From Ylistrum balloti (taxonomy: Eukaryota): 64,000 nucleotides of DNA. The notes beneath the pieces are model-generated. The model searched no databases, was not told the DNA's origin, and was given only the letters and a program-made list of their open reading frames with translations. Numbering within the stretch: position 1 is the first letter of the stretch; each line of letters opens with the position of its first letter. The stretch is from contig NW_026782224.1 of NCBI RefSeq assembly GCF_031769215.1, forward strand, positions 372,001 through 436,000. Direction: 5' to 3'. Position numbers and translations under genes: made by a program. Shown here in pieces: positions 1-64,000 of the stretch.

Positions 1-1765
1 ATTAAATTATGTTATTATTTTTTTTGTTCGCCCGTCAAAATGAATAGAATGAGAGTAGAGTTAAGCTAGCATTCTATTTGACGCCTGGTTCTGATGACTT
101 CTGTCTGAGACAGGGACTGCAGTTAGTTATTAGGTGTTTAACAACATGCAGTCGTTTCTGTAGTTTTTTTTACATGGTGTATGTCGGCAATGTAAGGTGG
201 AACACTTCATTATTCTTACCTCACTCCACATACAATGATTTATTGACAAAAAAGACGCTTTTCTTTAAAATCAATTATCAGCGTGAAACGATCAGAAGTA
301 ATCATGACGTCACCAAACTTTTTTTGTAATTTTTATTTAATTGAAGACCGCGCCAGAGGAGAGCAGACAATGGCTGGTATGAATAGCAGAAAGAAACTTC
401 GATTCGCCTGTAGCTAGAATCACCGTGCTGGACAAGAAGACTTTAAAGGAAGAAAAAAAGATTTAAGGACTTCGCTGAGAGACAACCGACTACGTTTGCA
501 GAAAATATGCGGAAGCGGTTGAAACATAGACCAAAATAGAACCGAGTAAGCGTCTACATCATATCAAGCGACTGTCAACGGAAGGAAAGTAATCAAACAA
601 TTTCCCTAAATAACTAATTAAATAATTTTCAAGTCCCGATTTTTTTCCTTCTATATCTTTGTAATTTTAGTTCGGATGACTCGAATTTCATTGAGTCGAA
701 ATTTCGTTTATGTCGAAGCGATTTTTCAGTCCCTTCTATTGTAAAGCAAGAGACAACTCACTCGTTGTCTCGAAGTTGATGTACATATATGACGTTTAAT
801 GAGTTTACAGTTCTTATTTGAATCCATAAAATGTTTCTACGATATTTTGGCTGTCTTTGGCGATCTAAATGAAACTTAAATGACGAGTTTCATAAAGTGT
901 ATGCCAAATAGAATTGAATTAAAGCTGATTTGTATCACGTTCTCAATTTTGTAAGCAAATATGTTGGAATTTGGATAGAATTTATGTCTGTGAAATTAAG
1001 ATAATTTCCTTTCTATATCCATTTTCACATTAAAACGTGTTCCGTGAAAGTGTAAAGTCATTTCATCATCTAAAGAGATACCAAAATAAGCTATATTACA
1101 CGTGTGTAATTAACTGTACAGTAAGGCAACCACGTGACAGAGTAAAATCTTAAGACTTAGTTAATATATGTATTTGTTGAATATGGATCGTATTTACAAC
1201 GTATGATAGTAAAATGTAATGCTGATACAATCATACTCAAGAGCGTCCAGGGGTGGGTAAGAGTTTGTTTGACAAATTAACAAATTCACTTACGTGTCTT
1301 TTGTGAAAAAAAATTCAGGCAACACATGATCTATTATTCGGAATTTTATCGTTCATAATAGTTAAAGTAAAAAATTATATATATTGGTGTGTTTTTTAAG
1401 ACTTGTGATAAAAAATGATCCGGGAACGGCAGGGATTATCTCTAATTAAATGATATTTGAATCTATAATGTGAATCAAAGGTTGACAAAAACTACTTTTC
1501 TGGTAAAATGTACTTACAATGACCAACACGATAGTATGCATTTTCAGAACCATTAGCACCAGTTTGCACTTCTGTTTCAACAAGACTAACAAGTAACAAG
1601 AGTGTCTTCCGTTACACAGCAAGTCTGTATGTTACATTCAGCAGGCTTTCCATTACAGACTCATCACCTTTGTTACACATATGTATAGTCCATGTATTAT
1701 CCATATAACTACCTTGTATGACTCAAGGGTGACCCGTTTTCTTATTTACTAAATTATACGTTTCT

Positions 1766-1996
1766 NNNNNNNNNNNNNNNNNNNNNNNNNNNNNNNNNNN
1801 NNNNNNNNNNNNNNNNNNNNNNNNNNNNNNNNNNNNNNNNNNNNNNNNNNNNNNNNNNNNNNNNNNNNNNNNNNNNNNNNNNNNNNNNNNNNNNNNNNNN
1901 NNNNNNNNNNNNNNNNNNNNNNNNNNNNNNNNNNNNNNNNNNNNNNNNNNNNNNNNNNNNNNNNNNNNNNNNNNNNNNNNNNNNNNNNNNNNNNNN
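1766..1996. other. Assembly gap
   Basis: Run of N. Confidence 1.
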
Positions 1997-3049
1997 CAAT
2001 GTAAAAGACACGATCGCCTTTATCTATACCGCGCAATAATTTATTTTATATGTCATGTTTTCTTATTTCAATAAAGCAATGAGAAAAGCAAGCAAAGAAT
2101 GCTGAATATCTCACACAGCTTCTCAACAGTCAACGACTCATCCATCTGTTATTAGTATATTGCAATTAAAGGTGACAATAAAAAATACGAGAATAAGATT
2201 AAACGTCACTTACCTTAAAATAGAAATGATATGAAGATGAGATAATTTCATTATCTTACGGATTTGGTTGTGTCCACATACGTTGTAACTGATGACATTG
2301 CCGAAGATCGCTTCATGATATGTACCAGACTATTGGTGGCTGACTCGCGCGCATTAAAGCACACAACACTATCCGTGGGAAAAGTAAAATAAAATGTTAC
2401 GTACCTGATTAACGAAAAGGCGACTATCACTGGGCCAAGCATATTGGGGTAAAGACAAAATGTCCAGTCGGGAGCAGAGAGAAAGTGTGATGTAGAATTA
2501 TTTTGCTATCCGGCTTTAGGCCTGATTAGAGAACGAACGATCGGAAATGTCTCGGAGAGAACAGTTGGAGCATAGTATAGAGACAGCGCATTAAGCCAGG
2601 ACGTGCGCTCCTGTACGATGAAGGGTATCATTGTGAGTGTTTCTAAGATATTGTTTTAAGGGTATTGATTGATCTATACTATTCTTAGCATTATTTGCTA
2701 AAATAAATAAAAGTATCATTCATGTTGTTCTTACATCAAAGGAGGTAAATTTTATATAACACACGCGCTGCTCTAAATATACTGATTTTAACCTCTCCCG
2801 CAAGCTAAAACACTGAAACACAGCATCGATATATCTTCTTTCCAAACAGAGCATGTTGTGCTTAGTTCAAAGACGTGTCATTGAGCAAGAGCCTCATTCA
2901 AAAGTACCTAAAATCCGCTATCGAATTAATATTTATATTCGATTTAAGTCATTCTTTTTGACAAACTCAGTGATGATTGTACAAAACACAACAAAAATCT
3001 AAGATAAAATTGAGTCAGATATTAAGTTAAACTGAATTATACAGTTGTA

Positions 3050-3485
3050 AGTAGGCCTTTATTGTGTAAACAATCCTTTGTTGTGTAATCAAGCCTTTAT
3101 TTTGTACACAAGCCTTTAATGTGTTAAAAAGCCTTTATTTTATACATAAGCCTATATTGGGTTAACAAGCCTTTATTGTGTAAACAAGCCTTTATTGTGT
3201 TGACAAGCCTTTATCGTATATATAAGCCTTTATTGTGTAAACAAGCCTTTATTGTGTAAACAAGTATAATTGTGTACGCGAGTCTTTATTGTTGTAAACA
3301 AACCTTTATTGTGTAAAAAAATTATTGTGTAAACAAACCTTTATTGTGTAAACTAGCCTTAATGGTATACATAAGCCTTTATTGTGTTAACAATCCTTTA
3401 TCGTATACATAAGCCTTTATTGTGTAATCAAGCCTTTATTGTTTAAACAATCTTTAAGTGTGTAAATAAGCCTTTTTGTGAAAAC
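3050..3485. repeat. Degenerate ~20-bp minisatellite
   Basis: Repeated aaacaagcctttattgtgt variants. Confidence 0.85.
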
Positions 3486-3489
3486 AAGC

Positions 3490-4320
3490 CTTTATTGCGT
3501 GACAGAAAAAGTAATGTCCATTAAACAGATTGTGAAAGAAAAAGTAATGATCAATTAAACAGATTGTGATAGAAAAAAGTAATGTCCAATTAAACAGATT
3601 GTGAAAGAAAAAGTAATGGTCAGTTAAACAGATTGTGATAGAAAAAGTAATGATCAATTAAACAGATTGTGATAAAAAAGTAATGTCCAATTAAACAGAT
3701 TGTGAAAGAAAAAGTAATGGTCAGTTAAACAGATTGTGAAAGAAAAAGTAATGATCAATTAAACAGATTGTGAAAGAAAAAGTAATGGTCAGTTAAACAG
3801 ATTGTGATAGAAAAAGTAACGGTCAGTTAAACAGATTGTGATAGAAAAGTAATGTCCAATTAAACAGATTGTGAAAGAAAAAGTAATGGTCAGTTAAACA
3901 GATTGTGATAGAAAAAGTAACGGTGTGATAGAAAAAGTACTATCAATTAAACAGATTGTGAAAGAAAAAGTAATGGTCAGTTAAACAGATTGTGATAGAA
4001 AAAGTAACGGTCAGTTAAACAGATTGTGATAGAAAAGTAATGTCAATTAAACAGATTGTGAAAGAAAAAGTAATGGTCAGTTAAACAGATTGTGAAAGAA
4101 AAAAAGTAAACAGATTGTGATAGAAAAGTAATGTCAATTAAACAGATTGTGAAAGAAAAAGTAATGGTCAGTTAAACAGATTGTGAAAGAAAAAGTAACG
4201 GTCAGTTAAACAGATTGTGATAGAAAAGTAATGTCAATTAAACAGATTGTGAAAGAAAAAGTAATGGTCAGTTAAACAGATTGTGATAGAAAAAGTACTA
4301 TCAATTAAACAGATTGTGAT
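3490..4320. repeat. 33-34-bp minisatellite, ~24 copies
   Basis: Unit ttaaacagattgtga(a/t)agaaaaagtaatggtcag. Confidence 0.92.
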
Positions 4321-5367
4321 ACCAATTATTGTGATTGCCACTTATACTTATACTTATACAGTGACTTTTGAGTTTCCACACTTTTAGTATTATCTTGAAA
4401 TATCATTAAAGGCCAGTCTCGAAATAATAGTCTTTCTCTAGCAGCTAATGTTATGTGTCTTCTATCAGCGTGATCCAACTGGCAGTCAATGTAACTGATT
4501 CATTCAAATCAGTTATGTTAAATGACATTAACATTGTATATACCCCTCACCCCCACCCCCCTCCACCCCCACCCCTCCATCCTCTGACAAATGGAAATTG
4601 AATAAAGGGGATATGCATAATAAAACTACTGTAAAATATTTGTGTATAATTGCATAATTGCAAACACCACAACGATACAGAATTAGTTTGACAATAAACA
4701 TTGCACGCCTGTTAAGAGGAAACGGAAATAAACGAGGAGTGTGTAAAATCACACAAGGCGAAGCTTCAAAGGTTGAAACTTAATGTAAAAAAAATATGTC
4801 TATATCTATATGTATATATTACTTTGGGGCAAATTCTGAATTTGTAGTATTTCATATTTTTCCATTTTTCAAAAACATGTAAGGCACTTCCAGTTCGCTC
4901 TGGTTGCCCACAAAAAGACGCCGGGCGAAAAAACGAAAGCTTGCAAAAGCGGAAAACCGATGTTTATAAGACATTGACAGAAAATGCAAAAAACAAATGA
5001 ATAATTTAATAAGGACATTTCTTTGTTAGGATCAGCACTGAACGCATAATTTAAATATATATGTATATGTTAAAGGGTCTTTCAAACTGAGCTACATGAA
5101 CGAACTCTGAATTAGGGAAATCAAAAATGTAGCTGATGTACACGTATTTTATTTGAATTTACAAAACACAAGACTGAAATCGTCATCCTTCACTTTCAGT
5201 ACAAAGCAGAATAATTCTAAGATATTTCAGAATGTAAAGTTACGTTGTTGATGTAGTAACAATTACATGTACCTGATATGAAATTAAACTTCTTCGGTAA
5301 TAACGGATGTGAACTATCAAATACATTATGTCTGTCTGTCTATAAAGAAAAGATGTTATAGTAATTG

Positions 5368-5695
5368 TTTAGGAGTAACGGGCCTTTGGAGTATCGGACC
5401 TTAGGAGTAACGGGCCTTTGGGGAAACGGGCCTTTGGAGTAACGGGCCTTTGGAGTATCGGACCTTAGGAGTAACGGGCCTTTGGAGAAACGGGCCTTTG
5501 GGGGCCTTTGGAGTAACGGACCTTTGGAGTATCGGACCTTTGGAGTAACGGACCTTTGGAGTATCGGACCTTTGGAGTAACGGGCCTTTGGAGTATCGGA
5601 TTTTTGGAGTAATGGACCTTTGGAGTATCGGATTTTTGGAGTAACGGGCCTTTGGAGTATCGGATTATTGGAGTAATGGGCCTTTGGAGTATTCG
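5368..5695. repeat. GC-richer 15-16-bp minisatellite with alternating subunits
   Basis: Alternating ctttggagtaacgggc and ctttggagtatcggac units. Confidence 0.9.
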
Positions 5696-6559
5696 GCCTG
5701 TTTTTCTGTTCATGTATCACGGAACATATTCCATATAACATTATATGAACGAGATGAGTGTTGCCATATTTTTCTCTGTATATCGTAATATTCATTCAAT
5801 TTAACAAATGAGGGAGATGTTCTCTTTAAAATCTTTAGACTTTGCATGTTGAAATTAACACCTAAATATTTTCGGAAATGCACACTTAACCGTAGATATG
5901 ATAATGAATATCTTTAAATATTTTCGACGTACTTTTACGGACATAAAGAAAAAAAGAAGAAAAAACACATTTAATATCAATGGAACTGAAACTGTTGACA
6001 GCCATGTTGTCTTTTAAAGGCATTATATGTGGAGAGAAGAGAGAGAGGCGATGATAAATTGCAGTACGCTGTTCCAAACCCCATCTATAATTCATAACTA
6101 TGTAATATATTTCAATCAAACAATTTTTGATTGATATAAGGTGTTCAATCATTATGTACACATAAGCTTAGCGCTTCAAAGCTGTGTAATCGATACGTGT
6201 ATCTGTCTAACTGTCATATCAGTTTCATTTTTATCTTCTTGTATTTCTTTTTTAAAAATAGTGTAACAGAAGGCAACAAAGCGAAAAGACAAAAGTACAG
6301 AAACCCACCAAAGCGAAACAACGAAAAGACACAAAACTGGAGTTTAAAAAATGCCATTTTTATTTTATTTTGTTTTATTGATTTTTTTTATCCCAGTTTA
6401 GCATCTTTTTGATATTTCACTTTGGTGGGTTTCCGTGGGCAACAAAAATAAAAGACGAAATGTCAGGCTTAAACAACCATATTTCAGGTAAATGTATCTA
6501 TTTTGTCGTCCCAGACAATCAGGCGTTAACGATTCTTATTAGCTGAGAGGTAAGCAACT

Positions 6560-6695
6560 TAATTCTGTAAGGTTTATCTGACCTAATCTACCTTACAGAC
6601 AAGGAACTCAACACTGTAAGATTATCTAGATAAAACGTTAAATTATCTTCAATCTGACCTAATCTACCTTACAGACAAGGAACTCAATACTGTTG
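6560..6695. repeat. Short direct duplication
   Basis: atctgacctaatctaccttacagacaaggaactcaa(c/t)actgt occurs twice. Confidence 0.8.
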
Positions 6696-6960
6696 CTAAA
6701 CATTGGAGGTTAGGAAAGTGATTTCAATTGTCAAAATAGCGTTACCTCAGAGAGAAACAAAAAATCCGAAGTCAGCTTAAGGTAAGGATAACATAGGTTT
6801 GAGGTCAGATACTTTATAAAGGTTTAAGATAGACAGGTGCTTATGAATCAGTCATTTTTATAGAGTTATAAATACCAGACTACCAGAAATACCTATACAC
6901 GTGTCGTGTTTAGCATTAAGATTAGGGTGCAGCAGTAAGACAATGGACATAATTGTGACA

Positions 6961-7092
6961 CTCTATCAACTTTATCTATTTGCTTTATCAATCAACTTTA
7001 TCTATTAGTTTTATCTATTAGCTTTATCTATTAGCTTTATCTATCAACTTTATCTATTAGTTTAATTTATTAGCTTTATTTATTAGCTCTAT
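6961..7092. repeat. ~12-bp low-complexity tandem repeat
   Basis: Repeated ctttatctattag / ctttatctatcaa. Confidence 0.8.
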
Positions 7093-8519
7093 CGTTTTCC
7101 TTTTTATATCAGACTGAAGTTTTCGAAGGTTTTTGAAAAATAAAAAAAAAATCAGATAAAATTTGAAGTTTGGAAGATCGAAATCGACTTGTTGGAATAG
7201 ATGTTTTTATTTGTTTTGATTCTTTGCTAATTTAATGTTTTGCAAAACACATCTTTATTTTTGTAACGTGGGTGGCTTTATTGTAAACACTTTGGACTTC
7301 TTCAGCTCTTTGTCCCCAGAAATTTCTCAGGATTGTACAAACAACCGCTTGTTTAATCATCTCAACAAGTTCTTTTTGAAATTATTCTGAATTAATGAAT
7401 TTTTAACATTATATTCTTCTGAAAAATATCTTGAGATTAATGAGAAAATCAATTGAGTTATTCAAAGATGCAGCAATTCATCGTTTATTTACTTGGCTTC
7501 ACTCAATGTTTCATTACGACAATATTGAATAACACTATGATTAACTGCCGCAAAGTCGGGCGTACAGAAGTAGACACAAACAGATGAAGTCGGATGACAG
7601 ACGGACAGATAAGTATACAGTATATCAAATGCGAAACATATTATATATATATTTCTTTTTATCGCTTATGTATTCAAACATTTAGGACCAAGGGGTCTCA
7701 TTGCTTGAAGACACAACCAAGAAAACAAATGTAGTCAAAGGGAGGAGAACACAGAGTTGTACAATATGCGATGTGCGCGATGTGCCCGCGATATGAAAAC
7801 TGGATGAAATAAGTTATTGCACATTTGCGCGCAGAATGTGCGTTTTTATCGCACAAAAACATGATTCCAGCCTTATTAGAACTGATCTGTAGATATGTGT
7901 GTTTGTCACATGGACGATCTAACCAGTACGGATCCGAACCAGTCAAGTATATACACGTATACAGGTAACACTTGTTGCACGAGGCACAACACAGGCGCCT
8001 TCTAAGGTACGATAACGATACGATAAAAAATCATATCTTTGCATGGGATATGCAGTGTTATTTCGAAAACTTTCGAATTAAAAAAGACTTTCATAATTAC
8101 CGAACAGTGTTGATTCTCCTTGTTCGTTATATAGTCACAGCTTCATAGGTTTTCAATCCGTAATATTAGCCAACCATTTTACATTTTACTGTGCCAACTT
8201 ATCGCAAAGTTGAGCACTAGATTGATATATATTGTGTGCGCACGATGTGCGGACAAGGTACGCACGATGTGCGTGTGATATTTTTTGGCGTTGTGCGTCA
8301 TCACAACTGTATCTTATCACAGCTTGTCTAGGCAATTTCCTCAAACCACCTTAGTGAAAGATCAGAACCTTATGACCACGCAAATACCCTGTCATCTAAA
8401 TTGTACTAGGTTTCCATATTCTATTAATAGTTAAATAGCTACATATCACATATTCATTGAAAAAAAAATGCAAAAGAATTAACATAACATTACTTATTAA
8501 CGCCTGATTATTTGTTATT

Positions 8520-10778
8520 CTAGATAGGCGTCCATACTACTGGTTTACCTGGAAATCTACGCCTTATTGTTGTCGTCAATATTTTTACATGCTCGGCTAT
8601 TGCTTTAGCCAGTGCACCACTGTATAACCTTTCCGTATCGATCTTATTCTTGTGTTGCCTCCGAAACTTTCCCTCGAGGTTTTTCTTCAAACACATTTTG
8701 TCAGCTTCCGTCATTGTAAAATTAAGAAAGCGTATTGCCTGTTCTATTTGTAAGACTGGGTTAGCTTTCAGCTCTTCGTAAAAGACAATATGTAGAGGAT
8801 TGCGATATCTTTTAACCCAATCATTATTCAGATCAAACCACAAATGAACACGCTCCTCTGCAAAACGTACCCAGCCTGTAAAAATATGTATAGAAATCAT
8901 AAGTGCCAGAATTCTCAGCTTAATGTATTTATACTTACAAGCATAGAGAGCAAAAAATAAGGAAAGATTAGTTAATACACAAGTTTAAGAAAGTATTTTC
9001 TTTACAATAACATCACTTAAGTAAACGTTTAAAAATAAACATGAAACGCTAAACATACATGTACAAAATCACGATATATCATGTCCATGGTTTTGATTCA
9101 TATTGGTAATTTTCAATTGTTTGCATACACTCACTATCTGCCTGTAAAGCTAGTTCAGTACAGAGATTAGTAAACTATTTTTAGACATAAGGAGTCTATA
9201 TACTTAACCACTTAAAGGCTTTGTTCAGAAGAAGTAAAGGTAATTTTACATCGGTGAATATGAAGTTATTAACATTGATTTTCTTTGATACGTATCGCCT
9301 TAATCGTACATTGCGCTATATAGGAACAGGGGGTACGTTTATTTTGGAACGTTGTGAAGTGTACAGTTTTACCTTATTAAATATAATTAAGTGTACATTA
9401 AGATTTAAGAAAACTTTGACTTCATAAATATAGTGATGATTAACAAAATTAATCGTTTATTTTCAAATAACGTGACATAAACAGGAACATTGCCAAATTC
9501 ATAACATGAAAAAACTTACGATCTGTGTGAAACAGATATGGACGCGCTTCCCGAACGTGTCTTCCACCATTGAAAAAATGAAAGCTAGACAAAATGGAGT
9601 CTCGAGGATGTCGTAATATCAAAATGGCCCGGTCATAAAAGGTTTGATATTCTGTATGCCATTCATGTGTTTTAATGACAAGACATGTCTTTATTCTTGT
9701 ACATTTATTTTCACCCCAAAATCCGTTCATTTGCAGCTCTCCGTCATTATATATACTGCCGGTACGTATACCTGAATATAGCAAATGCATTAAATGTCTT
9801 AGAGATATGTGGTCTGTCAGTAGAGATTGATTTTGATACATGGAGTTTGTGTACAGGGGAAAATATCGACATCATACTACCTCGTTGACAACTTTTTGAA
9901 GGAATATATGCGAAAACGCGTTTAAGTAAAGGCGACACAAGTTTAACATGTGCTATCAAACTAAATTTCTGGACATTGAGGAACTTAGGTAGATGACGGT
10001 TTTGGCAATATCTACTCTACCATCATTGACATAATTACTTTTCTGGGTAATTATTTGGAATAAACATTTTTAAAATACATTAACGTAAATGGGACATACT
10101 ATTTGTGTGATTCTTCTATAAAACAGCGGAATTCTAAAGTATGTTTGCCTTCAACATTTACTGAAATGTTATTTTGATGGGTTTTTAAAGAAACACAGCC
10201 GTATGTTTTATACCTGTTGCTTGTTGAAGTAAATGGCGTGTCCATGTGTTTCCTGATCCAGGCGAACTAGCTAAGGCTGTCCTGGGAAGGTGTGAACGTG
10301 ATAACGAAACGAAATCTCTCTTACATCTCTTATGCACGCTATTAACCTGACGTCGATTTCTTAGTGTCTCTGGTGTTCTGTCTGTTACTTCGTTTTCTGC
10401 TACTTTCGGTTTACGTGTTGGAGTGTTGTACAATATTCGATTCACTCTTATAAGATGTTTCGTTCTATTTTTTGATGCTTTTTGTACCTCATTCTGGTCA
10501 AATAACTGTGTTTCCTTTATTTTTGTCCATGGTGATTGATGATATTGTGTGTCTTTGTTTTCTTCATGTTTTCTTAGACCTGGGAAAGCACTGACACTGT
10601 GGCCAAGCTCCAAGATTTGATAGCTAGTTTTACGTTGTCTAACATCATCGGGGATGCAGATGTGGTCACCACAAAAAATGTTCAGGCAATAATACAACAC
10701 TGTACCAGCGGTCAGCGAATACAGCAATGTGACAACCGTCAGAAGTCCAATGTATCGTAACCGGAAGTTGGATCGCAT
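8520..10778 (-). CDS. WSCD-type (sialate O-sulfotransferase-like) Golgi type II membrane sulfotransferase without WSC domains, ~390 aa, 3 exons
   Basis: Exons 10778-10214, 9771-9520 and 8875-8520 have GT-AG borders, both introns phase 1, and join into one ORF (1173 nt). N-terminal signal anchor (YIGLLTVVTLLYSLTAGTVLYYCL), 5'-PSB loop LASSPGSGNTWTRHLLQQATG, KTH motif, 3'-PB ILILRHPRDSILSSF, and VFYEELK. The ORF track's 10802 start is TTG; the first ATG is at 10778. Confidence 0.88.
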
Positions 10779-13700
10779 GTTACATCGGCTTACTATAGAC
10801 AAAGAAAGTAGCAGTCTCCAAACCTTCTCACAGTACGCGGTAAAAGAATTCCTCTGTACTGTTTAACTGTGTCCTCACAACAGATTATCTGTAGATTTTG
10901 TACAACTGATTACTCATTAGTTTTGGTTTTGACTTAATCTGTGTGTTTGTTGTAGTTACACTCCATCATTGTCCGCGGGTTTCCATGATCTTCTGACGCA
11001 GTCTAATATTTAGGAATGGCATTTTGCAAACAGTATCCTTCCGAATATTCTTCTAGATAACGAAACGAATACAACTACCAAGACTGGACACAGATGTATA
11101 CTCGCCTTTGTGATTCGTGCCTTTATCAATCTTGTGAAATGATGTTATATTGTTATATATCTTCGTTATAATGAAGCACGCTATATAGAATACAATACTT
11201 TCCCTGTGACATATGTTGTTAAAAATACAGACTAACCAACAGCTGTATTTCAACTTAGGGTCAAAGGTCAATATAATTTAAGTAAACAGAAGTATATCCA
11301 GTGCCTTATTGGTTGCGTTACAATGCTTTGGTAAAAGTGCTCGGGTCTTCCGTGGTTTCCCGTAATCTACATGTCCCGTTTTAATCCATAGAAATAGTTA
11401 TTTGATTCAAAATAAACATATGTAGCTGACGATTTCTTTATTTGATACAATCCATTATCGTTTTTTGATGTTATTGTAATCATTATGGTGCTAGTGCACA
11501 CATTCCTCCATCCACATTACGGCCAATGTTGATTTTTCTCCGTCGCCACGAAGTAATCAACACTTTATACTATTAGTTTGCAGCTGTATCATTCAGTTTG
11601 AGTCATTGTTTCGCTCTACTGTAAATTATCTAATTATGTTCGAGATAAGTATTGGAAGGTCCAACTATCTTGTGCGTCTTTTGGTTCTGAGAACGTCAGA
11701 AATTTGTTTCAGAATAAAGAACTTTATTTGGCAAATCAGATTGTTCTAATACGTCTACAAGAGAATATGCATGTGTCGATAATATCGTAATTCAAATCTT
11801 AAATCAAATTTTGAAAAATGAAAAATGCTTTACATGGGAAACTTTGGTAAAATACAGGAACGAACTGTATTAAGACAAGATGTTCGAGAAGGTTAATCTT
11901 CTTCTTTATCAGAGAAACCTGTATAAGCGTGAAATAATTTCAATTTCCATATTGCAATTTTTTACAAGATAGAAATATATCATATGTCTGTTTCCTCAAC
12001 CTACGATGTCTACAAAGGGAAGTTGCTGATATCAAGGTCTGGCAGGTCCACTAATAACACAGGGTTGTAGGTTGATGAAGATCTCAGGGAAAGATTGACG
12101 AAAGTAATAAGCATTCCCGTTAATATGTCTGGTGATACCATAGGTAACCTGGTATTTGTTTTAGTTTCAAGTGCGAATGTATTGACATATAGTACTTACT
12201 GCGATTCGTCTAACACAAAAATTGTCATATTCTAAAACTAAGAGCCTGGTTGATAGGAACGAAACCAGTACCAAACGAAGTTCGTTCAAAACAGATATTG
12301 TTTAAATGGTAACAATATATATTTTATACTGACCTGCGATTTTCCAGTAAATAAAAAAAAAGCTGAATATTTCTGGAAGAGTTAAGCTGCCATAATTCAT
12401 ATATGCATGCATGGATAAAGGAGATAACTATACCTGGTAATATGTCAGCCTTGTTTTGTTCATAATTCACAATTGTGTTAAAGATCAACATACTCAATGA
12501 TTTACATAAAAGGCATAACAGAACGCAATATACATCATCACCCATAATGCTACACAAAAGATGCGTCCAAATTGGCTCAGATACTGTATAGTCCTGTAGA
12601 TGTGCTATCTATGTTAGACAAATTCTCAAATCATCACATATTACACAACGGTTACAGCAGTTGTATGTCATGCTAAAAATTAAAATGTGTAAAGAAAAGC
12701 GTTTTTATCTGGACCCAAACAGACGCGTCATTTCATATATGATTGTATGGTAGCTGTATTTAAACTTACTGGCATTGCCTATAACAAAAACCTTTGCCTT
12801 TTTTCCCGAATGCTAAACATGAAAGAATAAGTTATCTTTAGTACGGATTCACGTACACGGGCTTGAAGTGATTTCCTAGTATTTTTGGTTTTGATTTGTT
12901 CACAATCTTCATGTTTATTACTTGCCATGAATACCCCTGTACTGGTGATCCGAAGCTGGTCTTATTAATCTGTTAAGATCGAGGTGACAGCTTGAATGAA
13001 AATCATCAGAAAATAAAATGATGTTGAGTTCGACAATGAGAGTAAATATTAGAAATTCACCATTGCTCAGTGAAAATATAACAATAAGTATTGCAATACA
13101 ATATTGGATGTCAACACAAATAATGCCATTTCTCGTCACGCTCTGCTAAGTATCGTTTATTGTCATGGCATACATCTATCTGTCACGCACCAATGAATCT
13201 AGAAGTAGTGCAAACATCTGTGATTAAGTCGTTTAGTGTATATACAAGCATAGTATTGACTTCTGCCCACTTTAAGTACCGTTAGCCATTTCTGTAATCT
13301 AATCACTGTGAATGTTCAGTGTACAGTGAAAGATTTTAGGTCGTCAACAATATTGTGAAAGTCGTGCGCCTGACCTTCTCTTCCGAATGCATTGTAATAA
13401 TATTCATATTGTAATATTTCATTATAATATCTCTGTCAGAGCGAAATGAAGAGTAGTATGAAGATAATATTGTAAATTAAATAATACAAAAACGTTATCA
13501 ATAAGTCGTCCATATTTATTCAAAACTATGTTAACCTTGTATATTATAAAGTGAGATATGTAGATATTATATATATGATATGTTTTCTCATTTTCTATCA
13601 AACATTACAATAAACACCACGAGTGACTACGAGACAACAAGAGCGCGTGCAATGTGTACGATTGAGGGACAGACCGACAGATTTTGGATATTTCCTTCAG

Positions 13701-14026
13701 CGTCAGACAAAACACACCAATATCAGTGATGAACGAGTTGTGGAAACTTTTGACCGAGATGGTATCTCGTAGACTGATACATAGCCATGGATTCAATCGT
13801 CAAACATTTACACTGTTATGTCATAAAATCATCCAGCAGAAACCTAGATAAGTAGACGGACATCAGACTTTAATTCTCGCTTGTTGCAATTTCTATAGCC
13901 CTTTACGTTCGGTATATAAAAAGTAAAACATGTAACTTTTTTTTTATTGCTGAATTCATCAGTGTTGTCTGTAAGTCACAGTTTTATGAATAAACAATAG
14001 TATATGTAATAAGAGCAAATAAAGAA

Positions 14027-14027
<1 letters not shown>

Positions 14028-14057
<30 letters not shown>

Positions 14058-14066
14058 ATGTATGTC
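14028..14066. repeat. (TGTC)n microsatellite
   Basis: tgtctgtctgtc run. Confidence 0.9.
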
Positions 14067-14684
14067 TATGATATTAAATTGTTTTGTGACTCAACACAGA
14101 TTTATGATCTTTTTCTTTTAAAATCTGAAATTGTTTCTAATGCTGTTTGACCAAAGCATACTGCAATAGTTATGGAGAATGTGGTTATAAAAGGAAAATA
14201 TATAATTCTTAATAAAGAAAAAAACCCTCATGGTGGTGTGTCTAAAACAAAGCTTGATTTGATAGTAATGCCTTGTCATAGTTAAATCGATGTAATTTAT
14301 TTACCTCGATGCAAAATTTGTTCGTTATCTATAAGTAAATTTCTTATGTATAAATATCAAATTTTGAACGATGGCCTCCCATTAACATATTGTTCACCTG
14401 TAGAATAGAAGTTCTTATTACACAACCAATAGAAGATTTGTGTGTGGCGTTTCGATCAACTTTTTCTGCTGCATTATAATACTATGTACACTAAGGTTGA
14501 ATGTAGTGTGACAAGACGGCACATATATGACCAAGTGTTACGCAACGGGTAGCCGGATTGACCACAGTACATTGCTACCATCTGGTGTATTTTTGGTCTA
14601 TAATCTGTTAACCATTTCTTCACACCGTATTCAGCAATAGGATTATAGTGCAGTCGAAAACGTTGGCTGATTCCGTACCATCTA

Positions 14685-14970
14685 GTACACTACCTACGTC
14701 AGTGCTTCTACGCTCCACACTGGTCATTTGTCTGATGAAGGTGACCGTGTAGATCTCGTACACTACCTACGTCAGTGCTTCTACGCTCCACACTGGTCAT
14801 TTTCCTGATGAAGGTGACCGTGTAGATCTCGTACACTACCTACGTCAGTGCTTCTACGCTCCACACTGGTCATTTTCCTGATGAAGGTGACCGTGTAGAT
14901 CTCGGACACTACCTACGTCAGTGCTTCAACGCTCCACACTGGTCATTTTCCTGATGAAGGTGACCGTGTA
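14685..14970 (+). repeat. 73-bp tandem repeat, ~4 copies, each carrying the 5' half of the hammerhead motif
   Basis: Unit starts at 14685, 14758, 14831 and 14904 (gtacactacctacgtcagtgc...ctgatgaaggtgaccgtgtag). Confidence 0.95.
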
Positions 14971-14984
14971 GTCATCGAAACGTC
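14951..14984 (+). ncRNA. Minimal type I hammerhead ribozyme-like motif (Penelope/newt-satellite type)
   Basis: CTGATGA-A-[GGTGAC cgtgta GTCATC]-GAAA-C-GTC: intact core, 6-bp stem II with one G-U pair, and palindromic ACGT minimal stem III. Stem I is poorly paired in this copy. Confidence 0.55.
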
Positions 14985-17769
14985 ATACTCTGATCTTCTA
15001 ATGGTTGTGTTATAAGAACTTCTATTCTATTGACATTACCAACCTGAAGAAAATGTTCCAAAATATTTTTAATCTGGACGTCACGTCAGTGCTTTGCACT
15101 TCGTCTCCGATAAAAAGCATTTCGATGATACAGCGAACAAAACAATTTTGAATTTGTAAAATAAAAATGTGATGACGTTTTGAATTATATCAGAAATGTA
15201 ACTACAAGCATTGAACGTCGGTCTGATTGCATTTATTACCAACATGAATGCAATCTGGGTGACAAATACATGATCCTGACTGCCGTTACGATGTCCCACT
15301 AACCAGGCATCCAGATTGCATTCATACTGACAATAATTCGTCACAAAATGTTTCAAGCTGTGCTTTCTGTTGCACTTTTTTTTATCGCATACATTCATAT
15401 CAACGCCCCGACAAACCTAGAAGATAGAGACGAAACTGACCGTAACACATACCAACTATAGCCATTTTACTCAATCTTATGATGATGAACGTGTACGAGT
15501 ACAGAGCAGAATGCTGTTATATTGCTTTTATACAATTAACTCGAAATGCGTGTTATCGGTTTTGATCAATGTTATCAGGAAAAGTGTCCAAATGAAATAA
15601 AAATCGTGAATTTCGCCAAATACCTTGATACAGAATACTCACGTTTTCAATACGGTGTAGTGATACAGTGATTAATTATATAACTATTTATTGTGATAAA
15701 CATAAAAAGAAAACTGAAGAAACGAAATGAGGAATTTGTAGTTAATGCAATACAGAACCAATATATATATATCAATCGATAATCAATACGTAAAACATAG
15801 TATTTTGTACCATTGACTATGTATATATGTCTGTGAGGTTTTGAATTTAATTATACAGCTGGCTAGTTTTAACACTGTTTTACAAATTCATCATTACGGT
15901 TACTGAAATAGGACTTATGTTCCGTAAAGAGAACACGTGACCATAACAAATTCCTTTAAATCGTCGTACACTAGGTATTGCATAACGGAGTACTTCGTGA
16001 TACGTAAACATATCTCTTATTAGGAAGAATGTTTTAGCGCGTTACTTGTTGGAAGGGAGATAACAATGACAGACCAACTGACAATTATGCAACAGGATTC
16101 ATTTCCAAAGGTAAGCTAACGATTTCTTACGCAGATATGATAACCATAATATTGTGATTGGTTTCTTCACTACATGAAGAGAAAACAATTCACAATTGAA
16201 CTTTTTGAAAAAGCCAAAATTTGTACGGGCTGGTTTGAGTTTCACGCAGGACACTTGATTTTCCAACTTACTGGTACAATTGATACCTGTCGTTAGAGAC
16301 AATTATTCCAAACTGTGATTCAGCAAATTATGTCGTAAATTGAGACAACTGAAATTCTTACTGTGATATAATAACGATTATTAAGTATCATCAACAACTC
16401 CTCTTCCTGAAGTGAACCTTACACAAACGACTTTCAACAATTAAATGATATACCTGTGGAAGAATACATATTAAAGTGGACATATGGGTTGTTTGATTAC
16501 ATTGTAGTTATATACTTACATTCATACATTAATCAGTTTTCGAGAGGACAACATTTTTAAGCATGAGATCAAATTTATCGTGTAGAGGAACTTCACTAAA
16601 GAGATAAGTCACATGTAAAGATAGGAATACGCTACAAGGCCATCATCTGAGGGATATGTTCATACAATAAGCACTCTGGCGCGATCACATGATTGTGGTT
16701 ATAATACAAAATGTTACTATAATTCACTCAGCTTTAACTAAAAACTAGTTGATTACAGAAAGTTCTTCAAATTTGCACATGTAAAGAAAATTCTAAACAT
16801 GTGAATCTTCTGCCAATTTTCTGTCATATTATCTAAAGATTGTTGAACATTTTCATTAATACATTCTCTATCCTGTAACATTCACAAGTTATATTCGTAC
16901 TGCAATGTGAAGGGAAATACACTGCTACCACAGCTGTAACTGCAAAATGATCCTGACAAACTAGAATGTACGTGGCTGTGTAAATATATTTTGTTTACAT
17001 TTTATGTGAGGTACCTATTCCATTTGCTCAAAAGCACTGTATTAATAATATATAGGAACAAGAGTCAAAATACATGTTCGCTGGCGATTTCATAAATAAT
17101 ACAGATTAACTTATATGCGTTGTATACGTTTCCGAATAAATGATAATTTTTGATAAAGTCATTTTACACATGGTACTATATATCACCGGTACATATGACA
17201 TCAAGTCAACACAATTAGGTTTCCTTTACTTTTGTTAGCCGAGCGGCAATCTTCAGGCGCAGGTTTAATGTCTTAGTCATAGCGTTGTGACAGAACACAA
17301 TTGTGATTTTACAAGAAAATACTATCGTTATCAGTGGTATAGCGAACTATTTTTTTATGTGTGAAGCTCACGTCAACCTGTCCGGTTCGTATAATCTTTT
17401 TGTAGAAGTCGTATCCGTCATCTCACAGAAAAAGTTATACCAAAACAACCTCCTGCAACAAGTATCAACGCGTGCACTTTTCTCGTGTCTGGATACCTCT
17501 TGTGGACTCGTACTCCCCACGAGAATGAATTTCTCGTATGACTGATTTTTATCCAGCAATGTGCTACGTGATAACAGTGCTGAAACTAGAATATTAACAG
17601 CAACCATATGAAGAGGGTTATGTTGACTTTATATTTCCGCACATGTCCATGACAATATAAGTCTTCAAGAGCATGCAAAATGTTAACATTATGAATATAT
17701 TTTGTTTCCACGAATTCGTTTATTTTAGGTCACAATAAAGTTTTGTATCGAAAGTAAAACTTATCAATC

Positions 17770-20700
17770 TTAGTCTTCCGTAAACGGCTGAACAATGCCT
17801 TTACAGAGCAATGGGCCACCTTTGTGAAGAAACAATGCCGGCCACACTTGATACTTAACCCGCTTTCCTCTCTGTGTGTAGTTTTTGTAGAAATCCACGT
17901 TGATGTCACTGCCTTCTTCCATATCTGCATCAATGTGCATCGGGGGCTTCTTGATCCTCATCCACCAACACAAATTGACGCAGATTCTAGCGAACTTTGT
18001 GGTTTTCTCTAGTGATGAGAATGGGACCTGGTATTCTGACTCTTCCGCAGTGTTGGCTTGTTGGATGGTGTCCTGATTTGGTATAGTCTGTGAGGGTCCA
18101 AGATCAAATCGTTTGTGGTTTCCCTCGGAGGCGGCTTCGTCCTGTTTGTTAGCAGACTCACTATCACCTTCTCCAGATCTAGGCAAATTTTGGTCGCTTT
18201 TAATATGACCTCCAAGTTGTTTGAACAGATTCGTGAACCGCTTCTCCATCGAAGACAGGAATTTCTAGGATGAGTGAAAACTACAGTTAGACGTTTGTAG
18301 GACATGCATCAACACCTCTGATATCGTGAATGAAGACAAAGCCAAACAAATTTCTTTTTAAATCAATAAAGCGGACAGTGTAAAGGTTTAAAGGCATTTC
18401 ATGGCATATCAAGCAAAAGAATAGTGCATATTACCGAAATGAATTATCAACCATCCTACAGAATTGAAAGGAAAGAAAAGTCAAAGCACGAAATCTAATT
18501 TCTTATATATTTGACATGTATTTGAAAAAGACAAGATATATTAGGGTTAACACTATATGGATCAGTCATGTCTTCCTGCAAAGCATCGAGTTGAAGATTG
18601 CATACTTACAGATTCGACAGCTGTTATCAGCGTAGGGACGCATGTCTTCTTAAGATCGTCAAATTGTGTCATCTGTTCTTGTGTTAGAGTTTTCCTGATG
18701 TCTTTCTGTTTACATAAATTGAAACCATAATTATTGATACGATTGTAATTGAGAAAGATTGAAAATAATAAATATTTTTAAGAAGGGATCGAGTAATAGT
18801 CGATTGGAAGTGAATGACATTCAGATTAAATTTAATACTAAAGGAGATCTTATTGTCTAAACAGTGCAAATCTACTTTTTGTTTGGACAAGCAAAAATGT
18901 ACAAGTTGACATATTCAGTCACTGAAACATTTTAAAGTTTATTGGTAGAATATTTCTAAGCGAAGTTAAGTGTCTGTAGTGAAAGATAAACATTTTGATC
19001 TGAAAGCGTACCTACGTACATGTACAAAATAACATACTTTTAAAGCTTTATTAATTTTGCACTGCTATACATTTGTACTGAAAGAGCTACTTATAACGGC
19101 TATGTCTACAACAATGAATATACGTGTCTAGTACCTGTTCTTGTTCGGCACTCTCTGGATCCGGACTTGGCAAACATATCAGTGACTGTGTGATCGTTTC
19201 TTCATATCTCGCCTCGGTTTCACAACAAAACGTGAATGCCTCCTGTAACGTATTTATAACCATGATTCATTAGATATCACAATCATGACACAGTCAAAAT
19301 CTACGTCACTTTGACGGTTCGTGGGGTCCACACATCAACTGTATTACAAGCGCACCTATTATGATGAGTATAGCTACCTGTTATTGAGTAGAGGTGTTCA
19401 TTGGATTATTTACACTGTAGTGAGTGCATGAATAACTGACAAACCATCAGAAATGCATTTGTATTTTTTGTACATTCTTTTTTCTCGACTGTGAGGAACC
19501 ATATGGATATACATATATCAATATGTATATTTATTTCCTAAAATAAAATCCACTGAGTTTATACTGCTAGACACACATACTTTACATGTATAATGGAAGT
19601 AAAGAATTGAAAATGTTCCCTTTATTAACATTCTTGTTCCGACACCCTACTTTTTTTCTGATTAGAAAGTCTGAGTGTAATGGGTCTACAAACAAAATGA
19701 TATTTATGAGTACTTGTGTGTCAGAAAGGTCATGACTTGATACATTCGATCGCATTAACTCGCCATGGAAAAAGTGACAATGTCGCTATTTCATTGCAAC
19801 TGATGTATGGATGGATTTGAATAAATTAATCTAATATTGTAATACATACAATGAGAATAGCCCGGAGGGTTCTGATGAAGACCCCTTCAACGCCATGGAC
19901 AACACTGGTTTCATCTGTTAATTCTTCTAACGCATCCGTCCATTCGTTGTCATACAGCTCGGAATACCTCTCTGATAGCTTTGTAGGGCGGTTAGAATCA
20001 CTGAGGTCTGTAATGGCGGGGTTGCCATGAACCAATTTATTTCCTGCTAGTTTACTTAATCTGAAAAAAAGATCTCAATTATACATCATGTATTATCATT
20101 GTCATTCTACCTCACAATGCCGGGTTCTGATGTATCCTGTGTAGCTGTTGGACAATTTGTAGCCTCTCAATCACTCTATGTACACGTGTCACGTTTGGAT
20201 GAAACTTTATACCAGGATCAACTTATTCTTTATCCTACTAACAACCTTACCACCACATGTTTGGTTTGTCATAGCGCAAGATATATGGTTCGGAACTGTG
20301 TCCATGACAAACCACAATGTATATATTTGATGTTAGCTTTACACAAAACCCGATACCTCTAGCCGCCGTACTAACACATAATGTGTCAAAACTATAACCC
20401 TGCCATGTATAAAAGCTCATTGGCTGTTCAGTTCGGCAAGCACACCGAATCTATGATATCATGAATTATATAAATGATCGCTGTATACAATCAGATGAAC
20501 GTTTCAACATATTCAAACACTCAATACCAACAGAGTAAATAATTATTAATCATACATGACGGTCTGACAATAAAGTCTAAACACTAAACCATCCTCTCCG
20601 GACATATCTACCTTTACAACTTCAAAATATTTTATTTGTTTTGAATTCCTAGACTAATATTACACTACAGTTAACCAACAAGATCTCATACGCAATTACC

Positions 20701-23700
20701 CTCAATGTTTAGCTCTAACGACTTAAGAGCAGATTAACTAGAGACATTGTACGTCAATGGTACTGCACAATGTAATGGTACTATGTTCAAATTGTACAAC
20801 AGGCCGTTGACGGCACCGGACAAAAAGACAAAAAAGTCATTCTCGTCCACCGGGAAGCTCGTAGTAAGATGCAATTGATTGAATATGCCAAATACCAAAA
20901 AAATGTTGAGAAAGTGTATGCATGTATGCATTGTAAACGGGAACTGCGTGAGCTTGGTGTTAGTTCTCAAGCAACACAGGGTGTATAAAAAGTTGTTGGA
21001 AGAAACTGCTTAGTATACACAATCCATACCGTGTAAGTAAGATTTCTTTCTCCGCCTTCAAGTCTTTCATTGTTTTTCTCGTCTCCATTAAGGCTTCTTG
21101 TAGTTTGTCAATTTGTTGTTTCTGTCGTTGACAATGCTCTCGCAATTGTTCTTCATAATCTCGATTTACGTATGGTGTCGCCCGATCAAGCAGTTCAGTC
21201 AGTTTTGCATTTTGTCTGCAAAAGTATATCAGATTTGTGGTGTTTAATATCTTTCGTATCCTAGGAAACCACTCAGTTATGATCAGAATACATTAAGTGC
21301 TTATATTGAGGACATACAATATGATGATTATCATCATTTCATGAAACGTAATCTCTACTAAGTGTTTGCGATGTAAATATATTCGTACTGTTGTGTCCTA
21401 AGGTCCTTTTCATGCCAGCGTAACTCCTTGTCATAGAACTCTGTTTGCATCTGTGCCATCTTGCTGAAAATAGGAGAATAACAGGATAATCAATGGAACT
21501 GATGATGCACGAAATTTAACTGATATTCTGAGATAGTTTGTTCCCGACCATCTTCTTTGACAAATAACACCCTACCTGTAACATAATATGAAAGTGTTAA
21601 GATACGTCTCTTGATTTTAAATAAGACTCACCTCTGTAGTTGAACAACCATTGCTTCTAACTCCGAAACGTGTGCTTTGATACCACTGGAAAAAGATTGC
21701 CATAGATAATGTTCATTAGGAACAACTGAGTGTAGTTATATCAAGTATTTAGGGATGCATTACCCTGTAGAATAGACATGTTATCAGTTACATTTACTCA
21801 AAGGTTTTCCAGGAACGTATCGCTAATGACTTAACTGTTTATGTAGTAAACGCTGATATCATTGTCCTCATACTGGATACCGTATTTAACATTTGATATG
21901 ATTGTCCCCATACTGTAGGCCGCACTTTACATTTGATATGATTGTCCCCATACTGGAGGCCGCACTTTACATTTGATATGATTGTCCCCATACTGTAGGC
22001 CGCACTTTACATTTGATATGATTGTCCCCATACTGGAGGCCGCACTTTACATTTGATATGATTGTCCCCATACTGTAGGCCGCACTTTACATTTGATATG
22101 ATTGCCCCCATACTGTAGGCCGCACTTTACATTTGATATGATTGCCCCCATACTGTAGGCCGCACTTTACATTTGATATGATTGTCCCCATACTGTAGGC
22201 CGCACTTTACATTTGATATGATTGCCCCCATACTGTAGGCCGTACTTTACATTTGATATGATTGTCCCCATACTGGAGGCCGCACTTTACATTTGATATG
22301 ATTGTCCCCATACTGTAGGCGGAACTTTACATTTGATATGATTGTCCCCATACTGTAGGCCGCACTTTACATTTGATATGATTGTCCCCATACTGTAGGC
22401 CGTACTTACATTTGATATGATTGTCCCCATACTGTAGGCCGCACTTTACATTTGATATGATTGTCCCCATACTGTAGGCCGCACTTTACATTTGATATGA
22501 TTGTCCCCATACTGTAGGCCGTACTTTACATTTGATATGATTGTCCCCATACTGTAGGCCGCACTTTACATTTGATGTTTTTGTCCCCATACTGTAGGCC
22601 GCACTTTACATTTGATGTTTTTGTCCCCATACTGTAAGCCGTACTTTACATTTGATATGATTGTCCCCATACTGTAGGCCGTACTTTACATTTGATATGA
22701 TTGTCCCCATACTGGAGGCCGTACTTTACATTTGATATGATTGTCCCCATACTGTAGGCCGCACTTTACATTTGATATGATTGTCCCCATACTGTAGGCC
22801 GCACTTTACATTTGATATGATTGTCCCCATACTGTAGGCCGTACTTTACATTTGATATGATTGTCCCCATACTGTAGGCCGTACTTTACATTTGATATGA
22901 TTGTCCCCATACTGTAGGCCGCACTTTACATTTGATATGATTGTCCCCATACTGTAGGCCGTACTTTACATTTGATATGATTGTCCCCATACTGTAGGCC
23001 GTACTTTACATTTGATGTTTTTGTCCCCATACTGTAGGCCGCACTTTACATTTGATGTTTTTGTCCCCATACTGTAAGCCGTACTTTACATTTGATATGA
23101 TTGTCCCCATACTGTAGGCCGTACTTTACATTTGATATGATTGTCCCCATACTGGAGGCCGTACTTTACATTTGATATGATTGTCCCCATACTGTAGGCC
23201 GCACTTTACATTTGATATGATTGTCCCCATACTGTAGGCCGTACTTTACATTTGATATGATTGTCCCCATACTGGAGGCCGTACTTTACATTTGATATCA
23301 ATGTCGTCTGTATATTTGTGTCGGTAAATCACTTTTAGGTCATAAGTTTGTTAATCTAGCAATTACCAGTGTAACCAGCATACGATGGATCACTGTTTTG
23401 TAAAACAATGAAAAGATGTTGTGACTTACTGCTCTCTTGATTCTCTTTGTGCCCTTAACATTCCAACCAATTCACCATACTTTTGATGTAAAGCACTGCA
23501 TCCGTCGACAATATTCTTCGACATCCTGGTTCAATATATAAGTATTAGAATACGGTTTTCTGCAGAAAATGCATTTATATTGAATAGTCAATGAAAGTTA
23601 ATATTGTTACATCGATCAAGATTATATCAGTTTCAAAACATAACGCAGTGTTGTATCTAATGCGGTTACGTATAAGCACTTATAAATACCACTATATCAG

Positions 23701-24489
23701 ATAACAAGATGTAGCCGGTGTCTGATTTTCCAATGTATCCAACAAAATCCGATAGTTGAGCTATACTTTTATAGATAGTTCGGTTAGTCCAGTTCCATTA
23801 TAATTATTATAATCTTCGTCCTCGAAATAACTGATGGTGAACGACCGAAATATCTAATGACAAGGTACCTCTAATCAAGAAGGTATATTCTCTCAAATTG
23901 ATTCAGGAAAAACGAAAGAATATCATATTAGTGTATTTTCAGCCAAAACTTCTTGTCTGAATACTCCTCTATCATAGGGTTTCTCTAAAGCGTTCTATAA
24001 TTTGTTATGCTACCCTGACCTTTACCAAGAGCACGCGCACTGCGTCTTATTATCCCTCGTGATATCGTTTTCTCTGTGCACTTTTTCAGACGGATGGATG
24101 TACTAATTAAAGCATGAATAACCGCTTTTATATATAAAGTATTAATTGTAGATATGATTATTCCGTTAACACAACATCCTATAGATTAACCACTCAAATT
24201 TATTTACTACCGGTGTTAAAGTGTAGGTAGATAAAACTAAGTTCCATTATAAATCAGGAAACCATTTTAGATATCAGACAATCACATACCGTGGCCTTTC
24301 GTCTTTTTTTGATGATTCCCATTCATGTGCTGCATCTTCCGTAACTTTCTTTTCAGTATTCCTGGCATACATGTCGATGTATACGTAGCTGAACTTGTTA
24401 TACCAGGTCTCTTCCTGTGTGAAATCCACTTCAGCAACCTGGTTCCTATCACAATAGTAACGATAGTGACAGAATGACGAAAAATGGAA

Positions 24490-24550
<61 letters not shown>

Positions 24551-27500
24551 GTATCATATATTGAAATCATTTCATATCTTACCTGCTAATGTCGTTGTTG
24601 ATATCTGTAAGTTTGTTTACTATTCTCTCCAGTCTTACCTGCTAATGTCGTTGTTGATATCTGTAAGTTTGTTTACTATTCTCTCCAGTCTTTCCTGCTA
24701 ATGTCGTTGTTGATATCTGTAAGTTTGTTTACTATTCTCTCCAGTCTTACCTGCTAATGTCGTTGTTGATATCTGTAAGTTTGTTTACTATTCTCTCCAG
24801 TCCAGTACATCTGTTGTACATCCTGACAAAGTTTCTTTAAAAAAATGAAGTAAGGAAATATTAGTTTCTACATTAAAAAAAGTAACTTCCCATTATGATT
24901 ATGCTAACATGTTGTTATGTATTTTTTTTATCCAAATAAAAAGAAATAAAGCAGGAAGGACTCGTAATAATGGTCAAAATTCTAGCTGACCAGACATCCG
25001 TCACGTGTAAAATGCCCCAACAAACTATTGATATACTTATGGGAACAGAGTGCGATCCCCTTTTGGCTGACGTTTTAGTTTCACACGAGAGATCATTCAT
25101 CAAAGAACTTATCAAAACAGGTAACAAAGACCGTCAATTGCACTTTCAGATATATTGATAACGTCTTATCTTTCGATGGCAAAAGATGTATAAACCATGC
25201 CCATCGTACATACCAACCAAAACACATAAAAAATATCAACATGTCACTATAATCAAAATTCAGATTCAATAAAACTAGGGCAAAATATGAAAGATTTACA
25301 CGGTAAAAACACAAGGAAACCAAACATGGACAGCTTCTTATCAAGCTGTATAATATGCGTGGGAATTTCAATTTTCCTACTGTGAATATTCCTTTCCTGG
25401 ATGTAAACATCCCTTTACTTCCAACCTATGGTATTTTGATTCCATTAGTAATTCATAGATATCTAAAATATTATTGTTATACGAAAGACAGTGTCAATTT
25501 CTCTTTTTATCCTTTTTAGCATTAAACAATACTTTCTTCGTTCAATAGAAAAGAAGAATGGCATATACATGTATATGTGTTCTTCAACTTCAAAGCGAAT
25601 TTCATACAATATCAAATGAAGTTGAAATAAAAACAAATATAACATTTTTGCCAATGAAATCAAGCGAATTATACCACGAATAAAAGAGTTACAAGACGCT
25701 TTTGTAGACTTGCACAAATGAAAAAAAATGAGAACAGAAACAAATAATAAAACCTGATAAAAAAAAGTAAACATAATGGGGTTATTTACTGGTGACACGG
25801 CATGTATTTCCATGATTAACATAAATTTCCTTTAAAGTCAGCAAGCCATGTAACTCAAATGATCTTACCAAGGACCAACCCAATCCCCAAACGAACATCT
25901 CGAGAGTGGACCTAGACATTACAGGAGGATCTATGTCAACAACAGTGACAGCTAGGTTGCCGCCATATTTTCAGCCGCGTAATCATTTGTGATAGTTCAA
26001 ACTCTGACCGTTTTAGAGCAAGTTTTGTCTAGTAGTGACATGAATAAGAGACATGTTCTTGGAGAATATAAACAGTTAAAATGAAGTAAACGGATTGCCC
26101 ACGAAAAGCTGGTCAGCTTCGTCCTTCTATATATGTACTTAATATACTTGTGATTTGACTTGTGAAAAAATAATGAAATAGGACTATTATTAGTGTCTAC
26201 AGCGATAACAAACATATTTCACTCTTGTGTCTATCATTTTTGTTTCTATCATGAGTGCTCATCAAGTAACTCTGCTGATTCATGATATGAGGGGAAAACC
26301 AAATCAAACGGAGCCAGCCTGACAGTTAGGCCAGTTTAAATTCAAGACGTAATGCAGTTTTCCATATTATGATATCAAAATCATTTATGACTGACCTAGC
26401 CTATGAAAACTGGCCTAGGGTATATGTCACTAGTGGTATATTCAATGGAGTACAGGCTAGTAAGGCGACAGAGAACAATATCAGTATGGCGTGGTTTGAA
26501 TTTTCTTTTGATAAATCGTGTTTAAACTATTTTCAGGACGAAGCTTGTACTTACTCTTTGCGTACTTCATTCATTTTTCCAATGTCCATCATTATCTTTT
26601 CGTTCATTGCCTTACAGCTTTTCTCAGTTTGTGCAATTATTCTGAAAACAAAATTAATATATTAATTATATTAAGAAAAAAAGGGATGTATGTACGTTAC
26701 ACTCGCGTATCGCAAAATATCAGTCAATATCAGAGGGACGAGACAACGGTGAAGTTTAATTCATTCTTGACGTCACTGTTGCTAATGTTATTGAGATGTC
26801 GTTGACACCAAATAAGTCTGATTAGATATGTCAACCACAGAAATGTTACCAACGCTTGTAAAAACAACTACTAAGCTGCATTGATGACTTAAATCTATAT
26901 TTCGGTTACGAAAAACATTAGACAGTCAATTAAAATTATATCAAAACATCGACAAAAAATCATAACCTAACTGTACGCTATTGATATGTATTTGCTCAAA
27001 TAATAAAACGACCCTTGGAAAAGTTTAAACAGGATCCCAGGGGTCGAATTTTGAAATTGGTATTAAACGCATTTATCTCAATTCCAAGTTTGAAATATTA
27101 CAACTAATACCATCAATGTACCGAGTATTTCGTTCCTGTTGCTGCGGTCTGTGGATTGCGTTTGGTTTGTAGGCTTTGATTTACTTACCGTCTGGTTTCC
27201 AGTGAATCATGATATTTTCCTTTCTTTGTCCATTCCTGCGGTATCGGAATTTCACCGGTGACATTCAACGTTTCAAGATATCCATCATTCCCAAAATGTT
27301 GTTCAATGTTTGAATATTCTGCTAAGCATGGGTAATTAGAGCTGGAAAATAAATATATATAATATCGAAGGGCAGACTCTCCAGGATGGTGTTTTAATCA
27401 AATTATACGTATATCACGCTAAATGTCAGTCAATAACATGTATATGTTTATAGTGTTTACAGTTCGGCAACAGAAAAGAAAGAAAGATTTATACGTAGAC

Positions 27501-28729
27501 ACCTGAAAAAGTACAAGGAGAATAAGACCAGGTTTTCCGGAAAGTAAGTGTCTTCTGCTTCATCACGATACCTGTCATGTAAACCTTGGTCAATCCAGGT
27601 AAGCAATATCGCGTTCTCAAATTAGAACAAAATATACAACAACGGAACCAACAGGCAAATTAACGAGCATCAAATATGTCTAGCACTAAGAAATAATTCT
27701 CAATGAGGTCACGTTTGCGACCATAAATCTTCTTAATAGTTTTCATCAACCTGCATCTTTGGAACCCATGTGTTATGAGTTTGACAGTCAGTTGATGACT
27801 TCTTGCACGAAAATCGTGATAATGGGAACAGGTCCTTCAAGATCGAATCAACCGTTACATTATATATCATTATATATATAGGTTGGATATGCGTGTATAT
27901 TGCTATCCAGAAAAGGAAAATTCACAATAGGGAAATTAAAATCATCACGTTTATCATACAGCTTGATGGAAAACTGTCCTTTTTGGTTTCGTTGTAGGAA
28001 AAGATCGAGATAAGCAGCTGATGTAGAAGATTCTGTCGTATCTTTGATTTCCAGTTCTGGTGGATATATACGATGGACGTTGTCAATAAATTTCTTTCCA
28101 TTTAAAGACAAGACGCCATCAATATAGCTTTGTGACCTGTTTTGATAAGCTCTTCAACAAATTCAACCTCGTATGAAAACAGAAACAAGTCAGCCAACAT
28201 AGGGGCGCAGTTGGTTCCCATAGGTATGTCAATAGTCTATTGGAATATCTTACTACTAAACTCTAAGAAGATGTTGTTGACCAAAAACTGTATATATATT
28301 ATGATTTCGTCCTCCGTATATTTCTTCTTTGATTTGGAAGTACGTTTTACGAAATACGCTTCACTAAAGTTAACAGCCATATATGTATACCGCCGTCCAC
28401 CTTTCTTGGAGACGAAAGCTCTCATAACAAGAGAATGAGGGTGTTCCTTCAGTTTAGAATGGGGTATGGTGGTGTTTAGGGTGGAAAATTAAATGTTCTT
28501 ATAGGAGAAATATTTTTTAGAAGAGAGTTTGTTGTAAGATATCGGACACTCTACATAATTTCGTACCAGTTTGTCTTAACGCAATTATTAGTACCACCAA
28601 ATGCTGTGTCATAATCTATATAAACATATATTTTCTTCTCTCACATACCTCAAACTTTCCATGTGTTTTGATAAAGTTTTGTTGACTGCAGTGAGAACTT
28701 TCCACCTTTGTATCAAAGATTCGGAATAT
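17770..28729 (-). CDS. MIEAP/SPATA18 C-terminal-domain coiled-coil protein, paralogue A (core exons)
   Basis: Exons in transcript order: 28729-28649, 27341-27189, 24822-24751, 24445-24290, 23525-23430, 21685-21632, 21463-21389, 21215-21030, 20060-19850, 19242-19135, 18705-18610, 18264-17770. All are GT-AG and in frame. Family motifs: NPAITDLSDSNRPTKLSERYSELYDNEWTDALE, CVNLCWWMRIKKPPM, FYKNYTQRGKRVKYQVWPALFLHKGGPLLCKGIVQ. Confidence 0.82.
21861..23298. repeat. 40-bp minisatellite, ~35 copies, intronic in gene A
   Basis: Unit tttacatttgatatgattgtccccatactgtaggccgcac. Confidence 0.97.
24491..24545. repeat. (TA)n microsatellite
   Basis: Run of ~27 TA units. Confidence 0.95.
24583..24801. repeat. 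56-bp tandem repeat (~4 copies) of an exon 3' end plus splice donor
   Basis: Units 24583-24638, 24639-24694, 24695-24750, plus the exonic copy 24751-24801. Confidence 0.92.
24950..25480 (+). mobile_element. Penelope-like element reverse transcriptase remnant
   Basis: QQTIDILMGTECDPLLADV..SHERSFIKELIKTG, then YIDNVLS and FPTVNIPFLDVNIP..PTYGI, with frameshifts and deletions. Confidence 0.75.
27500..28520 (-). mobile_element. Penelope-like element RT remnant plus 3' non-coding region
   Basis: FLVNNIFLEFSSKIFQ*TIDIPMGTNCAPMLADLFLFSYE and IYPPELEIKDTTESSTSAAYLDLFL..KLYDKRDDFNFPIVNFPFLDSNI, with stops and frameshifts. Confidence 0.85.
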
Positions 28730-29101
28730 CTGAAATAGAGTAATCATGCACGTTGCTAAGAATCAGTTAAAGAACTCAATTTATTCAACCTGTTTCATTT
28801 TTCGCCTCAAAGATACAAAATATCGGATTATGTTAATGCTGTGAATAGAAGCATAATGATTGGACAAAGCCAAAGATCACTGGCACTGCTACGGTGACGA
28901 TGATTTGCGTTTTCAGTAATAATAAAGGGTTTCGCTGAATTAATAATATTTTATATCAATATATATCATATGATATATTCAGAGCTTCATCTGACATATC
29001 ACGATTTCAATAAGTGATATATCACAGAACAAATTTCCGGGGTTTTCTTATCAATTGATCTTGTATAAAGACAAAATGAAAAAGTTATAAAATACAATTA
29101 C

Positions 29102-32100
29102 GTTTTCTGATTGCTTGTACAGAAATGTACAGTGTCACTTGGAGGGTTATGTCTAAGTCGCTTTACTATCTCGGCTAGCGTTTTCTCCTCGTGACAACAT
29201 CGGACAGCAAAGTGTTCGTGGATCCTGTTACAGAAATAGGTTTGTTTCACGCTTCAGGTTTAAATCACATACAAAATGACAAACACAAGTACACTTTAAA
29301 AAGCACAATAATTGGTACAAGTTTATGACTGCTCAAGACTCCGTCAACTATTATATTTTATAACCTGGATATATATGAAGAAATTAATACTTTACAATCT
29401 CGTTGTATCACATTGATTTACTATAACTGACAAAAACCTCTTAACAGATAACATTTGCATGCTGCCAGATTTGACACAGCATACCAACGACCTGCGCGAT
29501 TACATATGAGCTTATTTCTTCTCAATAAAGTAACATAAAGGTTATTATTATTATTTTAATTTTTATAGTTTCTTTTCATCGTTGCCTTAATATAATATAC
29601 TAATGGAAAAAAGTTTGTTTTCGATAATTATTGCTTTACATGATTCATTGATAATAAGTTTATTGTTTGGGTTTTTCGATTATTTCGTCATTACTGGATG
29701 CATTTAAATGTTTTTGATGTCCTATCACAGATGGCGTTTGTGTGAACAAGGGTACCCTACGACTTTCCTAATTCAAATCAGTAGCGTGTGCGCCCACCTC
29801 AGGCTTCAGTTCTTAACACCTATCCCATCAATATGTTTATTGTCCTTTGAGGAATATTATTTCCCTCTTGAATATGGGCATGTGTTAGTTGAGCGTTTCC
29901 TAACCCTTGTGTCCAGCTTGTCCCACAACTGCTCAACTTGGAACAAATTTAGACTGTATGGTGGCAAATCAAGAACTGGGACGTTGTTTTGAGCCAGAAC
30001 GTCACGACAAACCCATCAACATGACGCCTCGCGTTGTCCTGCTGCAACGTAAGGCTACGTTGATGGATAAGAGGAAGGACGTGCGGAATCAAGACCTGGT
30101 CCTGATATGTTGATGGATAAGAGGAAGGACGTGCGGAATCAAGACCTGGTCCTGATGTGTTGATGGATAAGAGGAAGGACGTGCGGAATCAAGACCTGGT
30201 CCTGATATGTTGATGGATAAGAGGAAGGACGTGCGGAATCAAGACCTGGTCCTGATATGTTGATGGATAAGAGGAAGGACGTGCGGAATCAAGACCTGGT
30301 CCTGATGTGTTGATGGATAAGAGGAAGGACGTGCGGAATCAAGACCTGGTCCTGATGTGTTGATGGATAAGAGGAAGGACGTGCGGAATCAAGACCTGGT
30401 CCTGATGTGTTGATGGAACGTGCGGTCAAGACCTGGTCCTGATGTGTTGATGGATAAGAGGAAGGACGTGCGGAATCAAGACCTGGTCCTGATATGTTGA
30501 TGGATAAGAGGAAGGACGTGCGGAATCAAGACCTGGTCCTGATATGTTGATGGATAAGAGGAAGGACGTGCGGAATCAAGACCTGGTCCTGATGTGTTGA
30601 TGGATAAGAGGAAGGACGTGCGGAATCAAGACCTGGTCCTGATGTGTTGATGGATAAGAGGAAGGACGTGCGGAATCAAGACCTGGTCCTGATGTGTTGA
30701 TGGATAAGAGGAAGGACGTGCGGAATCAAGACCTGGTCCTGATATGTTGATGGATAAGAGGAAGGACGTGCGGAATCAAGACCTGGTCCTGATATGTTGT
30801 AAGATTGCCATGGATAATCCTCCTCTGAATCTATCGCTTTCTGTTACTCAACCATCATAATGTCACTCACCATGACGTCGATAGACACGTTGTCGTCCAT
30901 ATGACCTATGTAGCGTGAAGCAAGACTGGTCAGTGAACAGCACAATTCTCCAATGGCCCAAACGGTTAGGTACACGAGCAAGCAGCCATTGCATTAGACA
31001 TTGGCGTCTCCTCTACGTAAATAGCGGACCAATAAAAACTACTTCCCGCAACCGATTCCTAACCGTTTTCGGACACACTGGCCGACCATGAATACTGACA
31101 ACTTGGCGTGCCGTCTGAAGTCTGTTACGGAGGTGCAAGAAACGTCCGCTCCTAGGACGGTCACTAAATGTCCCTATGACTCTGAGAAGTCCAACTAACA
31201 GGGATTATAATGTCTCATGTACACCATATTGTTGGGCTACATTACATTGTGAATGCCCTGCATTATCAGAGCAATGGCCCTACCCCTATCGACATCATCC
31301 TATAGCGGCATCTGTACTGTTCCTATATTTGATTTTTAATGATTGACCAGCACATATGGTGCAGGAGTACCCCGGATGCGCGTTTTCTTGAAAAGTCTTC
31401 TGAAAGCATGCAGCGTCGAGTGGGGTCACGGTCGGCTGAACTTTAACTGAAGAATATGTTCCCAACACAATACACGCAGGTAGCTCAGTGTCAAATTTAA
31501 TCAAATTTCGTCCACGCGTCTAAGAGTCATATTTACAAAACCCGAACTTGCGTTTCTTTTTTCCGTTAGTATATCAAAACCAGCTAGTATAGCTAAAACA
31601 TGATTTTGATATGTTTATAATATTTTATCAAGTATATACATAAGAAATGATTCTCATAATTACCAAACAGAATTAGTCGTCTCATTATTTAAATTGCTTA
31701 TAGGTATAACTGTGTCTAGATTAAATAAAATACCATTTGTAAATGAAAAATGAATTTTCATTGCCAAATGAACTAAGCTTGATTCGCTTTTATCAGTTTC
31801 TGATAAAAGAACAACAACTGTTTGGTTTCGTACAGTTCTACTTTGCACTTCAACATAATGTATATTGAATGAACTCCTGTTCATTATCAAAAAATAGCTC
31901 CGCAAACGCGGGCAATATCCCACAGCCTTATTATAAAGTTAGAAATGTGTGGTTGGGGTGAGTGGAAAGTTATCTCAAGAATGAGATCACCGGAGATCGC
32001 CATTTTCACCGAGCATTTTGGCTCTATGGACGTAAATAAGCCTGTAGATTTTTGTTGGCATTTCCATTCCGCTCATTATGTCAAGACATCACTGCGAATC

Positions 32101-35100
32101 TCCATTTTCATTGGAGATGTTGGGCTTATGGACCTACGGAAGTTTCAGTTCTTGTTATATCCGACATTCTTGAGATAATGAGCGGAATGCAAATTCAACA
32201 TGGCGGCCGATATCGGGCGACGACGAAAAACCGCCATATTGGATATAGCGGAATGCAAATTCAAAAGCGACGACGAAAAACAAAAAAGGTTGTGTAGGAC
32301 CATAAGCCCAACATCCTCAGTGAAAATGGTGATCACCAGTGATGTGGTTCTTGAGATGATGAGTGGAATGCAAATTCAAGATGGCGGCCGTAACCACCAT
32401 ATTGGATATCGGGCGGCGACGAAAAACAATAGGGTTGTATAGGTCAATAGGCCCAACATCCTCAGCGAAAATGGTGACCACCGGTGTTGTCGTTCTTGAG
32501 ATAATGAGCGGAATGCAAATTCAACATGGCGGCCGTAACCGCCATATTGGATATCACGCGGTGACGAAAAACAATAGGGTTGTGTAGGTCCATAGGCCCA
32601 ACATCCCCAGTGAAAATGGTGATGACCGGTGATGTAGTTTTTGAGATAATAAGCGGTATGCAATTGTGGACGGCCGGACGGACGGACGGCGAGACGGACG
32701 NNNNNNNNNNNNNNNNNNNNNNNNNNNNNNNNNNNNNNNNNNNNNNNNNNNNNNNNNNNNNNNNNNNNNNNNNNNNNNNNNNNNNNNNNNNNNNNNNNNN
32801 NNNNNNNNNNNNNNNNNNNNNNNNNNNNNNNNNNNNNNNNNNNNAATACCCCACACCCTTTCGGGCTGTAGAGTAAAAACGGATGTAAAAGAGTATAAGT
32901 AGTTTTCAAGGTGCGCTGATAGAGACGGAATAATGGGATACTGTCAGCAAATGATTCGTTTTATACATTACAACTTATTTTAAAATGCTTTACTCAAACC
33001 AAGCGTGTCCAGTTTTAAATGCTTTCACGTCCTCCAAACGTTCTCGATACTCGTTCGAAGTGGAGCCAATCCTCATAAATTCCCCATCACTTGAAAAGTC
33101 ATCAAGATGTTCACTATGGTCTGTCGAAGGTATTTCCATCGAGACGTGTCTATTCACGAAAAGAGGATAGTAGATTATTACAATTTTAACTAATCTTCTC
33201 AAAACCAAATATACCGCTATCCTCATTACAGGGTTTACTTCGGTATTTCTTTGTTATTGTGAGGTAAATTTCAAATTTTACACTACCACATTATGTCATA
33301 CTTCCAAATATGGGAAGTTCGTTAACTGAATATGGATTTATAAAACAAAACGTATTTACCTTCGACTGACACGACTTAGCAACTGCTTTCTAACCAATTC
33401 TAGTCCAGTGAGATATCCGCACATGTGTTTCAAAACACTGGAATACACACAATAACACGAGAAGTTAAGCATACGAAAACCTGTTGAAATACATGAATTA
33501 GCGACATTTTCGAGACATGGAAAACAGCTGCAAGATAATGGCGTGTGTAACAGGTCGTTAAGGACGAATTACTGGATATATTTATTACCAGACGTCCGTT
33601 GTTTCATTTCTGTCATGATACCGGAACATACATTACATGGTCTTAATTTTTATGTAATCTCATTCTTTATTGTGTTTTTATGGAAAGCTTTATTTTCTGT
33701 CTTAGTATTACTGTGCTCTGCGGACTACGCTCTTTGACATTTCGAAAAGTTAGGGCCAAACTATCAATAGGATACTGACCCAAAGACGACATAATGTTAA
33801 GTTAGTCCGCCACATTATCAACAGGATTCTGACACAAAAGACGACATAATGTTAAGTTAGTCAGATCCTTTTCGTTAATGAAGAATTTTTGGAATGTCCC
33901 TTAGCACCGTTAGGTGTGTGTGAGATAAATTCTTCCTAAAGGTCCGATCAATATTTCGAGTTATAATGAATATTCATTGGAAACACAATTTGATATAGAT
34001 AACAGAGAATCGTGACAGTCGGTACATCTTACGTCACCACCGAGGCAACCGTATATAAATATGGGTGTCAAAATACTTTTTATTGTAACTATACATACAT
34101 TCATTATTTTTTTTTACAAAAACATTTCTTATTATTAATTAATCGTTCCTTGTTGATAGTGGGATCGCGATGTACCGATAAACTTCATTCCTAGGAGTGT
34201 CACAAAATGTTTTTCTTCTGATATTTGAATCAGCATCTTTCATACAACAACCTAACATGATTTGTTGCCCCTTATAAAAGGCCTTTTGCGGCCATCTGCT
34301 AAACGGATTATCGAAACACCTAAATCTACCACTACTTTTCTCGATTTTAGTTTATAACTTTGTATTTGTTTTATGTTCTGTGTGTGTGTGATATACTATC
34401 TGTGTAATATCAGTGTCTTGATAGAGGGAGAGACTGCTTCCAGAATTTGACACTTTACTTGTCTGTACTGNNNNNNNNNNNNNNNNNNNNNNNNNNNNNN
34501 NNNNNNNNNNNNNNNNNNNNNNNNNNNNNNNNNNNNNNNNNNNNNNNNNNNNNNNNNNNNNNNNNNNNNNNNNNNNNNNNNNNNNNNNNNNNNNNNNNNN
34601 NNNNNNNNNNNNNNNNNNNNNNNNNNNNNNNNNNNNNNNNNNNNNNNNNNNNNNNNNNNNNNNNNNNNNNNNNNNNNNNNNNNNNNNNNNNNNNNNNNNN
34701 NNNNNNNNNNNNNNNNNNNNNNNNNNNNNNNNNNNNNNNNNNNNNNNNNNNNNNNNNNNNNNNNNNNNNNNNNNNNNNNNNNNNNNNNNNNNNNNNNNNN
34801 NNNNNNNNNNNNNNNNNNNNNNNNNNNNNNNNNNNNNNNNNNNNNNNNNNNNNNNNNNNNNNNNNNNNNNNNNNNNCTCACAATTTTGTTTATAATACCT
34901 ATTTCTGTTCCTTCACATCCAATATATAATCATATATACATGTAAATTACCTAGGAATATCGACCGATCCATTGTCAGTTTGGGAAAATTTGAAAATCGC
35001 TTTCAATTCTGATTCCGACCTGGGCTTGGCTCTATCATGTTTGCACCTGTCGATTAGGAAATGCATATACTAAATCCATTGTACATAAAGAACATATAGT

Positions 35101-35449
35101 TTTACACTCTTTTTAATTACACGGAAATTAAGAAGCCTACTTAATTCACTGGATATTGGATTGTAACATGGGATAATGTTTTCTGGAACAAAAGAGACAA
35201 ATATGACCACCATTTTCTTAATATTTGAAAACAAACTACAGTGAAATCGGTCAGCTGTTAAAACCATTTTATCTAGGGAAATTGTATGTCTTACTGATGA
35301 GTAGGAGGTATGTGTGGAAATTCATCTGCTGCTGCATTTCTCGATACTTCGGCGGGAAAGTGAGCATGTGCCTGGTGAACTTCTGAATGGTCGGTCCGAT
35401 TGTCACCCGATGACGTCTGTGGGCGTGTCCCAATGTTGTCATTATCCAT
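29102..35449 (-). CDS. Probable N-terminal exons of MIEAP-like paralogue A
   Basis: Open phase-2/2 GT-AG exons 35456-35295 (candidate ATG at 35449), 33437-33360, 33149-32994 and 29224-29102 splice in frame onto the core. TDHSE and TGLE motifs recur in other exons of the gene. The donor at 32993 (GTAAAG) is weak, the N gap at 34471-34876 could hide an exon, and the true start is unproven. Confidence 0.6.
29598..31571 (-). mobile_element. Degenerate Tc1 (DD34E-type) transposon with TIRs and TA flanks, intronic in gene A
   Basis: Ends TA|TACTAATGGAAAAAAG and its reverse complement TA|TACTAACGGAAAAAAGAAACGC. Broken minus-strand transposase fragments: DRGRAIALIMQG, RPRSGR, TVRNRLRE, WRIVLFTDQSCFTLHRSYGRQRVYRRHGE, TLQQDNARRH, VLDLPPYSLNLFQVEQLWDKL. 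Confidence 0.85.
30061..30797. repeat. 50-bp tandem array (15 copies, one internally deleted) derived from the Tc1 transposase coding sequence
   Basis: Unit tgatggataagaggaaggacgtgcggaatcaagacctggtcctgat(a/g)tgt. Its reverse complement reads TYQDQVLIPHVLPLIHQ, contiguous with TLQQDNAR. Confidence 0.92.
31950..32880. mobile_element. HINE/Helentron-like non-autonomous repeat: ~144-bp tandem core, (GGAC)n-like microsatellite and 3' hairpin, with an inverted monomer
   Basis: gcccaacatc recurs at 32307, 32451 and 32596. Monomers contain caaattcaa(c/g)atggcggccg...ccatattggat. The core is followed by ggacggacgg, a gap, then ccccacacccTTTCgggctgt. Sequence at ~32070-32145 is a reverse-complement monomer. 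Confidence 0.55.
32701..32845. other. Assembly gap
   Basis: Run of N inside the HINE-like microsatellite. Confidence 1.
34471..34876. other. Assembly gap
   Basis: Run of N inside a predicted intron of gene A. Confidence 1.
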
Positions 35450-38210
35450 TATATTTCTAATCACAAATGGACAATGGTGTTAATAAGCATTGAAAAATAG
35501 ATTTGGCTGTCAGCATAACGAAAAACTGAAATCAAATTACAATGTAACAATCTTAAGTCAATATCTCAATATCAATTGTTCTAATCTATTTTGTACTTGA
35601 CATTTTCTGATGAATATGCATGGCAATGCTGTCAGCACGATGGTTTATTTCCTGTTACACAACCCATTCATGATATCGGAATATCATTAGAGGTATATCT
35701 CAACAGATTGTGATCATCATTAAAACTTCATTATACTTAAGTAAAGAATAATGGGCTCACTAGTTTGGGTTACACTTATCAGAAAAACGGAACGATACAA
35801 AGGTACGTGTGTGAAAACATACTTATCCATATCTTTTGTTCTCACGTCAAGCTACAGTTGTGGGATCATTCTACCTATATTTCAACAGAATTGGTTGGAA
35901 GCATTATTAATCAATAAGAATAATGAATACCGGCGGATAATATATCCTCAATATATGCATTCGAGTGATCTCCCTTACTTTCAAAATTGAATAATACTGT
36001 GATTACCTAAAGCGAAAGTAGAAAATTAAAATCAATGTATGAACAATAAAGCGACATTAAATTATACTTATAGACATTATAACATACCCATGTGTGTCTT
36101 CGCTAACCGAATAAATAAATATGGACAGATACACGTGTTTTACCGTCTACGAAGTCGTGACAACATGACATTCTGTCCGAACAAGGAAGTAATGTTATAA
36201 CCACTTTGTCTTGATCAAAGTCAACACAGATTTTCTGACATTCATCATCTTTTAAACATTGCATGATTGAGTATTTCCGTTTAATTCATCAATCAGTATC
36301 GATTTAAGGAATTATAAATGTACCGTACACATACTACGTTAATTAAACAACATTTTGAATTGGTTGCCATTGGGATTATACAAATACTACAGTAGATACA
36401 CAATATAATCCGCATATCTGAACAAAACGATTTACCATATCCTTGTCGTCCGTACACGTTAGTGTCTGTAGATTTAGATCACATTATCTTTGTATCTTGT
36501 ACAAATCTGATCGCGAGTTATCAACTGTGACCTCAGTATCAATGTATCAAACTGCAGACGAACTTCTGGGAATGCCTCTCAGTCTATATATAGCATAGTG
36601 CCCTACACACATACTGTAAATGTGTCGTTATGTCAATAATTGCCCTTCGCCTTACGTGTACCAACACCTTCGATAAAGTTTCCAACTGCCGCATGAGGAC
36701 TCACTATTTCGGAAAAAATTGGGGATCGATAAACAAATTTTATAAAATTTAATGACTGCATGTTGATATTTTGACTGAAACACAAGTAGATACTATATAA
36801 ATACAAAACGAAAATATATTCACTGTAAATAGTTTAAAATCCATCTGTTACTGAAAATAAAAGCGATAGTTATTATCACAAATTTTTAATCACGTGTAAG
36901 TAATATTGCTGACAGCAGATAACGATGTGTGCTCTATTAATACTACTCAATCTTTGTACTAACCTACGTTAGTGAAATGATGAAAGGAACGAAACGAGTG
37001 TTTGTGGTTTTTGTTAAATGAAACAGTTCTACCTGTATGTCAGTCATTTATAAACCATACCTAATGACAGTCATACCTTGTACATATTTCTGTATCAAAT
37101 TTCATCAACTACGTACTCATGGTGTGTATGATGGCAGGACATATCTATATGCTTGCTTTGTGAGATAGAAAGGTAACTTTAAAGCTGTCTTTGAAATCAC
37201 TCTCCGTTAGTCCGTCCTCATATGAGATTATTATCTTTTTACCAGGTTCGCCCTTAGATAATGAAAATATGTTTCAGTCTTGACTTAAATTTTTAACCAC
37301 TTTCAAATGTTCAGAATATTGGCAAGTAAGAAGTAGAAGACTTCTGAAATGATGTAACATTGTCTTATGAATTTGTGATTTGGAAGCAAATTGGTGAAAA
37401 AAGAAATTTGATAGCAATATTTTGCTTTTTGCAAGCAGTTTGGAAAATAGGGATGCCGGTTATCTATTGTTGCTGTTGTCAGATTTGATATCTATGTTTG
37501 TAATTAGCCATTGTTATATTGCCTGTTTGGTTTAGTTTTACATGCAACCAGATATTTATATTTTAAGAGTTGGTCACGTGATATGTTCGTAAGTATGCTT
37601 GGTGAGTAAGTAGTTAATTTACTTTGTTCTCTTTAGGGAACGGGATATGTCTTAATCGTATTGACTAAAATTTACATGGTGGATGTCACCGATGAAGTAA
37701 AAGGCGCTAACCCTTCCTAAACACATTATCTCATCTTTACTCTAAGATACTATTTCTGCATTGATGGACGCTTACCTCCTGGACCTTCATTTACCCTGTT
37801 GCAAGGAAAGCATGAAAATATCTTCATGGGCCAGTATTTTTTCTTCCATTATCGTTGTTACATACACCGCACATGATATTGAACATTTTATTGTATATGC
37901 CTATATGTGGAATACTATGGCTTTGTGTATTCTGATACTGCATTTCCAAATGGGATTATTCTCATAATCAAATATATGTACTTAGTCAATCTGTTTAAGA
38001 CTGGTCTTCTTCCTTTAGGTTCTGTGCCGCTTCTTGCTATATCACTGGAGATGCATGTTACGGAGCCAGTTCATTAGCTTAATCTATGTATTCGGAACAC
38101 TAAACAAGATTTTCTTTTTTTGGGGGGAGGGAGGTTGGGGGATTTTCGAATTTTCGCATTGTGAACCTTACGTCGAAGTTCTTTATCAACTCCGAGATAA
38201 GGAAGAGTCA

Positions 38211-38600
38211 CGTGTCCTATGAATTGGTCGGTTGATTTCATGGAACCCATCTCACAGTCATCTAGTCACCTGTCCTATGATTCGTTGGTTGATTTCATGG
38301 AACCCATCTCACAGTCATCCAGTCACCTGTCCTATGATTCGTTAGTTGATTTCATGGAACCCATCTCACAGTCATCCAGTCACCTGTCCTATGATTCGTT
38401 AGTTGATTTCACGGAACCCATCTCACAGTCATCCAGTCACGTGTCCTATGATTTGTTGGTTGATCTCATGGAACCCATCTCACAGTCATCCAGTCACGTG
38501 TCCTATGATTCGTTAGTTGATTTCATGGAACTCATCTCACAGTCATCCAGTCACGTGTCCTATGATTCGTTGGTTGATTTCATGCGTCACAGTCATCCAT
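38211..38600. repeat. 57-bp minisatellite, ~6.5 copies
   Basis: gtcctatga recurs at 38214, 38272, 38329 and onward every 57 bp. It explains the repetitive ORF 38219-38755. Confidence 0.93.
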
Positions 38601-39049
38601 CTGGAAAGGTATTTGTGAAAGATTTCCGACCCAATGAAGTTGTCATTATATTTATCTGTTCTTCCTTTGTTTTCTTCAAAATACCAACACTCTACAGGTC
38701 AATGCTGGTCAATGTTCCGGATAATACTACCCGCTGTGCGTTGTTTGTTTCTTAATTTCCAGGAATGTAGGAACATGTTTAAGTAATTATTACATAGTAG
38801 TCTTTGTGTTAATATTAAAAAATAATATTGTTTTTTTTAAAGACTTAAGAACTTTATATACATCATATCATGTATTTTAAACTATATTTCTAATTCGGAA
38901 CATTTCCACGATCTACAAACATAAGCAGTTAAATTCGTTAGGATGACCTTCTTCATACACATTCTGTGCTGTGGCCCTGTTATAGTGTGAAGATATAGCA
39001 ATTATCTCTAGAAATTTCAATGATGACATAAACAACAATAAATAACCAA

Positions 39050-39270
39050 CGTGTGAACATTATCATAATCAAAACTCAAATTCAACACAAACAAGCGTAA
39101 AATATGAACAAAAGAAGTGTTTACATACTCCTGAAATGTAAGGAAAATGCGACCAGGTGTTCAAGAGGAGCAGCCATTTCTGCTTCATCGATAACATCTG
39201 CGATGTAAATCTTGGTCAATCCAAGTAATTAATATCACTTTCTCAAATGAGAACCAGGACATTTACACTA
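39050..39270 (-). mobile_element. Solo 3'-end fragment of the Penelope-like family
   Basis: Matches 27500-27680 and 46620-46880 (caaactcaaattc...gaccaggtgttc...ctgcttcatcga...cttggtcaatcc...tctcaaatgagaac). Confidence 0.6.
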
Positions 39271-41003
39271 GGTTTACAGTTTAGCTCAGTTTACACTATA
39301 AAACAGTCGTCACGAGCTCTGTCCTTTTGTGATCTTAACATCGAAGCCTTTTGACATTCGGAAATCGTGATTGTTTCTTCTGTAATCTCAGTTGTCATCA
39401 ACAAAATGATATTTTGTACTGGAATACCATATATTGTTTCTTTTGTTTCAATAAACATTGATATTTTGCATAAGTATTCAACATGTATATTTCATACATC
39501 GCGTCCTTTTTAAGTGACTTCTCATTGATGGTCACGTGATGGACATGTATGAATAACGGTAAATGCCTAAATATGGATTTGAAATCTGTTATTCAGATAT
39601 TAACTTTTTTTTTCATTTATCAAAAACAATTGTATGATATTCCAGTTGAACACAACATGACTCTATATTTCAAGAGGTAAACAGAAACACATAAGGCCAA
39701 AGCTAATGTTTCCGTCATTGTTTGTTTTCCAGTATTTGGTATTTCCTGGCAGGGATAAGAGATGAGACATTTTGTCATTTATCCGGTGGTATATGTATTA
39801 CCGTCATATGATTCATCCTTAGTGTTATGATTGATTCGATTTCAAACAAATAATAGCAGCAATGACAATGAAATAAACAGTTATGGACGGAGGCTCTATT
39901 TAAAACTTTTGATATGGTTAAAGGCCATTTAAATTATAATATTTTTTTACTGTAAAAATATTAGGGTTGACTTAAAACAGTAAACATCAGTGATAGCATT
40001 TACATATCAACGTAAAATTTCATAATTAAAAGTTATCAAAAGAAAAACATTTGATCTTTAAAAAAATAAAAGCAATAATTTATCAAGGAATTAACAATGT
40101 TTATTGAGCTTGGTATACAGTGGACGGAACTTCTTAGCAAACAGAAAATTATTTTTAAAAAGTCCGTGCCAATTTAGAGCCGAACCTGACTTTTCCGCTG
40201 TTGACAAAAGTATCTTATGCCATTTATCTTCTTTAACCCGAGGACAGCGTTATGACTGTTCGTCCAATCGCCACAGAGTGAACATACGTCATCAAGACTC
40301 AATAATTTGGAAAAGTTAACAGACGTTTTCGAAAGCTCGAGAATACAGTTTTCAATCGCTATTAGTGTTAACCATCGTCTCAAATGAAAACTATAACATA
40401 CATGGACGAAAGGATTAATCACTTGATAAATTTGTTCATAAAGTCAGAACTTTATGGTTAAAACAGAGAATACATGGTCAGTGTCTTAAAACAAAAGCTG
40501 TTTTCGACGAGAGTAAAGAAAGACAAATGTGACGAGGCTCTGGCGAGCCAAGTTTGTCTTTCTGTCTTGAGCCGAAATACAGCTCATATTTTAATACACT
40601 GACCACGTGTTCTGTCTATCATGCAACATTGATTGATAATCAGATTACTGAAAATTAAACAGTTTTGTTGTTTCATCTGTGTTTGTCGGATAAAAGAGCG
40701 ATTTTATGAATATCCATAAATCAACATGTTCATTACAGCACATAAAATTGATTATTTCCACAAGTATTTTTACTTCTAATCGTATTATTAAAGTGAGTCA
40801 TTCTGTCTAAGTACCGCACTTGCTAAAATGCAGTTGTTTTCCGTCACTGCCGAATATAGCAAACATATGTGTAGCAGATGTATTCCAATACTGGCAGTGC
40901 CAGTTGCAGGATAAAATATATATTTTGAAATATGTAACATATCAGCACGTTTTAAACATGTGTTCATTCTAATCAGGGGGTTCATAAGGAACCAATATCT
41001 TCA

Positions 41004-44000
41004 TTATGGCTTTCCCTGTGCCACGCCCTTACTAATTAAGGGCCCTCCTTCGTGAAGATGAAGGGCCGGCCATACTATGTAGTCCAGTTGTTTTCCTTTT
41101 CTTGTATATGCCTTGTATCGTTCTTCGTCGAATATTGTCGAAGCCTCCGCTGTCATTTTGACCTTTGGGTCCTGAACGGCCATGAACCAGGAAATATGCA
41201 CGCATCTCTTCATATATGCCTCGGTCATCTGTCCTATTTTTGCTTTTGACCTTGTCTTTTTCGTGAAATCCTAATTTAGAAAAAAGAAGATATAGAAAAT
41301 TACAAAAGCTAAATGAGTTTTTACAAGATTCAATTAGTATGTATTAGTTCACCATGCAGTCCTTAACAAAGAGAAATGATGTAAATATACCCTGAATTCA
41401 TAGTAATGGTATTCAGGTATGGTAGACAGATATTCATAGTAATATCCTCAGAAGAAGTGAAACGACTTCTAGTGGTTTTAAATATTCCATATCTAATACA
41501 TCCCACTGATAGTAAGGACAACAACCTCTATCGCAAACGATGCAATTACATGCAATATCCCCCGTACCTCTTGTAAGTAGGTAACGGCGTACACAGCCAA
41601 ACTTTTTCGGTAGTCCTTGTTGATTTTCGCGACTTCTTTCGGCATCTTCTGAAATAATAAAAAATGTTAAATGTACATTTACTAAATCAGATAAAGAGGT
41701 AAAATGTAAAATAAGGTTTAAACTTCGATATTTATCATTTCAGGTCTGGTAAAATGTAAGCCCTGCTATAATGGGAACGCATATGAGAGTTAAAACTACA
41801 CCAGTAATATCTGGTTATCAAAAGATTGAAACCACACAGGTAATATTTGTATATCAAAACATTAAAACCTCACAGGAAATACTTGTATATCAAAAGATAT
41901 AAAAATACTGATAAAACACAGGGAATATTTCTATATTAGAAGACTCATACAACACAGGAAATGGTTGTATATCAAAAGGCTGATGCAACACGGGAAATAA
42001 GGCTGATACAACCCGGGAAATAAGGCTAAAACAACACGGGAAATAAGGCTGATACAACACGGGAAATAAGGCTGATGCAACACGGGAAATAAGGCTGATA
42101 TAACACGGGAAATAAGGCTGATGCAACACAGGAAATAAGGCTGATACAACACGGGAAATATTTGTATCTCATTAATTTGACACAGCATAAGGAATGTTTG
42201 TGTGTTAAACACCAGAATAACGTTAATACTAGATGTAATATGTACAAACCACTGTCTCCGTTTGATTTTTGTCTTTACAGTTTGACTTTACCGCCAGAGA
42301 CATTGTCGCTTTATGTAATAAAAAGTAACACAAACTGTTTTCGTGTCATATGACATTTTATGACAGCAAGAAAATTCTTACCGTGAACATAACAATAATC
42401 CACACTCAAATTCAATACAACTAGGGCGAAGGTATAAATAAAATGAAAGATATAAACTGGGACAAGAAAAGTAAGACCAAGTGTTCCGGGCGAACGCCGT
42501 ATACAGGAACGGGGAAAATTATCAAGCAGCAAACACGTCAGCTCCATATCGCACAAAGAAATAGAATATTTCTCAATGAGATCACTATGACGACCAAATA
42601 TTATTCACCAACGCTCGTTTCATGAAATATCATGTGAAATGGAAATAAAAACAAATGTTTATATGTATATCTAAGACCACTGAAGCCTTTATTTATTTTT
42701 CAAATAACATTTGTCTTTTTATTCGATGAGAAATCCACTTTGGATTATTGTTGAAATGTCCTTGCACAGAAAAGAACGAATATTACAAGAATGGCGTCAC
42801 ATGTCAACATACATATCAACACATCCATACACACAAAACAATATCAATTCCCCACTTGAATACTTTCATAGTTCTGGTAAAAATCCGTTATATAACTCAC
42901 CTCAGAAGAACTTAGATCGCCAGAGAATTCTTTGAGGCTGCCATTTATCTTGTTCATAAACTTATCTGATCGTTCAACGCAAAACGTGTACGCATCCTGT
43001 AAAAGTATGAAGTAAGTTGATTCCTTCAGGAAAGTTATTCTATACTGCTTAAGTGGTACCATATTGTGAGTATATACGTTCATCTCTCTTTTAAATTCCA
43101 TGCGGGTTACAATAATAGGACGTATTAGGATGTTAATATATATGTACGGTCAAGAAAACAGCACAGCTTTAAACAGCCATTACGATTATCACAACGCGCC
43201 AGCAGTGCTAAACGTTATTGGTTATGGAGAAAACAATCTGTGATTTCACGTGAATTAATTTTCACCTATCATGCTGGGGTTTAACAGTAAAATAAAATCT
43301 TGGCCAACATTTATGAAGTTTCTGTTGGATAACCCAGTCATTTTGACTAAGTAGGCTTATCTAAGAGTAACTATATCAAATTATGCAAAAACTGCTGAAT
43401 TAATATTACTGACACAATACCGAGTATTAGCAACTGTACTACCAGTTTATCTATGTATGTATCATATCATTAATTATCCCAGATACTAACAAACACCATA
43501 CCGAGTGGTTAATATATCACGTGATATCTTGGAATTACGCCGCCGGGAAGTTACTGTGTCATGTGACACTTGTATGTCCACAGAATAACCAGAAATAGTA
43601 TCATTTGCACAAATCTTGTATGTGTTGTATCATGTGCTACACCATACCTATTAGTTGTTTTTACTGGACACTTACACACACAATAGTCAGCAGTTGTTGT
43701 ATGGTTGTTTTTTCGTCTGGTAATGTGTTCAGCAGCTCCTCCATGGCGTCTGTCCATTCATTGTCATATAATTCCGAAAACTTTTCGCCGAGACTCAAAG
43801 GACGGTTTGGGTCGCTTAGGTCAGCGATTGCAGGATTGTTGTCAGTTAACTGCGCTCCAGCTATTTTACTTAGCCTGATGAAATAGAATCATAGTCGTTT
43901 TATCTGCTACATTGTTACAAATGACAAACAGTCATCCGTACATTCTTCTACATTGAATCATTATCATCACACCATCGGCTAAGACACTTCGGCCAGATAA

Positions 44001-47000
44001 AGCTATTATAGCTAAATAAAAATGCTAGTTAAAATTCATTCGCATATCTAGAACGTAATAGAATATAAAATGTGCCGGGGAATGTCTCTTCTTTAAAACG
44101 TTTATTAGAAGGTATGAACGTTCAAATGATAGAACAACTTTCAAGACGATAGGATAAAACAGGGTAGAGCCAAACAAAATATCTAGCTGCAAACAGCTAT
44201 ATCGTCTTTGGAAGACGGTCTAGAATTGTATTCAAGGATGCTCACTTGAAAAGAACGTTAAGTACATGTCAAAAAACACACAAATGAATAGCATCTTTCC
44301 ATACAAATCTAGAATTATATCTGTACATAAAAGTAAAAAAAGGGTTTTGTATAACAGACCTGATACGCAGATCTTCTACTTCATTTTCGAGCTTCGAAAT
44401 AATTTCCGCTGGTGACAAATTTCCCATCTTTCTTTCTCTATTTACATTTTCTGGCCTGTAATCAAATATGACATGTATAAATTTGGCGATATGTAATTTG
44501 TCATCAAAATAATCGCAGAGAGAGTTCTATACGTCTGTAGGTGACTCCCTTAGTTTGAAAGCCTAATTAAAAGTCCATATCTTTGTCGTCGCCTTTTGAG
44601 AACCTTTTTGATCTAAATCAACGGATTTATTTACATGATTTTTGTTAATCATGACAAGTAAACGCTGATTGACGTCTCTCTATTGACAACCAATGAATCC
44701 CAAGAAATCAATCAGATCAGCTTATTTATTACCGGTCAATTTACTTACAGGTTCTAAAAAAAATTTATGTGGCGTATATACAAGCAAAGAGGATTTGAAT
44801 ATATTATAAACGTAGTGTTTGAAGACGTTTACTAAGTTCCTGGGTGAAAATACGAGTTACATTTTCTCGTTACATTAATCTGCTGGTCAAGGTACATAAT
44901 ACACCAAGTCGATGAAAAATATTGAAACATTGTTGATCCATATATTATATTAATTGTTGTTGTTTTTTTAGATGGCGACGTACATCTTAAAGAATGTGAG
45001 CTATTAATTCTATAAAAAACAGTAAACAGTAATATCAAGGTTCTGGTATCAGGAACTGCAATTTCATGTAATTTTAACTAGGTAATCTATTGAAAGGTTT
45101 ATGGAAATAACGTTATTCAATTTTACGTATTTTGTTTATAATCTACTAGTAACATACGTAATGCGATAAACTATAAAAGATAGATTAAAAGGATTCCATA
45201 CCTCTTTGCTTTGTTTCTTTGCAGCTCCTCTTCATTTTTTTGCTTCTCACTATGTAAATATATGATTCTTATATCAGAAGGTGGTGATATGTCAAATGTA
45301 AATTTCAGAGAGATATAGACTGAGACTGAATAATGCTTGCTACTATAATCAACCGTTACACGTGCGAATTAGTATAACACAGTTATAAAGAATGAATTAT
45401 CTTATTAATGATCTAAGTTGGTCTGACAAATATCTCCTACAGATTATCATCGATAAATATGTCAAATACCAATTAGTTGTTAGTAAAAATAAACGTTCCA
45501 TCGTTTAATGAAAATCGCAGTGAAAGCATACATTTAGAAATTGACTGAACATATTGTTATACTTCCAATTATGCCTTGATGCTATATATGTGCACAAACT
45601 CTATGTCGAATGTTTGAATATTCAAGACGTTCGCAAAACCTTCCCAAGTATAGCGCCGATTGGTAGACACATGACAGAATCTAGGGCGAGGCAGTAACAC
45701 TTAATAACGACGACAGAAAGAATTTAAATGGTGAGGAAAGATTATAGCTTATGACCGATGACGTTAGGAATGGTATCATATGAATAACTTGAAAATTCAC
45801 GTCATATTTATAAATTCTGAGTACAAGGGAATAAACGACGCTAAAATAGCAAGTAATGACATTTATATGACAATTAATAAAACTGAACAGGGCAATGAAC
45901 ACTTACTGATCAATGAAACACCAGGAAAATACCAACGTGGCAACATACCTATTATCCCAACTTAAAAAAGTAGGGCAAAGTATTAACAAAAGATTTATAC
46001 GGAGAACAAGGAGAATAAGACCAGGTGTTACGGAAAGGTAAGCGCCAGCTTCATATCGTACAAGGAAATAGAAAATTGCTCAATGAGATCACCAGAGTGA
46101 TCATAAAACTTTCTTTAACCTGCATCGTTTGATCAGATTAATGATAATTTTTGCGATAACAATGATACAACACTGAAGATGTCTTATTATGGTTACATTT
46201 ATAGTTCCTTAGAGTATGTACATTTGTATAGCAATGGGCTCTTCTCTTAATCGACTTTTGATATATTAACATTCCAACCTTATCCAACCTTATTTTAAGG
46301 ACATGTCGCAAAGCCGCTTTGAACAAACTTGAACACCTTCACTCCCTCCCACCATCCATCCCCACCCCAAACCCACCGACCACCCCGCATAAAGAAGTTG
46401 TTTTTATTGTAGCAAAATTAGATGAATAATCATACTGAAAATGTTTTCTTCTAATTTCATTAACTTACTTTTCGCATTTCAACGACGTATTTTCCTGTCG
46501 AAGTGCTTCTATTGTCTCTTCTTGTTTTTTTCTGTATACAACATTCCAAAAACATTACAAACATGAAAGCAAACAATCAAGCGTATGCGTTCTACAAATT
46601 GTCATTCATGAATTGCGTGGCATTATAATCATTTTTCAAACTCAAATTCCATAAAACGATGGTAGAATATGTACAAAAGAAAGATTTACACGGAGACTTA
46701 TGAAGAAGTACAAAGAGAATAAGATTTGGTGTTCCGGAAGAGTAAGCGTCTTCTGCTTGATTGACGACACCCGCGATTTAAACCTTGTTTAATCCGAGTA
46801 AGTGATGACATGTTTTCAAATGAGAACAAGGTATACAACAACGGAACCAACAGACAAATTGACGAGCATCAAGTACGTCCTGCTTTATAAAAATGCCCCA
46901 TAATTTTCATCTAACTGCAGCTTTAGATCGCTTGTGTTTCAAATTTGTCAATCAGATAACGACTTCTTGTACAAAAATCGTGACAATGCAAACTGGTCCT

Positions 47001-47477
47001 TGAATATCGAATCGACTGTGACATGTAATTACCATTTTTGGAGATGAAAGGTTATTGCTATCCAGAAATGGAAAATTCACAATACGGAGATTGAAATCAT
47101 TACGTTTATCATACAGATTGATAGAGCGCTGCCCATCTTGGTTCCATTGTAGGAAAGATCGAGATAAGCAGCTGATTTAGAAGAGTCTGTCGTATCTTTG
47201 ATTTCCAGTTCTGGCGGATATATACTTCTCTAATTATTTTATGACAATACGGTATCAATATATCTGAAGGTGAAGTTAAATGACTTTGAAAAGTGACCTG
47301 TTTTGATAAGTTCTTCAATAAATTCAGTCTCGTATGGAAACAAAAACTAGTCAGCCAACAGAGGGATGCAGGTGGTTCCCATATATATGCCAATAGTCTG
47401 TTGGAATATTTTACATACCACCAAACTCGGGGAAGATGTTGCCAACCAGAAACTCGATCATTTATATATGTATGTGT

Positions 47478-47509
<32 letters not shown>

Positions 47510-50500
47510 CGTTTTTGGTTTGGACGTATTTTTTACGAAATACTCTTCAGTTCACAACCATATATTTATATTGCCGTTCCCGAAAAAATCCTCATAACAA
47601 GAGACCGAAAGCGTTCCTTCATTTTGGAATGGAGTATGGTGGTGTAGAAGGTGGAAAAATCAAAAGTTCTTATAGTAGAAAGGTTATTAGAAGAGGTGTT
47701 GAAGATTGTTCAAAAGCTCTTTTCATTTCTTCACAATCCACATACTATTCATCCCACTTCCTGAGTAAACAGTATCACAATAAGAGAAAGGCTTAGTTGA
47801 ACCATTAGACAGGCCAGGTATAAAACGTTGTTTATATGAATTCTTGTGATGTTTAAGGATCCATTATCAACGGGGAAGGTCCGTATCGAAGACGATGCTT
47901 CTTCTTTTTTAATATATGAAAAATCTGGCATTTGAAAGACATGAAATACTTTACGAAATGGGAAGCGGAAATGATTAGTTGATCATAAAACTTATTCATC
48001 ATCGATTAACGCAAACAATTATAAAACATTCTAAGAAAGACAGATGAAGATATGTGTTTAGGTCAGATAAGATATAAAAAAAAAACTTTTACTAGGATTC
48101 CAGAAAATATCATAGTCATGTGATATATACACGCAGATCTGTTGCAATATAACTACACAAGCATGCACTATTACAGCTGAATTACTGTAACAACAATGAT
48201 TTAAAAATGATGTCATTTTAAAACTTCTTTTGTATGTCCATTTGTTTGCATTTTGAAAAAAATGAAGGATTTACAGTGTAAACATACATGTTTTCTATGA
48301 ATGAAAAAAGTTTTGTTTTCATATTTTCCCTCGTTATTGACCAATTAAATCACATTGTCTGCAAAGAAAACAACTTGTACTCGGGTTATGCCAGTTTGTT
48401 CGCGCGGGAAGTCTTTTTTATATAACCTTCACCTCGAAAATCTGAGTAAGAGTTTAGTCAGTTCGAAGGCTGACTAAACGAAAACATCCAGGTGTGAAAA
48501 TATTCATATTTGCAGTATTACTTTATATTCACAGATTCTATCTTCATGATTTAAAAGAAATTATATACACATATATCATAAAAAGGAAGCCGTCTTCCAT
48601 TATAGTAAAATTAGATGAATAATTTTACTGAAATACTTATTATCATTATCAGTTTAACTTACGTTTGGCGTATCATCGATGCATTTTCCTGTTGAAGTGC
48701 CTGTATTGCTTCTTCTTGTTTTTTTCTGTAAACAGTATATGGAAAACATGACATATACGAATTCAAACCTTTGTTTTCTTAATGTACATTTAACTATAAG
48801 GAGAAGCCCTCGTGAGTTGTAATACACTTGTGTCTAATCCTTTTGCTATTACATTTGACAATAAAATCTGTTTAAACTAAACTCTCAAACATTTAAGCTT
48901 TAGTTCTCTCACTACGCGTAGTACAGACGTTTGTGGAAGCTTCTATTGGAATTTATTATGATTTGAAAACTATCGTCATTTAAAAGACATGAAATACTTT
49001 CCGAAATGGGAAGCGGAAACGATTAGTTCATCATAAGATTTATATATCATCGATTAAAGCAAACAATTATGAAACATTCTGAGAAAGATAGATGAAGACA
49101 TGTATATGTATTAGATGAAATATCAAAAGCGTTTACTAGGATTCCAGAAAATATGATCATGTTGATATACACACACAGATCTGTTGCACAATAACTACAT
49201 AATAATGGCTTTATTACAACTGAATTTCTGTACAAACCATGATATAATAACAGTATCGTCTTGAAACTTCTTTTGTATATCAATTTATTGGCATTTTTGA
49301 AATCAAACTGAAGGATTTACATTGCTAACATACATATTTTCAATGAGTGAAAATAGCACTTTAAAAAAAAAAAAAAAAAATTTTCTCGTTGTTAACCAAT
49401 TAGATCATCTGTAAGAAATTGGCGTTTTTACTGCAAACAAATGAAAACGCCAGTTTCTTACAGAAAACAACTCATACTCGGGTTTGCCAGTTTGACCGAG
49501 AACAGCATATACCTTTATCATATATGATTTAAAAGATTTTATCCAAGTATTTATCATAAAAAAAGATCAAATTTCGTCGTAATTATTATGGAAAATAAAA
49601 CTTTTTTATCTACGGAAACCATGTCAAATTGTACATCGATATTTCATCCATTATAACTCAATGCACATCTATATGTTACAGAAACAACCATACTTATTCC
49701 CACTGAGGTTTCTTTCCATGTCCATTTGTTGTGTCTGATTTTGTAAGTTCTCTCTGGAAATGGGGAAAATAATTGTAAGTGTGATGTTAATAGTTAGGAA
49801 TACTTATCTAACACGTACATGTATATCTATATAAACAGTTTTTGGATTAAAATTGACATTAATCTTCAGTGTGCAAGTTCTTAAAGAAATAAAAAAAATC
49901 AGCTCATGAACATGCGAAATGAACAACTTTTCCAATTTCAAATGTTAATTTATGCATTATTTATGCGGTGTTGTCTTCAAATCACACGAACGCAACCAAC
50001 GTCAAACAGTGCAGTGTTCACCCCTGATTACTTTCGGTTTTTAGCAGAAAAATGTGATATTTATAAACACCTTGAATTTCCTGTTAACCCCTTCAAGAAT
50101 CTCCATTTTCCCCCTTTTTCCGACCTTACGTCGATTCAGTATTTGAAAATCACTTACATTTTGCGGGATATTTATTTTTGCGTTAATGCGCAAATTCAGA
50201 TCTCTCGCGATTACATGATATATTCAACGGAAGTAAACACGTTTGGAATAGAGTATGTCAAAAGTATGAATTTGCTTTGTTATGTTACATGTAAAAAGAG
50301 TGGTCGACGTGTATATTTTTAAAACATAATTATATCAAAATTGCCAGTACAAGCCCTAAAAACTGCTTTAGAGTATAATTGTGACAAAATATGAAACTAG
50401 GAAAAAGGAAGAGACTGATCAGTGAGAGTTATATGTTTTTAATTATCCCTAAATAACACATATACATATTTACGGACGGACGTCGCGGTATCCTTATAGT

Positions 50501-53500
50501 TGATTTGGTCATGAGAGCTGTAAAATGCTTTTAGTTGTTCGGATTTAAGTTATGTGTAGTCAATTATATTTCACAAATTAATCAAACGCTGTGGGCTAAA
50601 TCCCTGTATAGCTGCAACAGGTTCTTTAGAGGGACTCATTTTAGTTCTGATACTGCAAAAACATATGAGGCATAAGGTTTCAACACGCCTTAAGTCAAGC
50701 TTTGAGACTGCCAATTCCCTGACATACACCACATTTGTAAAACTAATAATGATAACAAACTAATTACATTTATTATGAGTACAAAAACAAGTATCGATCA
50801 TTACAAATACGAGGTTTTGAAACAGAAGCCTACCTGTCACGTGAGATGTCTGATATTTCCCTCTTCAGTGCTTTTACTGTGTCTTCTAGCATCTCTCTTG
50901 AAATGAATATGATTTACTGGATATTATATAAGTTTTTTATACAAATACTGGTGATTAGATCGTGATTATTAATGTTACCATGACATACGTGAATTGTTTA
51001 CTTAAAGCGACAAAAATTTGCACGGCGGGTGTCGTCGTTGACAAAGACGATAATAATAGTCCAAGCATAATTTTTGCGCTGCTTCATTTTACTTTAGCCG
51101 TAAGAAAGGTGTCATTTAATTTTGTAGATTTTATCATTCTTCTATCATTCTTAATCAAAGTACTGGTCGGGAACTTGTTGATATAACTTATTGTGTAAAT
51201 ATATCCTCTAGTAAAGATGATGATAAAGCATTAACATACCTGTTCTTCGTGAGTTCTGTATTTTCTCTCTGCAATTGCTCTACCTGTCCATGCACACTTC
51301 TGTGGAAATATCAAATCGATTTTACATTTGATTTGGACAGTGTGACTATCAAAATTAGCCATTCACTGGCGTTTTCCCTTTAAATGGCTGTACAAAAAAC
51401 ACACAAGTTATATATCCTCGGTATGATAACAAATTATATATCTCAAACATGTTCACATATACCCACGAAATGTCAACAAATTATATATTCCAAACATGCT
51501 CACAAATACCCATGAAATGTCAACAAATTATATATCCCCAACATGCTCACAAATACCCACGAAATGTCAACAAATTATATATCCCCAACATGCTCACAAA
51601 TACCCACGAAATGTCAACAAATTATATATCCCAAACATGCTCACAAATACCCACGAAATGTCAACAAATTATATATCCCCAACATGCTCACAAATACCCA
51701 CGAAATGTCAACAAATTATATATCCCCAGCATGCTCACAAATACCCACGAAATGTCAACAAATTATATATCCCCAGCATGCTCACAAATACCCACGAAAT
51801 GTCAACAAATTATATATCCCCAGCATGCTCACAAATACCCACGAAATGTCAAACAAGTTACTAATGTTAATGCATATATCCCGGGTATAACAGATCATCT
51901 CTTAAAACACTTGCGTACCTGTTTTTTGAGAGGTCCGACTTCTCCTTCTCCAGTCGTTTAACCTTATCTTCTAGGTCTTTTCTTGAAATTGATAAGACAT
52001 TTTTTACTGTAGTTTTTTAGTAGCAGGACAATTTATTTTCTGTCCCCAATTTCATGCAAAATCTATAAATATAATTTCGTAAAACAAGCACAATAATGTC
52101 GATTCCATTTGGTTCAAAATCCATTCTTAGTTTAGGTTTGCGAAAGTGAACAACAAAATAGCATCACTTGCTGACCAATCAGCTATATCACTTGTCTTTG
52201 AACATAACTATTTGAGACTTTCTTTCCTACTGAGTTTGCATTCTTTAGTAATTAATGTCACGTTCCCATTTTAGGATGTGACTTTACGTTTTTTGGATTT
52301 GCCAAAATTTACACAACGGATGTCGTCGATGAAGGTCAACACGCTTCACATTCCAGAACGCCTGATTTTAACATCTTTTTTCAGTGGCCAGTTTTGAGAT
52401 GTTGCTGTCGGCAACAAATGAAGACTACCCCATATCAATCGCTACACCAGTATTAAGGAAATGCTGAGAAAAGATCACTTATGCAAAAGCAGTTTCTTGT
52501 TTCTCACTTTCTGCTCCTAATATCATATGCAGCGCAAAAATTACTTCTAAAGAACCGCTACGCAAAAGCTTTCCGATACAAAAATCCCTGATTTATAATG
52601 ATGTAAAAACGACAAAAAATCATTTTAACAGAGCCTTGATTCAAACTCAAATTCGATCAACTATGAACAAAAGAAAGAAAAGTGTCAAGCATAATCTTTG
52701 CGCTGCATCATTTTACTTTAGCCGTAAGGAAGGTGTCATTTAATTTTGTAGATTTTATCATTCTTCTATCATTCTTAATCAAAGTACTGGTCGGGAACTT
52801 GTTGATATAACTTATTGTGTAAATATATCCTCTAGTAAAGATGATGATAAAGCATTAACATACCTGTTCTTCGTGAGTTCTGTATTTTCTCTCTGCAATT
52901 GCTCTACCTGTCCATGCACACTTCTGTGGAAATATCAAATCGATTTTACATTTGATTTGGACAGTGTGACTATCAAAATTAGCCATTCACTGGCGTTTTC
53001 CCTTTAAATGGCTGTACAAAAAACACACAAGTTATATATCCTCGGTATGATAACAAATTATATATCTCAAACATGTTCACATATACCCACGAAATGTCAA
53101 CAAATTATATATTCCAAACATGCTCACAAATACCCATGAAATGTCAACAAATTATATATCCCCAACATGCTCACAAATACCCACGAAATGTCAACAAATT
53201 ATATATCCCCAACATGCTCACAAATACCCACGAAATGTCAACAAATTATATAACCCCAACATGCTCACAAATACCCACGAAATGTCAACAAATTATATAT
53301 CCCCAACATGCTCACAAATACCCACGAAATGTCAACAAATTATATATCCCCAGCATGCTCACAAATACCCACGAAATGTCAACAAATTATATATCCCCAG
53401 CATGCTCACAAATACCCACGAAATGTCAACAAATTATATATCCCCAGCATGCTCACAAATACCCACGAAATGTCAAACAAGTTACTAATGTTAATGCATA

Positions 53501-56446
53501 TATCCCGGGTATAACAGATCATCTCTTAAAACACTTGCGTACCTGTTTTTTGAGAGGTCCGACTTCTCCTTCTCCAGTCGTTTAACCTTATCTTCTAGGT
53601 CTTTTCTTGAAATTGATAAGACATTTTTTACTGTAGTTTTTTAGTAGCAGGACAATTTATTTTCTGTCCCCAATTTCATGCAAAATCTATAAATATAATT
53701 TCGTAAAACAAGCACAATAATGTCGATTCCATTTGGTTCAAAATCCATTCTTAGTTTAGGTTTGCGAAAGTGAACAACAAAATAGCATCACTTGCTGACC
53801 AATCAGCTATATCACTTCCATGTCTTTGAACATAACTATTTGAGACTTTCTTTCCTACTGAGTTTGCATTCTTTAGTAATTAATGTCACGTTCCCATTTT
53901 AGGATGTGACTTTACGTTTTTTGGATTTGCCAAAATTTACACAACGGATGTCGTCGATGAAGGTCAACACGCTTCACATTCCAGAACGCCTGATTTTAAC
54001 ATCTTTTTTCAGTGGCCAGTTTTGAGATGTTGCTGTCGGCAACAAATGAAGACTACCCCATATCAATCGCTACACCAGTATTAAGGAAATGCTGAGAAAA
54101 GATCACTTATGCAAAAGCAGTTTCTTGTTTCTCACTTTCTGCTCCTAATATCATATGCAGCGCAAAAATTACTTCTAAAGAACCGCTACGCAAAAGCTTT
54201 CCGATACAAAAATCCCTGATTTATAATGATGTAAAAACGACAAAAAATCATTTTAACAGAGCCTTGATTCAAACTCAAATTCGATGAACTATGAACAAAA
54301 GAAAGAAAAGTGTCAAGCATAATCTTTGCGCTGCTTCATTTTACTTTAGCCGTAAGGAAGGTGTCATTTAATTTTGTAGATTTTATCATTCTTCTATTAT
54401 TCTTAATCAAAGTACTTGTCGGGAACTTGTTGATATAACTTATTGTGTAAATATATCCTCTAGTAAAGATGATGATAAAGCATTAACATACCTGTTCTTC
54501 GTGAGTTCTGTATTTTCTCTCTGCAATTGCTCTACCTGTCCATGCACACTTCTGTGGAAATATCAAATCGATTTTACATTTGATTTGGACAGTGTGACTA
54601 TCAAAATTAGCCATTCACTGGCGTTTTCCCTTTAAATGGCTGTACAAAAAACACACAAGTTATATATCCTCGGTATGATAACAAATTATATATCTCAAAC
54701 ATGTTCACATATACCCACGAAATGTCAACAAATTATATATTCCAAACATGCTCACGAATACCCACGAAATGTCAACAAATCATATATCCCAAACATGCTC
54801 ACAAATACCCATGAAATGTCAACAAATTATATATCCCCAACATGCTCACAAATACCCACGAAATGTCAACAAATTATATATCTCAAACATGCTCACAAAT
54901 ACCCACGAAATGTCAACAAATTATATATCCCCAGCATGCTCACAAATACCCACGAAATGTCAACAAATTATATATCCCCAACATGCTCACAAATACCCAC
55001 GAAATGTCAACAAATTATATATCCCCAGCATGCTCACAAATACCCACGAAATGTCAACAAATTATATATCCCCAACATGCTCACAAATACCCACGAAATG
55101 TCAACAAATTATATATCCCCAACATGCTCACAAATACCCACGAAATGTCAACAAATTATATATCCCCAGCATGCTCACAAATACCCACGAAATGTCAAAC
55201 AAGTTACTAATGTTAATGCATATATCCCGGGTATAACAGATCATCTCTTAAAACACTTGCGTACCTGTTTTTTGAGAGGTCCGACTTCTCCTTCTCCAGT
55301 CGTTTAACCTTATCTTCTAGGTCTTTTCTTGAAATTGATAAGACATTTTTTACTGTAGTTTTTTAGTAGCAGGACAATTTATTTTCTGTCCCCAATTTCA
55401 TGCAAAATCTATAAATATAATTTCGTAAAACAAGCACAATAATGTCGATTCCATTTGGTTCAAAATCCATTCTTAGTTTAGGTTTGCGAAAGTGAACAAC
55501 AAAATAGCATCACTTGCTGACCAATCAGCTATATCACTTGTCTTTGAACATAACTATTTGAGACTTTCTTTCCTACTGAGTTTGCATTCTTTAGTAATTA
55601 ATGTCACGTTCCCATTTTAGGATGTGACTTCACGTTTTTTGGATTTGCCAAAATTTACACAACGGATGTCGTCGATGAAGGTCAACACGCTTAACATTCC
55701 AGAACGCCTGATTTTAACATCTTTTTTCAGTGGCCAGTTTTGAGATGTTGACGTCCGCAACAAATGAAGACTACCCCATATCAATCGCTACACCAGTATT
55801 AAGGAAATGCTGAGAAAAGATCACTTATGCAAAAGCAGTTTCTTGTTTCTCACTTTCTGCTCCTAATATCATATGCAGCGCAAAAATTACTTCTAAAGAA
55901 CCGCTACGCAAAAGCTTTCCGATACAAAAATCCCTGATTTATAATGATGTAAAAACGACAAAAAATCATTTTAACAGAGCCTTGATTCAAACTCAAATTC
56001 GATCAACTATGAACAAAAGAAAGAAAAGTGTCCTAAACAAGTACAAGGAAAATAAGACCAGGTGTTCTGAAAGGATAAGCATCTCCTGCTTCATAGACGA
56101 CACCTGTTATTTAAATCCTGGCCAATCGATGCTACTTTTTCAAACGAGAATAGTTACGGAACTAGAATGGATATTGACGAGCATCAACTACGTTCATTAT
56201 TTTTTATCGCAAAAGGACAACAACAGAGGTAGGTTTATATCAAATAAATCAAATAAATGTATCAACCTAAGATAAACTGCTATGTTTCCGCACAGGGTTC
56301 CTGTACCGCTCTGCATTGAGATAAAGAAAAGATAGTACTTTTTTAAAAGTCAAGAAAATAGATTGTACATATACCTCATTTCCTCTGTCTGAGTTAGCTG
56401 AACCTTACATGTTTGTAGATTTTTTCTCAGTACATCATCGTCTTTG
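41004..56446 (-). CDS. MIEAP/SPATA18 C-terminal-domain coiled-coil protein, paralogue B (5' partial)
   Basis: Exons 56446-56375, 55327-55265, 54551-54492, 53605-53543, 52923-52864, 51981-51919, 51299-51240, 49753-49694, 48725-48663, 46531-46469, 45249-45202, 44455-44360, 43874-43676, 42996-42901, 41648-41568, 41270-41004 join in frame. Motifs NNPAIADLSDPNRPLSLGEKFSELYDNEWTDAME and RYKAYTRKGKQLDYIVWPALHLHEGGPLISKGVAQ. The last four exons have the same phases as in paralogue A. Confidence 0.8.
41978..42158. repeat. 23-bp minisatellite, ~8 copies, intronic in gene B
   Basis: Unit ggctgatacaacacgggaaataa. Confidence 0.9.
42380..42620 (-). mobile_element. Solo 3'-end fragment of the Penelope-like family
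   Basis: ctcaaattcaatacaactaggg...taagaccaagtgttccgg...ctcaatgagatcac, shared with the other copies. Confidence 0.5.
45960..46140 (-). mobile_element. Solo 3'-end fragment of the Penelope-like family
   Basis: aaggagaataagaccaggtgttacggaaaggtaagcg...ctcaatgagatcac...aacctgcatc, as at 27510-27750. Confidence 0.55.
46380..49500. repeat. Older diverged tandem duplication of a ~1-kb intron plus 63-nt exon unit
   Basis: 46400-46540 resembles 48590-48735 (exon and flanks). 47930-48395 resembles 48978-49496. The Penelope-like copy sits in one unit only. Confidence 0.75.
46620..47720 (-). mobile_element. Penelope-like element RT remnant (same family as 27500-28520)
   Basis: QQTIGIYMGTTCIPLLAD*FLFPYETEFIEELIKTG and IYPPELEIKDTTDSSKSAAYLDL. 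Collinear with the 27.5-28.5 kb copy; contains an inserted (TG)n tract. Confidence 0.85.
51062..56031. repeat. Tandem triplication of a 1.62-1.72-kb unit (51062-52685, 52686-54313, 54314-56031), each with two coding exons and a 47-bp minisatellite
   Basis: Direct alignment gives unit lengths of 1624, 1628 and 1718 bp. Unit 2 has a 4-bp insertion near 53817; unit 3 has two extra 47-bp monomers and several SNPs. Confidence 0.95.
51432..51851. repeat. 47-bp minisatellite, ~9 copies (also 53056-53475, ~9 copies, and 54682-55197, ~11 copies)
   Basis: Unit acatgctcacaaatacccacgaaatgtcaacaaattatatatcccca. Confidence 0.95.
55985..56190 (-). mobile_element. Solo 3'-end fragment of the Penelope-like family spanning the triplication breakpoint
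   Basis: caaactcaaattc...gtacaaggaaaataagaccaggtgttc...ctgcttcatagacgacacc...ttgacgagcatcaa. Its first ~45 bp are repeated at the end of each triplicated unit. Confidence 0.6.
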
Positions 56447-56876
56447 CTACAAAGGAACAATATTACAAATTATGTTTTATAACAATAGTGTATATCATAG
56501 TGTGTACAAAAAAGTTATCTTTTATAGAAAAGACTTTTTTCTTCCCATAAGTCTCAAATTGATACTATTTACACTGTACTTACGACAAGTTCCAATCTAC
56601 ACATTCCGACTGACTCTACTTACGACACATTTGAATGACATGTTTGTTTTGAAACCGATTAGAACATTTTAAAAATCAGTTTTGAAAGGCATGTGTATAG
56701 AAAGAAAAATGGATTTCCGTGTTTTAAATATGTATATATTTAACAAGCTTATCAATACCTATGTATGTGCAAAAATGATTGGAAGAAAAAATGCTTGAAA
56801 GAAAAGATATATGATGCTTCCATTACAAGTGAAATCCAAGTATAGTAATGGTATCATAGTAAAACTTTGTACAAAC

Positions 56877-59800
56877 CTTTGTTGTATCTCTGCGCTGAAA
56901 TGTCAATAATTGTCGTTATAAGTATACAGGAATATATAGCACTGAAACGCATACTGTTGGATTATTTAGCTTTCCTCACACTATCACTTCTATATACTAG
57001 GTAAATTACTCTGTTAATAGATGTTTTGCAAAAGTACATGTTAAATCATTGCCCATTTACAAAAACTAAAAAACAAAAAAAAAAAAAAAAAAAGAAGAAA
57101 TGGGCAGATCTAGTATTCCTACTCAACACCTAACAAATAATACCTTCTAAATATGATTCTGATCGAGTAAAGCAGAGGCAGACTATAGACATTTGACAGA
57201 GGCAGACTATAGACATTTGACAGAGGCAGACTATAGACATTTGACAGAGGCAGACTATAGACATTTGACAGAGGCAGACTATAGACATTTGACAGAGGCA
57301 GACTATAGACCATTTGACAGAGGCAGACTATAGACATTTGACAGAGGCAGACTATAGACCATTTGACAGAGGCAGACTATAGACCATTTGACAGAGGCAG
57401 ACTATAGACCATTTGACAGGGGCAGACTATAGACATTTGACAGAGGCAGACTATAGACCAGTTGGCAGAGGCAGACTATAGACCATTTGACAGAGGCAGA
57501 CTATAGACCATTTGGCAGAGGCAGACTATAGAGCATTTGACAGGGGCAGACTATAGACATTTGACAGAGGCAGACTATAGACCAGTTGGCAGAGGCAGAC
57601 TATAGACCAGTTGGCAGAGGCAGACTATAGACATTTGACAGAGGCAGACTATAGACATTTGACAGAGGCAGACTATAGACCAGTTGGCAGAGGCAGACTA
57701 TAGACCATTTGACAGAGGCAGACTATAGACCATTTGGCAGAGGCAGACTATAGAGCATTTGACAGGGCAGACTATAGACATTTGACAGAGGCAGACTATA
57801 GACCAGTTGGCAGAGGCAGACTATAGACATTTGACAGAGGCAGACTATAGACATTTGACAGAGGCAGACTATAGACATTTGGAACCAAGTGTTACCTTCT
57901 GTATTCAGGGTTTATTCTATCTCTACATGGTATTCCAATATAAATCCGATCTGAACATAAACTATGTTTTTTGGTCAATTTGCTTGTCATTTCACATGAT
58001 CGCCCTATAGACAGACTAAGGATCGTCCGAGTTTTTGTACTGAGTTCTAAATGCTGTTCGAGAATCCGAAGCTGATGAGGACCGGTCCTAAATGGTTTAA
58101 CTTCCGGGATGGCTAATCATATGTTTTTAGGAAAAGCGACAACACAACCTGCAATTATTCTTCGCGTTTAAAAGGTATAAAATGTTATATATTTTTAAGG
58201 ATTGAAAGGCATATGTGTTTGTCCTATACATGTTGCGCTGAATATTTTTTAATAAAAGATCGACTAACATTGTGCCTGCTTTTAAATTTCCACATAATAC
58301 CGTTGGCACATTCGTCATCATTCACGTGGAAGCATCAAAGCGTTTTTGCCAAAACGCCTGTAGTGACATTTTGATACATTCAAACAAAAATGGTTTCGGG
58401 TGTATATGGTATCAGTATCTCAATAAAATATATCTGTTAAAATACGTACTTTTGTGACCCAGTTGTATTTTTCAATTTTGGTGGTGGTAGTTCTGCATTT
58501 GATTCAAATCTGAAAATATCATTTATGGCTTGAAAAAGCAAACGGGTTCGTGATATGTTTGATATTTCTACGACACAAAAACAAAGCAAACAAACGGATC
58601 ACTCATTTGATTGATAAAAAGTGGTATCGATTTCTTATTGAAATAAATTTATGCGCGTTTGAATATATTTTAAATTAAAACCAGTATATATCGCTAACTA
58701 AAATGGAGACACAATATCGCCAGTCTTTGGTAGACAATATGTCCGCTTTCAAATGATTACATTTATCATAACTGAATAAAGGAGATGTTAACGTTAGGAA
58801 ATACAATTTCGTGACGTTCAATATTTCAAAGTCAACTAATCGGTCAGTTCAACGTTTGTACGCAGACTTCGAGAGATAACATAACGACGGATCGTCCTAA
58901 GGTAAATTTGTCATGTCAGGGTTCGTCACTGGACTCAACAAGGGTCGTCATTAATTAACGCTGACCTGTCACTGGTCATCAATTATTAACTATTACACCA
59001 TCCTGTCACAGGTCGTCACGTGACACGGATCATCACGGGCATACATCTTCCTGTCACATGTCGTCACGAGCTTACGGAACCCTGATATAGATCACCAAGG
59101 CCTTACACCATCCTGTCACATGTCGTCAGGAGCTTTCGGAACCCTGATATAGATCATCACGGGCTTACATCATCCTGTCACATGTCGTCAGGAGCTTACG
59201 GAACCCTGACATGGATCATCACGGGCTAACATCACCCTGTCACATGTCGCCACGAGCTTACGGGACCCTGACAAAGAACATCACGGGGTTACGCCTTCCT
59301 ATTACAAGTCGTCACGAGCTTAAGCGACCCTGACAAGGACCACCATCGCCTTACACCATCCTGTATATGATATGTATAATAAATTATAAAATCATATATA
59401 TAATTTGCCTATATGAAAATCTGGACAGGTGTAACAAGCATGTAATAAAATGGCGTTTCTATCACAACAATACAATTAATGTACATACGCTTTCTCTATT
59501 TGGTCAACATCCTCTTCATAGCGTGATAATCTCACTAACAACTTCTGTATGAAAACAATAGCCCTAAAGCAAAGAATCACAACAAAAATATACAAAAAGT
59601 GAACCAACTTCATTTTTATGTCTATCATATTTTTGTAAGATTTCTTATTATTTTCTAAACTGCAAATTCCTAAAGTTGATTCGACATATATGGAATTGAA
59701 ATAATGTCTGATTATTATAATTAGATAATTATATTATATATATATATTATATTATTATAATATCTGATATCTACCTTCGATTGTTGTCATTTGATAAGCC

Positions 59801-60057
59801 AAGTAGGAACTCATTCGGTGTCGCTCGCCCACTGTGGAGAAGTTAAAAATGTGTTCTATTAGACGTTTTCTGTGATACATGATTATCCTCTCAGTCAATC
59901 TGTCGTGTTTATGGCATTACGTCTGGGGTAATTTCCACTTCCACATAAATTCATGATAGGTAAAAAGACAATGCAGAAGTAAGGCGTATCCTTACATCCT
60001 TAAATGATATTTCTGTAAATGTGACCTTGTCTTCAGAGGTGTTAGATAGTAAGATAC
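56877..60057 (-). CDS. Candidate upstream exons of paralogue B (unresolved)
   Basis: An 18-nt phase-2/2 microexon at 56894-56877 (AEIQQS) and a phase-0/2 exon at 59544-59489 (KLLVRLSRYEEDVDQIEKA) fit the frame. Exon-like segments 59831-59775 and 60057-59996 have good splice signals, but they cannot all be joined in one frame. Confidence 0.4.
57173..57880. repeat. 24-25-bp minisatellite, ~29 copies
   Basis: Unit gactatagac(c)atttgacagaggca. Confidence 0.95.
58998..59365. repeat. Degenerate ~62-bp tandem repeat, ~6 copies
   Basis: Repeated catcctgtcacatgtcgtcacgagcttacggaaccctga....atcatcacgggcttaca. Confidence 0.8.
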
Positions 60058-61639
60058 CTTAGGAAAATAGAACAATGACGCAGATAATGTCAAGTCTATA
60101 GTTTGTAAATATATCATATAAAGTTTGAGTAAAAATAAGTTTGCTGCGATCAAGTAGTTTGTTTTTCGTTTATTGACAAGACAGATACAATAAATCATTT
60201 TCACTAAGGCTAAACTCTTTCTTTCCATTACAAAGACTGAGAAATGTGTGATTCTATAATAACGGCTGCAGAAACGCGCCTGAACGATTTATTAACTGTT
60301 AAACTAGCCAGGAGCGTCGACAATTTTCCACTACAGCATCAACAATATTGGACTTTATGATCTCCTGAAAACCTTGTTTGAATGCAACTATTCTCATTGC
60401 TCCGAAACATATAGCATTAACTCAGCAATAAATATGATAATGGTAAACAGGTTTGAACTGCAGTCAGGAAATATTTATGCTTGATAGAGAAATCTGTTAT
60501 CAGAATGACGTAATATACAGACCTTTAACATAGTCTATAAATGACTATTTAGACCAGTTATATTTGATAGAAAAAACTGCCATCAGAATGACGTAATATA
60601 CAGAGCCTTTATAATCACCCTCCCCTTCCTATAACAATAATACACGTTGACCAGGCTACGCTCTTCACATTATCCAATAGCTTACATAACAGATACGTCC
60701 ATTATTGTGTTAGCATCGGTCAGTTGGTAAGCTTAGTGTTATATCGTTATTAGACAGTTTTAGTTCTGTTGGGATGATGTGGAACACTATGAAAGCAGTT
60801 CCTATACCTATAATATACAGGTTAGTTGTCAGGTTAGCTAGGCAATGTAGACCTGTGTACATGTGGAACGTTTCCTTACCAACGATTGGCTTTCTTTACG
60901 TGGGCTTATACAACACACAGGTAGGGAATACATCCACGTAGATTTTTTTCTTGTTTCACTCATGTCGTTCAGTCATATAACATTAATATACATCAGAAAA
61001 TACTGCTGTTGATACAGATGATGTATCATAATGTAAGAATGAGAGACAGAACACTTTCTGTCACAACCAAATATCAATATTCAACTTAACATATCATCAG
61101 ACAGCTATGAGATGTGAGAAACAATACAAGCTGTGAAAAAGAGGGACGATAGCAGAAATTAACAATGATCACACATGATGTCGATTTGAAGAGAGAAATG
61201 TATGTAAGGAGTCTACAAACATTGAAAATAAAACTAAGTAGGCAATAAAACTGTAGAGCCTTAACCTTAATACATGTGATTATCAATACTGAAAGGATAA
61301 AGATAAAATTGTTTGTACTGAATAGACATAGTTATAATTATATAATCATAGCCGAATATTACGGCACCTTATATCAAAATAAATGCTAAAAGTCATCCAT
61401 GACACAGGTGTTATCCAAATCCGATGCGCCTAGATTACCAATATACCGTAACTGTGCAAATGCATGCGTTCTTTTCCATTCAAACTAGTGATGATTCAGA
61501 CCATCATCATGACCCCTGATTGCCATACAATCAATAATTCACAAATTTGCCATGGCTATCCCAACTTGATAGAGGGCGGGGTCTCACAATGCCAAAGCGT
61601 TTATTTAACTTCAACATCTAGACTTTTCCCTTGAAGGCG

Positions 61640-62245
61640 TTGGAGGTCCATGCTCTTCATCGACGTGTGTGCCATCGTCGAGAGGATCGTCTTGCAGACG
61701 CTTGTGTTTTTGGCGCATGACAAATTCGGGGGCGGCTACGTTATGGTTTGGGAGGAAGTTCCCATTGTTTAAAGATACCTCTAATGGTAATTATCCGGAA
61801 ATTTACGACTGTCTGCTATCGAAATGAGATTCTGAGGCCTCATGTTATGCCTTTCATTATAAGGCATCATCTGACCTTTCAGCAAGATAACGCTAGGCCC
61901 CACGTTGCTAGACTTTGTAGGGACTTTCTTGGAACCCAGAATATCGTCCTTATTGATTTGCCTCCATAATAGCCCCGACTTGTCACTAAACCCCTTATGA
62001 ACTCCATGCCATGCAGAATTAAAGACGCTATAGCTGTTCAGATTAAGAATCGGTCTGACAACTGTCGTTATTTCAACTTTGTTTACCTTAGAGTACCCTA
62101 ATTCAGGACGAACTAATGAAGTCCTCATTGGTTTAAAATCTCAGAAAAATTTAAGACAAATGGTCCTGTATTGAGCCATTTTGTTCATGAATAGAATCTT
62201 ATTAAACTTTATGAGTGGAGTTTCTTTTCTTTTCATCTTGGTGTA
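61640..62245 (+). mobile_element. 5'-truncated degenerate Tc1 transposase remnant
   Basis: DKFGGGYVMVW, YRNEILRPHVMPFIIRHHLTFQQDNARPHVARLCRDFLGTQNIVLIDLPP-SPDLS with frameshifts. A TIR-like end (...TTTCATCTTGGTG|TA) lies at ~62245; no left TIR was found. Confidence 0.8.
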
Positions 62246-62591
62246 TTAATCTCTGTTATCATCATATCACTGGACATTTTGATAAATGGCCTAGAGATTG
62301 GTTTCCCAAAACTTCAAACCCTCTGGTAAAGCGTAATTAAAATCTGCAGAAATGACTTGAAATTGGAAAAACTCAGTTCTATAGTCGCCAAAATAATTAT
62401 TCTTTCATGTATCGCTCTGTGCTAATTCACAAGACTATCGGTCTTAATTAATCTCTAGGTAACATTTTAAACACAATTCGCAAAATCTCGTCTTCATAAT
62501 TCGAAATTTCTATTGCTTTACAGGTTTTTTTTTTTTAAATCATCGATATTGGCAATGATTAATGTTATGTATATATTTTCCATAGAGTAAT

Positions 62592-62746
62592 AAAATCTGC
62601 TGCCTTTAACTGAGCAAGATCAGGGTATCTCAGTCGAGGGCAGGAACATAAACCCAATCGAGGCGTCAGCCCATGTAAGGATGTTACAGGATCTTAGTCC
62701 GATACTGAGATGCCCCGATCTCGCTCAGTTACAGGTAATAGATTTT
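62592..62746. repeat. 43-bp imperfect inverted repeat with 69-bp spacer (MITE/foldback-like)
   Basis: 62592-62634 matches the reverse complement of 62704-62746 at 36 of 43 positions. Confidence 0.7.
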
Positions 62747-63789
62747 TTCTCGCACCTAGTACTCTAAAAATTACTCAATATTTCATCAGAGTTTGGCGTA
62801 TCCCGTGGGAGCCTCAAACTACCCACACAGCCTCTTCACTTGTAAACAACGTTTGGATAGTTCCGCGTAAACAATGTAGGCCGCACTTACAAAAATACAA
62901 CACATTTTAAAGTGAAGATTTTTCTATTTCATTTTAAATATAACTAATTAAATAAAATATCGTTGATATTTCAACAACGACATAACCTCCATGTTTATTG
63001 TTGAAATACACAGGTGTAGGTGCCACCTACGCCTTCAAGCGGATGAATAAAAAATCCGCGAAAACGCACGTAAGAGAACTAGACAGATCGCTTTTTGCTT
63101 GGGATATCCCTGTCTGAGGTGCGAGAACAAGGATTATCTCATAAACAATTTGTTTTTTTCTGGAATTCTAAAAATGACAATGCTTTAGCACGACTGCTGC
63201 ATCTCTACAGCTCCCGTAAACAAACGAAGGGACAAAGGATTACAATGTTGTATATATTGTACCTGACTTTAAAACATCATGTCCAAACTGTTTTGTGAAC
63301 GATGTCGAAACATCAGTGTACCTATGTTTTTTTTTGTTTTCTTTGTGACAACAACGGCTACATAATTATACCGTAAGCCTGTACGGCAATGTAGACTATC
63401 AAGTATGAAATATATATGTTATGTTAAATACGAGTTTCCAATATCTATTGATTTATATAATATCGATTACAATCTTACCTCGGTGTCGCTTCAGCTCCTT
63501 TACCTTTGGTCCTTTTTGCTGGTGTTTTATTAGTCTTTCGCGACATCGTGCGTATACGCTGATGATAAAAAAAATGTATTGAATCAATTGATTATTTAAT
63601 TTCTCTATTTTGATGTAGTACAAGACGAAACACTGATATATCCTTCTGCGAGCCTCTTTTGTCTTTCTGTCGCCTGGAAATATATTTTCACTCTTCAAAT
63701 GTAATGATATATATAAAATATATTTCATTATTTCATTGATTATATACCTATTCCAGTAAAACGTATCCAAAGAACATTTGTTTGCTATG

Positions 63790-64000
63790 ATCCAGTACCA
63801 GTATTGAACCATATCGTTGATATCACTTACTAGGTTCTATATATAGAAGATCCAGTACCAATATTGAACCATACCGTCGATATTACTTACTAGATTCTAT
63901 ATATAAAAGATCCAGTACCAATATTGGACCATGCCTATATATTGATATTACTTACTAGATTCTATATATAGAAGATCCAGTACCAATATTGGACCATATC
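63790..64000. repeat. ~60-bp tandem repeat running off the window end
   Basis: Repeated gatccagtaccaatattg(a/g)accat...tattacttactagattctatata. Confidence 0.85.

What the first reader, a model, noticed from the sequence alone, without database searches (positions are those of the whole stretch)
51062..56031. Coiled coil lengthened by a recent triplication of a two-exon cassette in a MIEAP-domain gene
Seen: each 1.62-1.72-kb unit holds two minus-strand phase-2/2 exons that the ORF track misses. One is 63 nt (KDLEDKVKRLEKEKSDLSKNR, 21 aa = 3 heptads); the other is 60 nt (SVHGQVEQLQRENTELTKNR). The exons are identical in all three copies, while the introns differ by SNPs, a 4-bp indel and minisatellite copy number. 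Inference: each extra unit adds 41 aa of coiled coil in frame, so rod length could be a copy-number-variable trait driven by unequal crossover. The 63-nt exon uses an AAG acceptor, which is less common than CAG or TAG.
Basis: partly seen in the sequence, partly recalled or inferred. Interest (0 to 1): 0.72.

Follow-up and report, generated by a model that had tools for sequence, protein, structure and literature searches.

The report
Scallop coiled-coil gene: triplicated exon pair
A saucer-scallop gene of the bivalve-expanded "mitochondria-eating protein" family carries a real, very young, in-frame threefold tandem copy of a two-exon block; this adds 82 residues to its helical rod, is an ordinary kind of gene growth already in the public gene model, and may vary in copy number between animals.

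Summary
Window 51062-56031 is a head-to-tail triplication with units of 1624, 1628 and 1718 bp. U1 and U2 differ by 0.37%; U3 differs from either by 1.05%, plus two extra 47-bp minisatellite copies. Each unit carries a 63-nt and a 60-nt minus-strand exon, phase 2/2, identical in all copies.

These exons are already annotated. RefSeq protein XP_060073304.1 (Ylistrum balloti, 491 aa, misnamed "myosin heavy chain-like") maps perfectly onto 17 minus-strand exons (58318-41007), including all six cassette exons and their AAG acceptors. The protein is a helical rod (about residues 17-262) followed by a MIEAP domain (306-487).

The closest Pecten maximus homologue has one such exon pair and its own duplication of a different rod cassette. 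The triplication therefore arose after the two lineages split.

Short-read contigs from two samples span the unit-to-unit junction, which argues against an assembly artefact. In two other samples the contigs run flank-unit-flank without a branch, which hints at single-unit alleles. This evidence comes from contigs only.

No RNA run was available, so inclusion of all six exons is unproven. The identity of the exons is not evidence of selection (chance P = 0.22).

An overlapping note of this scan (s1-244232) describes the same rod. Verdict: a real, ordinary new member of a known kind.

The parts
51062..56031 (.). Tandem triplicated block (three head-to-tail units)
51062..52685 (.). Unit U1 (1624 bp), last in the transcript
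   Evidence: 0.37% from U2
52686..54313 (.). Unit U2 (1628 bp; private 4-bp insertion at 53817-53820)
54314..56031 (.). Unit U3 (1718 bp; two extra 47-bp minisatellite copies; 1.05% from U1 and U2), first in the transcript
55265..55327 (-). 63-nt cassette exon, copy in U3 (AAG acceptor, GT donor, phase 2/2)
54492..54551 (-). 60-nt cassette exon, copy in U3 (CAG acceptor)
53543..53605 (-). 63-nt cassette exon, copy in U2
52864..52923 (-). 60-nt cassette exon, copy in U2
51919..51981 (-). 63-nt cassette exon, copy in U1
51240..51299 (-). 60-nt cassette exon, copy in U1
51428..51860 (.). 47-bp minisatellite (9.2 copies) in the intron between the 63- and 60-nt exons of U1. The same array lies at 53052-53484 (9.2 copies) and 54680-55206 (11.2 copies).
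56375..56446 (-). Upstream 72-nt rod exon (phase 2/2), outside the repeat
50834..50896 (-). Old paralogue of the 63-nt exon (same tttcAAG acceptor). It aligns to the cassette only over the exon plus about 17 nt on each side, at 69% DNA identity.
49694..49753 (-). Next 60-nt rod exon. It follows the old 63-nt exon in the same 63/60 order as the cassette, but shows no detectable sequence similarity to the cassette's 60-nt exon.
48663..48725 (-). 63-nt rod exon. It has a roughly 70%-identical older duplicate at 46469-46531.
41007..58318 (-). Whole coding span of the gene (17 exons, 491 aa), equal to RefSeq XP_060073304.1
41007..41270 (-). Last coding exon, the C-terminal part of the MIEAP domain
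56032..56128 (+). Dispersed high-copy repeat directly abutting the right breakpoint. Inverted 72-73% copies lie inside each unit at 52296-52370, 53924-53998 and 55642-55716.
   Evidence: (depth about 16000)

Best explanation
The block is a genuine, very young intragenic tandem triplication in a Ylistrum balloti gene of the bivalve-expanded MIEAP-domain family.

Both breakpoints lie in introns (51061/51062 and 56031/56032). Each unit therefore carries two complete symmetric phase-2 exons (63 + 60 nt) with their own acceptors and donors. Each hybrid intron keeps 178 nt of the original donor side and about 705 nt of the original acceptor side.

The first duplication probably arose by a microhomology-type junction (GTC is shared at the two breakpoints). 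The third copy probably came from unequal crossover between the first two: U1 and U2 are sisters at 0.37%, and U3 is 1.05% from both.

If all copies are spliced in, as the public gene model does, the N-terminal alpha-helical rod grows by 41 residues (about 6 nm) per unit. Each cassette consists of two three-heptad blocks with a one-residue register slip at a Gly-containing hinge.

Because the copies are less diverged than alleles are in the flanks, the array is probably still segregating in copy number.

Shown: the DNA structure, the exon structure, the frame, the domain content, helicity, single copy in Pecten, and the junction in independent short-read data. Inferred: the order of events, inclusion of all copies in mRNA, copy-number polymorphism, and any functional effect.
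For: - Repeat anatomy and differences between units.
- The exons, with their splice sites and phases, equal RefSeq XP_060073304.1 over 17 exons and 1473 nt.
- MIEAP domain at 66 bits against a cut-off of 27.
- Hydrophobic periodicity of 6.85 and 3.45 residues (41/6 and 41/12), with a register step of -1 per cassette.
- AlphaFold2 helices at residues 19-58, 65-97 and 111-243.
- The Pecten maximus homologue (47% identity overall) aligns with one copy of each cassette exon and carries a separate 56-aa tandem duplication.
- The old paralogous 63-nt exon is conserved only over the exon and keeps the AAG acceptor.
- 111-nt contigs span the unit junction (52616-52726) in X1 and X3. Contig ends fall exactly at the expected branch nodes, 51102 and 54273.
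- Flank contigs differ from the reference by about 1.1-2.2% (5-6 of 438 nt and 9 of 403 nt), against 0.4-1% between units.
Against: - No RNA run holds the stretch, so splicing of any or all six exons was not observed.
- The RefSeq model was predicted on this same assembly, so it is not independent for copy number.
- Logan contigs cannot count copies: two versus three units in any sample is unresolved, and one DNA run may be the assembly's own source.
- The absence of a junction in X2 and X5 rests on the listed contigs only; 2104 pieces were not shown.
- The exons' identity across copies is not significant (P = 0.22).
Confidence: 0.8

Rival explanations
1. Assembly artefact: one or two real units were over-expanded, or haplotypes were stacked, by the assembler.
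For: Copy number was not measurable from contigs. Contigs of X2 and X5 run from flank into unit and from unit into flank without a branch. Unit-contig depths are not three times the flank depths, although that tool says depth must not be used.
Against: Junction-spanning contigs are present in X1 and X3, with graph breaks at exactly the expected nodes. The three units have private SNPs, a private 4-bp indel and different minisatellite lengths in a tree-like pattern. The contig is 2.1 Mb long, which suggests a long-read assembly that would easily span a 5-kb array (an inference). No second haplotig of the locus exists in the assembly.
Confidence: 0.07
2. The DNA triplication is real, but the mature mRNA does not carry all six exons. 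The identical symmetric exons would be skipped or used alternatively, so the protein rod would be shorter or variable by splicing rather than by genotype.
For: All rod exons are symmetric phase 2/2, so any can be skipped in frame. The 63-nt exon has a weaker AAG acceptor. The Pecten maximus homologue has at least seven annotated isoforms. No RNA evidence was obtained here.
Against: Every copy keeps complete, identical splice signals and long stretches of native intron on both sides. The old paralogous exon with the same AAG acceptor has been kept open and in frame. The public model includes all six exons.
Confidence: 0.2
3. The triplication is real and expressed but fixed in the species, so it is not a copy-number-variable trait.
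For: Only contig-level data bear on polymorphism, and contigs show presence, not absence.
Against: Divergence between units (0.37-1.05%) is below or near the allelic divergence in the flanks (1.1-2.2%). X2 and X5 show unbranched flank-unit-flank contigs, while X1 and X3 show the junction. Near-identical 1.6-kb tandem units are classic substrates for unequal crossover (established knowledge).
Confidence: 0.3

Closest known systems
Mieap/SPATA18 (vertebrate mitochondria-eating protein) and the bivalve-expanded MIEAP orthogroups
   Same: Both have a C-terminal PF16026 MIEAP domain preceded by a hydrophilic coiled-coil-containing N-terminal half. Human Mieap has two coiled-coil domains flanked by disordered regions that drive condensate formation (PMC10845071). 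The family is strongly expanded in bivalves (PMC8382680). At least 35 six-frame matches to the domain (exon-level hits, not a gene count) occur in this genome, two of them in this window.
   Different: This is a distant bivalve paralogue, not the SPATA18 orthologue. Its rod is built almost entirely of 60-72-nt symmetric exons and is far more regular. No function has been tested. RefSeq names it 'myosin heavy chain-like', which reflects coiled-coil composition only.
LPA kringle IV-2 two-exon copy-number repeat (own knowledge, not tested here)
   Same: It is a tandem genomic unit of a few kb that holds two complete exons. The array is in frame and the units are nearly identical. Copy number sets the protein's length.
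   Different: The LPA unit encodes a folded kringle domain and ranges from 1 to more than 40 copies with proven population variation. Here the unit encodes 41 residues of helical rod, three copies are seen, and variation is only hinted at.
Nebulin (NEB) triplicate region (own knowledge, not tested here)
   Same: It is a recent triplication of an exon block inside a gene for a repetitive, ruler-like structural protein, and its copy number varies between individuals.
   Different: The NEB block has eight exons in a 10.5-kb unit and encodes actin-binding super-repeats. Its relation to protein length and disease is documented.
Pecten maximus homologue XP_033743214.1 ('trichohyalin-like', P0006)
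   Same: It has the same architecture and 47% identity. The MIEAP domain is well conserved, and the rod is made of the same 20-21-residue blocks.
   Different: It has one copy of the 63/60-type pair. It carries an independent tandem duplication of a different 56-residue rod segment and a longer N-terminus.

Membership tests
MIEAP-domain family (Pfam PF16026) | MIEAP domain scoring above Pfam's gathering cut-off | tested here: met
   P0002 residues 306-487 match profile positions 4-193 of 195 at 66 bits (cut-off 27). The last exon alone scores 46.7 bits.
MIEAP-domain family (Pfam PF16026) | Helical or coiled-coil region N-terminal to the domain, as in human Mieap | tested here: met
   Heptad-like periodicity. 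AlphaFold2 helices at 19-58, 65-97 and 111-243. Human architecture from PMC10845071.
MIEAP-domain family (Pfam PF16026) | Role in mitochondrial quality control or cardiolipin condensates | not testable with these tools
   No functional data exist for any bivalve paralogue. This is an analogy only.
In-frame multi-exon tandem copy-number repeat (LPA KIV-2 / NEB triplicate type) | Tandem, nearly identical genomic units, each with complete exons and intact splice sites | tested here: met
In-frame multi-exon tandem copy-number repeat (LPA KIV-2 / NEB triplicate type) | The coding length of each unit is a multiple of three, with matching entry and exit phases | tested here: met
   63 + 60 = 123 nt, and all exons are phase 2/2.
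In-frame multi-exon tandem copy-number repeat (LPA KIV-2 / NEB triplicate type) | Copy number differs between individuals | tested here: inconclusive
   Junction contigs and graph branching appear in X1 and X3. X2 and X5 show unbranched flank-unit-flank contigs. The data are contigs only, and many pieces were not listed.
In-frame multi-exon tandem copy-number repeat (LPA KIV-2 / NEB triplicate type) | All copies are included in the mRNA | not testable with these tools
   No RNA run holds the stretch. The word search found only the RefSeq model itself.
Canonical heptad coiled coil | Hydrophobic a/d periodicity of 3.5 residues over long helices | tested here: met
   Peaks at 6.85 and 3.45 residues, with a regular one-residue register slip per 41-residue cassette at the boundary between the 63-nt and 60-nt exons. 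Predicted helical.
Canonical heptad coiled coil | Actual oligomeric supercoiling | not testable with these tools
   Only a monomer model was made. In it the rod folds back on itself at low-confidence hinges.

The most novel reading that the evidence does not exclude
The rod length of this MIEAP-family protein segregates in wild saucer scallops as one-, two- and three-cassette alleles. More generally, rods of the bivalve-expanded MIEAP family would evolve quickly by gain and loss of symmetric exon cassettes: Pecten has an independent duplication and Argopecten a much shorter rod. Cassette number would then tune oligomer or condensate geometry under selection.
Probability: 0.3. Interest if true: 0.5.

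Novelty: new member of a known kind. Interest (0 to 1): 0.3.

Why it matters
This is a clean, datable example of how long coiled-coil rods grow. Symmetric 20-21-residue exons are copied as a block by an intronic tandem duplication and then by unequal crossover, without disturbing the reading frame.

If the copy number really varies between animals, it gives a natural length series of one protein in a family that is hugely expanded in bivalves and functionally unstudied. That series could be used to ask what rod length does.

It also shows that the RefSeq name 'myosin heavy chain-like' for this protein is misleading. Beyond that it is an ordinary structural polymorphism in one gene.

Tried and rejected
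- RNA evidence: the look-up of sequencing runs returned only five DNA runs kept as contigs and no RNA, so splicing could not be examined.
- Copy number from depth: contig depths do not balance in the graph (unit contigs are about 1-1.7 times the flank contigs while junction contigs are present), and the tool warns against using them. I therefore dropped any copy-number estimate.
- Independent protein or transcript evidence for the rod: the word search with residues 17-262 of P0002 found only P0002 itself. The rod is too low in complexity for that index.
- Fetching genomic loci: I looked up P0002 in the assembly collection and the Pecten locus of P0006 to compare introns and the acceptor. Both returned 'not on record'.
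- Purifying selection on the duplicated exons: rejected as untestable, because zero differences in 123 nt is expected 22% of the time.
- An in-frame alternative CAG acceptor upstream of the 63-nt exon: the nearest CAG lies 25 nt upstream, which is out of frame (read).
- N-terminal exons homologous to the longer Pecten N-terminus: not found in the window by tblastn.
- Joined spliced model: I handed no self-joined spliced model to any search or fold tool. The only full-length sequence used there was the public protein P0002 that a search returned. In one search a script concatenated the mapped exons solely to check that they translate to P0002.

Full report
**1. What is in the sequence**

Window 51062-56031 consists of three head-to-tail units: U1 51062-52685 (1624 bp), U2 52686-54313 (1628 bp) and U3 54314-56031 (1718 bp). 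Identity falls from about 100% to background within a few bases at both outer edges.

The three-way alignment has 20 substitution columns, a 4-bp insertion private to U2 (53817-53820), and 94 extra bases in U3. Those 94 bases are two more copies of a 47-bp minisatellite, which has 9.2, 9.2 and 11.2 copies in the three units.

U1 and U2 differ at 0.37% of sites. U3 differs from each at 1.05%, or 0.76% outside the minisatellite. The simplest history is therefore two steps: a duplication, then a second event that made U1 and U2.

The outer breakpoints and the inner junctions share the trinucleotide GTC (read). That fits a microhomology junction for the first event. Unequal crossover for the second event is an inference.

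The assembly (648.5 Mb, 1372 contigs) has no other copy of the unit. The only other matches are to a short dispersed repeat at unit offset about 1200-1320.

**2. The exons**

| Exon | Copies (minus strand) | Acceptor | Donor |
|---|---|---|---|
| 63 nt | 55327-55265, 53605-53543, 51981-51919 | tttcAAG | AG\|gtacgc |
| 60 nt | 54551-54492, 52923-52864, 51299-51240 | ccaCAG | AG\|gtatgt |

All six are phase 2/2 and identical between copies.

That identity proves nothing about selection. With 19 variable columns in 1624 bp (the count used; one search lists 20, giving about 0.21), the chance that none falls in the 123 exonic bases is 0.22.

Better evidence that these are true exons comes from older relatives:
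- The next exon downstream (50896-50834, also 63 nt, also tttcAAG) aligns to the cassette's 63-nt exon at 69% DNA identity. The alignment covers only the exon and about 17 nt on either side; the surrounding introns are unalignable.
- It is followed by a 60-nt exon (49753-49694), so the 63/60 order recurs, although that exon shows no detectable similarity to the cassette's 60-nt exon.
- Further downstream is a pair of 63-nt exons that duplicate each other (48725-48663 and 46531-46469, about 70% at protein level).

**3. The gene**

A scan of the assembly with Pfam MIEAP (PF16026) gave at least 35 six-frame, exon-level matches, which is not a gene count. Two are in this window on the minus strand, at 17788-18147 and 41019-41228.

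A search with the last exon of the second gene returned a 100%-identical 491-aa protein, P0002. This is RefSeq XP_060073304.1, 'myosin heavy chain, cardiac muscle isoform-like', from Ylistrum balloti, the saucer scallop.

Walking that protein along the minus strand gives 17 exons from 58318 to 41007 that translate to it exactly. They include all six cassette exons with the AAG acceptors. That model was predicted on this same assembly, so it is not independent evidence for three copies.

Pfam places MIEAP at residues 306-487 (66 bits, cut-off 27). The other matches are sub-threshold coiled-coil families. Exons 2-13 of the model are all phase 2/2 and 60-96 nt long.

**4. Is the rod a coiled coil?**

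The hydrophobicity of residues 17-262 has its strongest periodicities at 6.85-6.9 and 3.45 residues. These equal 41/6 and 41/12, so each 41-residue cassette behaves as six heptads minus one residue.

A register trace shows the a/d frame stepping by -1 once per cassette. The step falls at the boundary between the 63-nt and 60-nt exons, where a His-Gly sits.

AlphaFold2 was run on the public protein with 39 homologues (mean pLDDT 81.6). It predicts helices at 19-58, 65-97 and 111-243. Low-confidence breaks fall at that hinge in the first two cassettes, and the MIEAP domain is confidently folded. The monomer model folds the rod back on itself, so it says nothing about the real oligomer.

Each cassette would add roughly 6 nm of helix. 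This figure is an inference from 0.15 nm per residue.

**5. Comparison with relatives**

The closest homologue in the library is Pecten maximus XP_033743214.1 (P0006, 536 aa, one of several isoforms). It is 47% identical overall and much more conserved in the MIEAP half.

It aligns to one copy of each cassette exon; the other two Ylistrum copies have no equivalent in the Pecten protein. It also has its own tandem duplication of a different 56-residue rod segment.

An Argopecten irradians relative has only 258 aa and a very short rod. Several other family members show internal rod repeats.

Rod length therefore changes repeatedly in this group by cassette duplication, and the triplication arose after the Ylistrum and Pecten lineages split. 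The bivalve expansion of the family is on record (PMC8382680).

In human Mieap the N-terminal half, which contains coiled coils and disordered regions, has the potential to drive phase separation into condensates (PMC10845071). Transfer of that role to this distant paralogue is conjecture.

**6. Real or artefact, fixed or variable?**

Only five DNA runs, kept as Logan contigs, hold the stretch, and there is no RNA run. Four runs were laid on 50700-56500.

Samples X1 and X3:
- Each has a 111-nt contig spanning a unit-to-unit junction (52616-52726).
- The left-flank contig ends at 51102, and the unit contig ends at 54273.
- These are exactly the nodes where a tandem array must branch in a k-mer graph.

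Samples X2 and X5:
- The left-flank contig runs on into the unit (to 51519 and 51289).
- A unit contig runs straight into the right flank (54268 joined to 55993, which is the U3-equivalent position).
- No junction contig is listed.

This argues against an assembly artefact and hints at single-unit alleles. However, contigs show presence, not absence; 2104 pieces were not listed; one run may be the assembly's own source; and depths do not balance, so no copy number is claimed.

The flank contigs differ from the reference by about 1.1-2.2%, more than the units differ from each other. A young, still-segregating array is therefore plausible.

Four differences shared by all four runs fall in the flanking rod exons. 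Two are synonymous and two are conservative replacements (K to E, T to K).

**7. Verdict**

The feature is an ordinary kind of event: intragenic tandem duplication of a symmetric exon cassette, comparable from my own knowledge to the LPA KIV-2 repeat or the nebulin triplicate region. It lies in a gene that is already annotated, though misleadingly named.

Two things remain open: inclusion of all six exons in mRNA, and population copy-number variation. No self-joined spliced model was given to any search or fold tool; only the public protein returned by a search was used.

Noticed in passing
window 56032-56128; inverted copies at 52296-52370, 53924-53998 and 55642-55716; also 27502-27595, 39140-39221 and 46668-46878: A short dispersed repeat family, at summed contig depth of about 16000 in short-read contigs, starts exactly at the right breakpoint of the triplication. 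It also sits inverted inside each unit. It might have helped the first rearrangement.
   Followed up: partly
window 17788-18147 (minus): A second MIEAP-domain gene lies 23 kb downstream on the same strand as a tandem paralogue. An 800-bp stretch at 27736-28540 matches 46900-47706 at 75%.
   Followed up: no
window 57173-57881: A 25-bp (74-bp super-period) minisatellite of 29 copies lies in the first intron of the gene. Other long minisatellites lie at 21854-23305 (40-bp period) and 30056-30799 (50-bp period).
   Followed up: no
window 58269-58318 (minus): The RefSeq model starts with a 16-residue first exon that aligns to an internal part of the Pecten homologue, which has 64 more N-terminal residues. 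The Ylistrum model may lack 5' exons; none was found in the window by tblastn.
   Followed up: partly
window 41568-41645 (minus): The 78-nt exon has a tandem CAGAAG acceptor (NAGNAG type). The public model uses the distal AAG.
   Followed up: no
window 55987-56047: Short-read contigs show small allelic indels (6, 1, 39-47 bp) around the right breakpoint, and G instead of C at 56004. G is the state of reference unit U2.
   Followed up: no
P0006 (Pecten maximus XP_033743214.1) residues about 186-296: An independent tandem duplication of a 56-residue rod segment, and at least seven annotated isoforms of the gene.
   Followed up: partly
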